NCBI RefSeq assembly: GCF_048403405.1
Contig: NZ_CP183129.1
From: Escherichia coli
GTDB lineage: Bacteria > Pseudomonadota > Gammaproteobacteria > Enterobacterales > Enterobacteriaceae
DNA: 64,000 nucleotides
Strand: one strand, 5' to 3'
Part shown: piece by piece, positions 1 to 64,000 of the stretch
Numbering within the stretch: position 1 is the stretch's first letter
How the letters are laid out: each line of letters begins with the position of its first letter
The notes under the pieces: model-generated
The model's database searches: none
What the model was told of the DNA's origin: nothing
Seen by the model: only the letters and a program-made list of their open reading frames with translations
Position numbers and translations under genes: made by a program

Positions 1-74
1 TTTTTATGTCGATGGGATGAGCCTGATTCGTTTGTAAAATCAGGCAAATTTTTGCAAAGGCGGATGGTCAGAAT

Positions 75-1418
75 TTAAAGCAAACCACAGCGACGTTTAC
101 TGCGATCTTCCGCTTCCTGATAAAGCTGGAACTCATCCAAAACCGGGCAGCCCAACGCCTGCTCAAATGTTTCGCGACTGGCATTACCGTGACTGCGTGC
201 CTGCGTTTCATTACCCAGATTTGACTGGAAGATCCCCGCCGCGCTAACGGGCAAGAAATCTTCATAGGTAATGGGTTGCGCCACTATCCAACCACGTTCA
301 ATTAAGGGCTGTGGATCGTCTCCGGGATGAATCGCCTGACGATGCGCCTCACCTGAAGGCGTCAGACGGTACCGGAACCATGCCAACCCTTGCTGACGCA
401 TTAAAAACTCACTGTCAGGAAAAGTGCGGAAGGTTTCCTGTAAATGCATTTGGTGAGTGAGATTATCCTGCCCGGTTCCAGCGTTACGCAGAAGATCATC
501 ATACAGTTGTCGCCCTTTCGGCGTTAATGCCACACCACGCTGCTCTATTTCACCAAAGCGCGCGGTATGCGTACCCTGTTTCTGCCCTGCAAACAACACC
601 GTCTCTTCCAGTGCTTTAAAGCTGGTCTGGCGTAGTAAAATCGGTACCTCGCGGCGCGGCGGCCCTTCGATCAGAATTTTGGGTTCAATCCCGCATTCAG
701 GCATCATCGACTGCACCCGGTCAATATCCAGCGTACGTGGCGTCAGGTGGTTGATATGGCATCCAGGAAAACAGACCACATCAGCAATCAACCGATGTTC
801 GTTGTGCAAGGCGCGATAGGTTTCTTCATCTACCGTTGCTGACTGGTGCCAACGAAACGTTTCCAGGGCTTCCTGCACAAACTCCTGTGCGTGTGTTTCG
901 TTAAAACCGCCCCGCTGCTCATATTCCTCTAACAGTTGTCGACAACGTGGGGTGAAGATATCGCGCTGACGCAGAATCTCCTCCGCTTTCTGGCGCAAAA
1001 TTTCGTTCTCGATAAGCTCAAGGCGGAGTAATGAAGTAAAAACGCGGAAGGGATTACGCGCCAGAGAAGCATCATCAATGGGCCGAAATGCTGTCGAATG
1101 TACCGGCACCCCCGCCCGCGAGAGATCGTAATAGCTCACCGGGTACATCCCCATAATGGCAAACATCCGCCGAAGAGTAGCAAGCTCTTGTGCAGTCCCA
1201 ACACGAATCGCCCCATGACGTTCAACATTCAGTCGCGCCAGCTCGTCTGCATTTACCATTTTTTCGTGCAGTTGAGGATTGTTTTCCAGCACAGCCAGAT
1301 TCACATCAGCTACCAGTTCCAGCAGCGTGCCGTACTGCGGAACTTCTTGCTGGTACATGGCTGACATTGCCTGCGAAAACTGTTCCCGAATCTCATCCGC
1401 CGTGATGCTGTTCGCCAT
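75..1418 (-). CDS. ydcJ: DUF1338-family protein YdcJ
   Basis: 447-aa ORF matches YdcJ in length and sequence as I recall it; position next to ydcI/trg. Confidence 0.9.
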   Translation of the reverse strand: MANSITADEIREQFSQAMSAMYQQEVPQYGTLLELVADVNLAVLENNPQLHEKMVNADELARLNVERHGAIRVGTAQELATLRRMFAIMGMYPVSYYDLSRAGVPVHSTAFRPIDDASLARNPFRVFTSLLRLELIENEILRQKAEEILRQRDIFTPRCRQLLEEYEQRGGFNETHAQEFVQEALETFRWHQSATVDEETYRALHNEHRLIADVVCFPGCHINHLTPRTLDIDRVQSMMPECGIEPKILIEGPPRREVPILLRQTSFKALEETVLFAGQKQGTHTARFGEIEQRGVALTPKGRQLYDDLLRNAGTGQDNLTHQMHLQETFRTFPDSEFLMRQQGLAWFRYRLTPSGEAHRQAIHPGDDPQPLIERGWIVAQPITYEDFLPVSAAGIFQSNLGNETQARSHGNASRETFEQALGCPVLDEFQLYQEAEDRSKRRCGLL

Positions 1419-1634
1419 AGTGTCTGCCTCCAGTGGTCAGTAATCTGGAGTGTAGGTAACCGCATTCACTCCGGCGGGAAGAATTTACAAACTGTGATCT
1501 CGCCGCTAAAACATCAATATTATCCATTTTGCTGTAACATAATTGCTTTAATTGTTAATAATATTTTGCAATCAAGTTATCATAATCAAACAACTTCACT
1601 TGTCAGCGACACCGCTTCGTTTTTAACATCGCTT

Positions 1635-2558
1635 ATGGAAAAAAATAGTCTGTTTAGTCAGCGCATCCGTTTGCGCCACCTTCATACATTCGTAGCTGTC
1701 GCACAACAAGGAACTTTGGGGCGCGCGGCTGAAACCCTTAATTTGAGTCAACCTGCGCTCTCTAAGACATTGAATGAACTGGAGCAGCTGACGGGCGCTC
1801 GCTTGTTTGAGCGTGGTCGTCAGGGGGCGCAACTTACCTTACCCGGCGAACAATTTTTAACGCATGCAGTCAGAGTTCTTGACGCCATCAACACTGCCGG
1901 ACAGTCGCTTCATCGTAAAGAAGGTCTTAATAATGATGTCGTCAGGGTTGGTGCACTACCTACTGCGGCACTGGGGATATTACCTTCGGTTATAGGTCAG
2001 TTTCATCAGCAACAAAAAGAGACGACCTTGCAAGTTGCGACAATGAGTAACCCTATGATTCTTGCGGGTTTAAAAACCGGGGAAATCGATATCGGCATTG
2101 GTCGGATGTCAGATCCTGAACTGATGACCGGACTTAATTACGAACTGCTGTTTCTTGAATCGCTGAAGCTGGTCGTCCGCCCTAATCACCCGCTACTTCA
2201 GGAGAACGTAACGCTAAGCCGGGTGCTGGAATGGCCGGTCGTTGTATCACCAGAAGGCACTGCGCCACGCCAGCATTCAGATGCATTAGTGCAGAGCCAG
2301 GGCTGTAAAATTCCTTCGGGTTGTATCGAAACGCTGTCTGCTTCGCTATCTCGTCAACTTACGGTTGAATACGACTACGTGTGGTTTGTCCCTTCTGGCG
2401 CTGTAAAAGACGACCTGCGTCATGCCACGCTGGTGGCCCTGCCTGTTCCAGGGCATGGTGCAGGCGAACCGATTGGAATACTGACCCGCGTAGATGCGAC
2501 GTTCTCTTCTGGTTGCCAGTTGATGATTAACGCTATTCGAAAATCAATGCCGTTCTGA
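1635..2558 (+). CDS. ydcI: LysR-family transcriptional regulator YdcI
   Basis: N-terminal HTH (HTFVAVAQQGTLGRAAETLNLSQPALSKTLNELE); start moved to ATG at 1635 (MEKNS...) giving 307 aa; the track ORF begins at an upstream ATG (1494). Confidence 0.9.
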   Translation: MEKNSLFSQRIRLRHLHTFVAVAQQGTLGRAAETLNLSQPALSKTLNELEQLTGARLFERGRQGAQLTLPGEQFLTHAVRVLDAINTAGQSLHRKEGLNNDVVRVGALPTAALGILPSVIGQFHQQQKETTLQVATMSNPMILAGLKTGEIDIGIGRMSDPELMTGLNYELLFLESLKLVVRPNHPLLQENVTLSRVLEWPVVVSPEGTAPRQHSDALVQSQGCKIPSGCIETLSASLSRQLTVEYDYVWFVPSGAVKDDLRHATLVALPVPGHGAGEPIGILTRVDATFSSGCQLMINAIRKSMPF

Positions 2559-2565
2559 AAGGTGA

Positions 2566-2583
2566 AGGGATCTGTCGATCCCT
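2566..2583. terminator. hairpin between convergent ydcI and trg (agggatc-tgtc-gatccct)
   Basis: 7-bp perfect stem between the two stop codons; weak T-tract. Confidence 0.4.
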
Positions 2584-2595
2584 CCTTGAACATTT

Positions 2596-4236
2596 TCACA
2601 CTGTAGCGAAACTAACTGGTTCACCCGCTCCGCGAGGTTCTGCCGACACAGAATGTTTGTTCAGACGGAATACGTCCACCGCCTCAGTTAATCGTGCCGC
2701 CTGTTCTTCAAGGGACACCGCCGCCGCTGAGGCCTCTTCTACCAGAGAAGCATTCTGTTGCGTCACCTTATCCATTTCAGAAATCGCCTGGCTAACCTGA
2801 GTTATGCCTCTGCTTTGTTCATCCGAGGCAGCGGCGATTTCCTGCATGATATGTGTGACACTCGCGACGGCATCAACAATAGTGCTCATGGTTTTCCCTG
2901 CCATTGCCACCTCATCCGACCCCAGGTCAATTAACCTGACTGATTCACTGATCAAGCCTTCAATCTCTTTCGTCGCCTGAGCGCTGCGGCTTGCGAGTGT
3001 CCGTACTTCGCTGGCGACAACGGCAAATCCACGCCCTTGCTCACCCGCTCGCGCGGCTTCAACGGCAGCATTCAGTGCCAGAATATTCGTCTGGAAAGCA
3101 ATACTGTTGATGACGGAAGTGATCTCGGAAATTTTCTTCGAACTCGTGGAGATAGCGCCCATCGTTTTTACTACACCGGAAACCGTCTGCCCGCCATCGC
3201 TGGCTTTAATAGAAGCCTCCTGCGCCAGTTTGCTGGCATGATGCGCGTTATCCGCATTCTGTTTCACCGTCGCAGTGAGTTGCTCCATGCTGGCGGCAGT
3301 TTGTTCAATTGCCGCCGCTTGTTCTTCGGTGCGAGATGACAGGTCCGCATTGCCAGAGGAAATTTCGCTGGTGCCACGATAAATCTCTTCCGCGCCCTGT
3401 CGAACGGTCCCTACTGTCATCCCCAGTGAATGCTGCATTTGCTGTAAATGACGACTTAAGCGACCGATTTCATTACGACCTGCCGGATCATCATTCATCG
3501 TCAGATCGCCACTGGCGATTTTTTCAATCCGTTGTGCGGCATGTTGCAGTGGACGAATGACGATCCGACGTAGCACTATAAATGTTATCAGCGTCATGAC
3601 CAGGGCAAGCACAAACGCGCCAATCATGAACATCCCACCCAGGCGGGTGCGCTGATGGGCCAGTTCCGCCAGTTGGTTGGCTCTGGTGCTACGTATCTTA
3701 ACGGCTTTGCTCAAAATATCGGTATAAGCATTATCCAGCGGTCGGATCTGCTCACTTTCATGATTGATAATCGCTTCAAACATGCCATTTTTGGCATATT
3801 TCAACATCGGTTGCATACCCGTGATATAAGCCTGGAAGCGTTGATTTAATTCAGTGTCGAGGGCTTCATCAGCAGGTGTTTTCACCGACCGATTCTGATA
3901 AGCACGATAACCTTGCTGCGACTGTTTAATCTCCGATTCGGCTTGCGCAATATTTCGCTTCATTGCTTCCATTTCAGCAATACGACTCGCAGCACCAGCC
4001 TGAATCATATTGATCCGGGCTGAACGCAAAAAATCTGAACTGTTCGCTAACCCGGTCCGAATCTCAATCTCCGCAGTAACATCACGCTGATCGCGATCGG
4101 CCTGCCAAAGGAAATAGCCGGCCAGGGCTGAACTTAATGCGAATAGAACTAAGATACCGCCAAGAATGCAGGCAAATAACGGAACCAGCCTGATGTGATG
4201 CAAAAAACCTAATCGCTGTGAGGGAGTTGTATTCAT
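2596..4236 (-). CDS. trg: methyl-accepting chemotaxis protein III (ribose/galactose sensor)
   Basis: 546 aa, two TM segments, conserved MCP signalling domain; synteny. Confidence 0.95.
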
Positions 4237-4275
4237 TACCGTTGTCTCTCTTCCAGGTTTACTCCTGATAGAAAG

Positions 4276-4302
4276 TCATCGGCACTTGACGGTAATTTCT
4301 TA
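4276..4302 (-). promoter_or_regulatory. candidate sigma28 (FliA) promoter for trg
   Basis: on the minus strand TAAGAAAT-N11-GCCGATGA, about 40 nt upstream of the trg ATG; -10 matches the GCCGATAA consensus 7/8, -35 only 4/8. Confidence 0.45.
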
Positions 4303-4611
4303 CGACCAAAAACCTCTTTGCGTCACATTTTTACAACAATTATGGCAGAGAAGAATAATGCCATTGGAATGAAGAGAGTAACGAATGATTAAACTGGCTA
4401 AACCGAATGACGAAAAATTCTGGAAAACAGCACGCAATTTCGTGAAGTGATTATTTTCGTCCCTAAGGAAACCTCATAGGATGCCTGCGGGTGCCTGAGA
4501 CTTTCTGTTTTCAGGCTAACCGGGAATCAGAAAGACGAAGGCCCCGACCGATATTTCTATCAACTGTACTGCACCCATTTTGTTGGACGATGAAATGGAA
4601 TAGCCCCTAAT

Positions 4612-5133
4612 ATGTCAAAGCCAAAATACCCTTTTGAAAAGCGCCTTGAAGTCGTGAATCACTACTTCACAACTGATGATGGTTACAGGATCATCTCGGC
4701 ACGTTTTGGTGTCCCCCGAACCCAGGTCAGGACATGGGTTGCCCTCTATGAAAAACATGGAGAAAAAGGTTTAATTCCCAAACCTAAAGGCGTTAGTGCT
4801 GATCCAGAGTTGCGTATTAAGGTCGTGAAAGCTGTGATCGAGCAGCACATGTCCCTTAATCAGGCTGCTGCTCACTTTATGCTTGCTGGTAGTGGTTCTG
4901 TAGCCAGGTGGCTGAAGGTCTATGAAGAGCGCGGAGAAGCTGGTTTACGCGCGCTCAAGATTGGCACCAAAAGAAACATTGCAATATCAGTTGATCCAGA
5001 AAAAGCGGCATCAGCATTGGAGCTGTCAAAAGACCGACGCATTGAGGATCTTGAAAGGCAAGTTCGATTTCTTGAAACGCGGCTTATGTATCTAAAAAAG
5101 CTGAAAGCCTTAGCTCATCCCACGAAAAAGTAA
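4612..5133 (+). CDS. insJ: IS150 OrfA (InsJ), HTH DNA-binding protein
   Basis: 173 aa MSKPKYPFEKRLEVVNHYF..., recognised as IS150 InsJ. Confidence 0.9.
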   Translation: MSKPKYPFEKRLEVVNHYFTTDDGYRIISARFGVPRTQVRTWVALYEKHGEKGLIPKPKGVSADPELRIKVVKAVIEQHMSLNQAAAHFMLAGSGSVARWLKVYEERGEAGLRALKIGTKRNIAISVDPEKAASALELSKDRRIEDLERQVRFLETRLMYLKKLKALAHPTKK

Positions 5134-5981
5134 AAGTACTCAACGAGCTAAGGCAGTTTTATCCTCTTGATGAGCTTCTCAGGGCTGCGGAGATACCGCG
5201 CAGTACGTTTTATTACCATCTAAAGGCTCTCAGCAAGCCTGACAAGTATGCGGACGTTAAAAAGCGTATTGGTGAGATTTATCACGAGAATAGAGGCCGA
5301 TACGGATACCGTAGGGTAACGCTGTCTCTTCATCGAGAAGGGAAACAGATTAACCATAAAGCTGTTCAGCGCCTGATGGGAACCCTCTCACTTAAAGCAG
5401 CGATTAAGGTCAAGCGATACCGCTCTTACAGAGGAGAGGTAGGGCAAACCGCCCCTAATGTTCTCCAAAGAGATTTCAAGGCTACGCGGCCAAACGAGAA
5501 GTGGGTTACCGATGTTACTGAATTTGCAGTCAATGGGCGCAAGCTGTATTTGTCTCCAGTAATAGATCTCTTCAACAACGAAGTTATTTCTTACAGCCTT
5601 TCGGAAAGACCAGTGATGAACATGGTTGAGAATATGCTCGATCAGGCATTCAAAAAGCTTAATCCTCACGAGCATCCTGTTCTGCACTCTGACCAGGGAT
5701 GGCAGTATCGTATGAGAAGATATCAAAATATCCTTAAAGAACATGGTATTAAACAAAGCATGTCCAGAAAAGGCAATTGTCTGGATAATGCTGTGGTGGA
5801 GTGTTTCTTTGGAACCTTAAAGTCGGAGTGTTTTTATCTTGATGAGTTCAGTAATATAAGCGAACTGAAGGATGCTGTTACGGAATATATTGAATACTAC
5901 AACAGCAGAAGAATTAGCCTGAAATTAAAAGGTCTGACTCCAATTGAATATCGGAATCAGACCTATATGCCTCGTGTTTAA
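5094..5981 (+). CDS. insK: IS150 OrfB (InsK) DDE transposase, expressed by -1 frameshift from OrfA
   Basis: orfB frame is open from 5076 with no canonical start before 5376; slippery heptamer A AAA AAG at 5094-5100; catalytic domain in 5376-5981. Confidence 0.85.
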
Positions 5982-6023
5982 CTGTCCAACTTTTTGGGGT
6001 CAGTACACAACCGAGGCCAACGA

Positions 6024-6231
<208 letters not shown>

Positions 6232-6302
6232 GGGCAAGCGCGGGGATTTTCCCCGCGCATCTGACTAGCAGATTCATTTTCTCATGGCACCCCTTTTACA
6301 CT

Positions 6303-6476
6303 TCAGTTAGTGCATGTTTTTTTCGATGCACTAATAGAACCATCATTACAGACAAATTTGCCGCCTGCCGTACAGTGTGAGATCCCCCCTTTCGAACCAG
6401 AACAGGGTTTGCGCCCGGCATCGGCATAAAAGGAAACAAGCGTTCCCATAAACAAGATAAGTGCCAGTTTTTTCAT
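6303..6476 (-). CDS. ydcA: small secreted/lipoprotein-like protein YdcA
   Basis: translated by hand: MKKLALILFMGTLVSFYADAGRKPCSGSKGGISHCTAGGKFVCNDGSISASKKTCTN (57 aa); GGAGG SD. Confidence 0.85.
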   Translation of the reverse strand: MKKLALILFMGTLVSFYADAGRKPCSGSKGGISHCTAGGKFVCNDGSISASKKTCTN

Positions 6477-6720
6477 ATAACCTCCATGGTTTATCGAATC
6501 TTATGTTCGATTTGAACGTTATACGCTGGTTTATTTTGATACCGTTGATGAGATCAAAGATCGGGCGAATTGATTAAAGATAAGCCAGATGGACGTATGG
6601 ATAAGGATTATGGTTTTATTTGTCATACAAATAAATATAATAGGCGCTTCCGATGTAGACCCGTATTCTTCGCCTGTACCACGGGTCGGTTTTAGTACAG
6701 GCGTTTTCTTTAAATATCCT

Positions 6721-7251
6721 TCAGGAACGTTTACGCGGCATCATGCGTAGAAGTGTGTTGTCCTTCCAGAAATAGTGGTGTGCCAGTGCAGCCGCAGCGT
6801 GCAACCCGATGACAAAATATCCCAGATTCGCCAGCATTTCATGCCACGACTTTAAGCTATCAACCCGTTCGAAATTGGCCTCTGATGCATAAGGCATCGT
6901 CAAACCAAACGCAAACCACGGGTTGCCTCGGTTATACATCATCACCAAACCAATCACTGGCAGCGCAATAAACAGGAGATAAATCACCAAATGTCCCAAA
7001 TGCGCCAGTCCCGTCATCATCGGTTTTGGCTTAGGTATAATCGGCGGGGTTGGGTATTTCAGCCTTAACAAAAGACGAACGACCATCAGCACGAGAATTG
7101 ATATGCCACAGGAAACATGAATCATGTTGATGAGTGGCCGATCGCTACGTGGGAAGAAACCCCGAAACTCCATTGCGCAATACGCTGCGATAACCAGCAT
7201 AAAGACCAGCCAGTGAATGCTGATTTGTAACCTTGAGTATTTATTTCCCAT
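6721..7251 (-). CDS. cybB: cytochrome b561
   Basis: 176 aa from MGNKYSRLQ; conserved His ligands in TM helices; start refined from the track ORF. Confidence 0.9.
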   Translation of the reverse strand: MGNKYSRLQISIHWLVFMLVIAAYCAMEFRGFFPRSDRPLINMIHVSCGISILVLMVVRLLLRLKYPTPPIIPKPKPMMTGLAHLGHLVIYLLFIALPVIGLVMMYNRGNPWFAFGLTMPYASEANFERVDSLKSWHEMLANLGYFVIGLHAAAALAHHYFWKDNTLLRMMPRKRS

Positions 7252-7439
7252 AACATTTCCTGCTTTAACATAATTTTCCGTTAACATAACGGGCTTTTCT
7301 TAAAATTTCATTAAATATTGTTCACCCGTTTTCAGTACGTTACGTTTCACGGCAAGAATGTAGATTGCCCATCCCGCCATCGTGGTCTAAGCCTGGAAAG
7401 GATCAATTTTCATCCGAACGTTCCTGACAGGAGAAGACC

Positions 7440-8441
7440 ATGAGTAAAGTTGGTATTAATGGTTTTGGTCGTATCGGTCGACTGGTGTTGCGTCGATTAC
7501 TTGAAGTCAAAAGCAACATAGACATTGTTGCTATTAATGATCTCACTTCCCCAAAAATTCTCGCCTACCTGTTGAAACATGATTCAAACTACGGACCGTT
7601 CCCCTGGAGCGTTGATTTTACGGAAGATTCACTTATCGTTGATGGAAAAAGTATCGCGGTTTACGCCGAAAAAGAGGCTAAAAATATTCCGTGGAAAGCG
7701 AAAGGCGCAGAAATCATTGTCGAATGTACTGGCTTTTATACCTCCGCCGAGAAATCGCAGGCGCATCTTGATGCTGGTGCGAAGAAGGTGTTGATTTCCG
7801 CCCCTGCCGGTGAAATGAAAACCATCGTTTATAACGTCAATGACGACACACTGGATGGCAACGACACCATTGTTTCCGTGGCGTCATGCACCACTAATTG
7901 TCTTGCACCGATGGCCAAAGCCTTGCACGACAGTTTCGGAATAGAAGTCGGCACGATGACGACCATTCATGCCTATACCGGCACTCAGTCACTGGTGGAT
8001 GGCCCGCGTGGTAAAGATCTACGCGCTTCACGTGCAGCGGCAGAAAATATCATTCCCCACACTACGGGGGCGGCAAAAGCCATTGGTCTGGTGATCCCAG
8101 AACTGAGCGGCAAACTGAAAGGTCATGCACAACGCGTACCCGTGAAAACCGGTTCGGTGACTGAACTGGTGTCTATTCTTGGAAAAAAAGTGACTGCCGA
8201 AGAGGTGAACAACGCGCTTAAAAACGCGACAAACAATAACGAGTCATTTGGTTATACCGATGAAGAAATAGTCTCTTCCGATATCATTGGCAGCCATTTC
8301 GGTTCGGTGTTTGATGCCACGCAAACCGAAATTACCGCCGTGGGCGATTTACAACTGGTGAAAACGGTCGCCTGGTACGATAACGAATATGGCTTCGTCA
8401 CGCAGCTTATTCGCACCCTCGAAAAATTCGCTAAACTCTGA
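7440..8441 (+). CDS. gapC: glyceraldehyde-3-phosphate dehydrogenase C (intact)
   Basis: 333 aa, NAD-binding GxGRIGR, active site [10 protein letters not shown]; uninterrupted frame. Confidence 0.9.
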
Positions 8442-8449
8442 CGCGCACA

Positions 8450-8480
8450 GGCGGAGGAAAAAACCTCCGCCTCTTTCACT
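8450..8480. terminator. bidirectional hairpin between gapC and aldA (ggcggagg-aaaaaa-cctccgcc)
   Basis: 8-bp GC-rich stem between convergent stop codons. Confidence 0.55.
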
Positions 8481-8482
8481 CA

Positions 8483-9922
8483 TTAAGACTGTAAATAAAC
8501 CACCTGGGTCTGCAGATATTCATGCAGGCCATGTTTACCATCTGCGCCGCCAATACCGGATTTACGCCATCCGGCGTGGAAGCCTTGCATAGCTTCGAAG
8601 TTTTCACGGTTGATGTAAGTTTCACCAAACTTCAGCCCTTTAATGGCTTTCATCGCGACGTTCAGATTTTGGGTATAGATTGATGAGGTCAGGCCGTAAT
8701 CACTGTCATTCGCCATTGCGATAGCATCTTCCAGCGTGTCAAATGCGACCACCGGCAGAACCGGGCCAAAGGTTTCCTCATGCATAATCGACATTTCCTG
8801 GCGAACATCCAGCAGCAATGTCGGCGGATAATAATATCCTTTCCCCTCTACCGCTTTGCCACCCAACGCCACTCTCGCCCCTTCTTCTACTGCGCGCGCC
8901 ACTTTTTGCTCGACCCTTTCCAGCGCCGCGGCGTTAATCAACGGCCCCATCGCAATGTCGTTGCGTTCTGCGGGGTTACCAAATTGAACCGCCTGCAACG
9001 CTTCACCCAGCCGATTGACGAACTGATCATAAATGCCTTTCTGTACATAAACACGTTCTGCACAGTTACACACTTGCCCACTATTAATGACGCGTGAATC
9101 AACGATGGCTTTGACTGCCAGTTCAAGATCGGCATCGTCCATTACGATAGCTGGTGCTTTACCCCCCAATTCCAGGCACACTTTGGTGATGTTTTTCGCC
9201 GCAGTCGCCATGATCTTTTCACCTGCAGAGACGCTGCCTGTCATACTGACCATTGCGACCTTTGGGTTACCCGCCAGTTCTTGCCCAACGGTTTCACCAC
9301 GCCCCAGAACAAGGTTAAACACGCCGCGCGGAAGGCCTATTTCATCGACGATTTTGGCGAATGCAATCGCATTGTTTGGCGTAAATTCACTGGGTTTAAT
9401 GACAATGGTATTACCAGTCAAAAGAGCGGGAGCCATTTTGCGGGCAATGAGGAAGAACGGGAAGTTCCACGGCAGAATGCCGGTAGTCACACCAAGCGCA
9501 CGTTTAAACAGAAGAATATTTTCTCCTGGACGATCGCTTTGAATAATCTCGCCCTCGTAACGCCGTGCCCACTCCGCCATGTAATCGATATAGTCCGCAG
9601 TAAAAGCCACTTCGACTTCAGCCAGCTGCTGGATCTTGCCCCCTTCTTCAACAATCAGCGCACTGATTTCACTGGCGCGTTCGCGGATCCCGACGGAGAT
9701 TTTGCGCAACCAACTGGCGCGTTCAATAGCAGGCAACGCTTCCCATTCTGGTTGTGCACGTTCTGCTGCATCGATTGCCTTACGGGCATCCTCGGCCTGA
9801 CCATCGGGAATGCGGGAAATGACAGCCTCTGTAGCAGGGTTTACCACATCAATCCATGCGTCTCCACGCCAGGTAACAAACTGTCCATCAATATACATAG
9901 GATGTTGAACGGGTACTGACAT
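8483..9922 (-). CDS. aldA: lactaldehyde dehydrogenase (NAD-dependent aldehyde dehydrogenase A)
   Basis: 479 aa aldehyde dehydrogenase; synteny. Confidence 0.95.
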   Translation of the reverse strand: MSVPVQHPMYIDGQFVTWRGDAWIDVVNPATEAVISRIPDGQAEDARKAIDAAERAQPEWEALPAIERASWLRKISVGIRERASEISALIVEEGGKIQQLAEVEVAFTADYIDYMAEWARRYEGEIIQSDRPGENILLFKRALGVTTGILPWNFPFFLIARKMAPALLTGNTIVIKPSEFTPNNAIAFAKIVDEIGLPRGVFNLVLGRGETVGQELAGNPKVAMVSMTGSVSAGEKIMATAAKNITKVCLELGGKAPAIVMDDADLELAVKAIVDSRVINSGQVCNCAERVYVQKGIYDQFVNRLGEALQAVQFGNPAERNDIAMGPLINAAALERVEQKVARAVEEGARVALGGKAVEGKGYYYPPTLLLDVRQEMSIMHEETFGPVLPVVAFDTLEDAIAMANDSDYGLTSSIYTQNLNVAMKAIKGLKFGETYINRENFEAMQGFHAGWRKSGIGGADGKHGLHEYLQTQVVYLQS

Positions 9923-10118
9923 GAGCGGCTCCTGTGATTTATATGTTTGTTTTTGGTAAATACATTGTTAATTAACATCAATCATCAGAGAGACGGCATC
10001 ATGAAAGGACAATTCTGTGAAGGGCTTCATAAAAACAAGTGTAAAAGGAATAAGAGGCAGAAATAAAAGGCAGGAGTTATGCCCGTTTGCAAACAAGTGG
10101 TTCACAAACGGGCAATTT

Positions 10119-10919
10119 TTAACGTAACGAGCGACTTTCCATCGCCTCGATGAGCACCGCATCGTGTTTCAGCGTTTGCCATGCATGGATGACTTCTGCC
10201 GGAAAATCAACGTGAACGATAAAATCTCGCCCGCGGGGACCGTAGCCATCGCTATCATCGCGTAAACGCGGCAGCTCGCCAGTGAGTAGTGAGAGATAAC
10301 GCTCAACCGGCCATAATCCTTGCAACGGATTAACAAAGATTACACTGTCTGCGTTGTTTCCTAGCTGAGGAACGAATCCGGGATAACTTAACCAGCGAGG
10401 TGCATCTGGATTGTCCCCGGTCATACGGCGGAACGTCGCCATCGTGCGCCGCTGCATGGTGGGGTCCTGAACAACGATAGCCGTATGAACTCGTTCTACG
10501 GCCTGATTCAATAGCGCGATGCTAAAGCGTGCGTTTTCACCGCAGTTTGTTGACTGGTCTTCAATCCAGATTTTTTCATGCGGAATATGCCAGAACTGAT
10601 GAGCGATATCGGCCAGGATGGTGGCTTCTGCTCTGCCAGTGGTGCGGATAGTGTTGTAGTGCGGATGCTGTGCGATAGCGCTATACAAAAAAGTTGTCGA
10701 GTGACCGATACCACCACTAATCAGTAGAGGAATTTGCTGATCGCGGGCAATCTTACATGCCGCATCGATAGTCGGCATAACCGCATTGCCTGCAAGGATC
10801 ACGCAATCGGCCTGATACGGCATCTCACCGGAGAAATCATCCTGCGCCAGCCACTGTCCGATAACATTTATGGCATCTATAGTTGCCGTCGAAAGCGTCG
10901 GAAACGGGGTAATGTTCAT
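10119..10919 (-). CDS. ydcF: DUF218-domain protein YdcF
   Basis: 266 aa matches YdcF. Confidence 0.9.
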
Positions 10920-11034
10920 GGTTCCTCCTTATCGTTCCCTTAAGAATACTGCGTGAGATAATAATGAGAAGCGGAGCACTCTGAAAGGAAGATGATGCTT
11001 TTTCTACCTCGCCATCGCGAACCAGACACTGGTT

Positions 11035-11412
11035 TTAGTCATACTGTATTTGCGGAGAAACTGTTGATAAAACATCAATAACATCATTTGACGTGGCAAT
11101 GACATAATGCTCGATCACATTATTTTTATAAATTTCACAACTTTGCATAGTAAACCATGCAAAGTAGGCGGAATTCACTACTCTATAGATCCCCGTTTGG
11201 TTAATACCGTGAATTCCTGACATTCCTAACAAATCACCTTCGTCAGTAACACGAAATGAATGTATCCAGTCAAATGATAACTTAACTTCTGACTTGATCG
11301 CCGGACATATGAGGGTAAGTTCAAGCCTGGCATTTTTATAGCTTAAATCTGATAGTTCGGCATTTTTAAAAGACAATGAAGTCGGAGTGATATTTATAAA
11401 ACATTCATCCAT
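11035..11412 (-). CDS. hypothetical small protein (islet ORF-A, 125 aa)
   Basis: ATG preceded by AGGGG SD; very AT-rich; no TM segment or recognised motif. Confidence 0.55.
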   Translation of the reverse strand: MDECFINITPTSLSFKNAELSDLSYKNARLELTLICPAIKSEVKLSFDWIHSFRVTDEGDLLGMSGIHGINQTGIYRVVNSAYFAWFTMQSCEIYKNNVIEHYVIATSNDVIDVLSTVSPQIQYD

Positions 11413-11531
11413 GTTAATACCCCTTCATATATGAGACTGCTCTCGATAGACGACACATTAACCTTCTGCAAAAACGGTGCGAGTCTGTTTACGTACCATG
11501 TATAATCGATGGACATTACTGTGATTTGAAA

Positions 11532-11981
11532 TTACCTTGTCCAGTCATCAACCATTTTTTTCAGGGGGAACATCTGCAATACATTCATTAATGCGAAATA
11601 TAATTCCCCCTGTGGCACCAATATTCTAATCTTCTCATCCCCTAAAATGAAAAATTGCAATTGACGTTTGAAACCTAATGTTTTATCTTCAGGTAATTCA
11701 GCTTGTATTTTTTTATTGATATCATCAAGGTAGATGTGATGACAATACTCATCAAACATACTCATTACTTCCAGACCGTTTACAGATGTCCATCTTTGTT
11801 CACTTTCCCAATAAACAAGAACCGGTTTGCGGCAGGTATATCTGCCTAAAAAGCGCTGAATGTGTTCTTCCTGATTCTCGTAAAATATTGCCTCTGCATT
11901 CGAGATTTGCCGACGCATTCGCCAGCGGATTTTTTCTTCATAAAAAGACAATTTGTCGCATTTGGTATTACTCAAATTCAT
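11532..11981 (-). CDS. hypothetical small protein (islet ORF-B, 149 aa from MNLSNTK)
   Basis: ATG at 11981 overlaps the stop of ORF-C by 11 nt (coupling geometry); the track start is a TTG 9 nt upstream. Confidence 0.5.
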   Translation of the reverse strand: MNLSNTKCDKLSFYEEKIRWRMRRQISNAEAIFYENQEEHIQRFLGRYTCRKPVLVYWESEQRWTSVNGLEVMSMFDEYCHHIYLDDINKKIQAELPEDKTLGFKRQLQFFILGDEKIRILVPQGELYFALMNVLQMFPLKKMVDDWTR

Positions 11982-12360
11982 TGTCAACAACTCGCATGGT
12001 TTTAAATATAAAATTTAAAAAACCGCCAAACAAATGAAGTGAAATTTCATACTTCTTTGCCTTATAAACAATTACCGCATCTTTAATATTACCTGCATTT
12101 TGGTTATCTATAAGTTCAGCAATATCCATAACCTGCGATAAATGTTCCACTCCCGTAAACTCGAACCTTTTTCGTTCCCTTCCGGCTGTAAATTCATCAA
12201 CATAAAGTTCTGCCGTCAATATAAAATTATACTCGGTGTGGTGACATTCCATTCTGGTTTCTACTAAAACACCATCATGCCAGATAATATTGTCTAAATT
12301 TTTCATACTATTAATCCAATCCATTACTTTCTGATAAAATTTCCTCTGGAAGTTTTTCAT
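11968..12360 (-). CDS. hypothetical small protein (islet ORF-C, up to 130 aa)
   Basis: open frame with three candidate ATG starts (M1, M13, M19), none with a strong SD; AT-rich. Confidence 0.45.
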   Translation of the reverse strand: MKNFQRKFYQKVMDWINSMKNLDNIIWHDGVLVETRMECHHTEYNFILTAELYVDEFTAGRERKRFEFTGVEHLSQVMDIAELIDNQNAGNIKDAVIVYKAKKYEISLHLFGGFLNFIFKTMRVVDNEFE

Positions 12361-12537
12361 AGAAAGAGATTAAAGCCTGACCGACGCAATCAAGCTCTAT
12401 TATTCGCTCATAATACGATCTCATTAAAATATCATGCTTACTCATTGCAATACGTCCTGTTTACCATGGGCAGAGTATGAATGTAACTTATGTAAAATAG
12501 TACCGCCCTTGCTATTTTTCAGAATTCATAAAGAAAA

Positions 12538-12566
12538 AACCCGGCGCTAAATGCTTACCGGGTTTT
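12538..12566 (-). terminator. rho-independent terminator downstream of hrpA
   Basis: stem AACCCGG/CCGGGTT with 13-nt loop, followed on the minus strand by a run of 6 T; lies 25-50 nt past the hrpA stop. Confidence 0.75.
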
Positions 12567-12590
12567 AGATTTATCAGGCAAATAGCAGTG

Positions 12591-15500
12591 TTAACCGCTA
12601 ATCTGCTCCATCGCCTGCAAAATACGCTTATCTGAAATCGGATAAGGCGTACCAAGTTGTTGAGCGAAGTAACTAACGCGCAACTCTTCTATCATCCAAC
12701 GGATCTCTTTCACGTCTTCATCCTCACGACGTGCGGGCGGCAGTTTGTTGATCCATTGCTGCCACGCCTGCTGGACATTTTCGACTTTCAGCATCTGAGC
12801 ACGGTCGCGATGTGGGTCAACCGCCAGTTTTTCCAGCCGTTTTTCAATCGCCTGCAAATAACGCAGCGTGTCGCCCAACCGTTTGAAGCCGTTACTAGTG
12901 ACAAAACCGCGATATACCAACCCGCCCATCTGCGCTTTAATGTCAGAAAGCCCCAGCGCCATGGTCATATCCACCCGCCCTTTCAGACGTTTATTGATAT
13001 TGAACACCGCAGTAAGGATTTGCTCGACCTGCTTCGCAATATCCACCACCGTGTCGTTCAGTTCAGCGCGGACTTTTTCATGCAGCGCAGCAAAACCTTC
13101 TTCCGTCCAGACCGGGCCACCATTGGCGTCGATCAGTTGATCCACACCGCAGGAGATACAGTCGTCGATCAGCTCCAGCACTTTGCCATACGGGTTAAAG
13201 TACAGCCCCAGCTTGGCTTTGTTTGGCAACTTCTCATGCAAATATTTGATTGGCGAGGGAATATTCAGCAGCAGTAGACGGCGAAGACCGTTCCACATTG
13301 CCTGCTTTTGTTCCAGCGGATTATCAAACAGTTTGATCGCCACGCTGTCGCGTTCATCCACTAGCGCTGGCCACGCCTTCACTTTATAGTTGCCACGCTT
13401 CTGTTCGTAGCTTTCCGGCAGCTGACCAAAACTCCAGATATGTAAGCCGCTCTGCTCGATACCGTCATCCGCCACCGCAGACAGCGTTTCCTGCACTTTG
13501 CCTTTCAGCGCATCTTTCAGATCTTGTAGAGAGCGCCCTTCTTTTAGCTTCTTGTTTTTGTCATCCACCACACGGAAGGTGATTTTCAGGTGATCGGGCA
13601 CCTGATCCCAGTGCCAGTCTTCGCGGTCAACGGTGACGCCAGTCATCCGCCGTAGCTCTCGTTCAAGGCTGTCGAGCAACGGCAATTCCAGCGGTGTGAC
13701 GCGGCCTAAAAAAGCTTCGGCGTAGTTTGGCGCGGGCACAAAATTACGCCGTACCGGTTTCGGCAACGATTTAATCAGAGCAATCACCAGTTCGCGGCGC
13801 AGACCGGGGATCTGCCACTCAAATCCGCTCTCCTCCACCTGGTTAAGTAACGGCAGCGGGATATGTACCGTCACGCCGTCCGCATCCGCCCCTGGCTCAA
13901 ACTGATAACTCAAACGCAGCTTGAGATTGCCCTGATGCCAGAAGTTCGGGTAATCCAGCTTGCTGATCTTTTCCGCCCCTTCTTTGATCAACATGCTCTT
14001 TTCAAAGTTGAGCAAATCAGGCGTTTCGCGGCTGACTTTTTTCCACCAGCTGTCGAAGTGACGTGCGGAGATCACATCGTGGCTGATGCGCTGGTCGTAA
14101 AACTCAAACAGCGTTTCGTCATCCACCAGAATATCGCGGCGACGTGTTTTGTGTTCCAGTTCTTCCACTTCGGCCCGTAGTTTCAGGTTTTCACGGAAGA
14201 ATGCGTGACGCGTCTGCCAGTCACCTTCCACCAGCGCGTGGCGAATAAAGAGTTCACGACATAACGCCGGATCGATCTGGCTGTAGTTGACCTTGCGCGC
14301 GGCAACAATCGGCAAGCCATAAACAGTGACTTTTTCCGTTGCCATCACCGCGCCCTGCGCCCGTTCCCAGTGCGGTTCGCTGTAGATGCGTTTAATCAAA
14401 TGCTGAGCAACTGGCTCCACCCATTCTGGATCGATGCGTGCCGCAATGCGCCCCCACAGGCGGCTGGTTTCTACCAGTTCCGCCACCATTACCCATTTCG
14501 GCGGCTTTTTAAATAAGCCGGAACCGGGGAAAATGGAGAAACGCGCGTTACGTGCGCCGGTATATTCTTGTTTATCGGCATCTTTCATGCCGATATGGGA
14601 AAGCAAACCGGTCAGTAAGGCGATGTGAATTTCGCGATACTCCGCCGGTTCGCTGTTAACCGGAATGCCAAGTTCTTTTACCACCTGGCGCAACTGGGTG
14701 TAGATATCCTGCCATTCGCGCACGCGCAGATAGTTGAGATAATCGGTACGACACAGGCGACGGAAAGCGTTGGAAGAAAGCGCCTTTTGCTGCTCGCCAA
14801 GATAATTCCACAGATTTACAAACGCGAGGAAGTCGGATTCTTTGTCGTGGAAGCGACGATGTTTTTCGTCCGATGCCTGCTGTTTGTCCATCGGTCGTTC
14901 GCGCGGATCCTGGATGGAGAGCGCGGACGTGATAATCATCGCCTCACGCACGCAGCCATGTTTTTGCGCTTCCAGCACCATACGCGCCAGACGAGGATCG
15001 ACAGGCAATTGCGAAAGCTGGCGACCGAGCGGCGTCAGTTTATAGGCGCTGGCCTGTTCATCAGTGGTGATCGCGCCCAGCTCTTCGAGCAGACGCACGC
15101 CATCCTGGATATTACGTTTATCCGGTGCTTCGACAAATGGGAACGCGGCGATATCGCCCAACCCCAGCGCGGTCATCTGTAAAATAACCGAGGCCAGGTT
15201 GGTACGCAGAATCTCCGGATCGGTAAACTCCGGGCGCGAGAGGAAATCGTCTTCGGAATAGAGACGAATACAGATCCCTTCGGACACACGACCACAGCGG
15301 CCTTTACGCTGGTTGGCAGACGCCTGCGAAATGGGCTCAATCGGCAAACGCTGCACTTTGGTGCGATAGCTGTAGCGGCTGATACGCGCCGTACCTGGGT
15401 CGATAACGTATTTAATCCCCGGTACGGTCAGCGACGTTTCCGCGACGTTGGTCGCCAGCACAATGCGCCGTCCACTGTGCGACTGGAACACGCGGTTCTG

Positions 15501-16493
15501 TTCGCTGTTCGAAAGCCGCGCATAAAGCGGCAAGATTTCGGTATGGCGTAAGTTCAGCTTGTTCAGCGCATCGGCGGTATCGCGAATTTCCCGCTCACCG
15601 CTCATAAAGATCAGAATGTCGCCGGGACTTTCCTGGCTCAGTTCGTCTACGGCGTCAAAAATCGCCTGCAACTGATCGCGCTCGGTGTCATCGGCTTCTT
15701 CAACAATCGGGCGATAGCGCACTTCCACCGGATAGGTCCGACCGGAGACTTCGATAATCGGCGCATTATTAAAGTGGCGCGAAAAGCGTTCCGGGTCGAT
15801 AGTCGCGGAAGTGATAATGATTTTTAGGTCAGGACGCCGCGGTAGCAACTCTTTCAAATAGCCGAGCAGAAAATCGATATTCAGGCTGCGTTCGTGCGCT
15901 TCGTCAATAATGATAGTGTCGTACTGCATCAGCAGGCGGTCTTGCTGGATCTCCGCCAGCAGGATACCGTCGGTCATCAGCTTGACCATCGTGTTATCAC
16001 TAACGTGATCACTGAAACGCACTTTGTAACCGATGCAACCGCCCGGCTCCGTTTTCAGCTCTTCCGCAATACGGTTCGCCACCGTTCGTGCCGCCAGGCG
16101 ACGCGGCTGGGTATGGCCGATCAGCCCTTTAATCCCGCGCCCCAGTTCCATACAGATTTTCGGTAGCTGAGTCGTCTTACCGGAACCGGTTTCCCCGGCG
16201 ACGATCACCACCTGGTGATCACGAATCGCTTCGAGAATGTCCTTCTTTTTCTGACTAACTGGCAAATTGTCGGGATAAGTGATTTCCGGTCGTGCCGCTT
16301 CACGCAGCAGGACTTTCCCTGCCGCCTGGTCAATCTCTTTCGCCATCTCCTGGAAAATGGCCTGTTGTGCATCAGGATTTTTAACCTTCTTCACACCGTG
16401 CAGACGGCGTAAAAAACGCTGTCTGTCGCGCAGCATCAGCGAATCCAGCCGCTGCTGCAAGGCTGTAAAGGTCAATTTTTGTTGTTCTGTCAT
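12591..16493 (-). CDS. hrpA: ATP-dependent RNA helicase HrpA (DEAH box)
   Basis: 1300 aa; GETGSGKTTQ and DEAHER motifs. Confidence 0.95.
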   Translation of the reverse strand: MTEQQKLTFTALQQRLDSLMLRDRQRFLRRLHGVKKVKNPDAQQAIFQEMAKEIDQAAGKVLLREAARPEITYPDNLPVSQKKKDILEAIRDHQVVIVAGETGSGKTTQLPKICMELGRGIKGLIGHTQPRRLAARTVANRIAEELKTEPGGCIGYKVRFSDHVSDNTMVKLMTDGILLAEIQQDRLLMQYDTIIIDEAHERSLNIDFLLGYLKELLPRRPDLKIIITSATIDPERFSRHFNNAPIIEVSGRTYPVEVRYRPIVEEADDTERDQLQAIFDAVDELSQESPGDILIFMSGEREIRDTADALNKLNLRHTEILPLYARLSNSEQNRVFQSHSGRRIVLATNVAETSLTVPGIKYVIDPGTARISRYSYRTKVQRLPIEPISQASANQRKGRCGRVSEGICIRLYSEDDFLSRPEFTDPEILRTNLASVILQMTALGLGDIAAFPFVEAPDKRNIQDGVRLLEELGAITTDEQASAYKLTPLGRQLSQLPVDPRLARMVLEAQKHGCVREAMIITSALSIQDPRERPMDKQQASDEKHRRFHDKESDFLAFVNLWNYLGEQQKALSSNAFRRLCRTDYLNYLRVREWQDIYTQLRQVVKELGIPVNSEPAEYREIHIALLTGLLSHIGMKDADKQEYTGARNARFSIFPGSGLFKKPPKWVMVAELVETSRLWGRIAARIDPEWVEPVAQHLIKRIYSEPHWERAQGAVMATEKVTVYGLPIVAARKVNYSQIDPALCRELFIRHALVEGDWQTRHAFFRENLKLRAEVEELEHKTRRRDILVDDETLFEFYDQRISHDVISARHFDSWWKKVSRETPDLLNFEKSMLIKEGAEKISKLDYPNFWHQGNLKLRLSYQFEPGADADGVTVHIPLPLLNQVEESGFEWQIPGLRRELVIALIKSLPKPVRRNFVPAPNYAEAFLGRVTPLELPLLDSLERELRRMTGVTVDREDWHWDQVPDHLKITFRVVDDKNKKLKEGRSLQDLKDALKGKVQETLSAVADDGIEQSGLHIWSFGQLPESYEQKRGNYKVKAWPALVDERDSVAIKLFDNPLEQKQAMWNGLRRLLLLNIPSPIKYLHEKLPNKAKLGLYFNPYGKVLELIDDCISCGVDQLIDANGGPVWTEEGFAALHEKVRAELNDTVVDIAKQVEQILTAVFNINKRLKGRVDMTMALGLSDIKAQMGGLVYRGFVTSNGFKRLGDTLRYLQAIEKRLEKLAVDPHRDRAQMLKVENVQQAWQQWINKLPPARREDEDVKEIRWMIEELRVSYFAQQLGTPYPISDKRILQAMEQISG

Positions 16494-16684
16494 AACGTTA
16501 GTGGGCAGTAGTCTGCCTGATTAATTTTCTTTTAAATGATAGATATAGAGTACCACATCGCGGCTTTCTATGCGTTGTTCAATAAATTCGAACATAGGCT
16601 TCGATTTATTGCGCTATCTCTGTGGCAGGATTGTGAATAAAGTGTCAGCAAGCAACGGGGCATCGCCCATTCAAACATCTATAA

Positions 16685-17299
<615 letters not shown>

Positions 17300-17313
17300 C
17301 CGGACACGGTCTT

Positions 17314-17343
17314 GATGTGGACTGTAGATATTCAGTCCACATC
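17314..17343. terminator. 10-bp hairpin between convergent azoR and ynbD
   Basis: gatgtggact / agtccacatc perfect stem; no clear T-tract. Confidence 0.4.
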
Positions 17344-17352
17344 TCAATCCGC

Positions 17353-20416
<3,064 letters not shown>

Positions 20417-20431
20417 TTTCTCTATTTTCCT

Positions 20432-21328
20432 TCAGTAACAGCAGTAGCGAATAAAATAAAAAAATACCGGAGCGGTGAAAATTAATGAGTCAATCCTGTC
20501 AAGGAGTCCGCCATGTCCTGGTAATAGTTTTCCACTATCTTTAACACCAATATCTCGTTTGATGGCTGACATCACTACATCGCCGCAAAAACCACTAATA
20601 CCAATTAACAAACCCGTTAATAATGCCTGTAATGTATTTACCGGTGTCAGTAACGGTCCAATAATCAGTGACACAATCATGGTAGTGATTACGCCCCCCA
20701 CCAGACCTTCCAGCGTTTTTCCCGGGCTGACTTTGGGGACCACTTTTCTTCTGCCGCAGGATTTCCCCCATAAATACTGTGCAATATCGTTTGACTCGGT
20801 TAATGCCAAAAGAAATAACACCAGTAACGCCTCGCCCTGGATATTTATGGTTGGCAACATTAACAACCAGGCGGCATGACTCAAGGCGAAAACGATCATT
20901 ATCCAGCCCCAAAAAATGGCGCTCACAGTATGCAGAAAACCGGAGGGGTCCCCCACAAAAACTTGCCCGGTGGCTAATATCAGAAACCCAGCCAAAGGTA
21001 TAAATAACAGATACAGCTCAAAGCAATTAAAACCGATAAACAAATAGTTAAGAGGAATACCCCAATATAACCAACGCGGAAAATGTACAGATATAAGCGT
21101 ACAATATTCTTTCAATGCCAGAAAACTTATCAGCGCAAAAAACGTCAACGTCATCCAGCGTGGACCTGAAATCACCATTGAAAAACAAATGACGATGCCC
21201 CACCAGGTACGAATACGTAATGTAACTTCATCCCCTTTTCTCTCCGGTAACCGCCATATCAGAAAACGGTTTATCAGCGTTGCTAAAATTAACAACGCGA
21301 AAAGTGTTGCCAGAGATTTTTCCAGCAT
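20432..21328 (-). CDS. ynbB: CDP-diglyceride synthase-family membrane protein YnbB
   Basis: 298 aa polytopic protein; synteny. Confidence 0.85.
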   Translation of the reverse strand: MLEKSLATLFALLILATLINRFLIWRLPERKGDEVTLRIRTWWGIVICFSMVISGPRWMTLTFFALISFLALKEYCTLISVHFPRWLYWGIPLNYLFIGFNCFELYLLFIPLAGFLILATGQVFVGDPSGFLHTVSAIFWGWIMIVFALSHAAWLLMLPTINIQGEALLVLFLLALTESNDIAQYLWGKSCGRRKVVPKVSPGKTLEGLVGGVITTMIVSLIIGPLLTPVNTLQALLTGLLIGISGFCGDVVMSAIKRDIGVKDSGKLLPGHGGLLDRIDSLIFTAPVFFYFIRYCCY

Positions 21329-21933
21329 TATCTTTCAGCACTCATCAGGAGCACACTCCGACAACGATTAATCGCAGTCCAGATAAGCAGAATTGAAGCA
21401 ATGCCCCATAAAAGATTATTCCATTGCATCCACTGTGGATAAATGGCAACGGCCAGCCCCCACAACCCAAATATTAACGCACGATCGCTTTTGCCGAATG
21501 GACCGGCATAACTGCGAATACCGTTAATCGTCTGCGCGAGTAAACCGCAAAACTCAGTCAATATGGTGCAAAATAACATGAGTATTACGAGTGGTGCGTT
21601 TCTTTCCGGTAAAAATAAAAACGGTAAATAGAGCGCAATATCGGAAATAACATCGCCAGTTTCATTCAAAATCGCCCCCAGACGTGTTTGCTGATTGCAC
21701 TCACGCGCCAACATGCCATCCAGCGCATTGAGCGCCATACGGATAAAAAGTACGATGGGCAATAGCAAAAAGAGGATGGGTTGTGCGACCAACATCAACA
21801 GCAATCCGGTAAAAAGAGAAAGCGCCAGTGCAGTAAGAGTGATGTGATTCGCTGTAACATGGTGCTTATAAAGCCAAAACATCGTCGGTCTTAACAGCGT
21901 CTGAAAGAGCGGTTTTATCTGGTAGAGCGTCAT
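21328..21933 (-). CDS. ynbA: CDP-alcohol phosphatidyltransferase-family protein YnbA
   Basis: 201 aa from MTLYQIK; membrane protein; synteny. Confidence 0.85.
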   Translation of the reverse strand: MTLYQIKPLFQTLLRPTMFWLYKHHVTANHITLTALALSLFTGLLLMLVAQPILFLLLPIVLFIRMALNALDGMLARECNQQTRLGAILNETGDVISDIALYLPFLFLPERNAPLVILMLFCTILTEFCGLLAQTINGIRSYAGPFGKSDRALIFGLWGLAVAIYPQWMQWNNLLWGIASILLIWTAINRCRSVLLMSAER

Positions 21934-22103
21934 TATCAATCCTTGATAATTCTGTTTGCGCTATGGTGCATCAATTGCCCTGACAGAGATATCGCAACAC
22001 GCCGCTTCATTAAAAATTCAGAATATATCAAGGTATTGGGGACTCACCGTCAGGAATGCTTATCCCCAATAAATCAAGTGGTTAAAAATTATCACGCTGT
22101 TAT

Positions 22104-24410
22104 TCAATACAACTCATCAAGTTTTCTCATCGCTTGTTCCCGTATTGCGCGCGTCTTACCGTTAAGCGCCAGCTGCCGAACTAAATCCAGTTCAGGGTTA
22201 ACAAGCTCTAACGCCAGCAAAGGATCACGTTTCAGCCTCGCCTTTAATATATCAACTGGAAAACGGGGATTATTCATCGCCACAATCCACCACTCGGGAT
22301 CAATTTCTGCCGCCAGTACTGCAGGCGGTGTGTGGTGGTTGTTAAGTGCGCCGAACTTGAAAAATGTGAGATTGCTTTTCGCCAGTGTACTCCACCATAT
22401 ACGATCCGGTTGTTTTGCCAGTTTATCCAGTTGTGCTAATGCATCGGGGTCAAGTGCATAATAAACACGTAACGCTTCGTTAACCTGCGCACGAGAGCTG
22501 TTTTCCTGCCTCAGAAAAAACTTCGCCCAAATATCATTGCGTGGTATATTTTGCTGTAATTCCTTGAGGACAACAGCGGGTAAATTATCCCAACTAACTA
22601 ATGCACTCTCTAAAAAGTCCCAGCCTTCCGAACGTATCAGAGAGGTGGCATTTAATAGCATCTGGTCATCAACTTCACCGTGGCTAATCAGCTCAGACAA
22701 AATCATATCAGCGCTGGTTTCATATGCTGCAGAATCTGCTTTCGGATTATTTTTCCGATGCGATAAAGCACGTTGCCAAATTTTTTGTTTCATCGACGTG
22801 CTCAGATACTGATTTTTCGCCAAATTACTCCACCCCTCAGGATCGTTGAAACGTGTCAATAACCGTTGTAAAGCAGCGTCAGAGTGAATTATCTGCATAT
22901 CCCGACAGCAAAAGTAGGCAGGGGATTTTTTCTCCATCCTTTTAACAAAATTAAACTGTAAGTTATCTGGCAACGCTAAAAATAACGTACCTATTAGATC
23001 ATCATCATTCTCGAATTTTTGGTATAAATATACTGCTATTTTGTGACTCTCTTGTGGCGTCATCCGCAACAATTGACCATGGTGTTTCATCTCTGCCAGC
23101 TTTGACGCTAAGCTTGTGACAACATCGTTTGATGAATCGTTCGCCAACTGCATTGCCTGATTGTAGCTGAGTTGTCCTCCAGCACCGACCTGACGAATAG
23201 AGGAATCATCTCTGCGGATATAGCCATCAATAATGGATTCGGGCAATAACCACGCATCTTTATAAAGCTCCTGAATGATCATATCCCAATCTCTTTTCGC
23301 CAGAGTCATGACGATATCCAGAGGGAGATTTTCACGTAGCGCAAGATTCAACGGACCGACACCATCAGGTAGATGACTCATTCGCGTCATTATTTCGACA
23401 GAGAGCGGTTCACGGTCGAGCAACCCCAGAACAACAGGCTGGTAACCCAATTGCTGATCGGTCAACTCCAGAATCTCATTGTCAGGCATATATCTCGCCA
23501 TACTTTCAATCGTTTGTTCATCATTGCTATTAATAAGTTGTTTGCGTAGGTTAGCTGAAATTCCTTTAAGCCTTGGGAGAGTTCGCATTATGGCAAGATC
23601 AAATGTCGCAATGTCTCGCCCTTCAAATGCAGCAACTTTGCCTTCATCCAGCATTTGCAATTCCTGCACTAATTCAGGTGAAGGCTTAGGGCGAAACAGC
23701 GCTTCTTTTTTCATCTGATTACAGACATTCCCTGCTATGCGAATATTGCTTCGCTTAAAAATTTCTTTCAGAGCATCTTCATCATTTATTAGGCCCCAAT
23801 AATATGCATCAGGATTTATTATCGTCAGCGCTTTTTTGACATTTTCAGTGTCATTTTTGTCTCCCGCACGGACCATGAATTCACTATTTGTCGAAGACAC
23901 AACAACAGGTGCAATTATGTCATTGATAAATATCCCGCGCGCATTAATACTTCCCTTAATCGTAGACGGATTATCGTAATATGAGTCGATAAATACCAGT
24001 CCACTTGCATTTATCGAACCGGTAATTAACAGTGGTGAATCCGTAACTATATTCGTTGCCGTCACGTTACCGAGAATAACCCATGGATTAGAAAGAGAGA
24101 AAGTGGAAATATTACCTTTGACTGTCAAATTGCCAAGAACAATCAATTTTTGATTACTCTCTATATTACCTTCTACCACTAAATCGCCACGATGCACTTT
24201 CCAGTCCGATGCAGATAAACCGAAGGGGACAAGATTCACGCTACTGTTGATAGCTTGTTCAACTTGTTGTTTATCTTCAGCGGTAGCCGCAGAAAAAAAT
24301 GGTTCAATATCAACTGCATTTGCAACACATCGAAGTTCCGCCTGTACTGGAAGACTCAGCATAAACAGGGGAAGTAAACCTATCCAGCTGCAAATCCTGG
24401 GCTTAAACAT
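22104..24410 (-). CDS. ydbD: uncharacterised exported protein YdbD
   Basis: 768 aa from MFKPR with signal peptide; synteny. Confidence 0.85.
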   Translation of the reverse strand: MFKPRICSWIGLLPLFMLSLPVQAELRCVANAVDIEPFFSAATAEDKQQVEQAINSSVNLVPFGLSASDWKVHRGDLVVEGNIESNQKLIVLGNLTVKGNISTFSLSNPWVILGNVTATNIVTDSPLLITGSINASGLVFIDSYYDNPSTIKGSINARGIFINDIIAPVVVSSTNSEFMVRAGDKNDTENVKKALTIINPDAYYWGLINDEDALKEIFKRSNIRIAGNVCNQMKKEALFRPKPSPELVQELQMLDEGKVAAFEGRDIATFDLAIMRTLPRLKGISANLRKQLINSNDEQTIESMARYMPDNEILELTDQQLGYQPVVLGLLDREPLSVEIMTRMSHLPDGVGPLNLALRENLPLDIVMTLAKRDWDMIIQELYKDAWLLPESIIDGYIRRDDSSIRQVGAGGQLSYNQAMQLANDSSNDVVTSLASKLAEMKHHGQLLRMTPQESHKIAVYLYQKFENDDDLIGTLFLALPDNLQFNFVKRMEKKSPAYFCCRDMQIIHSDAALQRLLTRFNDPEGWSNLAKNQYLSTSMKQKIWQRALSHRKNNPKADSAAYETSADMILSELISHGEVDDQMLLNATSLIRSEGWDFLESALVSWDNLPAVVLKELQQNIPRNDIWAKFFLRQENSSRAQVNEALRVYYALDPDALAQLDKLAKQPDRIWWSTLAKSNLTFFKFGALNNHHTPPAVLAAEIDPEWWIVAMNNPRFPVDILKARLKRDPLLALELVNPELDLVRQLALNGKTRAIREQAMRKLDELY

Positions 24411-24473
24411 ATGCACTCCATGCCATTAAAAAAGAAACAAAAGGGAAATGCATCTTTCCCTTTTGTATATTCG

Positions 24474-25334
24474 TTATTCTCGCGATATACCATCCAACGT
24501 AGACAACACTTCCTCAGAAAGATGCAATTTTTCAGCAGCCATATTCTCCCGTAAATGCGCAACAGAAGACGTCCCTGGGATCAGCAAAATATTCGGTGAA
24601 CGTTGTAACAGCCACGCCAGCGCCACCTGCATGGGTGTTGCACCCAGGCTCGCAGCAACATCCGACAGCGTAGAGGATTGCAGCGGTGTAAAGCCCCCGA
24701 GCGGGAAGAACGGCACGTAAGCAATGCCATCGTGGGCCAAAGCATCAATCATTGCATCATCAGCACGGTGCGCGATGTTGTATTCGTTTTGCACACAGAC
24801 AATTTCGGCAATCTTGCGCGCCTCTGCAACCTGCGTCGGTGTGACGTTGCTCAGGCCAATATGTTTTACCAGGCCTTGTTGTTGCATCTCTGCCAGCACG
24901 GTCAGGCTGGCCTCAATCGATCCTTCCGCTGGGCCATGACCATCCCCCATCATAACGCGCAGGTTAACCACATCCAGTACGTCCAGGCCGAGATTACGTA
25001 GATTATCGTGCACCGCTTTTTGCAACTCTGCCGGAGAAAAGGCGGGCAACCAGGAAGCGTCCTCTCCACGCCGCGCACCAATTTTAGTGACAATTGTCAG
25101 GTCGTCAGAGTAAGGATAAAGCGCTTCGCGGATAATCTGATTGGTGACGTGCGGACCATAAAAGTCGCTGGTATCAATGTGATTGACGCCCAATGCCAGC
25201 GCCTCGCGCAGTACAGTTATAGCGACGTGGCGATCTCTTGGGGGGCCAAAAACCCCAGGACCTGCCAGTTGCATCGCGCCATAACCAAGACGGTTAACGG
25301 ATTTTGTACCGAGAGTAAATGTGTTGCTGCTCAT
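24474..25334 (-). CDS. ydbC: aldo-keto reductase YdbC
   Basis: 286 aa matches YdbC. Confidence 0.9.
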   Translation of the reverse strand: MSSNTFTLGTKSVNRLGYGAMQLAGPGVFGPPRDRHVAITVLREALALGVNHIDTSDFYGPHVTNQIIREALYPYSDDLTIVTKIGARRGEDASWLPAFSPAELQKAVHDNLRNLGLDVLDVVNLRVMMGDGHGPAEGSIEASLTVLAEMQQQGLVKHIGLSNVTPTQVAEARKIAEIVCVQNEYNIAHRADDAMIDALAHDGIAYVPFFPLGGFTPLQSSTLSDVAASLGATPMQVALAWLLQRSPNILLIPGTSSVAHLRENMAAEKLHLSEEVLSTLDGISRE

Positions 25335-25488
25335 CGCACCCTGCCCTGTAATAAAACGGATTAAGAAAAATCAGTATAGAAACGAAAAGAGATAAATAAT
25401 GCGAAGGCGTAAACAAGATTACTGGATGAGTTGCTCTATTGTCCTTGAAGACACCAAAACAAAACGCGTCAAGTACCGCATCCGGCAA

Positions 25489-25523
25489 TAAAAAAACCGC
25501 AACCTGTATCAGCGTTGCGGTTT
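25489..25523 (-). terminator. rho-independent terminator downstream of paaY
   Basis: stem AACCGCAAC/GTTGCGGTT followed on the minus strand by T-run. Confidence 0.7.
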
Positions 25524-25565
25524 AGGTATCACATGCTAAAAATTAGAACGTCCAGCATCAGGACG

Positions 25566-26156
25566 TTACTGTTTCGGTCGCAGATTCTCATCAAATACCA
25601 GGCGCTGCCTGCCAGGTTCAACTTCCCGCAATGGCTCAACTTGATGCAACGTCTGCTTACAGCGTGTCACCAGCACCTGGTACTCATGCGTACCCTGCTT
25701 TTTCCATGCCAACTCCTGCTCACTGAGTTCACGAATCGCTTTCGCCGGGCTGCCGACAATCAGGTAATTAGCAGGCATTTCTGCTTTGGCTTTCACAAAT
25801 GCGGATGCACCCACAATACTGTTCTCACCAATCACCGCACCGTCCATCACTACCGCATTCATTCCCACTAATGCATTGCGGCGGATAATGCAGCCGTGAA
25901 GGATAGCGCTATGACCAATATGCCCATCTTCTTCCACGACAGTATCCTGCTCGGGAAAACCGTGCATAACGCAATTATCCTGAATGTTCGCGCCATCTTT
26001 CACCACGATACGACCAAAATCGCCACGCAGGCTGGCATTTGGCCCAACGTACACGCCCTTGCCGAGAATAACATCGCCGATCAATACCGCTGTCGGATGG
26101 ACAAAACTCTCTTCTGGCACAACCGGAGTCAGGCCGTCTATCTGATAAATTGGCAT
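25566..26156 (-). CDS. paaY: phenylacetate pathway hexapeptide-repeat protein PaaY (thioesterase)
   Basis: 196 aa matches PaaY. Confidence 0.9.
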
Positions 26157-27088
26157 AACGCCTCCTGTTCAATATTCAAGCCGCCAAAACGTTGAAAATA
26201 CAGGCTTCCCGGCGCAGGCAATTCACCGACCGAGGTTTCACCTTTTTCACTAACGAACGCTAAAGCAGCAGGCGCTACGCGCTGATAAATGTTGATACAC
26301 AGCTGACGCGCCGTATGCCCTGCCCAGTGTGCCGGAAGCAACTCCTCCGGCAACAATGGGTCTTTAAGGACGACACGGCGATAAAAATGGATCAGTAAAA
26401 GCTGAATATGAAATGCCCGCTCCGGGGTTAACTCGTCTGCCGCCTCTTTTAACAGCGGCACCAGCGGGCGGAATGACTGAATAAAGGTTTCGTACATGGC
26501 ATTTTGTTCAGTTAAATGCCAGCACTCTTCTACTCTGGCACGCAGTGCTGCGCGAGAAAGCGCCAGTGGTATTTGCGCTTCAAAACAAATCACGTTATCC
26601 GCCACCCCCGCTTCATGCAAAAGTGTCTGTACATCCGCCAGTTTTTGCGACGGCGATGCCATCAGGCTGGGTGCCAGTGCGCCAAAACCTTGCCAGATCA
26701 ACTGCTTTTTGACATCAGCCAGCGTTGATTTATCTAAACCTTCCGAGAGCAACAGGAGCCATTTACCATCCCATGCAGGTTGCTCTGCGCGATAAATTTT
26801 ACTTTCTGCCCGTCGCGTCAGGCGCAAGCCTTTATCACTGAGGCTATAGAAACTGCGTCGCCCGATGCGGGAAACATCCAGCCAGCCTTCTTTATTAAGA
26901 CGAAACAAAGCGGTGCGCACGAAACGCTCACCAAATCCCAGCCCTTCCAGCAAAGCAGCCAGACTACCCAGCCAGATTTCACCACCACGATGGGAAAGCG
27001 AATCACCATACAGAGAGGAGATCAAAGATGTGCCACTGACCGGAACAGCGTTTACAGCATGTTGGATAAAAGTATCAAGTTTACTCAT
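26138..27088 (-). CDS. paaX: phenylacetyl-CoA-responsive repressor PaaX
   Basis: 316 aa matches PaaX. Confidence 0.9.
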
Positions 27089-27188
27089 TCGATTCAGTCT
27101 GTTGTTATTGTTGTGATTTATGAATCATAGCACAGGTCGTATCGACTTCTGGCCCTGGCGCTTTACCTCACCAGGGCCAGACGACACG

Positions 27189-28502
27189 TCAGGCACCAAC
27201 AATATTGCGCAGATCAAACACCCGACACGCCTTGCCTTCTGAACGCGGGATACTGCCACAGTTAACGATCATCACATCGGTAGAGATCCCCACCATCGAC
27301 TTAATCCGATGGCGCAGCTGGTGGCACACCTGGCAACGCTGCTCATGCGTCAATGTCAGGCTACTTTCTTTCAACTCCACTTTCACAGAAAGTGAATCAA
27401 GATGCCCCCGGCGGTTCACCTCCAGTTGGTAATGGGGCGATAAATGTTCGAATTTGACAATCTCTTCTTCCAGTTGTGACGGAAAGACATTTACACCGCG
27501 AATAATCAACATGTCATCGCTGCGTCCGCTGATGCGATCCATGCGGCGCATAGTCCGCGCCGTTCCTGGTAACAGTCGGGTTAAATCACGCGTGCGGTAA
27601 CGAATGACCGGCAATGCTTCTTTGGTCAGCGTGGTGAATAACAGTTCGCCATGTTCACCATCGGCAAGCGGTGTGCCGTCCTGAGGATTAACAATTTCAG
27701 GATAGAAATGATCTTCCCAAATGGTTGGGCCGTCGGTAGTTTCCAGACACTCCATCGCCACCCCCGGCCCCATCACTTCTGACAGACCATAAATATCTAG
27801 TGCGGTGATCCCCAGGCGACGCTCAATCTCTTTACGCATGGCCTGTGTCCACGGCTCAGCACCAAATACTCCAACCCGCAGCGAGCAACCGCTGGCATCA
27901 CCGCCCAACTGCCGCTCCAGCTCTTCAATTAGGTTAAGGCAATAAGATGGCGTAACCATGATCATATCTGGTTGAAAATCACGGATCAGTTGCGCTTGTT
28001 TTTCCGTCTGCCCGCCAGACATCGGGATCACCGTAGCGCCCAGACGTTCGGCACCATAGTGCGCACCCAGCCCGCCAGTAAACAGGCCGTAACCATAGGC
28101 GACATGAATTTTGTCTTTGGGCGAGCCCCCTGCCGCACGCAAAGAACGCGCTACAATATTGGCCCAGTTATCAATATCGTTTTGCGTATAGCCGACAACT
28201 GTCGGTTTACCTGTGGTTCCCGAAGAAGCATGAATGCGCACCACTTGTTCCATTGGCACGGCAAAGGTGTCAAAGGGATAGTTGTCGCGCAGATCCTGTT
28301 TGGTGGTACAGGGAAATTTACGCAGGTCTGAAAGTTCCCTGAAATCATCAGGATGTACGCCTGCTGCGTCGAATTTGCGCCGATACATCGGCACATTTTC
28401 ATACGCGTGTTTGAGCGTCCATTTCAGACGCTGTGTTTGCAACGCCTGTAACTCATCAACAGACGCGGTTTCAATCGGGTCAAGCTTTGTATTGGTTATC
28501 AT
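27189..28502 (-). CDS. paaK: phenylacetate-CoA ligase
   Basis: 437 aa from MITNTKLD; adenylate-forming enzyme. Confidence 0.9.
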   Translation of the reverse strand: MITNTKLDPIETASVDELQALQTQRLKWTLKHAYENVPMYRRKFDAAGVHPDDFRELSDLRKFPCTTKQDLRDNYPFDTFAVPMEQVVRIHASSGTTGKPTVVGYTQNDIDNWANIVARSLRAAGGSPKDKIHVAYGYGLFTGGLGAHYGAERLGATVIPMSGGQTEKQAQLIRDFQPDMIMVTPSYCLNLIEELERQLGGDASGCSLRVGVFGAEPWTQAMRKEIERRLGITALDIYGLSEVMGPGVAMECLETTDGPTIWEDHFYPEIVNPQDGTPLADGEHGELLFTTLTKEALPVIRYRTRDLTRLLPGTARTMRRMDRISGRSDDMLIIRGVNVFPSQLEEEIVKFEHLSPHYQLEVNRRGHLDSLSVKVELKESSLTLTHEQRCQVCHQLRHRIKSMVGISTDVMIVNCGSIPRSEGKACRVFDLRNIVGA

Positions 28503-28528
28503 TGTAGGGTACTCGCAGGTTGATATGC

Positions 28529-29734
28529 TCAAACACGCTCCAGAATCATGGCGATGCCCTGACCGACACCGATGCACATGGTGCATAATGCATAACGACC
28601 GTTACGCCGATGCAGCTCATGGCTGGCAGCCAGTGCCAGGCGGGCACCACTCATTCCCAACGGATGGCCTAAGGCGATAGCGCCTCCGTTGGGGTTAACA
28701 TGTGGGGCATCATCAGGCAGCCCCAATTCGCGTAGTACACCCAATGCCTGAGCCGCGAACGCTTCGTTCAGTTCAATCACGTCCATATCGTGAATACTCA
28801 GCCCCGCACGTTCCAGCACCCGGCGAGTTGCAGGCACCGGACCAAGCCCCATCAGGCGCGGTTCCACCCCGGCGGTTGCCATGGCTACGATACGCGCTCG
28901 CGGCGTCAGTCCTTGCGCTGCTGCCATCTGTTCACTGGCAATAATCAACGCAGCGGCTCCGTCATTCACCCCGGAGGCATTGCCTGCGGTAATCACCCCA
29001 TTGGCACGAAATGGTGCTTTTAACCCACGTAACTGTTCCAGCGTCGTTTCCGGGCGCAGATGCTCATCATGTTGTATTTCTGTTACAACACCTTTCTTAT
29101 TTTTCAAGACGACCGGAACAATCTCCTCAGCCAGAATGCCTGAGGATTGCGCTTTTGCCGTACGTTGCTGACTGCGTAGCGCAAAACTATCTTGATCTTC
29201 TCGTGATATTTTTAACAGTTCAGCTACATTCTCTGCCGTTTCCGGCATGCTGTCAGTTCCAAATTGCTGAGCCATGAGCGGGTTCACAAATCGCCAGCCA
29301 ATAGTGGTATCGAACATCTCTGCCTGACGAGAAAATGCACTGGCTGCCTTGCCCATAACAAACGGTGCCCGTGACATTGACTCCACGCCACCGGCGATCA
29401 GCAAATCGCCATCGCCCGCTTTAATCGCCCGTGCGGCAAACCCCAGTGCGTCCAGCCCGGAACCACACAAGCGGTTAATGGTTGTGCCGGAAACACTCTG
29501 CGGCAGCCCCGCCAGTAAAGTCGCCATCCGGGCTACGTTACGGTTATCTTCTCCCGCCTGATTAGCACAGCCGAGGATCACATCATCGATACATTCCGCA
29601 TCGAGACGCGGGTTTCGCACCAGCAGTTCCCGCAAAGGGATAGCAGCCAGATCATCAGCCCGAACACCTGATAATGCCCCGCCGTAGCGACCAATTGGCG
29701 TACGAATTCCGTCACAGATAAAGGCTTCACGCAT
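28529..29734 (-). CDS. paaJ: 3-oxoadipyl-CoA / 3-oxo-5,6-dehydrosuberyl-CoA thiolase
   Basis: 401 aa thiolase. Confidence 0.9.
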
Positions 29735-30156
29735 CAGGCTTCTCCTGTAATGGTGCCGCCGATGCGGTGAGATTTACCGCGAAACAGCGCAACCGTTTTT
29801 TGTTGTTGGTTAACAATTTCGATGTCGTAAACACCGGTTTGCTTGCCCTGATGACGAACCTGCGCAGTAGCAGTTAAAGTGTCTCCGGCAAAGCCTGGAC
29901 GTAAAAAATCAATCGTGCAGGCAGAAGCGACGGCTGCCAGCCCCTGGCTATTGCAGGCGTAGGCAAAGGCAGTATCAGCCAGTGAAAATAGCTGCCCGCC
30001 GTGGCAACTTTGATGACCATTAAGCATTTGTGCAGTGACGGTCATGGTCACTACAGCAAAGCCTTCATCCATTGAGATAATGTCGATGCCAAGTGCTTTG
30101 GCGCAGGCATCGTTCTCATACATTGCATGGGCATTTTGCCAGGCCTTATGACTCAT
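29734..30156 (-). CDS. paaI: hotdog-fold acyl-CoA thioesterase PaaI
   Basis: 140 aa from MSHKAWQ. Confidence 0.9.
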   Translation of the reverse strand: MSHKAWQNAHAMYENDACAKALGIDIISMDEGFAVVTMTVTAQMLNGHQSCHGGQLFSLADTAFAYACNSQGLAAVASACTIDFLRPGFAGDTLTATAQVRHQGKQTGVYDIEIVNQQQKTVALFRGKSHRIGGTITGEA

Positions 30157-31573
30157 AACCGCTCTCCAGAAGCGCCCGTTGGCGCAGCAATGAACATGGG
30201 CGATAGCGTTCTTCGCCATAGTGATGTTGTAGGTTTTCCAGGAGCCTTAATATTCGCTGCCAGCCAAGTTGCGCTCCCCAGGCAAGCGGGCCATATGGAT
30301 AATTCACCCCAAGACGCATGGCGGTATCGATATCCTGCTCAGAGGCCACGCCTTTTTGCAGCGCATCGAGGGCTTCATTGATGATCATTGCTACCGTTCG
30401 CCAAATCAGCATTCCTGGGTAATCTGCAATTTGCAGCACTGTTTTGCCCTGCTGTTGCAGGTAATAAATGGCCTTGCGGGTCGCTGAGTCCGGGTTCACC
30501 GCTGCAGCAGCAATGGTCACCACCTTGCCCGCCATTTTGTCGATCACTACCACCGGGCGCGCCAGTCGTGTTGCCAGCGCCTGTGCCGTCTCGCCTTGTG
30601 TCTCAATCAATAAAACATCGTCAATTTCCGTGACACCGTCACTTTTATTTTCTACTTTCATAGGGCTAAAACTGTCGCTTACCGCTTCCAGGCCAACAAC
30701 TGCCTCACGTTCCGCGCGCCAGTCGTACACGCCCAGCCCACTTTTCTTGCCCAACCGTCCACCAATCACCAGTTCCTGTTGCACCAGCGAAGGTAAAAAA
30801 CGACGCTCCTGCCAGAAAGCGTTAAACACCGAACAGGTGACAGCAAAATTGACGTCCTGACCAATCAGATCGGTTAATTCCAGCGGCCCCATCGGGAAAC
30901 CAGCGCCATCGCGAAGCGCAGCGTCAATCACTTCTGGTGAAGCAACCTGCTCTTCCAGTGCCCGCCAGGCCTCGGAATAATAAGGACGCGCAACACGGTT
31001 AACGATAAATCCAGGGGTCGAATGACAGCGCACAGGCTGCTTACCCCAGCTCAACGTCAGTTCACCCAACTGCTCAACAACTTCCGCCGCCGTTGCCAGC
31101 CCACTGACCACCTCCACCAACTTCATGACAGGTGCCGGGTTAAAAAAATGCAGCCCCGCAACACGTTCAGGATTTTTTACCTCCGCAGCAATCGCGGTAA
31201 TAGAGATTGACGATGTGTTAGTGGTCAATAGCGTTTGTGGCGGGCAAACTTCTGCCAGTTGTGCAAAGAGCGCTTTTTTAACTTCCAGACGTTCAGACGC
31301 TGCTTCAATGACCAGCTCCGCTGCTGCCAGCGCGTGAATATCGGTCACCGGGATCAGGCGTTTCAATGTGCGTTCACAGGTTTCAGCGGTCAGTTTTCCC
31401 CGCTTTACTCGTGAATTCAGCCGCGCGTGTATCCCGTCGATTGCGCGGGTCAGCGCCTCAGCAGAAATGTCATACAGTAAAACCTGGTGTCCATGACTGG
31501 CAGCAACTTCAGCAATGCCTGCCCCCATGGTGCCACTCCCGATCACCGCCACAGTTTGCACATTTATCATCAT
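30146..31573 (-). CDS. paaH: 3-hydroxyadipyl-CoA dehydrogenase
   Basis: 475 aa from MMINVQT; Rossmann GSGTMGAGIA. Confidence 0.9.
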   Translation of the reverse strand: MMINVQTVAVIGSGTMGAGIAEVAASHGHQVLLYDISAEALTRAIDGIHARLNSRVKRGKLTAETCERTLKRLIPVTDIHALAAAELVIEAASERLEVKKALFAQLAEVCPPQTLLTTNTSSISITAIAAEVKNPERVAGLHFFNPAPVMKLVEVVSGLATAAEVVEQLGELTLSWGKQPVRCHSTPGFIVNRVARPYYSEAWRALEEQVASPEVIDAALRDGAGFPMGPLELTDLIGQDVNFAVTCSVFNAFWQERRFLPSLVQQELVIGGRLGKKSGLGVYDWRAEREAVVGLEAVSDSFSPMKVENKSDGVTEIDDVLLIETQGETAQALATRLARPVVVIDKMAGKVVTIAAAAVNPDSATRKAIYYLQQQGKTVLQIADYPGMLIWRTVAMIINEALDALQKGVASEQDIDTAMRLGVNYPYGPLAWGAQLGWQRILRLLENLQHHYGEERYRPCSLLRQRALLESGYES

Positions 31574-31574
31574 G

Positions 31575-32345
31575 CTATTTCCCCGTGAACTGCGGTGAGC
31601 GTTTAGCCAGGAACGCACTGACACCTTCACGATAATCTGCGCTCCGTCCGGCAAGCCGCTGATAGTCGCGTTCCAGATCCAGTTGCGTATCGAGCGTATT
31701 GGTTTCAGCGCTATTTATTGCTTGCTTGATAAGTCCAAGACCATATGTCGGTTGTGTCGCCAGATGCCGTGCCAGCTGTTGCGCGGTATCTGCCAGCGTT
31801 TCATCATTAACAACCTGCCAGATCATCCCCCATTCGTGCGCCTGTTCAGCACTCAGTTGATTCCCCAGCAGTGCCAGCCCCATGGCGCGCGCTCGCCCAG
31901 CAACGCGTGGCAGTAACCAGGTTCCACCGCAATCGGGTACTAAGCCTAACTTACTAAACGCCATGACGAATTTTGCTGAACGGGCAGCAATAACGATGTC
32001 GCATCCCAGTGCCAGTGTTGCGCCAGCCCCTGCCGCCACGCCATTGACTGCACAGATCACCGGTTTTGGTAGTTTTGCCAGGCGACGTACCAGTGGGTTA
32101 TAGAAACGCTCCACTGACATCCCTAAATCCGGTGCGGGGCCTGTGGGATCAACGTTACGATCGTTAAGATCCTGACCAGCACAAAATCCACGTCCGGCAC
32201 CTGTAATTAACAAGCAACGGATAGTGTCGTCGCGCTCGACCTGTTTCAGGCACTCTGCCAGTTGTGCGTGCATCTCATCATTAAGGCGGTTGAGCGTTAG
32301 TGTCATCACGCCCTTTTCTACATGACTGAGGATGAATTCCATCAT
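31575..32345 (-). CDS. paaG: 1,2-epoxyphenylacetyl-CoA isomerase (crotonase fold)
   Basis: 256 aa crotonase-fold protein; see finding on length. Confidence 0.85.
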   Translation of the reverse strand: MMEFILSHVEKGVMTLTLNRLNDEMHAQLAECLKQVERDDTIRCLLITGAGRGFCAGQDLNDRNVDPTGPAPDLGMSVERFYNPLVRRLAKLPKPVICAVNGVAAGAGATLALGCDIVIAARSAKFVMAFSKLGLVPDCGGTWLLPRVAGRARAMGLALLGNQLSAEQAHEWGMIWQVVNDETLADTAQQLARHLATQPTYGLGLIKQAINSAETNTLDTQLDLERDYQRLAGRSADYREGVSAFLAKRSPQFTGK

Positions 32346-33112
32346 TAGCGTCCTTTAAAGTCGGGCGTGCGTTTTTGTAAGAAAGCGGAGATGCCTTCAT
32401 GACGATCTTCTGTTGCCGCCAGCAAGGTGAATAACTGTCGCTCCTGGGCAAGTCCGGCTTGTAAAGCCACTTCCTGCGACTGGCGCAGCGCTTGCTTTGC
32501 CGCTTGTAAGGCCAGCGGCGAGTGACGTGCCATTTTCGATGCCAACTGTAAGGCGTATTCGAGGGTTAAATCTCTGGGGAATACGTCGCTAACCAGCCCG
32601 GCCTGCTGTGCTTGCTGGGCGGTGATACTTTCTCCGCTCAGCACCATTTTGCTGGCTAACGATTTACCGACACTACGGATTAAACGTTGCGTTCCGCCTG
32701 CGCCAGGCATGATGCCGAGAGTGATTTCCGGCAACCCAAAACGCGCGTTCTCTCCGGCAACCACCACATCGCACAACAATGCCAGTTCGCAACCCGCACC
32801 AAGCGCGTAACCATTGACGGCTGCGATGAGTGGTTTGTTAAAGGCCTGCAATCGCGCCCATAGCTGGGGACGTGTATCGTTTAAGGTGGCCGCGAGATCT
32901 TTTTCTGCCATTTCGTTGAGATCGGCCCCAGCGGCAAAAAAGCGTGCATTACCGGTAATCACACAGACCGAAATGCTGCTATCGGTAGCCGCAGCTTCCA
33001 GTTCATTTACCAGTTGCGTCAGAAGGGCATTATTTAGCGCATTACGTGCGGCGGGACGGTTAAGGGTCAGCAACAATACTCGTTGCTGACGGCTGACGAT
33101 CAGTTCGCTCAT
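32345..33112 (-). CDS. paaF: 2,3-dehydroadipyl-CoA hydratase
   Basis: 255 aa enoyl-CoA hydratase. Confidence 0.9.
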   Translation of the reverse strand: MSELIVSRQQRVLLLTLNRPAARNALNNALLTQLVNELEAAATDSSISVCVITGNARFFAAGADLNEMAEKDLAATLNDTRPQLWARLQAFNKPLIAAVNGYALGAGCELALLCDVVVAGENARFGLPEITLGIMPGAGGTQRLIRSVGKSLASKMVLSGESITAQQAQQAGLVSDVFPRDLTLEYALQLASKMARHSPLALQAAKQALRQSQEVALQAGLAQERQLFTLLAATEDRHEGISAFLQKRTPDFKGR

Positions 33113-34179
33113 GCCATCCCCTTCGCGTCAAAGTCAACCACCACATCGCTGGTCAGCGGCAGTGCCTGGCAACTCAACACATAGCCTGCGGCCAGTTCAT
33201 CCGGTTCCAGACTGTAATTGGTTTCCATCGCCACTTTGCCACGCAGCACTTTGCATTTGCAGGTCGCACAGACGCCGCCTTTGCAGGCATAGGGCAGATC
33301 CGCCCCCTGGCGCAATGCCGCATCGAGAATGCTTTCATCGTCGGCATTAAGCACGATTTCCCGATCCCGCCCATCCTGACGTACAGTCACTTTTTGTCCG
33401 TCACTTTGCACGTTAACGCTACGTTTGACGCGCGTGCCAGGCGTATTAAACCGCTCCAGATGAATAGCTTTTTCTGGCATTCCCAGTGCTTTTAAGGCGG
33501 CTTCCGCGTCATCCATCATCGCCGCCGGACCACAAATAAACGCCTCATCATAAAGACGAAAATTAATGAGCGAGGCCCCAAGTGACTGTAATTTTTCACC
33601 GTCAATACGCCCGTGAAGCAGATCGCTGTCGAGGGTTTCCTGACTGAAAATGCACAACAACTGTAAACGCTGAGGATATTTGTCTTTCAGGTCTGCCAGT
33701 GCCTGGCGAAACATCATGCTCTGGCTGGTACAGTTACCGTAGATCAGGGTGAACTGACTTTCAGGCTCGGTTTGTAAAGTGGTAGCGATAATCGCCAGCA
33801 TTGGCGTAATACCTGATCCTGCTGCAATAGCCAGATAGCGCCCCTGGCGTTCGGCCTGCGGCTGATAGCCGAAATGCCCCTGCGGCACCATGACCTCCAG
33901 CGTCATACCCTGGCGTATGTGTTCGCGGGCATAGCGGGAGAAACGTCCGCCTTCAATGGCTTTCACCGCCACACTAATTTCGCCAGGCAGGTAGCTGCGG
34001 CAAATGGAGTAACAACGGCGTAATTCTTCACCATCAAAGCTGGCTTTTAAGGTCAAATGTTGACCGGGGCGAAAGCGATACGCCTCCTGCAAAGGCTGGG
34101 GCACCGCAAAGGTAATGGTCACCGCATCACGGGTTTCCGGCTCCACTTTTGCCACCGTTAAGGAATGAAACGTTGTCAT
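33109..34179 (-). CDS. paaE: phenylacetyl-CoA epoxidase reductase subunit (ferredoxin-NADP reductase type)
   Basis: 356 aa from MTTFHSL; C-terminal 2Fe-2S Cys cluster. Confidence 0.9.
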   Translation of the reverse strand: MTTFHSLTVAKVEPETRDAVTITFAVPQPLQEAYRFRPGQHLTLKASFDGEELRRCYSICRSYLPGEISVAVKAIEGGRFSRYAREHIRQGMTLEVMVPQGHFGYQPQAERQGRYLAIAAGSGITPMLAIIATTLQTEPESQFTLIYGNCTSQSMMFRQALADLKDKYPQRLQLLCIFSQETLDSDLLHGRIDGEKLQSLGASLINFRLYDEAFICGPAAMMDDAEAALKALGMPEKAIHLERFNTPGTRVKRSVNVQSDGQKVTVRQDGRDREIVLNADDESILDAALRQGADLPYACKGGVCATCKCKVLRGKVAMETNYSLEPDELAAGYVLSCQALPLTSDVVVDFDAKGMA

Positions 34180-34186
34180 GGCATCC

Positions 34187-34684
34187 TCAAATACATTTGA
34201 AATAATCGAAAGGTTCGCGGCAACTATCGCAGCGATACAATGCTTTGCAGGCCGTGGAACCAAATTCACTGATAAGTGTGGTATGGACGCTGGCGCAGCG
34301 CGGGCAACGTACTTCTGGCGGCAAATGGGCATGGCAACTATGTCCTGCGGGCGGGCTAATGCCATACAGTCGCAGACGCTCACGAGCATCGGGGGTCATC
34401 CAGTCGGTGGTCCATGCCGGGTCGAGTTGCAGCACAACCTGAACGGGAGTAAACCCGTGGGTTGTCAGTGCCTCACGTATCGCGCCAATCAAATGTTCCG
34501 TTGCCGGACAACCGGAATATGTCGGCGTAAAGCCGATCACCCATCCTTCTCCCATCTGTGTCACATTACGCACCATGCCTAAATCGGTAATGGTCAGCAC
34601 CGGGATCTCCGGGTCCGGGATCTGGCTGAGTAGCGCCCATATTTCATGAACCTGTGGCGGTGCAATGGTGGCCAGACGTTGCAT
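34187..34684 (-). CDS. paaD: phenylacetyl-CoA epoxidase subunit PaaD
   Basis: 165 aa from MQRLATI. Confidence 0.85.
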   Translation of the reverse strand: MQRLATIAPPQVHEIWALLSQIPDPEIPVLTITDLGMVRNVTQMGEGWVIGFTPTYSGCPATEHLIGAIREALTTHGFTPVQVVLQLDPAWTTDWMTPDARERLRLYGISPPAGHSCHAHLPPEVRCPRCASVHTTLISEFGSTACKALYRCDSCREPFDYFKCI

Positions 34685-34698
34685 ACCCATCTCCTCTG

Positions 34699-35445
34699 TT
34701 ACCATTGCTGACCGGGCAAGACACGCTGGAGATACTGCATTTCTGCCAGCATGGGTCCAAGGTATTCGGTATGCAGTCCTTTTTTACCGCCAGTGCGATA
34801 CGCCTGCTCTTGCGGTACGTTCAATGTGGCTTCGTTGATCCCGGCAAAAACTTCGGCTTCCCACGCTGCACGTAAAGTGCGTGGATCAACCGCAATACCC
34901 TCTTCACTCAGTGCAATATCAATCTCGTCGGCATCGAACAGTTCGGCGGTAAAACGCCACAACTTGTCGATGGCCTGCTGCATTTTTTGCCCTGATACGT
35001 CAGTACCATTGCCCAGTCGCTCCAGCCAGCCACGACTAAAACGCAGGTGATAACGCGCTTCTTTGATTGCTTTGGCAGAAATCGCCGCCAGTTGCGGATC
35101 ACGGCTTTCCATCAGACGGGTAAAGAGCGCCACATGCCATGCATCGATGAAATACTGACGTGCAATGGTGTCGGCAAAATTGCCGTTTGGTTGTTCAACC
35201 AACAATAAGTTGCTGAACTGGCGCTCGTCTCGGGTGAAGGCCAGGGTATCTTCATCGCCTTCTCCCGCTAATTCAGCGGCATACGATAAGAAGTTGCGTG
35301 CCTGACCTAATAAATCGAGGCCAATGTTTGCCAGTGCGAGATCGATTTCCAGTTCCGGTGCGTGACCGCACCATTCACCCAACCGCTGGGAGAGCACCAG
35401 GCAGTTATCGCCCAGGCGCAAGGTGTAAGCCGTTAACTGATTCAT
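34699..35445 (-). CDS. paaC: phenylacetyl-CoA epoxidase subunit PaaC
   Basis: 248 aa from MNQLTAY. Confidence 0.85.
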   Translation of the reverse strand: MNQLTAYTLRLGDNCLVLSQRLGEWCGHAPELEIDLALANIGLDLLGQARNFLSYAAELAGEGDEDTLAFTRDERQFSNLLLVEQPNGNFADTIARQYFIDAWHVALFTRLMESRDPQLAAISAKAIKEARYHLRFSRGWLERLGNGTDVSGQKMQQAIDKLWRFTAELFDADEIDIALSEEGIAVDPRTLRAAWEAEVFAGINEATLNVPQEQAYRTGGKKGLHTEYLGPMLAEMQYLQRVLPGQQW

Positions 35446-35453
35446 TTCCGACC

Positions 35454-35741
35454 TCACATGTGCTCAATGCCATCAGGGATGGTGTAAAACGTTGGATGGC
35501 GATAGACCTTGCTTTCAGCCGGATCAAAAAATTCACCGCGTTCTTCCGGTTGCGAGGCAACAATTTCACTCGCCTTCACCACCCAAATTGAACATCCTTC
35601 GCTACGACGGGTATAAGCATCACGGGCATTTTCCAGTGCCATCCGCTCATCGGCAGCATGTAAACTGCCAACATGGCGGTGTGATAAGCCCTGTTTGCCA
35701 CGCACGAAAACTTCGTATAACGGCCAGTAAACATTACTCAT
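35454..35741 (-). CDS. paaB: phenylacetyl-CoA epoxidase subunit PaaB
   Basis: 95 aa matches PaaB. Confidence 0.9.
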   Translation of the reverse strand: MSNVYWPLYEVFVRGKQGLSHRHVGSLHAADERMALENARDAYTRRSEGCSIWVVKASEIVASQPEERGEFFDPAESKVYRHPTFYTIPDGIEHM

Positions 35742-35752
35742 TTTGAAACTCC

Positions 35753-36682
35753 TTATGCGACCTTACAGGCATGTTGTTTTTGTGCATGGGCCAGCGCAGC
35801 TTCCCGTACCCAGGTACCTTCTTCCCAGGCTTTACATTTGGCGTCGAGCCGCTCCTGATTACAAATTCCGCGACCGTTTATCACTTCGTTAAACTCCTGC
35901 CAGTCGATCTCACCAAAGCGGTAGTGACCGCTTTCAGTATCAAAATGCAGATCCGGGTCAGGAACGGTCATACCGAGCATTTCAACCTGTGGAACGGTGT
36001 TATCCACGAAACGCTGGCGGAGTTCGTCGTTGGTGAAACGTTTGATTTTCCAGGCGAGACTTCTGGCGCTGTTTGGCGAGTTATCATCGTTTGGCCCGAA
36101 CATCATTAAGGCTGGCCACCAGAAACGGTTAATGGCGTCTTGCAACATCTGCTTTTGAGCTTCGCTGCCCTGCGCCAGTGCCATGCAGGCTTCAAACCCC
36201 TGACGCTGGTGAAAACTCTCTTCTTTGCAGATTTTCACCATTGCTCTGGCATACGGGCCATAAGAAGTGCGGCATAACGCCACCTGATTGACGATCGCTG
36301 CGCCATCCACCAGCCAGCCGATAACACCGATATCAGCCCAACTCAATGTCGGATAATTAAAGATGGAGGAATATTTCATCCGTCCGTCGAGCATTTTTTG
36401 GTAGATGTCTTCTCTGGCACAGCCCAGTGTTTCGGCGGCGCTATAGAGATACAGACCATGACCGGCTTCATCCTGCACTTTGGCTAACAGAATGGCTTTA
36501 CGCCGCAAGGTTGGTGCGCGAGTGATCCAGTTACCTTCAGGCAACATACCCACAATCTCGGAGTGCGCATGCTGCCCAATCTGGCGGATCAATGTCTTTC
36601 GGTAAGCATCGGGCATCCAGTCCTGCGGCTCGATAGCCGTTTCCTGGGCTATCCGTTGCTCAAAGCGTTCTTCTTGGGTCAC
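35753..36682 (-). CDS. paaA: phenylacetyl-CoA epoxidase catalytic subunit PaaA
   Basis: 309 aa di-iron oxygenase. Confidence 0.9.
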
Positions 36683-36966
36683 GTCATCACCTTTACGATT
36701 CCAGTTTTCGTGATTTAATTAAAAACACGAATCACGTTGTTTTATGAAAGTTACACAATGGTTAACTAAAATCACAAATTTTGTATGTTTGAACTGTGAC
36801 GAATTTCGCACCCTATTTTTATAAATCATTATTTATCAGTGCATTAATGTTTTTCGCAGTTGCTATACAGATCGCATAGTTAACATTTCGTTAAAAGACC
36901 ACTTGCTTTTTATGATTCGCGATTTAACTATTAGCAACAGAAATGTGAAACATCTGGAGAGTAGCG
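36683..36966. promoter_or_regulatory. divergent paaA / paaZ control region with PaaX-operator-like motifs
   Basis: AT-rich 284-bp intergenic region containing CGTGATT...ACGAATCACG inverted-repeat elements resembling the reported PaaX operator. Confidence 0.5.
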
Positions 36967-39012
36967 ATGCAGCAGTTAGCCAGTTTCTTATCCGGTACCT
37001 GGCAGTCTGGCCGGGGCCGTAGCCGTTTGATTCACCACGCCATTAGCGGCGAGGCGTTATGGGAAGTGACCAGTGAAGGTCTTGATATGGCGGCTGCCCG
37101 CCAGTTTGCCATTGAAAAAGGTGCCCCCGCCCTCCGCGCTATGACCTTTATCGAACGTGCGGCGATGCTTAAAGCGGTCGCTAAACATCTGCTGAGTGAA
37201 AAAGAGCGTTTCTATGCTCTTTCTGCACAAACAGGCGCAACGCGGGCAGACAGTTGGGTTGATATTGAAGGTGGCATTGGGACGTTATTTACATACGCCA
37301 GCCTCGGTAGCCGGGAGCTGCCTGACGATACGCTGTGGCCGGAAGATGAATTGATCCCCTTATCGAAAGAAGGTGGATTTGCCGCGCGCCATGTACTGAC
37401 CTCAAAGTCAGGCGTGGCAGTGCATATTAACGCCTTTAACTTCCCCTGCTGGGGAATGCTGGAAAAGCTGGCACCAACGTGGCTGGGCGGAATGCCAGCC
37501 ATCATCAAACCTGCCACCGCGACTGCCCAACTGACTCAGGCGATGGTAAAATCAATTGTCGATAGTGGTCTTGTTCCCGAAGGCGCAATTAGTCTGATCT
37601 GCGGTAGTGCGGGCGACTTGTTGAATCATCTGGACAGCCAGGATGTGGTGACTTTCACGGGCTCTGCGACGACCGGACAGATGCTACGTGTTCAGCCAAA
37701 TATCGTCGCCAAATCTATCCCCTTCACCATGGAAGCTGATTCCCTGAACTGCTGCGTACTGGGCGAAGATGTCACCCCGGATCAACCGGAGTTTGCACTG
37801 TTTATTCGTGAAGTTGTGCGTGAGATGACCACAAAAGCCGGGCAAAAATGTACGGCAATCCGGCGGATTATTGTGCCGCAGGCATTGGTTAATGCTGTCA
37901 GTGATGCTCTGGTTGCGCGATTACAGAAAGTCGTGGTCGGTGATCCTGGGCAGGAAGGCGTGAAAATGGGCGCACTGGTAAATGCTGAGCAGCGTGCCGA
38001 TGTGCAGGAAAAAGTGAACACATTGCTGGCTGCAGGATGCGAGATTCGCCTCGGTGGTCAGGCGGATTTATCTGCTGCGGGTGCCTTCTTCCCGCCAACC
38101 TTATTGTACTGTCCGCAGCCGGATGAAACACCGGCGGTACATGCAACAGAAGCCTTTGGCCCTGTCGCAACACTGATACCAGCACAAAACCAGCAACATG
38201 CTCTGCAACTGGCTTGTGCAGGCGGCGGTAGCCTTGCGGGAACGCTGGTGACGGCTGATCCGCAAATTGCGCGTCAGTTTATTGCCGACGCGGCGCGTAC
38301 GCATGGGCGAATTCAGATCCTCAATGAAGAATCGGCAAAAGAATCCACCGGGCATGGCTCCCCACTGCCACAACTGGTACATGGTGGGCCTGGTCGCGCA
38401 GGAGGCGGTGAAGAATTAGGTGGTTTACGGGCGGTGAAACATTACATGCAGCGAACCGCTGTTCAGGGTAGTCCGACGATGCTTGCCGCTATCAGTAAAC
38501 AGTGGGTGCGTGGTGCGAAAGTCGAAGAAGATCGTATTCATCCGTTCCGCAAATATTTTGAGGAGCTGCAACCAGGCGACAGCCTGTTGACTCCCCGCCG
38601 CACAATGACAGAGGCCGATATTGTGAACTTTGCTTGCCTCAGCGGCGATCATTTCTATGCACATATGGATAAGATTGCTGCTGCCGAATCTATTTTTGGT
38701 GAGCGTGTAGTACATGGGTATTTTGTGCTTTCTGCGGCTGCGGGTCTGTTTGTCGATGCCGGAGTTGGTCCGGTCATTGCTAACTACGGGCTGGAAAACT
38801 TGCGTTTTATCGAACCCGTAAAACCAGGCGATACCATCCAGGTGCGTCTCACCTGTAAGCGCAAGACGCTGAAAAAACAGCGTAGCGCAGAAGAAAAACC
38901 AACAGGTGTAGTAGAATGGTCGGTAGAGGTATTCAATCAGCATCAAACCCCGGTGGCGCTGTATTCAATTCTGACGCTGGTGGCCAGGCAGCACGGTGAT
39001 TTTGTCGATTAA
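36967..39012 (+). CDS. paaZ: bifunctional oxepin-CoA hydrolase / 3-oxo-5,6-dehydrosuberyl-CoA semialdehyde dehydrogenase
   Basis: 681 aa; ALDH domain plus C-terminal hotdog domain. Confidence 0.9.
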
Positions 39013-39023
39013 TTGGTCAATGA

Positions 39024-39054
39024 AGGGCAACGGCGAATAGTTGCCCTTTTATTT
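39024..39054 (+). terminator. rho-independent terminator of paaZ
   Basis: AGGGCAAC-loop-GTTGCCCT followed by TTTATTT. Confidence 0.7.
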
Positions 39055-39259
39055 CACCAAATTTTGTGACGTTGTCACATTATGCATGATGTGTATCTGT
39101 ATTTTCAGGGCACTCACTGTATGAAAAGCTGGCACACCTGCCAAACAACCTGGCAGGTGCAGGCAATCCCCTTTACATCAGTACTGATAATGTGAACCTG
39201 ACTAAACCGCCCACAGAGCGCGGTTGCTAACAAGAACACAACATCTGACGAGGTTAATA

Positions 39260-41533
39260 ATGGGAAGCCCCTCTCTGTATTCTGCCCGTAAAACAGCCCT
39301 GGCGTTGGCAGTCGCCTTAAGTTTCGCCTGGCAAGCGCCGGTATTTGCCCACGGTGGTGAAGCGCATATGGTGCCAATGGATAAAACGCTTAAAGAATTT
39401 GGTGCCGATGTGCAGTGGGACGACTACGCCCAGATCTTTACCCTGATTAAAGATGGCGCGTACGTGAAAGTGAAGCCTGGTGCGCAAACAGCAATTGTTA
39501 ATGGTCAGCCTCTGGCACTGCAAGTCCCGGTAGTGATGAAAGACAATAAAGCCTGGGTTTCTGACACCTTTATTAACGATGTTTTCCAGTCCGGGCTGGA
39601 TCAAACCTTTCAGGTAGAAAAGCGCCCTCACCCACTTAATGCGCTAACTGCGGACGAAATTAAACAGGCCGTTGAAATTGTTAAAGCTTCCGCGGACTTC
39701 AAACCCAATACCCGTTTTACTGAGATCTCCCTGCTACCGCCAGATAAAGAGGCTGTCTGGGCGTTTGCGCTGGAAAACAAACCGGTTGACCAGCCGCGCA
39801 AAGCCGACGTCATTATGCTCGACGGCAAACATATCATCGAAGCGGTAGTGGATCTGCAAAACAACAAATTGCTCTCCTGGCAACCCATTAAAGACGCCCA
39901 TGGAATGGTGTTGCTGGATGATTTCGCCAGTGTGCAGAACATTATTAACAACAGTGAAGAATTTGCCGCTGCCGTGAAGAAGCGCGGTATTACTGATACG
40001 AAGAAAGTGATTACCACGCCGCTGACCGTAGGTTATTTCGATGGTAAAGATGGCCTGAAACAAGATGCCCGGTTGCTCAAAGTCATCAGCTATCTTGATG
40101 TCGGTGATGGCAACTACTGGGCACATCCCATCGAAAACCTGGTGGCGGTCGTTGATTTAGAACAGAAAAAAATCGTTAAGATTGAAGAAGGTCCGGTAGT
40201 TCCGGTGCCAATGACCGCACGCCCATTTGATGGCCGTGACCGTGTTGCTCCGGCAGTTAAGCCTATGCAAATCATCGAGCCTGAAGGTAAAAATTACACC
40301 ATTACTGGCGATATGATTCACTGGCGTAACTGGGATTTTCACCTCAGCATGAATTCTCGCGTCGGGCCGATGATCTCCACCGTGACTTATAACGACAATG
40401 GCACCAAACGCAAAGTCATGTACGAAGGTTCTCTCGGCGGCATGATTGTACCTTACGGTGATCCTGATATTGGCTGGTACTTTAAAGCGTATCTGGACTC
40501 TGGTGACTACGGTATGGGCACGCTAACCTCGCCAATTGCCCGTGGTAAAGATGCACCGTCTAACGCAGTGCTCCTTAATGAAACCATTGCCGACTACACT
40601 GGCGTGCCGATGGAGATCCCTCGCGCTATCGCGGTATTTGAACGTTATGCCGGGCCTGAGTATAAGCATCAGGAAATGGGCCAGCCCAACGTCAGTACCG
40701 AACGCCGGGAGTTGGTGGTGCGCTGGATCAGTACAGTGGGTAACTATGACTACATTTTTGACTGGATCTTCCATGAAAACGGCACTATTGGCATTGATGC
40801 CGGTGCTACGGGCATCGAAGCGGTGAAAGGTGTTAAAGCGAAAACCATGCACGATGAGACGGCGAAAGATGACACGCGCTACGGCACGCTTATCGATCAC
40901 AATATCGTGGGTACTACACACCAGCATATTTATAATTTCCGCCTCGATCTGGATGTAGATGGCGAGAATAACAGCCTGGTGGCGATGGACCCGGTGGTAA
41001 AACCGAATACTGCCGGTGGCCCACGCACCAGTACCATGCAAGTTAATCAGTACAACATCGGCAATGAACAGGATGCCGCGCAGAAGTTTGATCCGGGCAC
41101 GATTCGTCTGTTGAGTAACCCGAACAAAGAGAACCGCATGGGCAATCCAGTTTCCTATCAAATTATTCCTTATGCAGGTGGTACTCACCCGGTAGCAAAA
41201 GGTGCCCAGTTCGCCCCGGACGAGTGGATCTATCATCGTTTAAGCTTTATGGACAAGCAGCTTTGGGTAACGCGTTATCACCCTGGCGAGCGTTTCCCGG
41301 AAGGCAAATATCCGAACCGTTCCTCTCATGACACCGGTCTTGGACAATACAGTAAGGATAACGAGTCGCTGGACAACACCGACGCCGTTATCTGGATGAC
41401 TACCGGCACCACACATGTGGCCCGTGCCGAAGAGTGGCCGATTATGCCGACCGAATGGGTACATACTCTGCTTAAACCATGGAACTTCTTTGACGAAACG
41501 CCAACGCTAGGGGCGATAAAGAAAGATAAGTGA
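39260..41533 (+). CDS. tynA: periplasmic copper/TPQ amine oxidase
   Basis: 757 aa from MGSPSLY with signal peptide. Confidence 0.9.
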   Translation: MGSPSLYSARKTALALAVALSFAWQAPVFAHGGEAHMVPMDKTLKEFGADVQWDDYAQIFTLIKDGAYVKVKPGAQTAIVNGQPLALQVPVVMKDNKAWVSDTFINDVFQSGLDQTFQVEKRPHPLNALTADEIKQAVEIVKASADFKPNTRFTEISLLPPDKEAVWAFALENKPVDQPRKADVIMLDGKHIIEAVVDLQNNKLLSWQPIKDAHGMVLLDDFASVQNIINNSEEFAAAVKKRGITDTKKVITTPLTVGYFDGKDGLKQDARLLKVISYLDVGDGNYWAHPIENLVAVVDLEQKKIVKIEEGPVVPVPMTARPFDGRDRVAPAVKPMQIIEPEGKNYTITGDMIHWRNWDFHLSMNSRVGPMISTVTYNDNGTKRKVMYEGSLGGMIVPYGDPDIGWYFKAYLDSGDYGMGTLTSPIARGKDAPSNAVLLNETIADYTGVPMEIPRAIAVFERYAGPEYKHQEMGQPNVSTERRELVVRWISTVGNYDYIFDWIFHENGTIGIDAGATGIEAVKGVKAKTMHDETAKDDTRYGTLIDHNIVGTTHQHIYNFRLDLDVDGENNSLVAMDPVVKPNTAGGPRTSTMQVNQYNIGNEQDAAQKFDPGTIRLLSNPNKENRMGNPVSYQIIPYAGGTHPVAKGAQFAPDEWIYHRLSFMDKQLWVTRYHPGERFPEGKYPNRSSHDTGLGQYSKDNESLDNTDAVIWMTTGTTHVARAEEWPIMPTEWVHTLLKPWNFFDETPTLGAIKKDK

Positions 41534-41544
41534 TTGTTTCAGAC

Positions 41545-41575
41545 TAAAAAAACGGCACCTGGTGCCGTTTTTTAC
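41545..41575. terminator. bidirectional rho-independent terminator between tynA and feaB
   Basis: A-run, stem AACGGCAC / GTGCCGTT, T-run. Confidence 0.8.
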
Positions 41576-41591
41576 TTATGCGCGAACCAGA

Positions 41592-43091
41592 TTAATACCG
41601 TACACACACCGACTTGGTTTCACACCAACCGTCCAGCCAGTCCGGGCCAAAATCACGGCCTGTTCCTGACTGCTTCATCCCACCAAACGGTAAGTTAGCG
41701 TCAATTAAGGTATGACTGTTTACCCACACCGTACCTGCCTGTAAGCGATCGCTATATTCCAGAGCCTGGGAGAGATTTTGCGTCCAGACGCTGGCAGTTA
41801 AGCCATATTCCGTGTCGTTTGCCAGTTGTAACGCCTCTTCTCCATCCGCTACACGCACCAGGTTAACCACCGGACCAAACACCTCTTCACGAGTTAAGCG
41901 CAATTTAGCATCGGGATTTACCACCAGCGTTGGCGCAACATAATATCCCTCTCCGGCAGGTCCACTCGCCCCGCGAATCAGCTCTGCTTGCTGTGCCTGC
42001 GCATCGTCAAGGAATGAACGCACTTTGTCGCAATGCGCACGAGAAACCAAAGGGTTAATCTGTGCAACAGGTGACATCCCCGGTCCCACTTGCAACGATT
42101 TTACCGCCTGCTCAAATCCACTAACCAGCGTGTCAAACAACGGCGCTTCAATATAAATTCGCGAACTGGCGGCGCATACTTGCCCCTGATTCAGGAAACT
42201 TCCGGTCATCAAGCCTTCAATAACCCATTGCGGATCAGCATCTTTTAATACAATTGCCGGGTTTTTACCGCCCAGTTCCAGCGTTACACGCGTCAAGCGA
42301 TCAGCAGCAGTTCTGGCAATACCTTTGCCCGTCGCGGTTGAACCGGTAAAACTGATTTTCGCAACATGAGGATGTGACGTCAGGGCCGCGCCGCATACAG
42401 AACCTGACCCGGTGACCACATTAAAAACGCCATCAGGAATACCTGCCTCGCTGGCCAGTTCCGCCACGCGCAACATAGTCAGTGGCGTGGTTTCCGATGG
42501 CTTAATCACGATTGAACAGCCTGCTGCCAGTGCTGGCATCACCTTCCACATGCCAATCATCAACGGAAAGTTCCATGGCACAATTCCCGCTACCACGCCA
42601 ACCGGCTCTTTACGCGTCCAGGCCTGATAACGCGCCCCCTGGGGTAAGGGAATCGACAAGTCCAGCGTTTTACCCGCGATTTTGGTCGTTAACCCGGCGG
42701 TATAACGCATCCAGTTCAGCGTACAGCCCACTTCAAAAGCACGGGAAATGGCAATTGACTTGCCTTGCTCCAGGGTTTCCAGTTGCGCCAGCTCCTCACT
42801 GTGCTGCTCCACCAGATCAGCAAAACGTAGCAGAATACGTTCACGCTCTGCGGGTAATCGTCCGGCCCAACGACGCGAGACAAAGGCCCGCCAGGCAGAC
42901 ATGACTGCGTTATCTACATCCGCTTCGTTGGCATCAGCAGTAGACGCAATTTCTTGCCCGGTGGCCGGATCAAAGATCGCCAACCGTTTTTCACTTTGTG
43001 CGGGGCCAGGACGACCATCAATATAAAGACCGTGTTGACGATCGAGAAACTGTTGGACCTGGCTTAATACTGCTACATGCGGCTCTGTCAT
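41592..43091 (-). CDS. feaB: phenylacetaldehyde dehydrogenase
   Basis: 499 aa aldehyde dehydrogenase; synteny with tynA and feaR. Confidence 0.9.
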
Positions 43092-43326
43092 CACTTTTCC
43101 TTATTATTTACCCAGTGTGATTTCAGTGTACGCAGCGACAAGAAAAGTCACTTTTTTCGCTGTGACATTCGCTTTGTCAGCTGTGACAAGCTCCGCAAAT
43201 CGTGACAATAACCGCTTATGTCTCTATGCCTGACAAGACTTATTTCCTATAGTCAGGTTCATTAGCTTCGTTTATTGCAACACAAATGCAACAATAAAAA
43301 TACATTTCACAGAGCGAAAACGTGCC

Positions 43327-44232
43327 ATGAACCCCGCAGTGGATAATGAGTTTCAGCAATGGCTTTCCCAAATCAATCAGGTATGCGGAAATTTTACCGG
43401 ACGCCTGCTGACTGAGCGTTACACGGGTGTACTGGACACGCATTTTGCCAAAGGACTAAAGCTGAGTACCGTGACAACCAGCGGGGTGAATTTATCCCGC
43501 ACCTGGCAGGAAGTAAAAGGCAGCGACGATGCCTGGTTTTACACCGTTTTTCAGCTTAGTGGTCAGGCAATAATGGAGCAGGATGAGCGTCAGGTGCAGA
43601 TTGGCGCTGGCGATATTACGTTACTCGATGCCTCACGCCCCTGTTCGCTTTACTGGCAGGAGTCTTCTAAACAGATTTCATTACTTTTGCCACGCACTCT
43701 GCTGGAACAATATTTTCCCCATCAAAAACCTGTCTGCGCAGAAAGACTGGACGCTGACTTACCCATGGTGCAACTCAGTCATCGCCTGTTACAGGAGAGC
43801 ATGAATAATCCGGCACTTTCTGAAACAGAAAGTGAAGCTGCGCTACAGGCGATGGTGTGTCTGCTTCGCCCAGTACTTCATCAGCGGGAATCTGTCCAAC
43901 CTCGCCGTGAACGTCAGTTTCAAAAAGTGGTTACGTTGATAGACGATAATATTCGCGAAGAGATATTACGCCCGGAGTGGATAGCCGGAGAGACAGGTAT
44001 GTCAGTACGTAGTTTGTACCGAATGTTTGCCGATAAAGGTTTGGTAGTCGCGCAATATATTCGTAACCGTCGTCTCGATTTTTGTGCAGATGCGATTCGC
44101 CATGCCGCAGATGATGAAAAACTGGCAGGCATCGGCTTTCATTGGGGATTTTCTGACCAGAGTCATTTTTCAACGGTATTTAAGCAACGCTTTGGGATGA
44201 CGCCAGGCGAGTATCGACGTAAATTCCGCTAA
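43327..44232 (+). CDS. feaR: AraC-family activator of tynA/feaB
   Basis: 301 aa with C-terminal AraC HTH. Confidence 0.9.
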   Translation: MNPAVDNEFQQWLSQINQVCGNFTGRLLTERYTGVLDTHFAKGLKLSTVTTSGVNLSRTWQEVKGSDDAWFYTVFQLSGQAIMEQDERQVQIGAGDITLLDASRPCSLYWQESSKQISLLLPRTLLEQYFPHQKPVCAERLDADLPMVQLSHRLLQESMNNPALSETESEAALQAMVCLLRPVLHQRESVQPRRERQFQKVVTLIDDNIREEILRPEWIAGETGMSVRSLYRMFADKGLVVAQYIRNRRLDFCADAIRHAADDEKLAGIGFHWGFSDQSHFSTVFKQRFGMTPGEYRRKFR

Positions 44233-44267
44233 CTAATTGGCGTTGTGTGTACTGCAACGCCAATTAG
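44233..44267. terminator. 13-bp hairpin between convergent feaR and ydbL
   Basis: ctaattggcgttg-loop-caacgccaattag. Confidence 0.55.
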
Positions 44268-44403
44268 TTAAAACAGATATTTGACTACGCATATTTCAGG
44301 GCGAAAGGCAATTTGACAGGAGCTTTTGAATATTCACCTTGTTTCAGGAAAATAGATCAATCGTTTTCTCCTGTAGCGTTATCCCGATAGTGCGGTTTTG
44401 CTA

Positions 44404-44730
44404 TTAAAATTTTCGCACCCATTTACCGTTTATCCCTTGTACATATTCCCCCGGTTTGGCCCGAGCTACGAGCTTTTGCCCGGCGAGTTTCGCGATATCA
44501 TCTACCGACACATTATTTTGCTTTGCCAGTTGTTGGTAACTCGCTTTACGTTCGGCATTAATGTCGGTTACTAATTTCTCTGTTTCAGCATCCGTTTTCA
44601 GCGCAACCAGATAACCATAAAATGTTTCACCTACCCGCCCCTGAGTTCTGGCTTCATCCAGAGTCAATGCCATTACATTGCTGCTTACCAGCCCAACAAG
44701 AAACGCACAAAGAAGTAATGTTTTCTTCAT
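44404..44730 (-). CDS. ydbL: DUF1318-family periplasmic protein YdbL
   Basis: 108 aa from MKKTLLLCAF with signal peptide. Confidence 0.85.
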   Translation of the reverse strand: MKKTLLLCAFLVGLVSSNVMALTLDEARTQGRVGETFYGYLVALKTDAETEKLVTDINAERKASYQQLAKQNNVSVDDIAKLAGQKLVARAKPGEYVQGINGKWVRKF

Positions 44731-44737
44731 CATCGCC

Positions 44738-44923
44738 TCAGAAAAGATCGCTACGAGTCTCAAGCAGCTCTTCGACATCTTTGTCTGCCTTGATGATGAT
44801 CTCATGCTCAATTTTAACGTTCATATTGATAGTGATCGGTTCCTTAGGTGCAGCGACTTCAATGCGAGGCGTACAGCCAACCAGCATAAAAGATGACGTC
44901 AACGCAGCCAGTAAAATTTTCAT
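44738..44923 (-). CDS. ynbE: small lipoprotein YnbE
   Basis: 61 aa with lipobox LVGC. Confidence 0.85.
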   Translation of the reverse strand: MKILLAALTSSFMLVGCTPRIEVAAPKEPITINMNVKIEHEIIIKADKDVEELLETRSDLF

Positions 44924-47559
44924 TGTTTTTCCTCACACTCTTTTCCTTGCGGACAGTCATTTCCCGGCAGACGTGCGTTCTGCTCCAACCATGCCTGGAG
45001 ATTATCGCCAAAGCGTAAACTGCGCCACAGCGTAAAAATATTCTCTTCATGATGGTAATTAAGGTTTACCGTACCGCTTTTACCATCAACGCGACTGGTA
45101 CCTGTAATGTTGGCCTGCATGGTTAATAAACCGAGATTATCTAAATTAATATTTGTCGATGAACGGCTAATTTCCATATAGCGCAACCAGTTAATTGCTG
45201 AACCCGCAGTCATATTGTCTTTCACCACCGCATCTGCGGTGTCTTTATCCAGCCGCAAGGTCATTGGCCCGCTATTTGCCAGCCAGCCATCTTTCACTAT
45301 CCATTTTTCGTTGTTTAGCCATAACGGCAATGCACCACTAAATGCCCCGGACATGGCGAATTGTTTCGGATTGACGGCGCTAACCAGTTCGCTGGATGAG
45401 AGATTATTCAGCCGCAACAGCGCCGGGTCATGTTGCGGCATACGTAATTGTTTCATCACCACGTTACCGCCTAACACATCGACGCTAACATCAGTCAACA
45501 GCAATGGTTCTTCTTCTGTCCACGGATAGCGCCCTTGCAAATCAGCCGTAATATTTTTCGCTGTCACCAGATTAATCACTTCGGCAATTCGCAACGTAAC
45601 GGGGCCGCGAGTCCCCAGATGCCAGGCTCCATCGGCAAAACGGAAAGGCAGGACAAAATCGACACCGTTAACCTGATTATCTGGCATCCAGGCACTACCG
45701 CCTTTCAACACACCGTGCCCTCCCGCGCGGAATCCTTGTTCAGGCGCAGCAGAAAATGCGACCTGAGCATACAGTTCGCCATCGCGTAAGTTCATCTTCC
45801 AGTCGGGTGGCACCAGCGGCTGGAATACGGTCAGTGATTGTTTAGGCCACCAGGCGTTACCGCGCAGACGAATACCGTCCCAGCGACCATTTACCCGAAC
45901 CGGGCCAATCTCACCAGCATGTAAATCGCCTTTAAAGAGGAAATACGTCGGATCGCGTCCATCGACGCTAAATTTTAACGTTGATGGCGGTAACACACTG
46001 CCGCCAGTGAACAGCGTTTGCCCGGCGTCCAGTGACAGCGCGCCGCTAAAGGAGGGATGCTGTACGTCACGTACCCAGACGACGGGCTTATCGAGAATTA
46101 GTCGCGGCTTTTCTACCGTCATCGTACCGTATTGTAACTGGTCGAAACCGGTGGAGAGATCGGTCAGCGTAATCGTGCTGTCATGCCACTCACCCTTTCC
46201 TGCGACATCCCAGGTGGCATTCATCGGTGTAAAACTGCCTTTTCCCCAGTAGCGCCACTGCCAGCGGCCAGCGTCAGGGAGAAAATCATTCGCCAGTCCA
46301 TCCATATGCAGCACGAAATCGCCCAGTTCATTTTCATGCGCCTGCAAAATGGCCTGCAAACGTCCGTCAACACCACGTTGGGTGACTTTTACACCCGCTA
46401 AAGGCCAGCGGATTTCATCGATGTCCAGCGAATCGATGACTCTTCCCTTCGAACGTAATAACGCGCCTGGCTCAAAGGCCAGCGTTGGGTCAGTCAGACT
46501 TCCGCTTAGCTGCGCAGGTAAACGGGCATATAAAATGAGGTCCGCCTGTTTCGCTTCACCGGTCAGCTGCAAAGGCAGCTGGCTGTTATCCATACTTAAT
46601 TTTCCAGGGCCAAAATTAAGCACCGCGTTGCCCTTACCCGCTTGCCCCTGGGTCAGCACACTCAGTCGTCCGCTGACCAGAGCGTTCTCAAGCCCTGCCT
46701 GCCAGTTGTCGACTTTAACACCCAGTCGGCCACTCAAAGGAAAACCTGCATACGGCCAGCTCCAGCGACCATCGCTTACGGTCAATTGTTGGCGAGTAAT
46801 TTGCCACGGCAGATCGAGCAACGGATCGCCGTTATCCCGTGCCACCACAATCAATTGCCCGCTATTTTCCTGCCAGTCTAGCTCGGCATCCACCAGTGAA
46901 GGCTCCTGCGGCAAGTTTAACGTCGCAGTAGCATGACCACTTACAGGAAGTCCATCCGGCACTAGCGGCATAGTAAATTCCCCCACCAGTTTAACCGGCG
47001 GCTGATTTTCAAACGCGACGATATCCAGTTCGCTGACTGTAAGTTGTTGCCCTTTCAGCTGGCCTTGAAATTTAACTTTTTCGCCCTGATAACGCAGTTG
47101 CTGGATATCAGAGGTTAACGCGAGAGAGAGTTTTCCCTGCCACTCCTGCCAGGGAGAAAAAATCAGTTTATCGAGATTGATCCAGGTGTTAGGCAACATG
47201 GCCTGCCACTGCGCGAGGGTTTTTGGAGCGGCAGGCGATTGCTCCGTCTGCGGCAATTTCGCCAGACAAGCAGAATCAAGTTCTACCGTGCCGACGTTCA
47301 ATAACCAGCGGCTCGGATGTGAAAGGCTGGCGTTGGTGATATGCGCAAGCTGACAATCTCCCACCAGATAACGGAGATCGGGAATGATTAAACCTTTACG
47401 CGTAATACGTGGGCTTTCATCTAATGCAATACGTGTCCCGAGCGGTAGCCAGATGCCCGCCAGCGTGGGAACCCACAGCCCGAGCGTCATCAGCAGCGTC
47501 AACGGCACAAGAATAATCAGTAATAACAGCGCGAGAACGGCTTTATATTTACCCAGCAT
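44920..47559 (-). CDS. ydbH: AsmA-like envelope protein YdbH
   Basis: 879 aa with N-terminal TM anchor; forms ydbH-ynbE-ydbL operon. Confidence 0.9.
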   Translation of the reverse strand: MLGKYKAVLALLLLIILVPLTLLMTLGLWVPTLAGIWLPLGTRIALDESPRITRKGLIIPDLRYLVGDCQLAHITNASLSHPSRWLLNVGTVELDSACLAKLPQTEQSPAAPKTLAQWQAMLPNTWINLDKLIFSPWQEWQGKLSLALTSDIQQLRYQGEKVKFQGQLKGQQLTVSELDIVAFENQPPVKLVGEFTMPLVPDGLPVSGHATATLNLPQEPSLVDAELDWQENSGQLIVVARDNGDPLLDLPWQITRQQLTVSDGRWSWPYAGFPLSGRLGVKVDNWQAGLENALVSGRLSVLTQGQAGKGNAVLNFGPGKLSMDNSQLPLQLTGEAKQADLILYARLPAQLSGSLTDPTLAFEPGALLRSKGRVIDSLDIDEIRWPLAGVKVTQRGVDGRLQAILQAHENELGDFVLHMDGLANDFLPDAGRWQWRYWGKGSFTPMNATWDVAGKGEWHDSTITLTDLSTGFDQLQYGTMTVEKPRLILDKPVVWVRDVQHPSFSGALSLDAGQTLFTGGSVLPPSTLKFSVDGRDPTYFLFKGDLHAGEIGPVRVNGRWDGIRLRGNAWWPKQSLTVFQPLVPPDWKMNLRDGELYAQVAFSAAPEQGFRAGGHGVLKGGSAWMPDNQVNGVDFVLPFRFADGAWHLGTRGPVTLRIAEVINLVTAKNITADLQGRYPWTEEEPLLLTDVSVDVLGGNVVMKQLRMPQHDPALLRLNNLSSSELVSAVNPKQFAMSGAFSGALPLWLNNEKWIVKDGWLANSGPMTLRLDKDTADAVVKDNMTAGSAINWLRYMEISRSSTNINLDNLGLLTMQANITGTSRVDGKSGTVNLNYHHEENIFTLWRSLRFGDNLQAWLEQNARLPGNDCPQGKECEEKQ

Positions 47560-47766
47560 GGGTAGTTAATATCCTGATTTAGCGAAAAATTAAGCATTCA
47601 ATACGGGTATTGTGGCATGTTTAACCGTTCAGTTGAAGGTTGCGCCTACACTAAGCATAGTTGTTGATGAATTTTTCAATATCGCCATAGCTTTCAATTA
47701 TATTTGAGATTTTGTAAAATATTTTTAGTAGCTTAAATGTGATTCAACATCACTGGAGAAAGTCTT

Positions 47767-48756
47767 ATGAAACTCGCCGTTTATAGCACAAAACAGTACG
47801 ACAAGAAGTACCTGCAACAGGTGAACGAGTCCTTTGGCTTTGAGCTGGAATTTTTTGACTTTCTGCTGACGGAAAAAACCGCTAAAACTGCCAATGGCTG
47901 CGAAGCGGTATGTATTTTCGTAAACGATGACGGCAGCCGCCCGGTGCTGGAAGAGCTGAAAAAGCACGGCGTTAAATATATCGCCCTGCGCTGTGCCGGT
48001 TTCAATAACGTCGACCTTGACGCGGCAAAAGAACTGGGGCTGAAAGTAGTCCGTGTTCCAGCCTATGATCCAGAAGCCGTTGCTGAACACGCCATCGGTA
48101 TGATGATGACGCTGAACCGCCGTATTCATCGCGCGTATCAGCGTACTCGTGACGCCAACTTCTCTCTGGAAGGTCTGACCGGCTTTACTATGTATGGCAA
48201 AACGGCAGGCGTTATCGGTACCGGTAAAATCGGTGTGGCGATGCTGCGCATTCTGAAAGGTTTTGGTATGCGTCTGCTGGCGTTCGATCCGTATCCAAGT
48301 GCGGCGGCACTGGAACTCGGTGTGGAGTATGTCGATCTGCCAACCCTGTTCTCTGAATCAGACGTTATCTCTCTGCACTGCCCGCTGACACCGGAAAACT
48401 ACCATCTGTTGAACGAAGCCGCCTTCGATCAGATGAAAAATGGCGTGATGATCGTCAATACCAGTCGCGGTGCATTGATTGATTCTCAGGCAGCAATTGA
48501 AGCGCTGAAAAATCAGAAAATTGGTTCGTTGGGTATGGACGTGTATGAGAACGAACGCGATCTGTTCTTTGAAGACAAATCCAACGACGTGATCCAGGAT
48601 GACGTATTCCGTCGTCTGTCTGCCTGCCACAATGTGCTGTTTACCGGGCACCAGGCATTCCTGACAGCAGAAGCACTGACCAGTATTTCTCAGACTACGC
48701 TGCAAAACTTAAGCAATCTGGAAAAAGGCGAAACCTGCCCGAACGAACTGGTTTAA
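47767..48756 (+). CDS. ldhA: fermentative D-lactate dehydrogenase
   Basis: 329 aa D-2-hydroxyacid dehydrogenase. Confidence 0.95.
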   Translation: MKLAVYSTKQYDKKYLQQVNESFGFELEFFDFLLTEKTAKTANGCEAVCIFVNDDGSRPVLEELKKHGVKYIALRCAGFNNVDLDAAKELGLKVVRVPAYDPEAVAEHAIGMMMTLNRRIHRAYQRTRDANFSLEGLTGFTMYGKTAGVIGTGKIGVAMLRILKGFGMRLLAFDPYPSAAALELGVEYVDLPTLFSESDVISLHCPLTPENYHLLNEAAFDQMKNGVMIVNTSRGALIDSQAAIEALKNQKIGSLGMDVYENERDLFFEDKSNDVIQDDVFRRLSACHNVLFTGHQAFLTAEALTSISQTTLQNLSNLEKGETCPNELV

Positions 48757-48764
48757 TCTTGCCG

Positions 48765-48785
48765 CTCCCCTGCATTCCAGGGGAG
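48765..48785 (+). terminator. hairpin downstream of ldhA (ctcccctg-cattc-caggggag)
   Basis: 8-bp stem immediately after the stop; weak T-tract. Confidence 0.45.
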
Positions 48786-48866
48786 CTGATTCAGATAATC
48801 CCCAATGACCTTTCATCCTCTATTCTTAAAATAGTCCTGAGTCAGAAACTATAATTGAGAACCACA

Positions 48867-49289
48867 ATGAAGAAAGTAGCCGCGTTTGTTGCGCTAAGCC
48901 TGCTGATGGCGGGATGTGTAAGTAATGACAAAATTGCTGTAACCCCAGAACAGCTACAGCATCATCGCTTTGTGCTGGAAAGCGTAAACGGTAAGCCCGT
49001 GACCAGCGATAAAAATCCGCCAGAAATCAGCTTTGGTGAAAAGATGATGATTTCCGGCAGCATGTGTAACCGCTTTAGCGGTGAAGGCAAACTGTCTAAT
49101 GGTGAACTGACAGCCAAAGGGCTGGCAATGACCCGTATGATGTGCGCTAACCCGCAGCTTAATGAACTCGATAACACCATTAGCGAAATGCTGAAAGAAG
49201 GTGCACAAGTGGATCTGACCGCGAACCAGTTAACGCTGGCGACCGCGAAACAGACATTAACTTATAAGCTGGCGGATTTAATGAATTAA
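48867..49289 (+). CDS. hslJ: heat-inducible lipoprotein HslJ
   Basis: 140 aa from MKKVAAF with lipobox MAGC. Confidence 0.9.
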   Translation: MKKVAAFVALSLLMAGCVSNDKIAVTPEQLQHHRFVLESVNGKPVTSDKNPPEISFGEKMMISGSMCNRFSGEGKLSNGELTAKGLAMTRMMCANPQLNELDNTISEMLKEGAQVDLTANQLTLATAKQTLTYKLADLMN

Positions 49290-49552
49290 TAGCTGCCACA
49301 GCTCCCGGCGGCAAGTGACTGTTCGCTACAGCGTTTGCCGTTGGGTAATGCACACATCCCAATCGCCGTACCATCCAGTTGACGGGCAACAGAAAGCGAA
49401 CCGCCGATCATTGCACAATTTGCTTCTCCACTACTGGACATCGACGCTTTTAAACCTGGCGCTACGTGCGCCGCAGTCGCCTGCTGAACAGGTTCACTAC
49501 TACACGCCGACAACAATAAAGCGGCACCCCCTACCCAAAACGCTGCTCGCAT
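49286..49552 (-). CDS. ydbJ: DUF333-family lipoprotein YdbJ
   Basis: 88 aa with lipobox LSAC. Confidence 0.85.
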   Translation of the reverse strand: MRAAFWVGGAALLLSACSSEPVQQATAAHVAPGLKASMSSSGEANCAMIGGSLSVARQLDGTAIGMCALPNGKRCSEQSLAAGSCGSY

Positions 49553-49825
49553 CTTTTCTTCCTCTGATCTTCAAGCCAAACGACACCGCCATAAATAATA
49601 GGCAGCACAGAGGGCGACGTCGAGAGCTGTCCTGCGCGTTGCCCCGCATTTTTACTTTTTTATGGCTATTTTTTTGCCCTCTGTTTGATCAAAACATTCA
49701 TTACGCTGATGTGGGGGACACAAAAGCGAAAATGCAGAAGAAAGCCATTTGCTAAAATTGAAAGATAACTACTGGGCGCGCAGCAATTTCGTGCGCCCCT
49801 CATTTGCGCAATGTAAGGGTGTCAT

Positions 49826-52800
49826 ATGATTACTATTGACGGTAATGGCGCGGTTGCTTCGGTGGCGTTTCGCACCAGTGAAGTTATCGCCATCTACCCT
49901 ATTACCCCCAGTTCCACGATGGCAGAACAGGCTGATGCCTGGGCCGGAAACGGCTTGAAGAACGTTTGGGGAGACACACCACGCGTGGTTGAAATGCAGT
50001 CGGAAGCGGGTGCTATCGCTACCGTGCATGGCGCTTTGCAGACGGGTGCCCTTTCAACATCGTTTACGTCATCGCAGGGTTTGCTGCTGATGATCCCGAC
50101 GCTGTACAAACTGGCAGGCGAACTGACGCCATTTGTCCTGCATGTAGCGGCACGTACCGTTGCCACACATGCACTCTCTATTTTTGGCGATCATTCCGAC
50201 GTTATGGCGGTGCGCCAGACGGGTTGCGCGATGTTGTGTGCGGCTAACGTCCAGGAAGCGCAAGACTTTGCTCTCATTTCGCACATCGCAACGCTGAAGA
50301 GCCGCGTGCCATTTATTCATTTCTTTGATGGTTTCCGCACGTCCCACGAAATCAATAAAATTGTCCCGCTGGCCGATGACACTATTCTTGATCTCATGCC
50401 GCAGGCCGAAATTGATGCTCATCGCGCCCGGGCGCTCAACCCGGAACATCCGGTGATCCGCGGTACGTCCGCCAATCCTGACACTTATTTCCAGTCTCGC
50501 GAAGCCACCAACCCCTGGTACAACGCGGTCTATGACCATGTTGAGCAGGCGATGAATGATTTCGCTGCCGCGACAGGTCGTCAGTATCAGCCGTTTGAGT
50601 ATTACGGGCATCCGCAAGCTGAACGAGTGATTATCCTGATGGGCTCAGCCATTGGCACCTGTGAAGAAGTGGTTGATGAATTGCTAACCCGTGGCGAAAA
50701 AGTCGGCGTGCTGAAAATTCGCCTGTACCGCCCCTTCTCAGCCAAACACTTGCTACAAGCTCTGCCGGGATCCGTACGCAGCGTGGCGGTACTGGACAGA
50801 ACCAAAGAACCCGGTGCCCAGGCAGAACCGCTCTATCTGGATGTGATGACCGCACTGGCAGAAGCCTTTAATAATGGCGAGCGCGAAACCCTGCCCCGTG
50901 TCATTGGTGGGCGCTATGGTCTTTCATCCAAAGAATTTGGCCCGGACTGTGTACTGGCGGTATTTGCCGAGCTCAACGCGGCTAAACCGAAAGCGCGCTT
51001 TACGGTTGGTATTTACGATGATGTGACCAATCTGTCACTGCCGTTGCCGGAAAACACCCTGCCAAACTCGGCGAAACTGGAAGCCTTGTTTTATGGCCTT
51101 GGTAGTGATGGCAGCGTTTCCGCGACCAAAAACAATATCAAGATTATCGGTAATTCCACGCCGTGGTACGCACAGGGCTATTTTGTTTACGACTCCAAAA
51201 AGGCGGGCGGCCTGACAGTTTCTCACCTTCGCGTGAGCGAACAGCCGATTCGTTCCGCTTATCTCATTTCCCAGGCTGATTTTGTTGGCTGCCACCAGTT
51301 GCAGTTTATCGATAAATATCAGATGGCTGAGCGTTTAAAACCTGGCGGCATTTTCCTGCTCAACACGCCGTACAGCGCAGATGAAGTGTGGTCGCGCTTG
51401 CCGCAAGAAGTTCAGGCCGTGTTAAACCAGAAAAAAGCGCGCTTCTATGTGATTAACGCGGCGAAAATCGCCCGCGAATGTGGCCTGGCGGCCCGTATTA
51501 ATACCGTCATGCAGATGGCTTTTTTCCATCTGACGCAAATTCTGCCTGGCGATAGCGCCCTCGCAGAATTGCAGGGTGCGATTGCCAAAAGTTACAGTAG
51601 CAAAGGTCAGGATCTGGTGGAGCGCAACTGGCAGGCTCTGGCGCTGGCGCGTGAATCCGTAGAAGAAGTTCCGTTGCAGCCGGTTAATCCGCACAGCGCC
51701 AATCGACCGCCTGTGGTTTCCGATGCCGCTCCTGATTTCGTGAAAACCGTTACCGCGGCGATGCTCGCCGGGCTTGGTGATGCCCTCCCCGTTTCGGCGC
51801 TGCCGCCAGACGGCACCTGGCCGATGGGCACCACGCGCTGGGAAAAACGCAATATCGCCGAAGAGATCCCCATCTGGAAAGAGGAACTCTGTACCCAATG
51901 TAACCACTGCGTCGCTGCTTGCCCACACTCAGCTATTCGCGCAAAAGTGGTACCGCCTGAAGCGATGGAAAACGCCCCTGCCAGCCTGCATTCGCTGGAT
52001 GTGAAATCGCGTGATATGCGCGGGCAGAAATATGTCTTGCAGGTGGCTCCGGAAGATTGCACCGGTTGTAACCTGTGCGTCGAAGTTTGCCCGGCGAAAG
52101 ACCGTCAGAATCCAGAGATTAAAGCCATCAATATGATGTCTCGCCTGGAACATGTCGAAGAAGAGAAAATCAATTACGATTTCTTCCTCAACCTCCCAGA
52201 AATCGACCGTAGCAAACTGGAACGTATTGATATTCGTACATCGCAGCTGATTACACCGCTGTTTGAATATTCAGGTGCTTGCTCCGGTTGTGGCGAGACG
52301 CCGTATATTAAATTGCTGACTCAGCTCTATGGTGACCGGATGTTGATCGCTAACGCCACCGGCTGTTCTTCAATTTATGGCGGTAACCTGCCCTCTACAC
52401 CGTATACCACCGATGCCAACGGTCGTGGACCGGCATGGGCGAACTCGCTATTTGAAGATAACGCCGAATTTGGCCTTGGTTTCCGCCTGACGGTCGATCA
52501 ACACCGTGTCCGCGTGCTGCGTCTGCTGGATCAATTTGCCGATAAAATCCCGGCGGAATTACTAACTGCGTTGAAATCAGACGCCAAGCCAGAGGTTCGT
52601 CGTGAACAGGTTGCAGCTTTACGCCAGCAACTCAAAGATGTTGCCGAAGCACATGAACTGCTACGTGACGCAGATGCACTGGTAGAAAAATCAATCTGGC
52701 TGATTGGTGGCGACGGCTGGGCTTACGATATCGGCTTTGGCGGTCTGGATCATGTATTGAGTTTGACGGAAAACGTCAACATTCTGGTGCTGGATACGCA

Positions 52801-53350
52801 ATGCTATTCCAATACCGGTGGTCAGGCGTCAAAAGCGACACCGCTGGGTGCAGTAACTAAGTTTGGCGAGCACGGCAAACGTAAAGCGCGTAAAGATCTT
52901 GGCGTCAGTATGATGATGTACGGCCATGTTTATGTGGCGCAGATTTCTCTCGGCGCGCAGCTGAACCAGACGGTGAAAGCGATTCAGGAAGCGGAAGCGT
53001 ATCCGGGACCATCGCTGATCATCGCTTATAGCCCGTGTGAAGAGCATGGTTACGATCTGGCACTCAGTCACGACCAGATGCGCCAACTCACTGCCACCGG
53101 CTTCTGGCCGCTATATCGCTTCGATCCACGTCGAGCCGATGAAGGCAAACTGCCGCTGGCGCTGGATTCACGCCCGCCGTCAGAAGCACTGGAAGAAACG
53201 TTACTTCACGAGCAGCGTTTCCGTCGTCTGAATTCGCAGCAGCCAGAAGTGGCAGAACAGTTATGGAAAGATGCTGCAGCTGATTTGCAAAAACGCTATG
53301 ACTTCCTGGCACAAATGGCCGGAAAAGCGGAAAAAAGCAACACCGATTAA
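49826..53350 (+). CDS. ydbK: pyruvate:flavodoxin/ferredoxin oxidoreductase
   Basis: 1174 aa; two 4Fe-4S Cys motifs (CTQCNHCVAACP, CTGCNLCVEVCP). Confidence 0.95.
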   Translation: MITIDGNGAVASVAFRTSEVIAIYPITPSSTMAEQADAWAGNGLKNVWGDTPRVVEMQSEAGAIATVHGALQTGALSTSFTSSQGLLLMIPTLYKLAGELTPFVLHVAARTVATHALSIFGDHSDVMAVRQTGCAMLCAANVQEAQDFALISHIATLKSRVPFIHFFDGFRTSHEINKIVPLADDTILDLMPQAEIDAHRARALNPEHPVIRGTSANPDTYFQSREATNPWYNAVYDHVEQAMNDFAAATGRQYQPFEYYGHPQAERVIILMGSAIGTCEEVVDELLTRGEKVGVLKIRLYRPFSAKHLLQALPGSVRSVAVLDRTKEPGAQAEPLYLDVMTALAEAFNNGERETLPRVIGGRYGLSSKEFGPDCVLAVFAELNAAKPKARFTVGIYDDVTNLSLPLPENTLPNSAKLEALFYGLGSDGSVSATKNNIKIIGNSTPWYAQGYFVYDSKKAGGLTVSHLRVSEQPIRSAYLISQADFVGCHQLQFIDKYQMAERLKPGGIFLLNTPYSADEVWSRLPQEVQAVLNQKKARFYVINAAKIARECGLAARINTVMQMAFFHLTQILPGDSALAELQGAIAKSYSSKGQDLVERNWQALALARESVEEVPLQPVNPHSANRPPVVSDAAPDFVKTVTAAMLAGLGDALPVSALPPDGTWPMGTTRWEKRNIAEEIPIWKEELCTQCNHCVAACPHSAIRAKVVPPEAMENAPASLHSLDVKSRDMRGQKYVLQVAPEDCTGCNLCVEVCPAKDRQNPEIKAINMMSRLEHVEEEKINYDFFLNLPEIDRSKLERIDIRTSQLITPLFEYSGACSGCGETPYIKLLTQLYGDRMLIANATGCSSIYGGNLPSTPYTTDANGRGPAWANSLFEDNAEFGLGFRLTVDQHRVRVLRLLDQFADKIPAELLTALKSDAKPEVRREQVAALRQQLKDVAEAHELLRDADALVEKSIWLIGGDGWAYDIGFGGLDHVLSLTENVNILVLDTQCYSNTGGQASKATPLGAVTKFGEHGKRKARKDLGVSMMMYGHVYVAQISLGAQLNQTVKAIQEAEAYPGPSLIIAYSPCEEHGYDLALSHDQMRQLTATGFWPLYRFDPRRADEGKLPLALDSRPPSEALEETLLHEQRFRRLNSQQPEVAEQLWKDAAADLQKRYDFLAQMAGKAEKSNTD

Positions 53351-53378
53351 ATGCACTGGATAAGGATTATCCAATTCT

Positions 53379-53483
53379 AAAAAAAAGCCCGGACGACTGT
53401 TCGGGCTTGTCTCATTATTTGTTGGATAAACAGTAACAAGGGTCCAACAGAAAATAATCTTTGTGACAATAAAGGCATATAAC
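53379..53483 (-). ncRNA. micC: MicC small regulatory RNA (ompC/ompD repressor)
   Basis: minus-strand 5' GTTATATGCCTTTATTGTCACA... and 3' terminator AAGCCCGAACAGTCGTCCGGGCTT plus T-run match MicC as I recall it; divergent from ompN. Confidence 0.75.
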
Positions 53484-53711
53484 CCGCGAAGAATAACGCA
53501 TCACTATTTAAATGTATAATTTTTATTTTGTATATGTCGCCAATAATATATTCACCAAACTTATCATCATTTCCGTAGAATTATTTGATTAAGGTTTTAC
53601 TTAAGGCGTAACAAATGATATTTATCGGCTAACGGAACTTCTCCTTTAGGATGTTTTCACTCCCCAAAATGGGGATGAAAAGGCAAATAAAATAACTAAA
53701 GGATTTATTCA

Positions 53712-54845
53712 ATGAAAAGCAAAGTACTGGCATTTTTAATTCCTACCCTGCTCGCCGCAGGTGCTGCACATGCAGCCGAAGTTTATAATAAAGACGGCAA
53801 CAAATTAGATCTGTATGGCAAAGTTGATGGACTACATTATTTTTCTGATAATTCAGCGAAAGATGGCGACCAGAGCTATGCGCGTCTGGGTTTTAAAGGC
53901 GAAACCCAAATTAACGATCAACTTACTGGCTACGGTCAATGGGAATACAATATTCAGGCAAACAACACTGAATCCTCAAAAAACCAGTCATGGACCCGTC
54001 TGGCATTTGCCGGACTGAAATTTGCAGATTACGGTTCTTTCGATTACGGACGTAATTATGGCGTAATGTACGACATCGAAGGCTGGACCGATATGCTGCC
54101 TGAATTTGGCGGTGACTCTTATACCAATGCAGACAACTTTATGACTGGTCGTGCCAATGGCGTCGCGACTTATCGTAATACTGATTTCTTCGGTCTGGTA
54201 AATGGTCTGAACTTCGCGGTGCAGTATCAAGGTAACAACGAAGGTGCCAGTAATGGTCAGGAAGGCACCAACAACGGACGTGATGTTCGCCATGAAAACG
54301 GTGACGGCTGGGGTCTTTCCACAACATATGATTTAGGCATGGGCTTTAGCGCTGGTGCGGCATACACCTCTTCTGACCGCACCAATGACCAGGTTAACCA
54401 TACTGCGGCGGGTGGTGATAAAGCAGACGCGTGGACTGCTGGGCTAAAATACGATGCTAACAATATTTACCTGGCAACCATGTATTCAGAAACGCGTAAT
54501 ATGACCCCGTTTGGCGACAGCGATTATGCTGTTGCTAACAAAACCCAGAACTTTGAAGTTACTGCACAGTACCAGTTTGATTTTGGTCTGCGTCCGGCAG
54601 TCTCTTTCCTGATGTCTAAAGGCCGTGACCTGCACGCTGCCGGTGGTGCAGACAACCCGGCAGGTGTTGATGATAAAGATCTGGTTAAATACGCCGATGT
54701 TGGCGCGACTTACTATTTCAACAAAAATATGTCCACCTACGTTGACTATAAAATCAACCTGTTGGATGAAGATGACAGCTTCTACGCTGCCAACGGCATC
54801 TCTACCGATGATATTGTCGCTTTAGGTCTGGTTTATCAGTTCTAA
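53712..54845 (+). CDS. ompN: outer membrane porin N
   Basis: 377 aa general porin with signal peptide and C-terminal YQF. Confidence 0.9.
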
Positions 54846-54853
54846 ATCCTCCT

Positions 54854-54877
54854 GCCCGCTGTTATGGCGGGCTTTTT
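54854..54877 (+). terminator. rho-independent terminator of ompN
   Basis: GCCCGC-tgttatg-GCGGGC followed by TTTTT. Confidence 0.8.
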
Positions 54878-54904
54878 CTGCTTATTCTTCCTCCTTTGAT
54901 CTAA

Positions 54905-55420
<516 letters not shown>

Positions 55421-55427
55421 CACTAAC

Positions 55428-55452
55428 GCCCGCACATTGCTGCGGGCTTTTT
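55428..55452 (+). terminator. rho-independent terminator of uspF
   Basis: GCCCGCA-cattgc-TGCGGGC followed by TTTTT. Confidence 0.8.
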
Positions 55453-55595
55453 GATTCATTTCGCAAATGTGCTGACATTTTCCCCTCTAATCCGTACCAT
55501 ACACGCCACAGTTTTTATATCAGATTTCTTATGCTGGGCGTTCCGGCATGACGCATACTCTTCTGATGCCATATAACGAATTGAGTCGCTTTTAA

Positions 55596-56531
55596 ATGTC
55601 GCAAAATCAAGAAATTAGTAAGAAAGAACAATACAACCTGAACAAATTACAAAAACGTCTGCGTCGTAACGTGGGCGAAGCCATTGCTGACTTCAATATG
55701 ATTGAAGAAGGCGATCGCATCATGGTTTGCCTCTCCGGGGGTAAAGACAGCTATACCATGCTGGAGATTCTGCGCAATTTGCAGCAAAGCGCGCCAATCA
55801 ATTTTTCGCTGGTGGCTGTCAACCTCGATCAAAAACAACCGGGCTTCCCGGAACACGTTCTGCCCGAGTATCTTGAAAAGCTGGGCGTTGAGTACAAGAT
55901 TGTGGAAGAGAACACTTACGGTATCGTGAAAGAGAAGATTCCGGAGGGCAAAACCACTTGCTCACTGTGTTCTCGTCTTCGTCGCGGTATCCTTTATCGT
56001 ACCGCAACGGAACTGGGAGCGACGAAGATCGCGCTGGGTCACCATCGTGACGATACCCTGCAAACGTTGTTCTTAAATATGTTCTACGGCGGCAAGATGA
56101 AAGGTATGCCTCCGAAACTGATGAGCGATGATGGCAAACATATCGTGATTCGTCCGCTGGCCTACTGCCGCGAGAAAGATATTCAGCGTTTTGCCGATGC
56201 AAAAGCGTTCCCGATTATTCCGTGCAACCTGTGCGGTTCACAGCCTAACCTGCAACGTCAGGTGATTGCTGACATGTTGCGTGACTGGGATAAACGTTAT
56301 CCGGGGCGTATCGAGACGATGTTCAGCGCGATGCAGAATGTGGTGCCGTCGCATCTGTGCGATACCAACCTGTTCGATTTCAAAGGCATTACCCACGGTT
56401 CTGAAGTGGTTAACGGGGGTGATCTGGCGTTTGATCGCGAAGAGCTCCCTCTACAACCGGCGGGTTGGCAGCCTGAAGAAGATGAAAATCAGTTGGATGA
56501 GTTACGACTGAATGTGGTTGAAGTGAAATAA
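55596..56531 (+). CDS. ttcA: tRNA 2-thiocytidine(32) synthetase
   Basis: 311 aa with PP-loop SGGKDS. Confidence 0.9.
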
Positions 56532-56578
56532 CCAGGATAGCGCCCGATGCGCAAGCTTATCGGGCTACTCTTATGGAG

Positions 56579-56611
56579 GCCGGATAAGACGCGGCCAGCG
56601 TCGCATCCGGC
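56579..56611. repeat. REP (repetitive extragenic palindrome) element
   Basis: GCCGGATAAGACGCGGCCAGCGTCGCATCCGGC matches the REP consensus; convergent intergenic site. Confidence 0.6.
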
Positions 56612-56659
56612 AATCCCGAAGAAGATGTTTACTCTTGCACCCTGCAATTCAACATTTCA

Positions 56660-58033
56660 TTATTTTAATAACCGCACCCGGCACGTTTTTCCTTTAATCT
56701 TCCCGCCCTGTAACTGTTTCCATGCTTTATGAGCAACAGCCTGACGCACCGCGACATAGACATGCGCCGGATGCACGGCGATTTTGCCAATATCTGCGCC
56801 ATCAAGCCCGATATCTCCTGTCAGCGCACCTAATACATCACCCGGGCGCATTTTGGCTTTTTTCCCGCCATCGATACATAACGTTGCCATTTCGGCTTCC
56901 AGCGGCACAATGGAACTATTAACTGGTGGCGTTTGCCAGTTAAGTTTTATCTGCAACATGTCAGAAATGATATTGGCCCGCTGTGCTTCTTCCGGGGCAC
57001 AGAAACTGATCGCCAGACCGCTATTTCCTGCACGCGCTGTACGACCGATGCGATGTACATGAACTTCAGGATCCCACGCCAGCTCAAAGTTCACCACCAG
57101 CTCAAGCGATTTAATATCCAGACCTCGCGCAGCAACATCAGTCGCAACCAGTACACGGGCGCTACCGTTAGCAAAACGTACCAGGGTCTGATCGCGATCG
57201 CGTTGCTCCAGATCGCCGTGTAACGACAATGCACTTTGCCCTACTTCATTCAGCGCGTCGCAGACAGCCTGGCAATCTTTTTTGGTATTGCAAAACACCA
57301 CACAAGAGGATGGCTGATGCAAGCTTAATAACCGTTGCAACAGAGGAATTTTGCCTTTACTGGATGTCTCATAAAATTGTTGTTCAATGGGTGGCAAAGC
57401 ATCTGTTGAGTCAATTTCAATCGCTAAAGGATCGCGTTGCACTCGTCCGCTGATTGCGGCGATGGCTTCCGGCCAGGTTGCCGAAAACAGAAGCGTCTGT
57501 CGAGATGCAGGCGCAAAACGGATGACATCATCAATGGCATCGCTAAATCCCATATCCAGCATGCGGTCGGCCTCATCCATCACCAAAGTATTCAGCGCAT
57601 CCAGTGATACCGTGCCTTTTTGCAAGTGATCCAGCAAACGACCCGGCGTTGCCACGATAATATGCGGCGCATGTTGCAACGAATCACGCTGCAAACCGAA
57701 CGGTTGACCACCGCACAACGTCAAAATTTTAGTATTTGGTAGAAAACGCGCCAGCCGACGCAATTCACCTGCCACCTGATCCGCCAGTTCACGCGTAGGA
57801 CACAGCACTAAAGCCTGGGTTTGAAATAGCGACGCATCAATTTGCTGTAACAAGCCGAGGCCAAAAGCCGCCGTTTTGCCGCTGCCGGTTTTCGCCTGCA
57901 CGCGAACATCTTTTCCGGCAAGGATCGCCGGAAGCGCGGCGGCCTGCACCGGCGTCATGGTTAAATAACCCAACTCATCAAGGTTCGTGAGTTGGGCGGG
58001 AGGCAAAACATTCAGGGTAGAAAAAGCGGTCAC
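56660..58033 (-). CDS. dbpA: ATP-dependent DEAD-box RNA helicase DbpA
   Basis: 457 aa; AKTGSGKT and DEAD motifs; GTG start. Confidence 0.95.
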   Translation of the reverse strand: MTAFSTLNVLPPAQLTNLDELGYLTMTPVQAAALPAILAGKDVRVQAKTGSGKTAAFGLGLLQQIDASLFQTQALVLCPTRELADQVAGELRRLARFLPNTKILTLCGGQPFGLQRDSLQHAPHIIVATPGRLLDHLQKGTVSLDALNTLVMDEADRMLDMGFSDAIDDVIRFAPASRQTLLFSATWPEAIAAISGRVQRDPLAIEIDSTDALPPIEQQFYETSSKGKIPLLQRLLSLHQPSSCVVFCNTKKDCQAVCDALNEVGQSALSLHGDLEQRDRDQTLVRFANGSARVLVATDVAARGLDIKSLELVVNFELAWDPEVHVHRIGRTARAGNSGLAISFCAPEEAQRANIISDMLQIKLNWQTPPVNSSIVPLEAEMATLCIDGGKKAKMRPGDVLGALTGDIGLDGADIGKIAVHPAHVYVAVRQAVAHKAWKQLQGGKIKGKTCRVRLLK

Positions 58034-58062
58034 AATCTATTCTCGTGGTCATCGACGCAAAG

Positions 58063-58236
58063 TCAGCAGGCGCGTATCCTCGCAGATCTACGCTCACGAT
58101 GCGACAATTTAATCGGTTCTTCATCGGGTGGTGGGTCAGGCATGGGTTGCGGGCGAGGGATCGGATCGGGCACTGGAACAGGATCGCCAGGAATCGGTTC
58201 AGGGACAGGAATTTGCAAATAAATAAGTGTCGTCAT
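58063..58236 (-). CDS. proline-rich small protein (57 aa), unassigned
   Basis: translated by hand: MTTLIYLQIPVPEPIPGDPVPVPDPIPRPQPMPDPPPDEEPIKLSHRERRSARIRAC; GGAGGG SD 4 nt before ATG; stop 30 nt before the dbpA start. Confidence 0.45.
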   Translation of the reverse strand: MTTLIYLQIPVPEPIPGDPVPVPDPIPRPQPMPDPPPDEEPIKLSHRERRSARIRAC

Positions 58237-58329
58237 ATTTCCCTCCGGTCATTGGGTGGACTCTTAAAGGGTAGACGCTGATAAATAACAGGCAAAATAA
58301 ATATCCTCCGGCATAGCCGGAGGTTTTTC

Positions 58330-64000: not shown

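Follow-up and report, generated by a model that had tools for sequence, protein, structure and literature searches.

The mRNAs of hok toxin genes typically pair through their two ends, with a 5' tac element complementary to a 3' fbi element. According to passages in two papers that cite Pedersen & Gerdes (1999), five hok loci of Escherichia coli K-12 owe their inactivation to IS elements, to point mutation or to rearrangement (PMC2654758), and in hokA, hokC and hokE the inactivating insertion elements lie close to the toxin ORF (PMC6733600). These passages back a first-pass annotation of the DNA studied here, which had called IS-mediated silencing a known fate of chromosomal hok loci. In an evolution experiment with E. 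coli B, five lineages acquired IS150 at trg/mokB, and IS150 was also found at the hokC, hokE and ldr loci (PMC5419217). Four hok homologues lie by insertion hot spots in natural E. coli isolates and two in Klebsiella pneumoniae, and an IS150 insertion in natural isolates was assigned to trg, possibly at a site other than the hokB leader (Durrant et al., bioRxiv 10.1101/527788). Our own literature search combining hokB with IS150 returned no match. The element in K-12 hokC and hokE is said to be IS186, as Pedersen and Gerdes reportedly described in 1999, and Schneider and colleagues in 2000 and Woods and colleagues in 2006 are said to have found IS150 in hokB/sokB in Lenski's long-term evolution lines.

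We analysed a stretch of 64,000 nucleotides of E. coli DNA (contig NZ_CP183129.1; the window), in which a complete IS150 interrupts the leader of hokB. The genomes nearest to the window are human and environmental isolates, and the window represents a natural-isolate lineage. The REL4536 lineages of the E. coli B experiment resemble it in carrying the same element in the same intergenic region, in independent repeats that were interpreted as inactivating a redundant toxin-antitoxin system; unlike the window, they are laboratory events in E. coli B, and their site is known only as a coordinate in that paper's own reference (PMC5419217). The hot spots of Durrant et al. are consistent with the 577 carrier genomes counted below, but were described without the anatomy of the junction, that is, the position in the leader and SokB, the 3-bp versus 4-bp duplications, and the orientation.

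The hokA paralogue of K-12 offers a comparison at the level of single bases. There, IS150 occupies the homologous position of the leader (ATCAAAGT/GAGGCC; hokB has ATCAAC/CGAGGCC), directly 5' of the conserved GAGGCC box. The element is the same (3 of 1443 bases differ between the annotated hokA copy and that of the window), and at both loci the sok gene is split and the hok frame is left intact. However, the hokA copy points the other way relative to hok and has no visible target duplication, and a 38-bp deletion takes the mokA start and the sokA 5' end, whereas in the window the insertion is clean, CAAC is duplicated and the putative sokB promoter is intact. The 38 bp absent from K-12 hokA, relative to the intact hokA of HH97, are GAGGCCCCTCTATGCATAGACACCATAAGGTTAGCCTC (K-12 hokA locus 1134-2612). 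The locus is split at the position of the K-12 hokA IS150 in about 2600 of 5425 genomes. Strain 81009 carries IS1 plus IS150 at the hokA position.

The analysis confirmed the presence of IS150 in hokB/sokB and supported the interpretation given to it in the first-pass annotation; the phenomenon itself is already known. Since the class of event, the locus and its behaviour as a hot spot have all been published, current understanding is unchanged. What is added here is the junction-level anatomy, a census that places the insertion in 10.6% of complete genomes, evidence for many independent insertions in a single orientation, and a testable minority hypothesis involving a chimeric SokB'.

The IS150 copy and its insertion site

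The element in the window has the length of IS150 group members (about 1443 bp) and, like them, starts with TG and finishes with CA (TGTACTG...CAGTACA). Its ends read TGTACTGCACCC at the start and GGGGTCAGTACA at the finish, and an inverted-repeat alignment showed the terminal inverted repeats to be imperfect (Table 1). The two transposase ORFs typical of IS150 are joined by a programmed frameshift, which RefSeq also annotates in identical loci, and the resulting OrfAB differs from that of K-12 by one residue, G221S. The 25-mer of the left end occurs once in the window, against 0 occurrences expected by chance, and this is the sole IS150 copy in the window. Judged by its sequence, the copy looks functional.

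Table 1. Coordinates in the window of IS150, the divided hokB/sokB regulatory region and adjoining genes
Feature	Position	Strand	Remarks
trg (methyl-accepting chemotaxis protein)	2596..4236	-	546-aa ORF; left neighbour; annotated trg in identical RefSeq loci
hokB mRNA leader, 5' 76 nt	4489..4564	+	RF01794; now detached from mokB/hokB; contains tac
tac element, 5'-terminal	4489-4501	+	pairs with 3' fbi
sokB, displaced 3' part	4564->4531	-	K-12 mapping; remaining terminator hairpin and U-tail
Target-site duplication CAAC, left copy	4561..4564		single CAAC in the empty sites of K-12 and CFSAN061763
IS150, complete	4565..6007	+	1443 bp; transposase co-directional with hokB; RefSeq name in identical loci: IS3-like element IS150 family transposase
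IS150 orfA	4612..5133	+	173 aa; identical to K-12 InsJ
Programmed -1 frameshift site A AAA AAG	5094..5100	+	yields 456-aa OrfAB, end at 5981
15-bp perfect hairpin inside IS150 right end	5930..5964	-	terminator scan and folds; followed by UUUUAAUUU on the minus strand
Target-site duplication CAAC, right copy	6008..6011		same empty-site comparison
sokB, retained 5' 27 nt	6034->6008	-	K-12 mapping; single-stranded recognition tail and start of hairpin arm; attached to the promoter
mokB	6024..6191	+	55 aa, intact; 2 aa differ from K-12 MokB
Putative sokB promoter, intact	6042..6070	-	-35 TTGCCT 6070-6065, 17-nt spacer, -10 TAACAT 6047-6042
hokB toxin ORF	6082..6231	+	49 aa, intact; 1 aa differs from K-12
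fbi element, hokB mRNA 3' end	6279..6293	+	complementary to tac, -21.8 kcal/mol (RNAduplex)

The left flank finishes with ...TATCAAC and the right flank opens with CAACCGAGG. We compared these with two empty sites, those of K-12 and of strain CFSAN061763, the flanks of the latter having 0 mismatches to the window over 300 bp on the left and 1000 bp on the right. Because both empty sites read TATCAACCGAGG, the target duplication is the 4-bp CAAC. This agrees with the short (3-4 bp) duplications of IS150, which took the form of CAAC here and of AAC in 563 other genomes. IS150, a member of the IS3 family, transposed into hokB/sokB at TATCAAC^CGAGG and duplicated CAAC. Between the window and strain TUM14771, which carries an identical locus, on one side and the carrier strain 144 and the empty-site strain CFSAN061763 on the other, 36 SNPs were found, the first of them 1146 bp rightward of the site (cybB-gapC; window 7150-8400); all are identical nearer the insertion site, which suggests a recombination boundary about 1.1 kb from IS150.

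To the right of the element, a 16-bp spacer (6008-6023) precedes the mokB ATG at 6024, and 74 bp separate the end of IS150 from the hokB ATG. The toxin gene has the features of a hok gene, with a small hydrophobic Hok ORF and an overlapping mok ORF, and is annotated as HokB by RefSeq; the same protein, WP_001309484.1, is the RefSeq HokB of TUM14771 and of CFSAN061763. The first-pass annotation had described a complete 1443-bp IS150 with intact termini, both transposase frames and the A AAA AAG site, placed between trg and mokB/hokB and 16 bp upstream of mokB, with intact hokB and mokB frames and a CAAC/AAC direct repeat taken as a target-site duplication. The mapped coordinates and the ORFs that we read agree with each of these points, and the comparison with two empty sites fixes the repeat as CAAC.

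The junction in the hokB leader and SokB

The junction was placed by transferring the K-12 annotation to the window and by matching Rfam family RF01794. The match fell into two parts, 4489..4564 (model positions 1 to about 84) and 6008..6087 (about 84 to 157). The 5' half reached 72.4 bits, against a gathering score of 59, and the 3' half alone scored only 43.7 bits because IS150 splits the model. As the consensus of RF01794 ends in the hok Shine-Dalgarno sequence and AUG, the family in practice models the sense-strand hok leader, and the split at 4564/6008 therefore means that the hokB mRNA is cut at about +76. This position falls between two helices of the hok leader. As expected of a hok mRNA, the leader is structured and the 5' end (tac) is complementary to the 3' end (fbi) in the window, and the native hokB promoter with the first 76 nt of the leader now lies 1.45 kb upstream of mokB/hokB.

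In K-12, sokB is annotated as a 57-nt RNA, antisense across the mokB start (2620..2676 of the K-12 locus sequence). The native fold of SokB consists of a single-stranded 5' tail of 16 nt, a terminator hairpin and a U-tail, and IS150 sits after nucleotide 27 of the 57, in the 5' arm of the terminator hairpin. A contiguous Sok RNA with its own promoter and terminator was accordingly not found in the window: the gene is split into 27 nt and 30 nt and the hairpin is broken. The putative promoter that remains attached to the 27 nt was recognised by reading the bases that precede the annotated sokB 5' end and scored below the threshold of the consensus scan. Alignment to the uninterrupted locus thus places the junction inside both RNAs, as had been proposed from the window alone, and the toxin ORFs are indeed parted from their native promoter. 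The further proposal that sokB was cut off from most of its body stands as regards the split, but not as regards its extent, since about half is lost (30 of 57 nt, with the terminator hairpin), and the promoter and 5' tail stay beside hokB.

The sequence GCCTCG within IS150 (5968-5973) is complementary to the conserved leader box CGAGGC (6012-6017), and in predicted folds of both strands this pairing displaces the native partner of the box. The complementarity is probably coincidental.

Recurrence of the insertion and its probable consequences for hokB control

We searched complete E. coli genomes for the interrupted locus. IS150 with both flanks at the hokB position was present in 577 of 5426 genomes (10.6%, about one in ten), and the hokB locus was uninterrupted in 4491. 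By their junction-spanning 54-mers, 563 carriers have an AAC duplication and 14 have CAAC; six of the CAAC carriers are identical to the window. All inspected IS150 insertions had the transposase co-directional with hokB. In the genomes searched with a synthetic junction, the inverted-orientation junction was not found; the 606 partial matches to it were left junctions of normal orientation, from carriers and some of their derivatives. If the 11 events argued for below are independent and orientation is random, the two-sided probability of this bias is about 0.001.

Classes of recurrence were drawn from 17 inspected interrupted loci, and the number of events given here is a count of these classes, not one from a full phylogeny. 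The AAC duplication occurred in four flank haplotypes that were 18-36 mismatches per 1500 bp apart, with two IS150 variants, and the CAAC duplication in three. Strains E20 and EC17GD31 carried a divergent IS150 (16 SNPs, 1.1%) with an extra TG at the left junction. In FT130 the element had a CCG duplication and was inserted 2 bp downstream, and in 2022S01-140 it had a GCC duplication and lay at the very 5' end of the hokB mRNA, about 70 bp off; KK19-02 had a rearranged allele. Flanks of the K-12 type (<=2 mismatches per 1500 bp) included empty, AAC, CCG and GCC alleles, and in the E189 and E20 classes flank SNPs were seen as near as 10-15 bp to the junction. The varied junctions and haplotypes, the empty alleles and the near-junction SNPs argue for many independent insertions, some 11 events if every combination of junction type and haplotype is taken as one. 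In the haplotype of the window, CAAC and AAC carriers have the same IS variant and near flanks in common and differ by 36 SNPs from 1.1 kb to the right; the two duplications could here be related by a 1-bp indel instead of a second insertion. As judged from these genomes, IS150 in hokB/sokB is a recurrent and widespread hot spot and not a strain-specific event. Insertions of the IS1 family were seen in the same hokB region in strains E143 and 2011EL-1370-2, and elements besides IS150 therefore land here.

Decayed and deleted alleles were also present. About 29 genomes (606 minus 577) had the left junction without a full IS150. One of the derivatives matching the left junction, FDAARGOS_497 (NZ_CP033850.1, locus about 1790-1830), retains an IS150 scar, the first 20 nt of the left end after TATCAAC, fused at a TGTT microhomology with leader sequence lying 35 nt downstream, with deletion of the mokB start and the sokB 5' end. 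In HM670 (locus 2047-2602) the region from trg to the N-terminus of hokB is lost, and the last 444 bp of trg are joined to a truncated hokB; judged by their flanking genes, deletion strains of this type look like phylogroup B2. In KA0011 and 18AR0845 (locus 422-892), IS150 occupies the hot spot and the neighbouring trg is truncated in the same way as in the trg-hokB deletion strains. Roughly 270 genomes, an estimate from a spread sample, matched the distal third of the locus only.

We consider it quite probable that IS150 has repeatedly and independently hit the hokB leader, splitting the mRNA and SokB, and that normal control is lost as a result. The normal hokB mRNA would then no longer be made, nor would normal SokB, whose promoter and 5' tail are kept and whose terminator hairpin is lost; with neither RNA makeable, the coupled programme of folding, processing and antisense control of hokB/sokB would be broken. 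We infer that silencing of hokB is the most likely outcome, or failing that an uncoupling from normal control, in line with hokA, hokC and hokE of K-12; with these the hokB locus shares an element near, and not in, the hok frame that disrupts the regulatory region. Against silencing stands the finding that the hokB and mokB frames were intact in every carrier inspected, and a functional antisense RNA could still arise from the retained sokB promoter with its 27 nt of antisense sequence. HokB has reportedly been linked to persister formation in K-12, by Verstraeten and colleagues in 2015. If about 10% of sequenced E. coli are without normal hokB/sokB control, this matters for extrapolating results from K-12 to clinical lineages. 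The insertion is, besides, convenient for marking lineages, and would provide a natural case of one mobile element repeatedly disabling a toxin-antitoxin locus.

A single ancient insertion, spread by descent or recombination, might have produced the same distribution, and most carriers (563) do have one AAC junction; within one haplotype, moreover, the window class has its IS variant and its near flanks, which are identical, in common with the AAC class. We nevertheless regard this as highly improbable, and as largely refuted already, because the junctions vary (AAC, CAAC, TG plus AAC, CCG and GCC), the IS150 variants are up to 16 SNPs apart and yet K-12-type copies are near-identical across flanks that diverge by 2%, the E189 and E20 classes have flank SNPs within 10-15 bp of the junction, some empty sites belong to the very haplotypes that carriers have, and IS150 insertions have been seen experimentally at the locus (PMC5419217). 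Repeated insertion could, alternatively, reflect a target-site and orientation preference of IS150 alone, the insertions being neutral since chromosomal hokB adds little fitness. Such a preference would predict what was seen: one trinucleotide is the target in many backgrounds, with the element always facing the same way, five experimental lineages share one coordinate of insertion, and in hokA the homologous position is occupied. However, IS families with different target rules are also found beside hok genes, IS1 at hokB in E143 and 2011EL-1370-2 and, reportedly, IS186 in K-12 hokC and hokE being examples, and IS150 itself also inserts 2 bp and about 70 bp away. Moreover, four hok homologues adjoin insertion hot spots, which points at least in part to selection or tolerance. 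Preference alone is therefore unlikely as the whole account, though it is compatible with repeated disruption of the hokB leader and the two are not exclusive.

The orientation bias may indicate instead that the locus is rewired and not dead, with hokB expressed by read-through and still repressed by an antisense RNA of about 113 nt, a SokB'-IS150 chimera. Sense transcripts would come from IS150 or from the upstream hokB promoter, and the sokB promoter would read into IS150 and stop at 5930-5964. The hairpin there is formed by a 15-bp inverted repeat without mismatches, close to the 3' end of orfB in IS150; it is followed by UUUUAAUUU on the minus strand, has no U-tract on the plus strand, and looks like a terminator for transcripts coming in from the sokB promoter and the right end. 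Among the retained parts are the putative sokB promoter and 27 nt of SokB with its single-stranded 5' tail in full, and the predicted fold of the 113-nt RNA leaves the 5' tail free and has two strong hairpins (z = -5.8). The terminator scan found no intrinsic terminator on the plus strand of IS150, and transcription starting at the hokB promoter or at that of the transposase could therefore read through into mokB/hokB. A consensus scan of the plus strand across 5950-6080 found no promoter-like site directed outward at the IS150 right end, and we do not propose an outward promoter there. In the rewired arrangement only the observed orientation of IS150 would supply a replacement terminator, which would explain the bias, and hokB was intact in every inspected carrier, with one orientation across all junction classes. 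However, the idea comes from computation only, the hairpin has a weak U-tract, and terminator-like sites are as frequent in the region as in shuffled sequence (2 found, 1.9 expected). The model is also not general, because IS150 in K-12 hokA has the opposite orientation and its 38-bp deletion took the sokA 5' region, and the later loss of the mokB start or the whole locus in some carriers resembles decay. We thus consider rewiring quite improbable, and are more doubtful still that the one-way orientation is functional in the sense that IS150 donates a stem and terminator to SokB, read-through gives a low level of hokB mRNA, and the pair persists in dependence on the element. Were this so, only the co-directional orientation of IS150 would be viable or favoured, and the toxin-antitoxin pair would be rewired, not silenced.

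Other features were noted in the window. A full-length Rfam match to the sRNA RydC (92.5 bits; 6647-6710, plus strand) lies between ydcA and cybB, as in K-12. Weak Rfam matches to SNORA29 and mir-15, both far under their gathering scores, were rejected as chance. Full-length matches above the Rfam gathering scores were obtained for the sRNAs MicC (53371-53486, minus strand), STnc490 (58873-58996, minus strand) and FnrS (59009-59126, minus strand). The gene gapC (type I glyceraldehyde-3-phosphate dehydrogenase; 7440-8441, plus strand) is an intact ORF of 333 aa in the window; it is a pseudogene in K-12 and carries a frameshift or internal stop in several other inspected genomes.

What the first reader, a model, noticed from the sequence alone, without database searches (positions are those of the whole stretch)
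6671..6711. Orphan plus-strand terminator-like hairpin beside the cybB stop
CGCCTGTAC-N15-GTACAGGCG followed by TTTTCTTT is a textbook intrinsic terminator on the plus strand, but the only plus-strand gene upstream is hokB, 440 nt away, and ydcA lies between on the other strand. It does not serve cybB, which has no U-run on its strand. It could end an unannotated plus-strand transcript antisense to ydcA.
Basis: seen in the sequence. Interest (0 to 1): 0.2.

Follow-up and report, generated by a model that had tools for sequence, protein, structure and literature searches.

The report
Terminator of the known sRNA RydC
The "orphan" hairpin is the transcription terminator and 3' half of RydC, a well-studied 64-nucleotide E. 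coli regulatory RNA that has its own promoter just upstream, so the feature is real but ordinary.

Summary
CGCCTGTAC-N15-GTACAGGCG followed by TTTTCTTT lies at 6671-6711 on the plus strand, and sites of this quality are about 40 times more frequent in the window than in shuffles. It is not an orphan. It is the 3' half of the small RNA gene rydC (window 6647-6710/6711, plus strand). Rfam RF00505 matches full length at 92.5 bits against a gathering score of 48. K-12 MG1655 annotates rydC (b4597) at the same place, and the window is 100% identical to K-12 there. A TATAAT -10 box lies at 6636-6641. In ten enterobacterial lineages all 9 hairpin pairs stay paired, 4 of them through changes on both sides. 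The unusually long 15-nt loop carries one arm of RydC's pseudoknot (ACGGGTC pairs with GACCCGT at 6658-6664). No cybB-strand 3' end is reported at the hairpin. RydC is divergent from ydcA, not antisense to it. Verdict: already known, low interest. Side note: a 15/15 match to the published YieP binding motif lies at 6618-6632, next to the -10 box.

The parts
6647..6711 (+). rydC gene: the 64-65-nt Hfq-dependent small RNA RydC
   Evidence: Rfam RF00505 matches 6647-6710, model positions 1-64 of 64, 92.5 bits against gathering 48. K-12 ncRNA rydC b4597 lies at 1491442-1491506. The window is 100% identical to K-12 over the gene.
6636..6641 (+). -10 box TATAAT of the sigma-70 rydC promoter; there is no recognisable -35
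   Evidence: Sequence. It is identical in K-12 and kept in 9 of 10 homologues, with TATACT in C. koseri. PMC11340327 describes a perfect -10, no obvious -35, and the same C. koseri exception.
6618..6632 (.). Palindrome ATTTGTCATACAAAT, the probable YieP repressor operator at -29 to -15 (inferred)
   Evidence: Its reverse complement ATTTGTATGACAAAT matches the published YieP ChIP-exo motif atTTGTaTGAcaAAT at 15 of 15 positions. The arms are conserved across homologues. YieP represses rydC about 20-fold. rydC and ydcA are among the YieP ChIP-exo target genes. There is a single copy in the window.
6647..6656 (+). Single-stranded 5' seed of RydC (CUUCCGAUGU), which base-pairs with target mRNAs such as cfa
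   Evidence: These positions are unpaired in the Rfam consensus structure. The seed role is described in PMC4337610. Its invariance in my alignment was forced by the search pattern and is not evidence.
6657..6664 (+). Pseudoknot helix S1, 5' arm (AGACCCGU, RydC nt 11-18)
   Evidence: It is paired with model positions 35-42 in the Rfam consensus. 98.8% of cells are paired in 10 lineages; the only exception is A11/G42 in the window sequence, which K-12 shares.
6681..6688 (+). Pseudoknot helix S1, 3' arm (ACGGGUCG, nt 35-42), lying inside the 15-nt loop of the terminator hairpin
   Evidence: This arm explains the long loop. It was not constrained by the search pattern and is nearly invariant.
6671..6679 (+). 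Terminator hairpin / pseudoknot helix S2, 5' arm (CGCCUGUAC, nt 25-33)
   Evidence: All 9 pairs are 100% paired in 10 lineages, and 4 pairs show changes on both sides.
6695..6703 (+). Terminator hairpin / helix S2, 3' arm (GUACAGGCG, nt 49-57)
6704..6711 (+). U-rich tail UUUUCUUU: the termination tract and the part that binds the proximal face of Hfq
   Evidence: Sequence. Term-seq 3' ends at K-12 1491443 and 1491442 equal window 6710 and 6711. The Hfq-RydC crystal structure shows U61, U62, C63 and U64 stacking on F42 (PMC4337610).

Best explanation
The hairpin and T-tract at 6671-6711 are the Rho-independent terminator of rydC. They also form helix S2 and the Hfq-binding U-tail of the mature RydC RNA. 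Transcription starts at 6647 from a sigma-70 promoter with a perfect TATAAT (6636-6641) and no -35, and it ends at 6710/6711, giving a 64-65-nt RNA. In that RNA the 15-nt loop of the terminator hairpin (ACGGGUC, 6681-6687) pairs with GACCCGU at 6658-6664. The result is a compact pseudoknot that leaves the 5' seed CUUCCGAUGU free. Hfq holds the U-tail on its proximal face and two UU steps on its rim, and it presents the seed to target mRNAs. Reported effects are activation and stabilisation of the long cfa mRNA isoform, modest repression of trpE and pheA, and reduced csgD expression. The identity of the gene, both helices, the promoter and the 3' ends are shown here or in papers I read. Expression and regulation in this particular strain are inferred from 100% sequence identity to K-12.
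For: Rfam RF00505 matches full length at 6647-6710 (+), 92.5 bits against gathering 48, E = 5e-17. K-12 MG1655 annotates ncRNA rydC b4597 between cybB and ydcA on the opposite strand. The window is identical to K-12 from 23 nt upstream of the start (window 6624, -10 box included) to at least 6740; the last difference is inside the YieP palindrome. The region is present in 5415 of 5426 complete E. coli genomes. In 10 lineages (Escherichia, Salmonella arizonae, Citrobacter) helix S2 is 100% paired and 4 of its 9 pairs change on both sides. Sliding the partners by 1-3 columns drops pairing to 26-44%. Sites of this quality number 3 in the window against 0.07 in shuffles. K-12 Term-seq reports 'primary' rydC 3' ends at 1491443 and 1491442 with very high scores, equal to window 6710 and 6711. 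PMC4337610 states that the U-rich tail together with a strong hairpin facilitates Rho-independent termination, and it describes the pseudoknot and the Hfq contacts. PMC11340327 describes the promoter, the synteny with cybB and ydcA, and repression by YieP.
Against: Very little. Nested folding of the 65 nt gives an unremarkable z-score of -0.69, which is expected because such folding cannot represent a pseudoknot. A 15-nt loop is long for an intrinsic terminator, but the pseudoknot arm inside it explains that. RydC is barely detectable in wild-type cells under standard growth, and nothing was measured in the strain the window comes from. My homologue set is small (10 lineages), and the search pattern fixed the seed and the S1 5' arm, so those columns carry no independent weight.
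Confidence: 0.97

Rival explanations
1. One reading: the hairpin ends a longer, unannotated plus-strand transcript that starts at or beyond hokB and runs antisense through ydcA.
For: hokB (6082-6231) is on the same strand, and no strong terminator was called between it and 6671 by the simple scan. Any read-through that reached this point would probably stop here.
Against: A dedicated promoter and start site at 6636-6647 account for the RNA. The Term-seq 3' ends are classed as primary rydC ends. The conservation unit in other species is the 64-nt RNA plus its core promoter, while the 5' neighbour differs between species. In this strain an IS150 copy (about 4566-6007) separates the first part of the hokB leader from the hokB reading frame, so normal hokB transcription is doubtful (this last step is inference).
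Confidence: 0.02
2. The hairpin is a bidirectional terminator that also ends the convergent cybB mRNA (minus strand, stop codon at 6721-6723).
For: The same stem forms in the minus-strand RNA only 17 nt after the cybB stop codon. The region folds at -20.9 kcal/mol with z = -2.56. Convergent gene pairs often share terminators (general knowledge).
Against: On the minus strand the stem is followed by AAGAAUACGGG, with no U-tract. In the two Term-seq lists I saw, no cybB-strand 3' end appears between K-12 1491416 and 1492144. The only cybB-strand end lies inside the reading frame at 1491416 (window 6737), before the hairpin.
Confidence: 0.05
3. A chance inverted repeat with no function.
For: None beyond the weak nested-folding z-score.
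Against: Shuffle statistics, compensatory changes across genera, the Rfam score and the mapped 3' ends.
Confidence: 0.005

Closest known systems
RydC sRNA (Rfam RF00505; E. coli K-12 rydC, b4597)
   Same: Everything tested agrees. The sequence is identical to K-12. The match to the model is full length. The position is the same, convergent with cybB and divergent from ydcA. The TATAAT promoter, the pseudoknot helices S1 and S2, the U-tail and the mapped 3' ends all match.
   Different: Nothing in the RNA itself. The strain differs from K-12 only upstream, with 5 substitutions in the 87 nt before the start site, one of them inside the YieP palindrome (G in the window, A in K-12 at window 6622), and in neighbouring features such as the IS150 at hokB/sokB and an intact gapC.
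Canonical Rho-independent (intrinsic) terminators of Hfq-dependent sRNAs
   Same: A G+C-rich 9-bp stem directly followed by a U-rich tract that also serves as the binding site for the proximal face of Hfq.
   Different: The loop is 15 nt instead of the usual 3-8, because it carries one arm of a pseudoknot. The U-tract is interrupted by a C (UUUUCUUU).

Membership tests
RydC (Rfam RF00505) | Score against the family covariance model at or above the curated gathering threshold, over the full length | tested here: met
   92.5 bits against gathering 48; model positions 1-64 of 64; window 6647-6710, plus strand.
RydC (Rfam RF00505) | Pseudoknot helix S1 (nt 11-18 with nt 35-42) | tested here: met
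   7 of 8 pairs are standard in the window; the exception, A11/G42, is shared with K-12. 98.8% of cells are paired across 10 lineages. There is no covariation because the helix is invariant.
RydC (Rfam RF00505) | Helix S2 / terminator stem (nt 25-33 with nt 49-57), kept by compensatory change | tested here: met
   All 9 pairs are 100% paired, and 4 pairs change on both sides. 0 of 500 shuffles reach the observed covariation score.
RydC (Rfam RF00505) | Genomic context: next to and convergent with cybB; in E. coli, ydcA on the 5' side | tested here: met
   cybB lies at 6721-7251 (-) and ydcA at 6303-6476 (-). K-12 has the same layout, and PMC11340327 describes it.
RydC (Rfam RF00505) | Own sigma-70 promoter with a perfect TATAAT and a start site at nt 1 | tested here: met
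   TATAAT at 6636-6641, 5 nt before 6647. It is identical to K-12. Literature description. The start site itself is taken from the annotation and the literature, not measured here.
RydC (Rfam RF00505) | Hfq binding and regulation of cfa and other targets | not testable with these tools
   Shown for the identical K-12 and the Salmonella RNA in PMC4337610 and PMC11340327. Inferred here from sequence identity.
Intrinsic (Rho-independent) terminator | G+C-rich stem-loop immediately followed by a U-tract on the transcribed strand | tested here: met
   9-bp stem with 6 G-C pairs, followed by UUUUCUUU.
Intrinsic (Rho-independent) terminator | RNA 3' ends mapping within the U-tract | tested here: met
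   Published K-12 Term-seq 3' ends at 1491443 and 1491442, equal to window 6710 and 6711. The data are from K-12, not from this strain.
Bidirectional terminator (would also serve cybB) | U-tract after the stem on the second strand as well | tested here: not met
   On the minus strand the stem is followed by AAGAAUACGGG. No cybB-strand 3' end is reported at the hairpin.

The most novel reading that the evidence does not exclude
Because the hairpin lacks a U-tract on the cybB strand, cybB transcripts may read through the whole rydC gene. That would produce an RNA perfectly complementary to RydC, which could sponge or destabilise it. Equally, convergent transcription could make rydC and cybB expression interfere with each other. 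The unexplained cybB-strand 3' end inside the reading frame at window 6737, 26 nt from the RydC 3' end, might be a trace of such interference. Nothing I ran tests this.
Probability: 0.05. Interest if true: 0.3.

Novelty: already known. Interest (0 to 1): 0.05.

Why it matters
This finding matters little as a discovery. RydC has been known since the first half of the 2000s, has a crystal structure in complex with Hfq, has defined targets (cfa, trpE, pheA, csgD) and has a known repressor (YieP). The practical lesson is about annotation. Routine RefSeq/PGAP annotation of E. coli genomes omits rydC, so a reader working from protein-coding genes alone will see its terminator as orphan. A covariance-model scan resolves such cases at once. 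The one small addition from this work is that the rydC core promoter carries an exact match to the published YieP binding motif, which offers a concrete, testable operator for the repression reported in 2024.

Tried and rejected
1. **Generic terminator and promoter scan.** It did not report this hairpin because its loop limit is 8 nt, and it did not report the rydC promoter because there is no -35. It is not informative here.

2. **Nested MFE folding of the 65-nt RNA.** The z-score of -0.69 looks like no structure, but the real fold is a pseudoknot that this method cannot represent. I relied on covariation instead.

3. **Terminator for cybB, or a bidirectional terminator.** Rejected. There is no U-tract on that strand and no cybB-strand 3' end at the hairpin in Term-seq.

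4. **End of a hokB read-through transcript antisense to ydcA.** Rejected as the main explanation. rydC has its own promoter and start site, and IS150 cuts the hokB leader in this strain.

5. **Genome-collection scan with the seed pattern.** It gave only 13 loci. Three of them (L006, L009, L015, from unrelated phyla) match the 18-mer by chance and lack the rest of the RNA, and one (L013) is cut off by the end of the locus. The pattern missed more divergent homologues such as Klebsiella and Enterobacter, so the covariation sample is small.

6. **Supplement of the YieP paper.** It holds no table of binding-site coordinates, so I could not confirm that the ChIP-exo peak lies exactly on the palindrome.

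Full report
**Observation.** CGCCTGTAC lies at 6671-6679, a 15-nt loop at 6680-6694, GTACAGGCG at 6695-6703 and TTTTCTTT at 6704-6711. The plus-strand RNA folds into this 9-bp hairpin (centroid -13.8 kcal/mol). A custom scan for perfect 9-bp G+C-rich stems (loop 3-20) followed by at least 6 T in 8 found three sites on both strands of the window, this one included. The mean in 60 dinucleotide-preserving shuffles was 0.07. The feature is real and more than chance would give. The built-in terminator scan missed it only because it allows loops of 3-8 nt.

**What it is.** A scan of the whole window against Rfam gave a full-length match to RF00505 (RydC) at 6647-6710 on the plus strand, 92.5 bits against a gathering score of 48. 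The hairpin is the 3' half of that match. K-12 MG1655 annotates the ncRNA rydC (b4597) at 1491442-1491506, between cybB and ydcA and on the strand opposite to both. That is the same layout as in the window, where cybB lies at 6721-7251 (-) and ydcA at 6303-6476 (-). The window is 100% identical to K-12 from 23 nt upstream of the start site (window 6624, -10 box included) through the end of the gene and on to at least 6740; the last difference lies inside the palindrome at 6622. The RefSeq/PGAP record that is identical to the window over 6230-6730 lists hokB, yncP, ydcA and cybB but not rydC. This probably explains why the hairpin looked orphan. The region is present in 5415 of 5426 complete E. 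coli genomes.

**Anatomy.**
- **Promoter:** TATAAT lies at 6636-6641, 5 nt before the start at 6647, and there is no -35. PMC11340327 describes this promoter the same way.
- **Seed:** RydC nt 1-10 (6647-6656) are unpaired.
- **Helix S1:** nt 11-18 (6657-6664, AGACCCGU) pair with nt 35-42 (6681-6688, ACGGGUCG), which lie inside the loop of the terminator hairpin.
- **Helix S2:**
- **U-tail:** nt 58-65.

The 15-nt loop, unusual for a terminator, is therefore explained: it holds one arm of a pseudoknot. PMC4337610, the Hfq-RydC crystal structure paper, states that the U-rich tail together with a strong hairpin facilitates Rho-independent termination. It also reports that the tail sits in the proximal-face channel of Hfq, and that the pseudoknot is needed for stability in vivo.

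**Independent test by comparison.** I searched one genome per species for the 5' seed plus the S1 5' arm only, so that the hairpin was not constrained. Ten enterobacterial loci carry the whole element. Three hits from unrelated phyla match only the 18-mer and are chance. On the alignment, helix S2 is 100% paired in all ten lineages. Four of its nine pairs are maintained through changes on both sides: G-C/A-U at pair 2, and U-A/C-G, A-U/G-C and C-G/U-A at pairs 7-9. No shuffle of 500 reached the observed covariation score, and sliding the partners by 1-3 columns dropped pairing to 26-44%. Helix S1 is invariant apart from A11/G42 in the window sequence, which K-12 shares, so it says nothing either way by covariation. 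The invariance of the seed and the S1 5' arm was imposed by my search pattern and is not evidence.

The supplement of Adams et al. 2021 (PMC7815308) lists Term-seq 3' ends at K-12 1491443 and 1491442 on the rydC strand. They are classed as primary rydC ends and have very high scores. Using the K-12 annotation (1491506 equals window 6647), these are window 6710 and 6711. The flanking sequence printed in the table matches the window. In the same lists no cybB-strand 3' end appears at the hairpin. The only one is inside the cybB reading frame at 1491416 (window 6737).

The transcript is not antisense to ydcA. It starts at 6647, which is 170 nt beyond the ydcA start codon at 6476, and it runs away from ydcA, so the two genes are divergent. 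A read-through from hokB is not needed either. In this strain it is also unlikely, because an IS150 copy (about 4566-6007, flanked by a duplicated CAAC) splits the hokB leader.

**Mechanism.** RNA polymerase starts at 6647 and terminates at the S2 hairpin and U-tract. The released 64-65-nt RNA folds into the S1/S2 pseudoknot, binds Hfq through its U-tail and UU steps, and uses its free 5' seed to pair with mRNAs. It activates and stabilises cfa, modestly represses trpE and pheA, and reduces csgD expression. The gene's identity, helices, promoter and ends are shown. Activity in this particular strain is inferred from sequence identity.

**Side result.** The palindrome ATTTGTCATACAAAT at 6618-6632 (-29 to -15) reads ATTTGTATGACAAAT on the other strand. 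That matches the YieP ChIP-exo motif atTTGTaTGAcaAAT at 15 of 15 positions (PMC7642389). Its arms are conserved in all ten lineages, and C. koseri carries the centre in the opposite orientation. YieP represses rydC about 20-fold. The 2020 paper lists rydC and ydcA among its ChIP-exo targets. The 2024 paper names no operator and reports that no known sites were found. A direct operator overlapping the promoter spacer is therefore a well-supported inference, but I could not confirm the exact peak position.

**Verdict.** The hairpin is nevertheless the well-known RydC terminator and pseudoknot helix. It is already known and of low interest.

Noticed in passing
window 6618-6632: The palindrome ATTTGTCATACAAAT sits 3 nt upstream of the rydC -10 box. 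Its reverse complement matches the published YieP ChIP-exo motif (atTTGTaTGAcaAAT) at 15 of 15 positions, and it is conserved in Escherichia, Salmonella and Citrobacter homologues. It is probably the direct YieP operator. The 2024 paper that showed YieP repression of rydC names no site.
   Followed up: partly
window about 4566-6007 (flanks 4489-4565 and 6008-6081): An IS150 copy (TGTACTG...CAGTACA, with CAAC duplicated on both sides) is inserted in the sokB/hokB leader region about 75 nt upstream of the hokB start codon. 577 of 5426 complete E. coli genomes share this arrangement. The Rfam 'sok' hit at 4489-4641 matches well only up to the IS end; the rest of it is aligned poorly through IS150 sequence.
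   Followed up: partly
window 6737 (minus strand), near the small hairpin at 6730-6751: K-12 Term-seq lists a weak cybB-strand 3' end inside the cybB reading frame, 14 nt before the stop codon (K-12 1491416). It lies 26 nt from the convergent RydC 3' end. The cause is unknown; it could be processing, or interference from convergent transcription.
   Followed up: no
window 7440-8441 (+): gapC is an intact 333-aa reading frame here and is annotated as a type I glyceraldehyde-3-phosphate dehydrogenase in the strain identical to the window over 6230-6730. In K-12 MG1655 gapC is a pseudogene.
   Followed up: partly
window 53371-59126: MicC (53371-53486, -), STnc490 (58873-58996, -) and FnrS (59009-59126, -) all pass the Rfam gathering scores. 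MicC and FnrS are about 5.5 kb apart here but 28 kb apart in K-12, where the 23-kb Rac cryptic prophage lies between them. The window's strain therefore appears to lack Rac.
   Followed up: partly
window 6209-6277 (-): A 22-aa ORF (MNLLVRCAGKIPALALTWTCRP) occupies the position of the annotated small protein YncP. It overlaps the 3' end of hokB on the opposite strand.
   Followed up: no
window 6688 (RydC nt 42): The window and K-12 have G at nt 42, which gives an A11/G42 mismatch at the outer end of pseudoknot helix S1. All nine other lineages in my alignment, including three other Escherichia, have U, which gives an A-U pair.
   Followed up: no

Follow-up and report, generated by a model that had tools for sequence, protein, structure and literature searches.

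The gapC locus of Escherichia coli K-12 is annotated as a pseudogene. The copy studied here raises the question of whether gapC is an intact gene for a working GAPDH in other strains, and which of the two states is normal for the species. The original prediction described an uninterrupted gapC frame of 333 codons with an NAD-binding motif and a catalytic Cys, and proposed that it encodes a potentially functional third GAPDH-family enzyme.

Reading frame and product of gapC

The window (the whole 64,000-nucleotide stretch of E. coli DNA analysed here) contains gapC as a single open reading frame (ORF) at 7440..8441 on the plus strand. By ORF listing and direct reading, it has an ATG start and 333 codons plus a stop codon, and is uninterrupted. 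The product was identified as a type I NAD-dependent phosphorylating GAPDH using the ORF, Pfam, TIGR01534, and PDB matches. Both Pfam domains are complete, with Gp_dh_N (PF00044) at residues 3–102 (profile 2–100 of 101, E = 8.9e-36) and Gp_dh_C (PF02800) at residues 155–313 (profile 1–158 of 158, E = 4.4e-58). The type I GAPDH equivalog TIGR01534 aligns end to end (profile 1–330 of 330, E = 6.8e-134), and its score of 446.2 bits is above the curated cutoff of 367.2. Since the alignments with TIGR01534 and PDB chain 7c5f_O both run end to end, the ORF is far beyond chance. Strains with identical sequence have the gene annotated as an intact 'gap' (WP_000048645.1). The predicted frame is thus borne out by the ORF, the domains, TIGR01534, and the PDB alignment, and a search for overlooked disruptive changes in gapC found none. 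ORFs of 71, 75, and 67 amino acids occur inside gapC in other frames or on the opposite strand; these are short, lie within a conserved coding gene, and were taken as chance occurrences.

Catalytic and ligand-binding residues were checked against the list given in the EcGAPDH1 paper (PMC8615399). All of them (Arg11, Ile12, Asp34, Lys78, Ser120, Cys150, His177, Thr180, Thr182, and Arg232) are kept in the window GapC. Both motifs named in the prediction are present in the sequence, the NAD-binding motif as 10 residues at positions 5–14 and the catalytic motif as 12 residues that contain Cys150. Of the NAD+ site expected of a family member, the window GapC has the GxGxxG loop (G8-F-G10-R11-I12-G13), Asp34 as the contact to the adenosine ribose, Lys78, and Ser120. 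The catalytic pair of a type I GAPDH consists of Cys150, in the motif SCTTNCLAP, and His177; direct reading and the residue check place their codons at 7887..7889 (TGC) and 7968..7970 (CAT) on the plus strand. The phosphate site (Ps/new Pi) is represented by Thr180, Thr182, and Arg232, and also by Arg195.

Correspondence to a crystallised enzyme

All 333 residues of the window GapC align with PDB chain 7c5f_O (E = 5e-218), and 330 of these are identical (99.1%). The substitutions from GapC to this protein, EcGAPDH1, are I29V, N262Q, and N265T. None is at a listed active-site residue, and all three are natural polymorphisms that occur in other E. coli alleles. The crystallised sequence is that of an O104:H4-type gapC allele. 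The PDB papers use a name other than gapC, and on sequence comparison EcGAPDH1 can be equated with GapC. The EcGAPDH1 PDB series is reportedly tied to Zhang et al. 2020, Acta Cryst F 76:406.

Wild-type EcGAPDH1 is active, with a Km for G3P of 0.73 mM and a kcat of ~2.2e5 per min, both taken at the non-physiological conditions of 50 C and pH 10 (PMC8615399). The C150A mutation abolished activity, H177A lowered it ~8000-fold, and the structures solved include the thioacyl intermediate as well as bound NAD, phosphate, and G3P (PMC8615399). This near-identical protein has dehydrogenase activity, which answers the doubt, raised with the prediction, that the product might lack it. The kept residues, the activity of the near-identical protein, and a low dN/dS support a potentially functional third GAPDH-family enzyme, and we strongly infer that the window allele would itself be functional.

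Lesions of the K-12 allele

The annotation of MG1655 treats gapC (b4493) as a pseudogene, and PGAP flags the DH1 copy, which has the same sequence, as 'frameshifted; internal stop'. The window and K-12 copies differ at 39 of 1002 aligned nucleotides (963/1002 identical, 96.1%). Two of the K-12 changes are disabling, a nonsense mutation at codon 39 and a −1 frameshift in an A-run, and both were found by the alignment to K-12 gapC that had been proposed for locating the lesion. Codon 39 is AAA (Lys) in the window (7554..7556, plus strand) and TAA in DH1 and MG1655, so that the stop codon begins at window position 7554. An A7 homopolymer at codons 248–250 (8183..8189, plus strand) has lost one nucleotide in K-12, where it is A6. 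K-12 gapC additionally carries R18G; the window allele has neither R18G nor either lesion. The other differences are nearly all synonymous, and comparison with a frame-repaired K-12 gapC gave Sd = 32, Nd = 5, and dN/dS = 0.044.

The K-12 gene had been described as a split pseudogene, gapC_1/gapC_2. Its pseudogene status stands, but the split form does not: current annotation lists a single pseudogene, b4493, and the lesions are two (nonsense and frameshift) rather than one split. In one sampled B2 strain, NRG 857C, the A7 run is broken by a synonymous G (GGAAAGAAAGTG), which removes the slippage-prone homopolymer from that allele.

Gene neighborhood and expression

Upstream, gapC is divergent from cybB (6721..7251, minus strand), and downstream it is convergent with aldA (8483..9922, minus strand), beyond which lies ydcF (10119..10919, minus strand). 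The order cybB-gapC-aldA-ydcF is the same in the window and K-12, as expected of members of one gapC ortholog group. A putative Shine-Dalgarno sequence, AGGAG, was read directly at 7429..7433 (plus strand), 6 nt 5' of the gapC ATG. The divergent cybB-gapC intergenic region (7252..7439, 188 nt) presumably holds the gapC promoter and has eight nucleotide differences between the window and K-12. A consensus sigma-70 promoter scan of 7150–8600 gave nothing above shuffle expectation; its only weak match (9/12) lies inside the 5' end of cybB.

In K-12, the gapC/cybB intergenic region has a ChIP-seq peak for RNA polymerase-sigmaS (PMC4447067). Transcripts of gapC are reported to be rpoS-dependent in K-12 PTS- strains, and K-12 gapC_1 has a 5.6-fold change in the differential-expression table of work on growth under carbon and energy limitation. 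In EPEC, a gapC transcript was detected and was reduced in a csrA mutant, that is, CsrA-dependent. A passage in PMC2949598 citing Espinosa-Urgel and Kolter 1998 describes gapC as intact in environmental isolates, mutated in laboratory strains, and preferentially expressed in fresh water. A summary of the Espinosa-Urgel and Kolter work in PMC1796617 calls the gene laterally acquired. An intact gapC outside K-12 and an active enzyme are therefore both already published.

Between gapC and aldA, a gap of 41 nt contains a hairpin predicted by folding at 8449..8472, with a 9-bp G+C-rich stem (AGGCGGAGG and CCUCCGCCU) and an A6 loop. Its minimum free energy is −18.5 kcal/mol (z = −4.8 against shuffles), and it resembles a terminator, one that might act for both gapC and aldA. 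A terminator pattern scan does not include this hairpin in its list because the T-tract is weak and short (TCTTTC). The seven sites that the scan does list are in gapC, cybB, or the cybB-gapC intergenic region and were disregarded. An Rfam scan of 5000–11000 produced no match overlapping gapC. The sole match in that range is the RydC sRNA (RF00505, 92.5 bits) at 6647–6710 on the plus strand, directly downstream of cybB as in K-12.

Relatives of the window

Positions 6008–18000 of the window are 100% identical over 12 kb to MS 69-1, TUM14771, and 4621. Strain 7/2 has a gapC that is 100% identical to that of the window, and its flanks are 98–99% identical with structural differences or rearrangements. 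The full identity of gapC to 7/2, against 98.3% for the surrounding 19.5 kb, suggests that the locus may be a recombination mosaic. For a chromosomal gene of E. coli, gapC shows unusually high divergence between alleles, with dS values as high as 0.20 and most genomes 95–99% identical to the window gapC.

Other features of the window also differ among these strains. An IS150 element (IS3 family, 1,443 nt) occupies 4565–6007 between trg and hokB, with orfA at 4612–5133 and orfB from ~5376. Its insertion point on MG1655 is 1492142–1492145, which falls within sokB, the annotated gene of an antitoxin sRNA (1492119–1492175), so that sokB is split; the element probably also separates hokB/mokB from the upstream leader. 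MS 69-1 has this IS150 in its annotation, whereas 7/2 and K-12 lack it. Nothing in the aligned stretch of 7/2 corresponds to a ~19-kb section at 25551–44503; 7/2 instead has a 6.1-kb autotransporter gene by pdxI. ORF sizes suggest that this section is a putative catabolic gene cluster. In addition, ynbB (20432–21328, minus strand) is an intact ORF of 298 codons in the window, and its 7/2 ortholog is flagged as a pseudogene with an internal stop.

Intact and broken alleles across E. coli

We searched complete E. coli genomes for the gapC locus and found it in 5,417 of 5,426. Alleles were counted using 55-nt queries in which each 28-nt megablast seed was forced across the diagnostic base. Of the 5,426 genomes, 1,155 (21%) have the TAA39 allele of K-12, and the Lys39 allele was identified in 3,717 by the 55-nt query. 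This two-query census left ~545 genomes unassigned, mainly with the O157:H7 haplotype, which was missed because flanking SNPs prevent seeding. Exact matches to that haplotype, which is also Lys39, were found in 368 further genomes, bringing the Lys39 total to at least 4,085 of 5,426 (75%). The A7/A6 state was read from match length (1001 versus 1002 nt) and from translated loci, the A-run probably being masked by the BLAST low-complexity filter.

A lysine at codon 39 is not by itself proof of an intact gene, and sampled alleles were therefore translated. All seven non-K-12-type alleles translated are intact and unflagged (strains 7/2, MS 69-1, O157:H7 FRIK2069, O83:H1 NRG 857C, O104:H4, CH458, and 042). 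Across the species the intact form of gapC predominates, and intact gapC has been described in the literature before. Pairwise dN/dS among intact alleles ranges from 0.02 to 0.09 with dS up to 0.20, indicating that gapC is under strong purifying selection.

The K-12 lesions were also found in isolates from outside the laboratory. Both lesions are present in river-water isolate KFu023, whose gapC is identical to that of MG1655 over 1001 nt, in chicken isolate W409, which differs from MG1655 by 1 nt, and in duck isolate BL12, which differs at 12 ungapped positions. Matches of 1001 nt account for 7 of 39 full-length rows in an evenly spaced sample, including dog, donkey, and human isolates. Since wild isolates carry both lesions, these are characteristic of a natural lineage to which K-12 belongs and are no product of laboratory passage. 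The gene has also been lost in another way. In raw-milk strain SCPM-O-B-7615, IS1A replaces the 3' 80% of gapC together with the 3' end of aldA (positions 3001–5178 of locus L007), and this IS1-associated deletion is a second, independent way of losing gapC. With about one-fifth of genomes lacking a functional gene and at least one more strain having it deleted, gapC is dispensable in some niches.

It is possible, though on balance doubtful, that the loss is an old lineage-wide event, probably in the phylogroup A / K-12-like clade, that reflects a change of niche and not the domestication in the laboratory of which the literature speaks, with intact GapC selectively maintained elsewhere as an isozyme for cold, fresh water, or stationary phase. 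If this is true, absence of a working gapC could serve as a marker of ecology.

Interpretation of the locus

We consider it very probable that 7440..8441 is the intact ancestral gapC, encoding a chromosomal type I NAD-dependent phosphorylating GAPDH, and that the K-12 pseudogene is derived within one lineage; the literature suggests for GapC the condition-specific role of a back-up isozyme. The mechanism has been shown for a protein three residues different and would extend to the window allele. GapC would act as a homotetramer in which the N-terminal Rossmann domain (Arg11, Ile12, Asp34, Lys78, and Ser120) binds NAD+, the Cys150 thiolate attacks the aldehyde of G3P, and His177 helps hydride transfer to NAD+. 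Inorganic phosphate bound on Thr180, Thr182, and Arg232 would then cleave the thioacyl-enzyme and release 1,3-bisphosphoglycerate. The intact gene is the normal state of the species, and the allele with TAA39 and the A7-run deletion is a derived one, confined to one lineage and carried by about one-fifth of sequenced genomes. From published work, this isozyme would be transcribed under sigmaS control, during carbon limitation, and in fresh water, and GapC would not be the main glycolytic enzyme.

GapA provides the glycolytic GAPDH activity of E. coli, which leaves room for two other readings of an intact gapC. One is that the frame is intact by chance and the gene is functionally silent, cryptic and decaying as in K-12, with no contribution to fitness. 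Besides the activity covered by GapA, this reading draws on the failure of the 7150–8600 scan to recognise a sigma-70 promoter and on the loss of gapC at least twice independently, by point lesions in the K-12 lineage and by the IS1-associated deletion. We regard it as very unlikely, since dN/dS values this low at such synonymous divergence are unlike neutral drift, every translated allele of non-K-12 type is intact, and gapC transcripts are reported in both EPEC and K-12, with sigmaS dependence.

The other reading accepts an intact ORF and assigns the enzyme a different substrate or role, such as that of erythrose-4-phosphate dehydrogenase (Epd/GapB) or of the ArsJ-associated GAPDH in arsenate resistance. 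With GapA already serving glycolysis, it could appeal to matches of the gapC product to NCBIfam models for these enzymes, but those matches are far below the cutoffs. The erythrose-4-phosphate dehydrogenase models score 279.9 bits against a cutoff of 539 (NF010058) and 277.4 against 530.55 (TIGR01532), and the ArsJ-associated model NF033735 (G3PDH_Arsen) scores 307.3 against 450, whereas the generic type I GAPDH equivalog was passed. No arsJ-like gene is next to gapC, whose neighbors are cybB and aldA. The near-identical EcGAPDH1, moreover, oxidises G3P at high turnover, and its crystal structures include those with G3P and with the thioacyl intermediate (PMC8615399). A wide preference for G3P over erythrose-4-phosphate is already largely established for EcGAPDH1. 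That gapC serves some other substrate or role is accordingly extremely improbable, and the reading of gapC as an ancestral G3P-oxidising GAPDH is preferred.

K-12 is unrepresentative at this locus: in most E. coli, gapC is to be regarded as a genuine gene, which bears, for example, on metabolic models and on the design of gapA knockouts in non-K-12 strains. Beyond correct annotation the significance is small, and the in vivo role of gapC is loosely defined (fresh water, sigmaS, and carbon limitation). Only one aspect is mildly new, namely that wild isolates also carry the K-12 pseudogene allele, whose origin is therefore not laboratory passage.

Comparison with known GAPDH systems

The orthologous locus in K-12, b4493 (formerly gapC_1 b1417 and gapC_2 b1416), lies between cybB and aldA as it does in the window. 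EcGAPDH1, described as 'type 1 GAPDH from Escherichia coli' (PDB 7C5F, 7C5H, 7C5P, and 7C7K, plus mutant entries), corresponds to the same gene product as the window gapC, and its crystallised form has a 19-residue N-terminal tag. Once the E. coli entries are set aside, the highest-scoring PDB sequences are GAPDHs of other bacteria (~410–480 bits), among them 3K73, the Staphylococcus aureus GAPDH (PMC8615399).

Within E. coli, GapA (b1779) has the same fold, catalytic Cys and His, SCTTNCLAP motif, and reaction as GapC. The two proteins are 46% identical (156 of 337 aligned columns), and the GapA-type equivalog NF011954 (PRK15425) scores the gapC product at 302.4 bits, below its cutoff of 662. 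Epd (GapB), the erythrose-4-phosphate dehydrogenase, belongs to the GAPDH superfamily and has the same two domains, but GapC is not a member of its subfamily. Judged by identity to GapA and by model scores, GapC is a distinct GAPDH paralog, outside the GapA-type, Epd, and ArsJ-associated subfamilies.

What the first reader, a model, noticed from the sequence alone, without database searches (positions are those of the whole stretch)
10920..12590. AT-rich three-gene islet between ydcF and hrpA with no recognisable function
In K-12 as I recall it, hrpA (b1413) and ydcF (b1414) are neighbours about 150 bp apart. Here about 1.67 kb separates them. The insert is strongly AT-rich (sampled 60-nt stretches are about 23-28 percent GC against roughly 50 percent in the flanks), which suggests horizontal acquisition. 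It carries three co-oriented small ORFs (125, 149 and about 130 aa); the ORF-B start overlaps the ORF-C stop by 11 nt, consistent with translational coupling. None has a signal peptide, TM helix or catalytic motif I can recognise, and there is no integrase, transposase or flanking repeat. This pattern fits an orphan immunity-protein cassette, a small toxin-antitoxin-like or defence-associated module, or a regulatory islet, but the function cannot be read from the sequence.
Basis: partly seen in the sequence, partly recalled or inferred. Interest (0 to 1): 0.8.

Follow-up and report, generated by a model that had tools for sequence, protein, structure and literature searches.

The report
Toxin-less immunity-gene islet beside hrpA
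The AT-rich insert between hrpA and ydcF is a small array of "orphan" immunity genes, whose relatives elsewhere sit directly behind contact-dependent (CdiA) and type VI (Rhs) toxin genes; it most likely protects this E. coli from toxins injected by neighbouring bacteria, a known kind of locus built here from protein families that have no name yet.

Summary
A 1,524-bp, 36%-GC segment (window 10993-12516) replaces 128 bp of the K-12 hrpA-ydcF spacer. It carries three intact co-oriented genes: A (125 aa), B (149 aa) and C (112 aa; 130 aa as the longest ORF). It also carries a 35-codon remnant of a fourth gene, D, which is intact in O157:H7. About 11% of complete E. coli genomes have the islet.

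Pfam, NCBIfam, PADLOC and PHROGs do not recognise any of the proteins. Remote homologues and their gene neighbourhoods do place them:
- A-family genes lie 7 nt downstream of full-length CdiA toxins that share one toxin domain.
- B-family genes overlap the stop codon of a VgrG-linked Rhs toxin, and one is fused to a CdiI_3 domain.
- C-family genes follow one conserved Rhs C-terminal toxin domain in three taxa.
- D-family genes lie 16 nt downstream of a full-length Rhs.

Other Enterobacteriaceae carry different mixes of the same families at the same site downstream of hrpA. This is a small heterogeneous polyimmunity (orphan immunity) locus: a new member of a known kind. Protection against incoming toxins is inferred, not shown.

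The parts
10993..12516 (.). The islet proper: a 1,524-bp, 36%-GC segment that is absent from K-12, where an unrelated 128 bp occupies the site.
   Evidence: blastn of the K-12 junction (L034) against the window gives homology up to 10992 and again from 12517. GC content. Found in 584-586 of 5,426 complete E. coli genomes.
11035..11412 (-). Gene A, 125 aa: an orphan CdiI-type immunity protein. Its family carries the invariant motifs FDWxHSFRVTDEGDLL, WFxxQS and HYxxxTxxDVIDVLS.
11532..11981 (-). Gene B, 149 aa: an orphan RhsI-type immunity protein. Its start overlaps the end of gene C.
   Evidence: Its 41%-identical homologue P0079 in Salmonella enterica subsp. salamae overlaps the stop of a 1,500-aa Rhs ORF that follows Hcp and VgrG (L020), and recurs after the frameshifted orphan copy of that C-terminal toxin domain in L019. 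A B-like domain is fused behind a CdiI_3 (PF18616) domain in P0206, which is itself encoded downstream of hrpA in L021. No Pfam hit for 43 family members.
11968..12306 (-). Gene C, 112 aa (the longest ORF, 130 aa, runs to 12360): an orphan RhsI-type immunity protein with family motifs WHDG and DNxxAGNI.
12341..12445 (-). D' : a 35-codon N-terminal remnant of a fourth immunity-type gene, which is intact (141 aa) in O157:H7.
   Evidence: tblastn gives 83% identity to residues 1-35 of L002:2998-3423. RefSeq annotates it as a partial pseudogene. 313 bp present in O157 are missing here. A D-family gene lies 16 nt downstream of a full-length Rhs in L025, with a second copy further along the same array.
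12528..12574 (-). The hrpA terminator hairpin. It is shared with K-12 and lies upstream of the islet genes in the direction of transcription.
   Evidence: Inverted repeat I4. It lies within the block that is homologous to K-12.
10119..10919 (-). ydcF, the core-genome flank.
12591..16493 (-). hrpA, the core-genome flank. Its downstream side is a recurrent site for immunity-gene arrays in other Enterobacteriaceae.
   Evidence: Related arrays at this site in L017, L021 and L022, whose HrpA proteins are 94-95% identical to this one.

Best explanation
The islet is a small, heterogeneous, toxin-less immunity-gene array (an orphan or 'polyimmunity' locus). Each gene encodes a small cytoplasmic protein from a family whose members are the cognate immunity partners of polymorphic toxins. 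A pairs with a CdiA C-terminal toxin delivered by contact-dependent inhibition. B, C and the decayed D pair with Rhs C-terminal toxins delivered by type VI secretion.

The proposed mechanism is that each protein binds one incoming toxin domain one-to-one and blocks it. A cell that does not make these toxins would then survive attack by neighbours that do.

The array was acquired horizontally into a recombination-prone spacer downstream of hrpA, and it is turning over through deletion, replacement and IS insertion.

What is shown: family membership by sequence, the immunity position of homologues next to toxins, the fold match for A and C, the absence of a toxin at this locus, and strain variability.

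What is inferred: that the genes are expressed here, that these 35-48%-diverged alleles still neutralise a toxin, and which toxin variants they neutralise.
For: 1. Gene A. Homologues sit 7 nt after full-length CdiA in two lineages whose toxin domains are 77% identical and whose immunity proteins are 59% identical. A further homologue follows a degraded copy of the same toxin domain in a Cedecea orphan cdiA-CT/cdiI array.

2. Gene B. A homologue overlaps the stop of a 1,500-aa Rhs ORF downstream of Hcp and VgrG (L020), and follows the orphan copy of that toxin domain in L019. A B-like domain is also fused to a CdiI_3 domain.

3. Gene C. Three independent pairs of one conserved Rhs C-terminal toxin domain with a C-family gene were found. 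One of them occurs in about 400 E. coli genomes downstream of VgrG-Rhs.

4. Gene D. A family member lies 16 nt after a full-length Rhs.

6. Co-occurrence. The families travel together in other toxin and immunity arrays. A and B occur together in the Salmonella Rhs array L019. At the hrpA-downstream site, C occurs with A (L022), D with C (L017), and a CdiI_3::B fusion with DUF596 (L021).

7. Locus features. The locus meets every descriptive feature that Zhang et al. 2012 (PMC3482391) give for polyimmunity loci: tandem unrelated immunity genes, same orientation, short or overlapping spacers, no toxin, and content that differs between strains. An alternative cassette at the same junction is annotated SMI1/KNR4 (SUKH), a classic immunity superfamily.

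8. Conservation. The ORFs are intact in 584 genomes across two lineages about 8% apart, with dN/dS of 0.27 (A), 0.50 (B) and 0.60 (C), against 0.06 for ydcF.
Against: - No experiment shows that any of these proteins binds or neutralises a toxin.
- No named immunity family (Pfam, NCBIfam) matches A, B, C or D.
- The islet alleles are only 35-48% identical to the homologues seen next to toxins, so their specificity is unknown.
- No close DNA homologue of the toxins cognate to A or B was found in 5,426 E. coli genomes; only a shared linker matched.
- Five of seven C-family loci from distant taxa, and several A-family loci, are lone genes with no toxin nearby. Some A-family genes sit in anti-phage defence islands.
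- No convincing sigma-70 promoter was found between the hrpA terminator and the first gene.
- dN/dS is relaxed, one gene is already a remnant, and deletion chimeras exist. The islet could therefore be decaying cargo.
Confidence: 0.75

Rival explanations
1. Decaying relic. The genes are immunity-family members by descent but no longer do anything in E. coli. They would be neutral cargo left from an ancient toxin locus or a chance transfer, slowly being deleted.
For: - Gene D is reduced to 35 codons in the window.
- A D::A deletion chimera (P0054) exists, and the SMI1-type junction retains only stubs of A and B.
- IS insertions occur in the islet in some strains.
- dN/dS is 0.27-0.60, against 0.06 for ydcF.
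- About 85% of E. coli genomes lack the islet.
- No clear promoter was found.
Against: - A, B and C stay full-length without stop codons in 584 genomes from two lineages about 8% diverged. dN/dS below 1 indicates residual purifying selection.
- The same site in other genera keeps intact arrays of the same families.
- An Rhs toxin domain related to the partner of C circulates in about 400 E. coli genomes, so a selective agent plausibly exists.
Confidence: 0.15
2. An anti-phage defence or toxin-antitoxin-like module. One of the three proteins would be a toxin or effector and the others would regulate it.
For: - The genes are overlapping, small and AT-rich, and sit in a variable spot.
- Lone A-family genes lie next to Gabija-like and BrxC/TerB genes in Pantoea and Citrobacter.
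Against: - PADLOC, NCBIfam, Pfam and PHROGs gave no match to any defence or TA component.
- None of the proteins has a nuclease, kinase, NTPase or membrane motif, and none has a TM segment.
- Each family is found separately in the immunity slot behind a different polymorphic toxin. The three are not found elsewhere as a conserved A-B-C trio.
- Defence islands also collect orphan immunity genes, so co-location with them is not specific evidence.
Confidence: 0.05
3. A regulatory or accessory module tied to hrpA or ydcF function, for example RNA-helicase cofactors.
For: - Small-gene arrays are conserved in position downstream of hrpA in several Enterobacteriaceae.
- There is no strong terminator between gene A and ydcF.
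Against: - Content at the site differs completely between strains and genera, while HrpA stays 94-95% identical.
- Most E. coli, including K-12, lack the islet.
- The hrpA terminator separates hrpA from the islet.
- The families occur in toxin loci unrelated to hrpA.
Confidence: 0.03

Closest known systems
Heterogeneous polyimmunity loci of polymorphic toxin systems (Zhang, de Souza, Anantharaman, Iyer, Aravind 2012, Biol Direct 7:18; PMC3482391)
   Same: Both are tandem, co-oriented, tightly spaced genes from unrelated immunity families. Neither has a toxin gene in the locus, and content differs between strains of one species. The proposed role is pre-emptive protection against toxins from non-kin (for the definition; for this locus).
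   Different: This locus is very small: three genes plus a remnant, where 'extended' loci have four or more. There is no adjacent XerC/D-type recombinase. None of the four families belongs to the Imm or SUKH families catalogued there or in Pfam.
Orphan cdiA-CT/cdiI and rhs-CT/rhsI modules downstream of CDI and Rhs loci (Poole et al. 2011, PLoS Genet 7:e1002217; PMC3150448)
   Same: The protein families are of the same type. Homologues of A, B, C and D are found in exactly such orphan arrays: L007, L015, L019, L025, L028 and L036.
   Different: Those arrays lie next to a full-length cdiA or rhs gene and keep toxin C-terminal fragments between the immunity genes. Here there is no toxin gene and no detectable toxin fragment anywhere in the islet or the 64-kb window.
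Acquired interbacterial defence (AID) gene clusters of gut Bacteroidales (Ross et al. 2019; bioRxiv 10.1101/471110)
   Same: Both are arrays of immunity genes without cognate toxins, proposed there to protect against T6SS toxins from other strains and species (abstract seen).
   Different: From my own knowledge, AID clusters are on mobile elements or are recombinase-associated, and have been validated experimentally. This islet sits between core genes with no recombinase or repeats, and it is untested.
PIM7, immunity protein of the LXG/T7SS DNase toxin PT7 of Bacillus cereus (PDB 8owu; bioRxiv 10.1101/2021.10.19.465003)
   Different: Sequence identity is only 13-15%. Profile comparison finds no relation even between A and C. 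The partner toxins here (a CdiA C-terminal domain and an Rhs C-terminal domain) show no sequence similarity to any solved structure, PT7 included.

Membership tests
CdiI immunity proteins of contact-dependent inhibition (gene A) | Family members are encoded immediately downstream of a cdiA gene, after its VENN-delimited C-terminal toxin domain. | tested here: met
   P0024 and P0033 start 7 nt after CdiA proteins carrying Fil_haemagg_2 and PT-VENN in L004-6 and L012-14. The same toxin domain is present in both (77% identity). A remnant of that toxin domain lies upstream of P0043 in L007.
CdiI immunity proteins of contact-dependent inhibition (gene A) | A cognate cdiA or cdiA-CT gene lies adjacent at this locus. 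| tested here: not met
   tblastn with the cognate-type CdiA toxin domain finds nothing in the window. The annotation of the 64 kb shows no cdi genes. The gene is therefore an orphan.
CdiI immunity proteins of contact-dependent inhibition (gene A) | The protein binds and neutralises its cognate CdiA toxin domain. | not testable with these tools
   Needs co-expression or binding assays.
CdiI immunity proteins of contact-dependent inhibition (gene A) | The protein matches a curated CdiI or Imm profile (Pfam or NCBIfam). | tested here: not met
   No Pfam hit even at E<=10. No NCBIfam hit.
RhsI immunity proteins of Rhs/T6SS toxins (genes B, C and the D remnant) | Family members are encoded directly after, or overlapping the stop of, an Rhs protein or an orphan Rhs C-terminal toxin domain (after the PxxxxDPxGL core end). 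| tested here: met
   B: in L020, the 1,500-aa Rhs ORF at 2560-7062 overlaps the B homologue at 7001-7480. C: L027, L028 and L036. D: in L025, the gene at 1954-2532 lies 16 nt after a 1,405-aa Rhs.
RhsI immunity proteins of Rhs/T6SS toxins (genes B, C and the D remnant) | An rhs gene or Rhs toxin-domain fragment lies adjacent at this locus. | tested here: not met
   The spacers are -14, 119 and 34 nt long and hold no toxin-domain fragment. There is no Rhs gene in the 64-kb window.
RhsI immunity proteins of Rhs/T6SS toxins (genes B, C and the D remnant) | The protein neutralises its cognate Rhs toxin domain. | not testable with these tools
   Needs toxicity-rescue assays.
Heterogeneous polyimmunity locus (Zhang et al. 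2012) | Tandem genes from structurally or sequence-unrelated immunity families. | tested here: met
   The four families are separated by independent HMMs. hhalign of A against C gives probability 0.2%.
Heterogeneous polyimmunity locus (Zhang et al. 2012) | Same orientation and small intergenic distances, compatible with a single transcript. | tested here: met
   All genes are on the minus strand. C and B overlap by 14 nt, B and A are 119 nt apart, and D' and C are 34 nt apart. Transcription itself was not tested.
Heterogeneous polyimmunity locus (Zhang et al. 2012) | No toxin gene or toxin cassette in the locus. | tested here: met
Heterogeneous polyimmunity locus (Zhang et al. 2012) | [quoted passage not shown] | tested here: met
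   Junction types seen: empty (K-12 type, the majority), three genes plus remnant (247 genomes), four genes (O157 type, about 337 genomes), and SMI1/KNR4 plus a 99-aa gene (about 190-240 genomes).
Heterogeneous polyimmunity locus (Zhang et al. 2012) | An adjacent recombinase (reported for 'several cases', so not obligatory). | tested here: not met
   No integrase or transposase, and no repeats.
Anti-phage defence systems or toxin-antitoxin modules | At least one component matches a known defence or TA protein family, or carries an effector-type domain. | tested here: not met
   PADLOC returned no families at E<=1. NCBIfam, Pfam and PHROGs returned nothing meaningful.
PIM7-like immunity fold | Structural similarity to PIM7 (8owu_E) as the best match in the PDB. 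| tested here: met

The most novel reading that the evidence does not exclude
The spacer downstream of hrpA is a conserved, recombinase-free 'immunity depot' of Enterobacteriaceae. In this reading, different genera and E. coli lineages (including O157:H7) stock it by homologous recombination with changing sets of immunity genes from at least four uncatalogued families. These genes would give real cross-species protection against CDI and T6SS-Rhs toxins that the host itself does not encode. That would be an enterobacterial counterpart of the Bacteroidales AID systems. It would also pair several still-uncharacterised toxin domains with their inhibitors: the ~90-aa CdiA toxin domain ending in KFRYDE, the RHLHWEC Rhs toxin domain with a hydrophobic tail, and the Salmonella Rhs toxin domain.
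Probability: 0.35. Interest if true: 0.55.

Novelty: new member of a known kind. Interest (0 to 1): 0.35.

Why it matters
Four sets of RefSeq 'hypothetical proteins', three intact here and the fourth intact in O157:H7, can now be read as orphan immunity genes. They are present in about 11% of complete E. coli genomes, including the O157:H7 lineage. That makes them directly testable.

Each family comes with a candidate partner toxin domain that has no name and no known activity. The work therefore defines four new toxin/immunity family pairs for biochemical study.

It also points to the hrpA-ydcF spacer as a recurrent site where Enterobacteriaceae collect immunity genes without any mobile-element machinery. 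This bears on how resistance to interbacterial weapons spreads in gut communities.

It does not change any concept. Orphan immunity genes and polyimmunity loci are well established.

Tried and rejected
Searches that returned nothing useful:
- Direct family searches on A, B, C and D, and on 43 B-family and 33 C-family members, found nothing: Pfam, NCBIfam, PADLOC and PHROGs.
- Sequence searches of the PDB with profiles of all four families found nothing.
- The word-indexed homologue search found only Escherichia relatives for B and C. One exhaustive HMMER search with B+C+D concatenated into a single query solved this, giving 125 hits with all three parts represented.
- The search for related loci with C-family alignments failed twice because no stretch was conserved enough. 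I replaced it with a degenerate DNA pattern for WHDG...[DE]NxxAGNI, which returned 7 loci, all confirmed by HMM.

Attempts to name the partner toxins, all without result:
- Pfam on the CdiA toxin domain.
- NCBIfam on four toxin domains.
- PDB searches with sequences and a profile. Only the shared pre-toxin linker matches the CdiA tRNase structures.

Other negative results:
- I looked for the toxins cognate to A and B in E. coli by blastn. Only the linker matched.
- I tested whether A and C are homologous. hhalign gave probability 0.2% despite the shared fold.
- Rfam, tRNA, repeat and promoter/terminator scans of the islet gave nothing beyond the hrpA terminator and a promoter-like site upstream of ydcF.
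- A plasmid search found no plasmid-borne copy. The hits are chromosomes filed as plasmids, plus one 48-nt match to Duffyella.
- A literature search for the hrpA-ydcF locus found no description of the islet.
Full report
**1. What is there**

hrpA (12591-16493) and ydcF (10119-10919) are both on the minus strand and lie 1,671 bp apart. The window is collinear with E. coli CFSAN061763, NZ_CP042899.1.

Aligning the K-12 junction shows that homology runs up to window position 10992 and resumes at 12517. The real difference is therefore a 1,524-bp segment (10993-12516) in place of an unrelated 128 bp in K-12. The K-12 hrpA-ydcF spacer is 271 bp long. The hrpA terminator hairpin (12528-12574) and the 73 bp upstream of ydcF are common to both forms.

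The segment is 36% GC, against 49% for the window and 52-54% for the flanking genes.

All the genes are on the minus strand, in this order after hrpA:
- D', a 35-codon remnant (12341-12445)
- C (11968-12306, 112 aa; the longest ORF, 130 aa, reaches 12360)
- B (11532-11981, 149 aa; its ATG lies 11 nt before the stop codon of C)
- a 119-nt spacer
- A (11035-11412, 125 aa)

There is no tRNA, Rfam family, integrase, transposase or significant flanking repeat. No protein has a TM-like segment.

**2. Distribution in E. coli**

Among 5,426 complete E. coli genomes, 584-586 carry the islet.
- 247 are at least 99% identical to the window.
- About 337 are roughly 91.5% identical. This is the O157:H7 type, in which the fourth gene D is intact at 141 aa (L002).

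The window form lacks 313 bp present in the O157 form. That deletion removed most of D and created the spurious N-terminal extension of ORF-C.

A further 190-240 genomes have a different cassette at the same junction. It encodes an SMI1/KNR4-annotated protein and a 99-aa protein on the opposite strand, next to stubs of A and B. The remaining genomes have the empty K-12-type junction.

Some strains have IS5 or IS1 insertions in the islet. One database protein, P0054, is a D::A deletion chimera. No copy of the islet genes at about 70% DNA identity or better was listed elsewhere in any E. coli genome. Two genomes have a second matching place that I did not inspect.

**3. No catalogued family matches**

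Pfam, NCBIfam, PADLOC and PHROGs give nothing meaningful for A, B, C or D. PDB sequence searches with family profiles also give nothing.

**4. Remote homologues and their neighbourhoods**

*Gene A.* It has homologues of 43-48% identity in Duffyella, Pantoea, Erwinia, Cedecea and Citrobacter. They share strongly conserved motifs.
- In Duffyella (L004-6) and in a second lineage (L012-14), the homologue starts 7 nt after a CdiA protein carrying Fil_haemagg_2 and PT-VENN.
- The last ~90 residues of those two CdiA proteins are 77% identical, and the immunity proteins are 59% identical.
- In a Cedecea neteri array of orphan cdiA-CT/cdiI modules, the homologue is preceded by a frameshifted remnant of the same toxin domain.
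- Another homologue lies beside a CdiI_3 gene.
- Others are lone genes in variable or defence islands.

*Genes B, C and D.* The word-indexed search saw only Escherichia relatives for B and C. I therefore concatenated B, C and the O157 version of D into one query for the single exhaustive HMMER search available. All three parts gave remote homologues, 125 hits in total.

*Gene B.* P0079 of Salmonella enterica subsp. salamae is 41% identical.
- In L020 it overlaps the stop of a 1,500-aa Rhs ORF that directly follows Hcp and VgrG.
- In L019 it follows the frameshifted orphan copy of the same toxin domain, in an Rhs array that also contains an A-family gene.
- In P0206, a B-like domain is fused behind a Pfam CdiI_3 domain.

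*Gene D.* In L025, a D-family gene begins 16 nt after a 1,405-aa Rhs. A second copy lies further along the array.

*Gene C.* A degenerate DNA pattern for its two motifs found seven loci in GTDB genomes, all confirmed by HMM.
- In Citrobacter youngae (L028) and an uncultured gammaproteobacterium (L027), the C homologue overlaps the end of an Rhs C-terminal domain that begins at the DPxGL core boundary. The two toxin domains are homologous to each other (GxWKDCGxGCRIRID...GRHLHWEC).
- The Citrobacter module has a 72%-identical DNA counterpart in about 400 E. coli genomes. In strain cq9 it lies downstream of VgrG, Rhs and an immunity-position gene. There it forms an orphan toxin-domain pseudogene followed by an intact 114-aa C-family gene that is 35% identical to islet C.
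- The other five C-family loci, from distant phyla, are lone genes.

**5. Structure**

AlphaFold models built on the family alignments are confident: A has pLDDT 85 and C has pLDDT 92.6.

A and C are not detectably related in sequence; hhalign gives a probability of 0.2%.

**6. The site is a recurrent depot**

In three other Enterobacteriaceae, HrpA is 94-95% identical to this one. In each, the position directly downstream of hrpA holds a different array:
- D-like, C-like and a 217-aa gene (L017)
- DUF596, a CdiI_3::B-like fusion, LprI and a 142-aa gene, followed by an MFS gene and then ydcF (L021)
- C-like, LprI, A-like and a 141-aa gene (L022)

The shared families are only 37-44% identical to the E. 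coli genes. Content therefore turns over far faster than the flanks. No toxin gene is present at any of these sites.

**7. Interpretation**

Every gene of the islet belongs to a family whose members occupy the immunity slot behind a CdiA or Rhs toxin. The locus itself has no toxin.

The array matches the description of heterogeneous polyimmunity loci in Zhang et al. 2012: tandem unrelated immunity genes, same orientation, tight spacing, no toxin, and strain-variable content. It lacks only the sometimes-present recombinase.

The most likely function is neutralisation, by one-to-one binding, of toxin domains delivered by competitors through CDI or T6SS.

That is an inference. Expression, binding and specificity are untested. 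The alleles here are 35-48% diverged from the homologues seen beside toxins. Selection is relaxed relative to core genes (dN/dS 0.27-0.60 against 0.06 for ydcF). One gene is already a stub. No convincing promoter was detected upstream of the first gene.

The main rival is that the islet is a decaying relic. Anti-phage, TA and hrpA-related regulatory roles have essentially no support.

**8. Novelty and verdict**

I found no paper describing this locus. The concept of orphan immunity genes and polyimmunity loci is well known. The four families and at least three partner toxin domains are uncatalogued: no Pfam, NCBIfam or PDB match.

This is a new member of a known kind. It is useful for annotation and as a source of new toxin/immunity pairs, but it would not surprise a specialist.

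Noticed in passing
window 7440-8441 (+) and 18481-24972 (-): gap (gapC-type GAPDH, 333 aa) and the 6.5-kb BigA/YdbA autotransporter gene are both intact in this strain. From memory, both are pseudogenes in K-12.
   Followed up: no
L006:7368-7994, L012:4587-5993, L020:6400-7062: The same pre-toxin linker (NPNVGKDLTDEEKxELGGxGSGxPxGWGPxDEE) precedes the toxin domain in two CdiA proteins and in a Salmonella Rhs protein. It matches residues ~90-150 of the solved CdiA tRNase toxin-domain structures 5j43 and 5j5v. One entry or linker module appears to be shared between T5SS and T6SS toxins.
   Followed up: partly
L036:6893-7839; L028:2495-3309; L027:1832-2702: An uncharacterised Rhs C-terminal toxin family (GKWKDCGKGCRIRIDGD..GRHLHWEC) ends in a hydrophobic, TM-like tail. 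It has no Pfam, NCBIfam or PDB match. An orphan copy with an upstream internal stop, plus a C-family immunity gene, sits next to ISAs1 (ydcC) in about 400 of 5,426 E. coli genomes.
   Followed up: partly
L009:8001-11340; L011:270-6390; L010:3835-14416: Lone A-family genes lie beside Gabija-like gene pairs (an AAA_15/AAA_21 ATPase, with an OLD-type TOPRIM domain in L009, plus a UvrD helicase) and beside BrxC/TerB-type genes in Pantoea and Citrobacter. Orphan immunity genes and anti-phage systems therefore share the same variable islands.
   Followed up: no
L004-L006 ~8434-8766; L012 9347-9706; L013 2104-2463; L015 1114-1317: SymE_toxin-family genes recur on the opposite strand at the edges of cdi loci and orphan arrays.
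   Followed up: no
L021:7001-7714: A 237-aa protein fuses a CdiI_3 domain to a B-family domain, making it a two-domain 'polyimmunity protein'. It is encoded downstream of hrpA in an unnamed Enterobacteriaceae genome. DUF596 and LprI-family genes sit in the same array.
   Followed up: partly
L003:1736-2800 (E. coli AHB6) and protein P0054: The same junction has alternative states. One is an SMI1/KNR4 gene plus a 99-aa gene on the opposite strand, flanked by stubs of A and B. Another is a chimeric ORF joining the N-terminus of D to the C-terminus of A. IS5 or IS1 insertions occur in the islet in a few strains.
   Followed up: partly
window 6082-6231 (+): The hokB type I toxin gene lies about 5 kb from the islet. 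It is an ordinary K-12 feature.
   Followed up: no

What the first reader, a model, noticed from the sequence alone, without database searches (positions are those of the whole stretch)
11035..12360. Islet ORF-A and ORF-C look like distant paralogues
By eye the two proteins share a similar segment order and an alignable core (A: …ARLELTLICPA…KLSFDWIHSFRVTDEG…; C: …FILTAELYVDEF…RFEFTGVEHLSQVMD…). Tandem divergent paralogues of small cytoplasmic proteins are typical of immunity or anti-defence gene arrays. This is a visual impression, not a computed alignment.
Basis: inference. Interest (0 to 1): 0.4.

Follow-up and report, generated by a model that had tools for sequence, protein, structure and literature searches.

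The report
Orphan immunity gene islet beside hrpA
A 1.5-kb low-GC islet between hrpA and ydcF, found in about one in nine E. coli genomes, carries leftover "immunity" genes against toxins injected by rival bacteria. The two flagged genes show no detectable sequence relationship, although they probably adopt the same small immunity-protein fold.

Summary
The window is E. coli chromosome. Positions 10990-12527 (GC 33-38%) are an islet that replaces 138 bp of K-12 sequence between ydcF and hrpA. It is present in about 585 of 5,426 complete genomes.

The ORFs are real and under purifying selection (dN/dS about 0.2). The claimed A/C "alignable core" is not significant:
- BLASTP finds nothing.
- Shuffle z-scores are 0.6 (local) and 1.4 (global).
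- hhalign gives Prob 0.2-0.3%, or 5% with secondary-structure lines added.

The true C gene is 112 aa. The 130-aa ORF is an upstream extension through a deletion scar.

The "immunity array" reading is supported:
- A-family genes sit 6-9 nt after CdiA toxin C-termini in Duffyella and Cedecea, and after a homologous toxin cassette in a Neisseria maf island.
- A C-family gene follows a VgrG-Rhs toxin.
- A B-like domain is fused to a CdiI_3 immunity domain.
- Alternative cargo at the same site includes an SMI1/KNR4 protein.
- No toxin gene, or remnant of the A-cognate toxin, is present in the window.

Independent models of A (pLDDT 85) and C (pLDDT 48, weak) both hit the same two PDB chains best: the PIM7 immunity protein and 5V77. 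A and C therefore probably share a fold, but they are not tandem paralogues. This is a new member of a known kind.

The parts
10990..12527 (.). Low-GC islet (1538 bp, GC 33-38%) between ydcF and hrpA. It is absent from K-12, where 138 bp of unrelated sequence lies instead.
   Evidence: Composition. blastn against the K-12 locus L056 defines the boundaries. Full-length islet in 585-586 of 5,426 complete E. coli genomes.
11035..11412 (-). ORF-A, 125 aa, acidic (pI 4.7). An orphan CdiI-type immunity gene.
11427..11510 (-). Remnant of the C-terminus of a further gene ('E', 138 aa when intact), lying in the B-A spacer.
   Evidence: BLASTP to L008 2424-2837, residues 111-138, E 5e-7. In L008 the intact E lies between the C-like and A-like genes.
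11532..11981 (-). ORF-B, 149 aa. Its start overlaps the end of C by 14 nt. Probable immunity-type protein.
   Evidence: PGAP call. Homologues only in Escherichia. 36% identical (E 5e-35) to the C-terminal half of a 237-aa protein whose N-terminal half is a CdiI_3 domain. dN/dS 0.52.
11968..12306 (-). ORF-C proper, 112 aa, acidic (pI 5.2). Member of an unannotated WHDG...ELxDNxxAGNI family; probable Rhs/T6SS-type immunity protein.
   Evidence: PGAP call. Family of 91 representatives with no Pfam match. One member lies 43 nt after a 2033-aa VgrG-Rhs toxin; another lies in a DUF596/CdiI_3/Ank array. dN/dS 0.19 against E. albertii.
12307..12360 (-). Spurious 5' extension of the 130-aa 'ORF-C' into the deletion scar.
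   Evidence: Homologue alignments start at MKN. Window 12315-12336 replaces 313 bp of the O55:H7 islet.
12341..12445 (-). D', the 5' fragment (about 35 codons) of gene D, which is 141 aa when intact in O55:H7.
   Evidence: PGAP pseudogene, 'missing C-terminus'. tblastn of O55 D residues 1-35 gives 83% identity. Intact D is in L013. A D::A fusion is seen in L006.
12533..12566 (-). hrpA intrinsic terminator hairpin (CCCGG...CCGGG followed by a T-run). The islet begins directly after it.
   Evidence: Read from the sequence and conserved in K-12. The consensus scan missed it; the hairpin's loop, as read from the sequence, is longer than the scan's 3-8-base limit.

Best explanation
The hrpA-ydcF islet is a toxin-less array of orphan immunity genes against polymorphic toxins delivered by rival bacteria. 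The gene order is D' (broken), C, B, E' (remnant), A.

A is a CdiI-type immunity protein for a small basic C-terminal toxin domain. That domain is carried by CdiA in Duffyella and Cedecea, and by a maf-island cassette in Neisseria. C belongs to a separate family that occupies the immunity position after an Rhs toxin. B is a third immunity-type domain.

Each protein most likely works as a small acidic cytoplasmic protein that binds its cognate toxin domain and blocks its active site. This would protect a cell that does not itself make the toxin (inferred). A and C are not tandem paralogues. They are unrelated at the sequence level, were brought together by accretion and deletion at a recombination hotspot, and probably share a PIM7/5V77-like alpha+beta fold.

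Shown here: gene reality, absence of sequence similarity, synteny of homologues with toxins, and locus polymorphism. Inferred: toxin binding, protection, and the shared fold.
For: No A/C similarity:
-.

A as immunity:
- It sits directly after CdiA with PT-VENN in four Duffyella loci.
- The same toxin C-terminus survives as a frameshifted remnant 9 nt upstream of the Cedecea homologue (E 4e-18), inside a cdiA-CT/cdiI orphan array.
- Another homologue lies in a CDI array next to CdiI_3.
- A 40%-identical toxin homologue in N. gonorrhoeae is followed 3 nt later (ORF coordinates) by a protein that matches the A profile (Prob 55%, E 1.2e-4).

C as immunity:
- Member P0084 lies 43 nt after a VgrG-Rhs protein.
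- Member P0076 lies in an array of DUF596, CdiI_3, Ank, C-like, E and A-like genes.

B: its domain is fused to CdiI_3.

Locus variation:
- Empty in K-12 and most strains.
- D-C-B-A in O55:H7.
- An SMI1/KNR4 protein (PGAP product name) in strain GN04592.
- DUF7021/DUF2262-C-A in E. albertii.

Other points:
- Purifying selection on A and C.
- A and C each carry a net charge of -7, and the associated toxin domains are basic.
- No remnant of the A-cognate toxin in the window.
Against: - Neither A, B nor C matches any Pfam, NCBIfam, PADLOC or PDB sequence family.
- The toxin link for C rests on one Rhs locus and one array. Several distant C-family members sit alone among housekeeping genes.
- D and C are syntenic after hrpA in another enterobacterium. 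This could mean a D-C functional pair of another kind.
- The C structural model is low-confidence (pLDDT 48), and the Foldseek match is not significant (E 0.56).
- No close DNA match to the A-cognate toxin domain was found in 5,426 E. coli genomes. The threat it would protect against was therefore not identified in E. coli.
- No binding or protection was tested.
Confidence: 0.75

Rival explanations
1. A and C are true, very remote homologues: two branches of one PIM7-like immunity superfamily. On this view the first reader's 'distant paralogues' is right in the broad sense, though not as a local tandem duplication.
For: - Foldseek ranks 5V77 first for C.
- Both proteins are acidic and of similar size.
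Against: - hhalign Prob is 0.2-5%, and BLASTP and shuffle tests are null.
- The C model has pLDDT 48.
- The two PDB chains might be generic attractors for small curved-sheet models. NTF2-like folds also appear in both hit lists.
- The conserved motifs differ (HSFRVTDEGDLL in A, WHDG/DNxxAGNI in C) and do not align.
- The two families have separate genomic distributions.
Confidence: 0.3
2. The genes form a toxin-antitoxin or anti-phage defence operon. One example would be D as toxin with C as antitoxin, or a three-gene defence system.
For: - The genes are tightly packed and co-oriented, and the C/B reading frames overlap.
- The D-C pair is syntenic in another genus.
- The islet has low GC and is variably present.
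Against: - No PADLOC, Pfam or NCBIfam match.
- D is broken here while C, B and A remain under purifying selection.
- A and C homologues occur without the other genes, next to CdiA or Rhs toxins.
- E. albertii lacks both B and D.
Confidence: 0.07
3. The islet is decaying junk DNA, the remains of an old insertion whose ORFs no longer have a function.
For: - D is truncated and E is reduced to a remnant.
- Deletion variants fuse D to A.
- About 89% of E. coli genomes lack the islet.
- No promoter-like site scored above background.
Against: - dN/dS is 0.16-0.28 for A and 0.19 for C across the E. coli / E. albertii split.
- Islet nucleotide divergence (75-78%) is similar to that of the flanking core genes (78-79%). 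This argues for long retention of intact reading frames.
Confidence: 0.1

Closest known systems
CdiI immunity proteins and orphan cdiA-CT/cdiI modules of contact-dependent growth inhibition (Poole et al. 2011, PMC3150448)
   Same: A-family genes occupy the cdiI position directly after CdiA C-terminal toxin domains (PT-VENN) and occur in orphan arrays downstream of cdiA. They are small, acidic and cytoplasmic.
   Different: In the window there is no cdiBAI locus and no remnant of the A-cognate cdiA-CT next to A. A matches none of the Pfam CdiI families. The cognate toxin domain is also unannotated.
PIM7, immunity protein of the PT7 DNase toxin of Bacillus cereus (PDB 8OWU; bioRxiv 10.1101/2021.10.19.465003)
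   Different: Sequence identity is only 9-13%, and neither profile finds PIM7 by sequence. PT7 is an LXG (type VII secretion) DNase. The toxins linked to A and C are CdiA/Maf and Rhs C-termini with no detected similarity to solved structures.
Rhs/T6SS immunity genes and orphan immunity clusters (the acquired interbacterial defence clusters of Bacteroidales are cited from my own knowledge; PMC12247911 was seen only by title and abstract)
   Same: A C-family gene directly follows a VgrG-Rhs toxin. The islet holds several immunity-type genes without a toxin, and its content varies between strains.
   Different: There is no integrase, recombinase or mobile-element signature. The islet is tiny (1.5 kb) and sits at a fixed chromosomal site after the hrpA terminator, apparently inherited since before the E. 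coli / E. albertii split.
MafI immunity proteins of Neisseria maf genomic islands (own knowledge of the Maf system)
   Same: An N. gonorrhoeae maf-island cassette encodes a homologue of the Duffyella CdiA-CT. It is followed 3 nt later by a protein that matches the A profile.
   Different: The profile match is marginal (Prob 55%). The delivery system and the N-terminal toxin architecture also differ.

Membership tests
A and C as paralogues (one protein family) | Significant pairwise or profile-profile sequence similarity | tested here: not met
   BLASTP gives nothing at E<=100. Shuffle z-scores are 0.6 and 1.4. hhalign Prob is 0.26% and 0.16%, or 5% with secondary-structure lines. Cross-searches with each family HMM find no member of the other family.
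A and C as paralogues (one protein family) | Same predicted fold | tested here: inconclusive
CdiI (CDI immunity protein, functional class) | Encoded immediately downstream of a CdiA C-terminal toxin domain | tested here: met
   Met for A-family homologues in Duffyella (6-nt gap) and Cedecea (remnant CT 9 nt upstream). In the window itself A is an orphan with no remnant of the cognate CT upstream.
CdiI (CDI immunity protein, functional class) | Binds and neutralises the cognate CdiA-CT | not testable with these tools
   This needs co-expression or binding assays. Only charge complementarity was seen: A has pI 4.7 and the CT has pI 10.1.
Pfam CdiI families (CdiI_2, CdiI_3, CdiI_N, CDI_Immunity_Comp) and Imm families | Match to the family HMM above the gathering score | tested here: not met
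   There are no Pfam hits for A, B, C, D' or for 64 C-family members. B is only homologous to a domain that is fused to CdiI_3 in L008.
PIM7-like immunity fold | Structural similarity to PDB 8OWU chain E at fold level | tested here: met
Rhs/T6SS immunity (RhsI-type) for C | Encoded directly downstream of an Rhs toxin C-terminus | tested here: inconclusive
   One C-family member (P0084, E 4e-13 to the C profile) lies 43 nt after a 2033-aa VgrG-Rhs protein. In the other contexts examined, C-family members lie downstream of hrpA, alone among housekeeping genes, or next to unannotated genes.
Orphan immunity island (acquired interbacterial defence type) | Several immunity genes without cognate toxins, with content that varies between strains | tested here: met
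   The window has no remnant of the A-cognate toxin. Locus variants were found: empty, D-C-B-A, SMI1/KNR4, and DUF2262-C-A.
Orphan immunity island (acquired interbacterial defence type) | Associated mobile element or recombinase | tested here: not met
   Only small ORFs lie between ydcF and hrpA, and none has a Pfam match. Junction repeats were not examined.
Known anti-phage defence or TA systems | Match to PADLOC, Pfam or NCBIfam defence or TA models | tested here: not met
   There are no hits.

The most novel reading that the evidence does not exclude
A, C and their relatives define an unrecognised PIM7-like immunity-fold superfamily. Its members neutralise unrelated toxin domains delivered by type V (CdiA), type VI (Rhs), type VII (LXG/PT7) and Maf systems. 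In addition, the 3' end of hrpA is an ancient, conserved chromosomal depot for toxin-less immunity genes in Enterobacterales. Genes there have been kept under purifying selection since before the E. coli / E. albertii split as protection against toxins made by other genera.
Probability: 0.3. Interest if true: 0.5.

Novelty: new member of a known kind. Interest (0 to 1): 0.3.

Why it matters
Orphan immunity genes shape who can kill whom in gut communities. This islet gives names and testable partners to three or four E. coli proteins currently annotated only as "hypothetical", including proteins of the O55:H7 lineage. It also links an unannotated toxin domain across CdiA, Maf and Gram-positive loci, and it points to hrpA's 3' end as a recurrent depot for immunity genes. 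None of this changes the known concept, so the value is annotation and a few direct experiments.

Tried and rejected
- Family libraries (Pfam, NCBIfam, PADLOC, PHROGs) for all five ORFs gave nothing usable. The only result was a weak PHROG hit for A, E 0.0096.
- PDB sequence searches with the A and C profiles, the CdiA-CT, the Rhs-CT and two Neisseria proteins gave no real hits.
- A degenerate DNA pattern for ELxDNxxAGNI across genome contigs gave 36 loci. Only 3 were true family members, and none was next to a toxin.
- tblastn of C against plasmids found no match.
- Cluster names for ten C-family representatives returned none.
- afdb50 was not available for a fold search.
- The promoter/terminator scan was uninformative.
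- Literature searches for the RefSeq protein accessions, DUF2262 and 5V77 returned nothing.
- I tested whether the N. gonorrhoeae maf-island proteins are the 5V77 chain. They are not.
- I tested for a link from the C profile to the Neisseria A-like protein. None was found, Prob 1%.
- P0154, a 505-aa hit to the C profile, is a repeat protein and a false positive.

Full report
**Where we are.** The window is E. coli chromosome. On the minus strand lie aldA (8483-9922), ydcF (10119-10919) and hrpA (12591-16493), with a low-GC stretch (33-38% against about 50%) between ydcF and hrpA. Comparison with K-12 puts the islet at 10990-12527, 1538 bp. K-12 has 138 bp of unrelated sequence at that position. 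The islet begins directly after the hrpA terminator hairpin. A full-length islet is present in 585-586 of 5,426 complete E. coli genomes, and RefSeq annotates only "hypothetical protein" there.

**Checking the observation.** ORF-A (11035-11412, 125 aa) and the 130-aa ORF called C (11968-12360) both exist.
- The real C gene is 112 aa (11968-12306). PGAP calls it so, and every homologue begins at MKN...IIWHDG.
- The extra 18 codons run into a deletion scar. Relative to the O55:H7 version of the islet, the window lacks 313 bp inside an upstream gene, D (141 aa when intact). This leaves a 44-codon ORF, of which about 35 codons are the D fragment that PGAP marks as a pseudogene.
- Between C and A lies B (149 aa). 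Its start overlaps the end of C by 14 nt.
- The B-A spacer holds the remnant of yet another gene, E.

**Are A and C alignable?** They are not, by any sequence test.
- BLASTP returns nothing at E<=100.
- Against 2000 shuffles, the local score has z = 0.6 and the global score z = 1.4.
- I built family alignments. The A family has 34 sequences reaching Erwinia, Pantoea, Duffyella, Cedecea and Citrobacter at 38-48% identity. The C family had 9 Escherichia sequences, then 64 after an exhaustive profile search that found 91 representatives.
- hhalign gives Prob 0.26% and 0.16%.
- Adding secondary-structure lines taken from the AF2 models raises this only to Prob 5%, P = 0.025.
- Neither family HMM finds a member of the other family among all ORFs of the loci fetched by then.

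The predicted strand/helix order is colinear along it.

The paper describing PIM7 reports that it occludes the toxin's active site (bioRxiv 10.1101/2021.10.19.465003).

**What A is.** Four lines of evidence point to a cognate toxin/immunity pair.
- In four Duffyella gerundensis loci the A homologue starts 6 nt after a CdiA protein (Fil_haemagg_2 plus PT-VENN). The toxin C-termini are 99% identical between loci.
- In Cedecea neteri the A homologue sits in a classic orphan cdiA-CT/cdiI array (CdiA_C, EndoU, CdiA_C_tRNase, Ntox33). A frameshifted remnant of the same toxin C-terminus ends 9 nt upstream of it.
- A further homologue lies in a CDI array beside a CdiI_3 gene.
- The toxin domain (...GRPTLEI...KFRY, pI 10.1) has no Pfam or PDB match. 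It does have a 40%-identical homologue in an N. gonorrhoeae maf island, followed 3 nt later by a 133-aa protein that matches the A profile (Prob 55%, E 1.2e-4).

A is therefore the immunity partner of a toxin family carried on CdiA and Maf scaffolds. In the window it is an orphan, with no remnant of that toxin present. I also found no close DNA match to that toxin domain in the E. coli genome collection.

**What C and B are.**
- The C family comprises proteins of about 110 aa with motifs WHDG, a conserved R, ELxDNxxAGNI and L-x-G. It has no Pfam match in any of 64 members.
- One member lies 43 nt after a 2033-aa VgrG-Rhs toxin, which is the canonical immunity position.
- Another member lies in an array with the gene order DUF596, CdiI_3, ankyrin, C-like, E, A-like.
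- Other members follow hrpA in two other enterobacteria, lie next to unannotated genes, or sit alone among housekeeping genes in distant phyla.
- B has homologues only in Escherichia. It is, however, 36% identical (E 5e-35) to the C-terminal half of a protein whose N-terminal half is a CdiI_3 immunity domain.
- A and C are both acidic (net charge -7) and have no hydrophobic segment.

**Locus history.** The site is polymorphic.
- It is empty in K-12 and most strains.
- It carries D-C-B-A in O55:H7.
- It carries a D::A deletion fusion in some strains.
- In one strain it carries an SMI1/KNR4 protein on the other strand, next to an A remnant.
- It carries DUF7021/DUF2262-C-A in E. albertii.

Islet divergence between E. 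coli and E. albertii (75-78% nucleotide identity) is about that of the flanking hrpA and ydcF (78-79%). dN/dS is 0.16-0.28 for A and 0.19 for C. These are real genes, retained for a long time and lost in most E. coli lineages. Because the A and C families occur independently elsewhere, the array arose by accretion and deletion, not by tandem duplication.

**Mechanism.** The most likely model (confidence about 0.75) is that each product is a cytoplasmic immunity protein. It would bind one toxin domain delivered by a competitor's CDI, Maf or Rhs/T6SS system and block its active site, so a strain that lacks the toxin is protected. The synteny, selection and fold evidence are shown here. Binding and protection are inferred.

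**Rivals.**
- Remote true homology of A and C (0.3). This is compatible with the main model.
- A decaying relic without function (0.1), contradicted by the purifying selection.
- A TA or defence operon (0.07). There is no model match, and D is broken while the other genes persist.

**Novelty.** Orphan immunity genes are a known phenomenon (for example PMC3150448). I found no paper on these proteins or on this islet. The A and C families and A's cognate toxin domain are absent from Pfam. This is a new member of a known kind, of modest interest.

Noticed in passing
L009 5550-6345; L052 5001-5435; window 11968-12445: A D-like gene (46% identity) and a C-like gene are syntenic directly downstream of hrpA in another enterobacterium. 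In a third lineage a C-like gene again follows hrpA. The 3' end of hrpA looks like a conserved depot for these genes, or D-C may be a functional pair.
   Followed up: partly
L004 7368-7991; L061 2324-2776; plasmid-collection hits H64 and H65: An unannotated small basic toxin domain (...GRPTLEI...KFRY) is shared by Duffyella CdiA-CT, an N. gonorrhoeae maf-island cassette (40% identity) and Enterococcus raffinosus (33%). It has no Pfam or PDB match.
   Followed up: partly
L062 1-5958: A VgrG-Rhs fusion has a C-terminal domain after the DPMGL motif that contains an RHLHWE motif and ends in a long hydrophobic tail. This domain has no Pfam or PDB match. A DUF6714 gene and a PAAR gene follow the C-like immunity gene.
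   Followed up: partly
L008 624-1337: A 237-aa protein fuses a CdiI_3 immunity domain (residues 16-85) to a B-like domain (residues 101-236). It is either a two-domain immunity protein or a fusion of two orphan genes.
   Followed up: partly
L002-L004 8434-8766; L059 114-317: A SymE_toxin gene lies antisense directly after the A-type cdiI gene in the Duffyella CDI loci, and another lies near a second CDI array.
   Followed up: no
L007 5004-5861: The E. albertii version of the islet carries a 285-aa DUF7021 + DUF2262 protein in place of D. Its function is unknown, and no literature on it was found.
   Followed up: partly
L012 1210-2000: E. coli strain GN04592 has a different cargo at the same site. 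An SMI1/KNR4 family protein and a 99-aa ORF lie on the opposite strand, next to a 66-bp remnant of A.
   Followed up: partly
window 11035-11412: ORF-A has a weak but nearly full-length match to the phage protein family phrog_15075 of unknown function (E 0.0096).
   Followed up: no
plasmid collection records NZ_CP119142.1 and NZ_CP119140.1: Two 2.17-Mb N. gonorrhoeae replicons are filed as plasmids in the plasmid collection. They are evidently chromosomes.
   Followed up: no
window 20432-25334: A second lower-GC stretch (39-46%) holds several long ORFs: 298, 203 and 770 aa on the minus strand, followed by a 286-aa ORF. I read them as ordinary K-12 genes (ynbB, ynbA, ydbD, ydbC) from memory of the K-12 map. 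No search was run to confirm this.
   Followed up: partly

What the first reader, a model, noticed from the sequence alone, without database searches (positions are those of the whole stretch)
12311..12445. Possible 44-codon leader ORF ahead of islet ORF-C
None of the three candidate ATG starts of ORF-C has a convincing Shine-Dalgarno. About 85 nt upstream, in another frame, lies a 44-codon ORF (MSKHDILMRSYYERIIELDCVGQALISFYEKLPEEILSESNGLD) preceded by AGGA and ending a few nt before the third candidate start of ORF-C (MKNLDNIIWHDG…). The islet may therefore be a four-cistron unit with serial coupling.
Basis: seen in the sequence. Interest (0 to 1): 0.35.

Follow-up and report, generated by a model that had tools for sequence, protein, structure and literature searches.

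The report
Deleted remnant of an immunity gene
The 44-codon "leader" reading frame is real, but it is the stump of a 141-codon gene that is still intact at the same spot in E. coli O157:H7; that gene's relatives sit next to Rhs toxin genes, in the place where immunity genes lie, so this is ordinary gene decay and not a purpose-built leader peptide.

Summary
A 44-codon ATG ORF lies on the minus strand at 12311-12445. AGGA sits 9 nt upstream, and its stop is 4 nt before the ATG at 12306.

It is not a dedicated leader. RefSeq already marks 12341-12445 as a pseudogene fragment. In 335 of 5426 complete E. coli genomes, mostly O157:H7 and O55:H7, the same position holds an intact 141-codon gene with the same 5' region and the same stop-4nt-ATG junction. 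The window allele, found in 251 genomes, differs by a net 291-nt (97-codon) in-frame loss.

The parent gene belongs to an unannotated family of about 180 aa with a HEAT-like helical fold (AlphaFold pLDDT 95.5). In three divergent loci a family member lies directly downstream of the same Rhs C-terminal toxin type, so it is most likely a cognate Rhs immunity family. ORF-A is related to a protein encoded directly after CdiA. The hrpA-ydcF islet is therefore most likely a toxin-less array of orphan immunity genes, with its first gene decayed here.

ORF-C starts at 12306; its homologues, including E. albertii, begin MKN. Whether the stump still passes ribosomes to ORF-C could not be tested. In-frame loss alone has a one-in-three chance, and the 130-aa alleles stop 38 nt before an intact ORF-C.

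Interest is low.

The parts
12311..12445 (-). 44-codon ORF: internally deleted remnant of islet gene 1, an orphan Rhs-immunity-family gene
   Evidence: ORF listed. Homology to the O157:H7 141-aa gene, with 313 nt replaced by 22 nt. The exact peptide occurs on more than 1000 contigs.
12341..12445 (-). The part that still matches the parent gene: codons 1-35, corresponding to helices 1-2 of a 12-helix solenoid
   Evidence: RefSeq pseudogene feature 'missing C-terminus' at exactly these coordinates. Family alignment A2. AlphaFold model helices H3-16 and H21-30.
12311..12340 (-). Junction and tail (codons 36-44 ILSESNGLD plus TAA). It has in-frame but statistically insignificant matches to parent codons YILS and NSNGY.
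   Evidence: shuffle p = 0.10 and 0.31.
12455..12458 (-). AGGA Shine-Dalgarno-like element, 9 nt before the ATG, conserved with the intact alleles
   Evidence: -5.0 kcal/mol. The block ACAGGACGTATTGCAATG is identical in the window, L003, L007 and L010.
12534..12566 (-). GC-rich hairpin plus T-run after the hrpA stop (putative hrpA terminator). It is shared with the K-12 empty site and marks the upstream edge of the islet.
   Evidence: Read from the sequence. The consensus terminator scan did not call it.
11968..12306 (-). ORF-C, 112 aa, with its true start at the third ATG (MKNLDNIIWHDG...)
   Evidence: RefSeq WP_001523214.1. The 62-64% identical homologues, one of them named E. albertii, start MKN, and the upstream extensions are not conserved.
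11532..11981 (-). ORF-B, 149 aa. Its ATG lies 14 nt inside the end of ORF-C and it has no SD.
11035..11412 (-). ORF-A, 125 aa, related to a CdiI-position immunity family. It has its own SD.
   Evidence: 46% identity to P0116. P0116 lies 6 nt downstream of CdiA, and a relative sits in an orphan cdiA-CT/cdiI array. SD -8.0 kcal/mol.
10993..12516 (-). Extent of the islet relative to the K-12 empty hrpA-ydcF site
   Evidence: K-12 homology ends at window 12517 and resumes at 10992.

Best explanation
The 44-codon ORF is what remains of the first gene of a small, toxin-less array of orphan immunity genes inserted between hrpA and ydcF.

Shown: O157:H7 and related strains have a 141-codon gene at the same position. 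The window allele keeps that gene's 5' region, AGGA, ATG and first 35 codons, and it keeps the stop region next to ORF-C. It has lost a net 291 nt (97 codons) in frame. The parent gene belongs to a family of about 180 aa with a HEAT/ARM-like solenoid fold. In three divergent loci a member of that family lies directly downstream of one and the same Rhs C-terminal toxin type.

Inferred: the family is that toxin's cognate immunity protein. The E. coli copies are orphan immunity genes that would protect against attack by neighbours. A 44-aa product with only 2 of the 12 helices cannot do that job, so the window copy is a pseudogene.

Inferred and untested: because the deletion is in frame and kept the start signals, ribosomes probably still translate the stump and terminate 4 nt before the ORF-C ATG. 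ORF-C, which has a weak SD, may therefore still be fed by termination-reinitiation as in the ancestral operon. This would be a by-product of ancestry, not a dedicated leader.
For: (1) RefSeq/PGAP annotates window 12341-12445 as a hypothetical-protein pseudogene 'missing C-terminus' in three genomes.

(2) O157:H7 EC4115 has intact genes of 141, 112, 143 and 125 aa at the same site, with the stop of gene 1 four nt before the ORF-C ATG.

(3) Homology runs from window 12640-12337 to L003 2881-3184, and from window 12314-10880 to L003 3498-4919. So 313 nt are replaced by 22 nt, a net loss of 291 nt.

(4) Of 5426 complete E. coli genomes, 586 carry the islet: 251 the deletion allele (247 at 99% identity or more) and 335 the long allele.

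(5) Gene 1 decays repeatedly. There are 83-aa frameshift forms, 45-aa and 51-aa truncations, and fusions of the gene 1 N-terminus to the ORF-A C-terminus.

(7) Family members follow an Rhs protein or Rhs-CT by 16, 80 and 46 nt in L019, L021/L022 and L027/L028. The toxin C-termini are 58-70% identical to each other, and the immunity-position proteins are 36-48% identical to O157 gene 1.

(8) ORF-A is 46% identical to a protein encoded 6 nt after CdiA. An alternative islet at the same site carries a SUKH/SMI1-KNR4 immunity-family gene.

(9) No toxin remnants were found in the E. coli islets by tblastn.
Against: No expression data of any kind exist, and the consensus scan found no sigma-70 promoter upstream of the ORF.

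The immunity role rests on gene neighbourhood only. There is no Pfam, NCBIfam, PADLOC or PDB sequence match, and a HEAT-like fold is generic.

Even the 141-aa O157 form lacks the last ~55 residues of the wider family, so the 'intact' allele may itself be non-functional.

The exact parental allele of the window copy was not found. The window N-terminus is unusually diverged from both sampled long alleles (dS about 0.36-0.38, against 0.04-0.06 for ORF-C and ORF-A relative to L010). The deletion history, one event or several, therefore cannot be reconstructed.

The in-frame outcome and the intact ORF in nearly all carriers are also what selection on a functional small ORF would give.
Confidence: 0.85

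Rival explanations
1. Exapted leader. After the deletion, the stump was kept open by selection because ORF-C, which lacks a usable SD, depends on ribosomes delivered by an upstream ORF that ends 4 nt before its ATG. The remnant then functions as an upstream coupling ORF whose peptide sequence is irrelevant.
For: The deletion is in frame, so the ancestral stop-4nt-ATG junction survives. AGGA and the ATG are retained and identical to the intact alleles. The ORF-C SD is weak at -3.9 kcal/mol, and ORF-B overlaps ORF-C by 14 nt, so coupling is typical of this operon. The ORF is open in the deletion-type genomes whose DNA was read (the window and GF60), 247 of 251 carriers are at least 99% identical across it, and almost all listed cluster members are 44 aa. 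The possible in-frame matches at ILS and SNG hint at more than one in-frame event.
Against: An in-frame outcome has a one-in-three prior. The deletion allele is nearly clonal, so there has been little time for decay and openness is uninformative. Alleles with a 1-nt insertion stop 38 nt upstream of ORF-C yet keep ORF-C intact at 112 aa (L010), so tight coupling is not required. The ILS and SNG matches are not significant (p = 0.10 and 0.31). RNA folding shows no special occlusion of the ORF-C start.
Confidence: 0.2
2. The 44-aa peptide is a functional small protein in its own right, for example a two-helix fragment that still binds a partner.
For: The exact peptide is predicted on more than 1000 contigs, and variants are named in both E. 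coli and E. fergusonii. The start signals are acceptable.
Against: It covers only helices 1-2 of a 12-helix solenoid. The one diverged allele examined differs by two non-synonymous and no synonymous changes. No homologue of this length exists outside this deletion lineage, and the exact junction was absent from 100,044 species-representative genomes. It has no family match.
Confidence: 0.04
3. ORF-C really starts at 12360 or 12324, so the small ORF merely overlaps its 5' end and there is no separate upstream cistron.
For: ATGs exist at 12360 and 12324, and some gene callers report the 130-aa and 118-aa forms.
Against: The N-terminal extensions differ completely between alleles: MKNFQRKFYQKVMDWINS here and MVTYLRIVNS in O157. 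They are just the other-frame reading of the end of gene 1. The 62-64% identical homologues, one of them named E. albertii, start at MKN. These two ATGs have the poorest SDs.
Confidence: 0.03
4. A chance ORF in AT-rich intergenic DNA.
For: An ORF of 44 codons or more arises in 6.6% of shuffles.
Against: There is clear homology to the start of a 141-codon gene at the orthologous position.
Confidence: 0.01

Closest known systems
Orphan immunity genes of Rhs and CDI polymorphic-toxin systems (rhsI and cdiI orphans; Poole et al. 2011, PMC3150448)
   Same: These are small same-strand genes related to proteins encoded immediately after Rhs-CT or CdiA-CT toxin domains. They are variably present between strains and clustered in arrays. 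Poole et al. argue that bacteria may keep such genes as an immunity repertoire, and they show that an orphan CdiI is expressed.
   Different: The array here is not attached to any rhs or cdi locus and carries no toxin-CT fragments. It sits in a housekeeping intergenic site between hrpA and ydcF. The copy in question is internally deleted to 44 codons. No functional test exists.
Translationally coupled operons with termination-reinitiation at closely spaced or overlapping stop and start codons (general knowledge)
   Same: The upstream stop is 4 nt before a downstream ATG with a weak SD. The next junction is a 14-nt overlap.
   Different: The upstream ORF is a gene remnant, not a conserved cistron. 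The junction distance is 38 nt in other alleles. No measurement of coupling exists.
Regulatory leader peptides of attenuators (for example the trp, leu and his leaders)
   Same: A short ORF upstream of an operon.
   Different: There are no runs of regulatory codons, no alternative terminator/antiterminator structure, and no Rfam hit in the ORF (the only weak hit, Leu_leader at E = 0.55, lies over the hrpA 3' end). The ORF is not conserved as a short ORF.
HEAT/ARM-repeat proteins (TOG domains, PP2A A subunit)
   Different: Sequence identity is only 6-10%. This is a generic solenoid resemblance and not evidence of shared function.

Membership tests
Rhs-CT-associated immunity (RhsI-position) family of ~180 aa (P0054, P0059, L019 192-aa) | Sequence homology to family members | tested here: met
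   O157 gene 1 matches 31 representatives (E down to 3.5e-30 for non-Escherichia members). Window codons 1-35 are 83% identical to O157 gene 1.
Rhs-CT-associated immunity (RhsI-position) family of ~180 aa (P0054, P0059, L019 192-aa) | Near full-length protein (12-helix solenoid) | tested here: not met
   The window ORF aligns only over residues 1-35, which is helices 1-2. The O157 141-aa form also lacks the last ~55 residues.
Rhs-CT-associated immunity (RhsI-position) family of ~180 aa (P0054, P0059, L019 192-aa) | Gene lies directly downstream of, and on the same strand as, an rhs gene or rhs-CT | tested here: not met
   Met for relatives (L019, 16 nt; L021/L022, 80 nt; L027/L028, 46 nt). Not met in the window or in any E. 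coli islet, which have no rhs or toxin remnant, so these are orphan copies.
Rhs-CT-associated immunity (RhsI-position) family of ~180 aa (P0054, P0059, L019 192-aa) | Co-occurrence with one toxin-CT type across divergent loci | tested here: met
   The three CTs are 58-70% identical to each other, while the downstream proteins are about 36-48% identical to O157 gene 1.
Rhs-CT-associated immunity (RhsI-position) family of ~180 aa (P0054, P0059, L019 192-aa) | Neutralises the cognate toxin | not testable with these tools
   Needs co-expression or competition assays.
Dedicated leader / upstream coupling ORF | Conserved as a short ORF in homologous loci | tested here: not met
   Homologous loci carry 141-aa or 130-aa genes. 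The short form is confined to one nearly clonal deletion allele.
Dedicated leader / upstream coupling ORF | Own start signals, and a stop adjacent to the downstream start | tested here: met
   AGGA 9 nt before the ATG, and TAA 4 nt before ATG 12306.
Dedicated leader / upstream coupling ORF | Stop-start spacing conserved among alleles | tested here: not met
   The 130-aa alleles stop 38 nt upstream of an intact ORF-C.
Dedicated leader / upstream coupling ORF | Translated, and required for downstream expression | not testable with these tools
   Needs Ribo-seq, TIS profiling or reporter fusions.
Orphan immunity gene array | Several small co-oriented genes related to toxin-adjacent immunity proteins | tested here: inconclusive
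   Shown for gene 1 (Rhs) and ORF-A (CdiA). ORF-B and ORF-C have no informative relatives, and the ORF-C model has pLDDT 45.5.
Orphan immunity gene array | Strain-variable presence with alternative cargo at the same site | tested here: met
   586 of 5426 genomes carry it. There is a K-12 empty site, a SUKH-containing alternative islet, and 3-, 4- and 5-gene forms.

The most novel reading that the evidence does not exclude
The stump has been co-opted. An in-frame-deleted pseudogene would be kept open purely as a ribosome-delivery ORF, so that the downstream orphan immunity genes ORF-C and ORF-B, which lack Shine-Dalgarno sequences, stay expressed. This would be an example of a leader ORF born by gene decay.
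Probability: 0.18. Interest if true: 0.4.

Novelty: new member of a known kind. Interest (0 to 1): 0.18.

Why it matters
For the finding itself, the result settles two annotation questions. ORF-C starts at 12306, and the upstream ORF is a truncated gene, not a leader peptide.

There is a modest wider return. The work links an unannotated HEAT-like family of about 180 aa to an unclassified Rhs C-terminal toxin type as its probable immunity partner. It also identifies the hrpA-ydcF intergenic site of E. coli as a small hot spot for toxin-less orphan immunity genes. Their presence, absence or decay differs between lineages such as O157:H7 and the lineage of this window, and could affect susceptibility to Rhs or CDI attack.

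None of this is surprising to specialists in polymorphic toxins.

Tried and rejected
- **Protein family libraries.** Pfam, NCBIfam, PADLOC and PHROGs scans of all islet proteins gave nothing usable. Only ORF-A weakly hit a PHROG of unknown function.
- **PDB by sequence.** A profile search with the family alignment found nothing.
- **Rfam.** A scan of the islet gave only an insignificant Leu_leader hit over the hrpA 3' end.
- **Promoters and terminators.** The consensus scan found no promoter upstream of the small ORF. It found one weak terminator-like hairpin inside the ORF, at the chance rate.
- **ORF-C structure.** The AlphaFold model was too poor (pLDDT 45.5) for a fold search. The afdb50 fold library was unavailable.
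- **dN/dS.** Values between alleles were 0.27-0.63 for all genes on small counts, with no power to show relaxed constraint on the stump.
- **Deletion end-points.** The best matches of the junction segment are not significant, and the parental allele was not sampled.
- **Junction in other species.** An exact-junction search of species-representative genomes gave 0 hits.
- **Toxin remnants.** tblastn of Rhs and CdiA toxins against the E. coli islets found no remnants.
- **RNA folding.** Folding around the ORF-C start showed no notable occlusion.
- **Literature.** Searches for DUF2262 and for hrpA/ydcF/aldA gave nothing relevant.

Full report
**Observation**

The window is E. coli chromosome. hrpA lies at 12591-16493 and ydcF at 10119-10919, both on the minus strand, and they flank an AT-rich islet whose ORFs are also all on the minus strand.

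- AGGA is at 12458-12455, 9 nt before the ATG. The predicted anti-SD duplex is -5.0 kcal/mol.
- The TAA at 12313-12311 is followed 4 nt later by the third candidate ATG of ORF-C (12306).
- The three ORF-C candidates have weak SDs: -2.5, -3.3 and -3.9 kcal/mol, against an islet background mean of -2.3.
- Length alone is not remarkable. An ORF this long arises in 6.6% of shuffles of the 284-nt stretch.

**What it is**

megablast against 5426 complete E. coli genomes shows the islet in 586 of them. A search with the small-ORF region splits these into two groups:

- 251 genomes carry the window allele, 247 of them at 99% identity or more.
- 335 genomes, mostly O157:H7 and O55:H7, match at about 87% identity, but only as far as window position 12337.

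RefSeq annotation of three deletion-type genomes marks window 12341-12445 as a pseudogene: 'hypothetical protein, incomplete, missing C-terminus'. It starts ORF-C at 12306 (112 aa), ORF-B at 11981 (149 aa) and ORF-A at 11412 (125 aa).

In O157:H7 EC4115 the same site holds four intact genes of 141, 112, 143 and 125 aa. The stop of the first gene is 4 nt before the ATG of the ORF-C orthologue.

Pairwise BLAST places the homology breaks at window 12337 and 12314. In between, 313 nt of the O157 gene correspond to 22 nt here, a net loss of 291 nt or 97 codons, in frame. The 5' region including ACAGGACGTATTGCAATG is identical in all alleles, and the TTAATAG(T/C)ATGAAAAAT junction to ORF-C is conserved apart from that one position.

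The 44-codon ORF is therefore the N-terminal 35 codons of islet gene 1 joined in frame to a 9-codon tail and the ancestral stop region. The junction segment has in-frame matches to parent codons YILS and NSNGY. Neither is significant (p = 0.10 and 0.31), and the true parental allele is not among the sampled sequences. The window N-terminus is more diverged from both long alleles (dS about 0.36-0.38) than the rest of the islet.

**Gene 1 decays repeatedly**

The protein databases hold several broken forms of gene 1:

- 83-aa frameshift forms;
- 45-aa and 51-aa truncations;
- fusions of the gene 1 N-terminus to the ORF-A C-terminus;
- 130-aa alleles in which a 1-nt insertion brings the stop to 38 nt upstream of ORF-C.

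The exact 44-aa peptide has been called on more than 1000 contigs, and one-residue variants of it carry both E. coli and E. fergusonii names. The one diverged allele I read (strain GF60) differs by two non-synonymous and no synonymous changes.

**Parent family and the nature of the islet**

No curated family library matches any islet protein. An exhaustive phmmer search with the 141-aa protein found 31 representatives, most of them 170-190 aa at 35-44% identity. The alignment shows that even the O157 protein lacks the last ~55 residues of the family.

Gene neighbourhood is informative:

- In L021/L022, a 180-aa member lies 80 nt after an Rhs protein that has RHS repeats and the RHS core.
- In L019, a 192-aa member lies 16 nt after a full Rhs protein whose C-terminal domain is 58% identical to that of L021. 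A second copy, 84% identical, closes the same orphan array.
- In L027/L028, a 192-aa member lies 46 nt after a DPLGL-delimited C-terminal domain that is 62-70% identical to the other two.

This is three divergent instances of the same toxin-CT type followed by the same protein family. It is the signature of a cognate Rhs toxin/immunity pair as defined by Poole et al. 2011 (PMC3150448).

ORF-A adds to the picture. It is 46% identical to a protein encoded 6 nt after CdiA (Fil_haemagg_2 plus PT-VENN), and a close relative of that protein sits in an orphan cdiA-CT/cdiI array in Cedecea neteri.

Other forms of the hrpA-ydcF site are:

- the empty K-12 form;
- a different islet with a SUKH/SMI1-KNR4 immunity-family gene plus a 66-bp remnant of ORF-A;
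- 5-gene forms with an extra DUF7021+DUF2262 gene, and 3-gene deletion forms.

No toxin fragments are detectable in the E. coli islets. The islet is thus best read as a toxin-less array of orphan immunity genes at a variable site. ORF-B and ORF-C remain unassigned; their family is confined to Escherichia and Shigella, and the ORF-C model was poor.

**ORF-C start**

The 62-64% identical homologues, one of them named E. albertii, begin MKND... and align with MKNLDN at 12306. The upstream extensions (MKNFQRKFYQKVMDWINS here, MVTYLRIVNS in O157) are unrelated. They are simply the other-frame reading of the end of gene 1. The third ATG is therefore the start.

**How it most likely works**

- Shown: this is a remnant of the first cistron with its start signals and stop position intact.
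- Inferred: the 44-aa product is non-functional as an immunity protein.
- Inferred but untested: ribosomes still translate it and terminate 4 nt before the ORF-C ATG. If so, the ancestral coupling to ORF-C survives, and ORF-B follows through its 14-nt overlap. ORF-A is separated by 119 nt and has its own SD (-8.0 kcal/mol), so it is not part of a serial chain.

I do not think the stump is maintained for coupling, for four reasons. In-frame loss has a one-in-three prior. The allele is nearly clonal. The 130-aa alleles tolerate a 38-nt gap with ORF-C intact. RNA folding shows nothing special at the ORF-C start. I give the exapted-leader reading about 0.2.

No promoter was identified. Transcription could come from a weak promoter or from read-through past the hairpin after hrpA.

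**Comparison and novelty**

The closest known systems are the orphan rhsI and cdiI immunity genes. This case differs in three ways: it is detached from any rhs or cdi locus, it lacks toxin fragments, and this copy is internally deleted.

The feature is already flagged as a pseudogene in RefSeq. What is new is only the link between its parent family and an unclassified Rhs-CT toxin type, and the reading of the islet as an orphan immunity array.

**Verdict**

The leader interpretation is only partly right: the cistron position and the junction are correct, but the nature of the ORF is not. Interest is low, at about 0.18.

Noticed in passing
L019:1-1938, L021:1-2373, L027:1-432 (related loci): An Rhs C-terminal toxin type with no Pfam match. 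It consists of DPxGL followed by about 140 aa and ends in a hydrophobic helix. It recurs at 58-70% identity in three loci, each time followed by the HEAT-like ~180-aa family, so this is a probable new Rhs toxin/immunity pair.
   Followed up: partly
window 11035-11412 (-): ORF-A is 46% identical to a protein encoded 6 nt downstream of CdiA (PT-VENN) in Duffyella gerundensis (L024) and in a metagenome contig that carries conjugative-transfer genes (L023). A relative also sits in an orphan cdiA-CT/cdiI array of Cedecea neteri. ORF-A is therefore probably an orphan CdiI-type immunity gene.
   Followed up: partly
window 10993-12516, with L005, L006, L007 and L010: The hrpA-ydcF intergenic site is a variable hot spot. 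Forms seen: empty in K-12; a SUKH/SMI1-KNR4 islet on the opposite strand that retains a 66-bp ORF-A remnant; 3-, 4- and 5-gene forms of this islet; and fusions of gene 1 to ORF-A.
   Followed up: partly
L010:3017-3874 (related locus): Some lineages carry an extra first gene of 285 aa with DUF7021 and DUF2262 domains upstream of gene 1. It may be another immunity-type gene. No literature on DUF2262 was found.
   Followed up: no
window 11394-11516 (-): A 40-codon ATG ORF lies in the ORF-B/ORF-A spacer and overlaps the ORF-A start. It is not conserved in O157:H7, where a TTG-started in-frame extension of ORF-A appears instead. It is probably spurious.
   Followed up: partly
window 11532-11981 (-) vs L003:3831-4262: The 3' end of ORF-B differs between alleles: 149 aa ending ...LKKMVDDWTR here and in L010, against 143 aa ending ...MKNG in O157:H7. 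This suggests an indel or frameshift near the C-terminus in one lineage.
   Followed up: no
window 12341-12445 (-) vs L010 and L003: The retained 105 nt of gene 1 are much more diverged from both long alleles (dS about 0.36-0.38) than ORF-C and ORF-A are from L010 (dS about 0.04-0.05). This implies a mosaic or recombinant origin for this segment.
   Followed up: partly
window 7440-8441 (+): A 333-aa glyceraldehyde-3-phosphate dehydrogenase ORF next to aldA reads as intact in this strain. From memory only, its presumed K-12 counterpart gapC is a pseudogene; neither the gapC identity nor the K-12 state was checked here.
   Followed up: no
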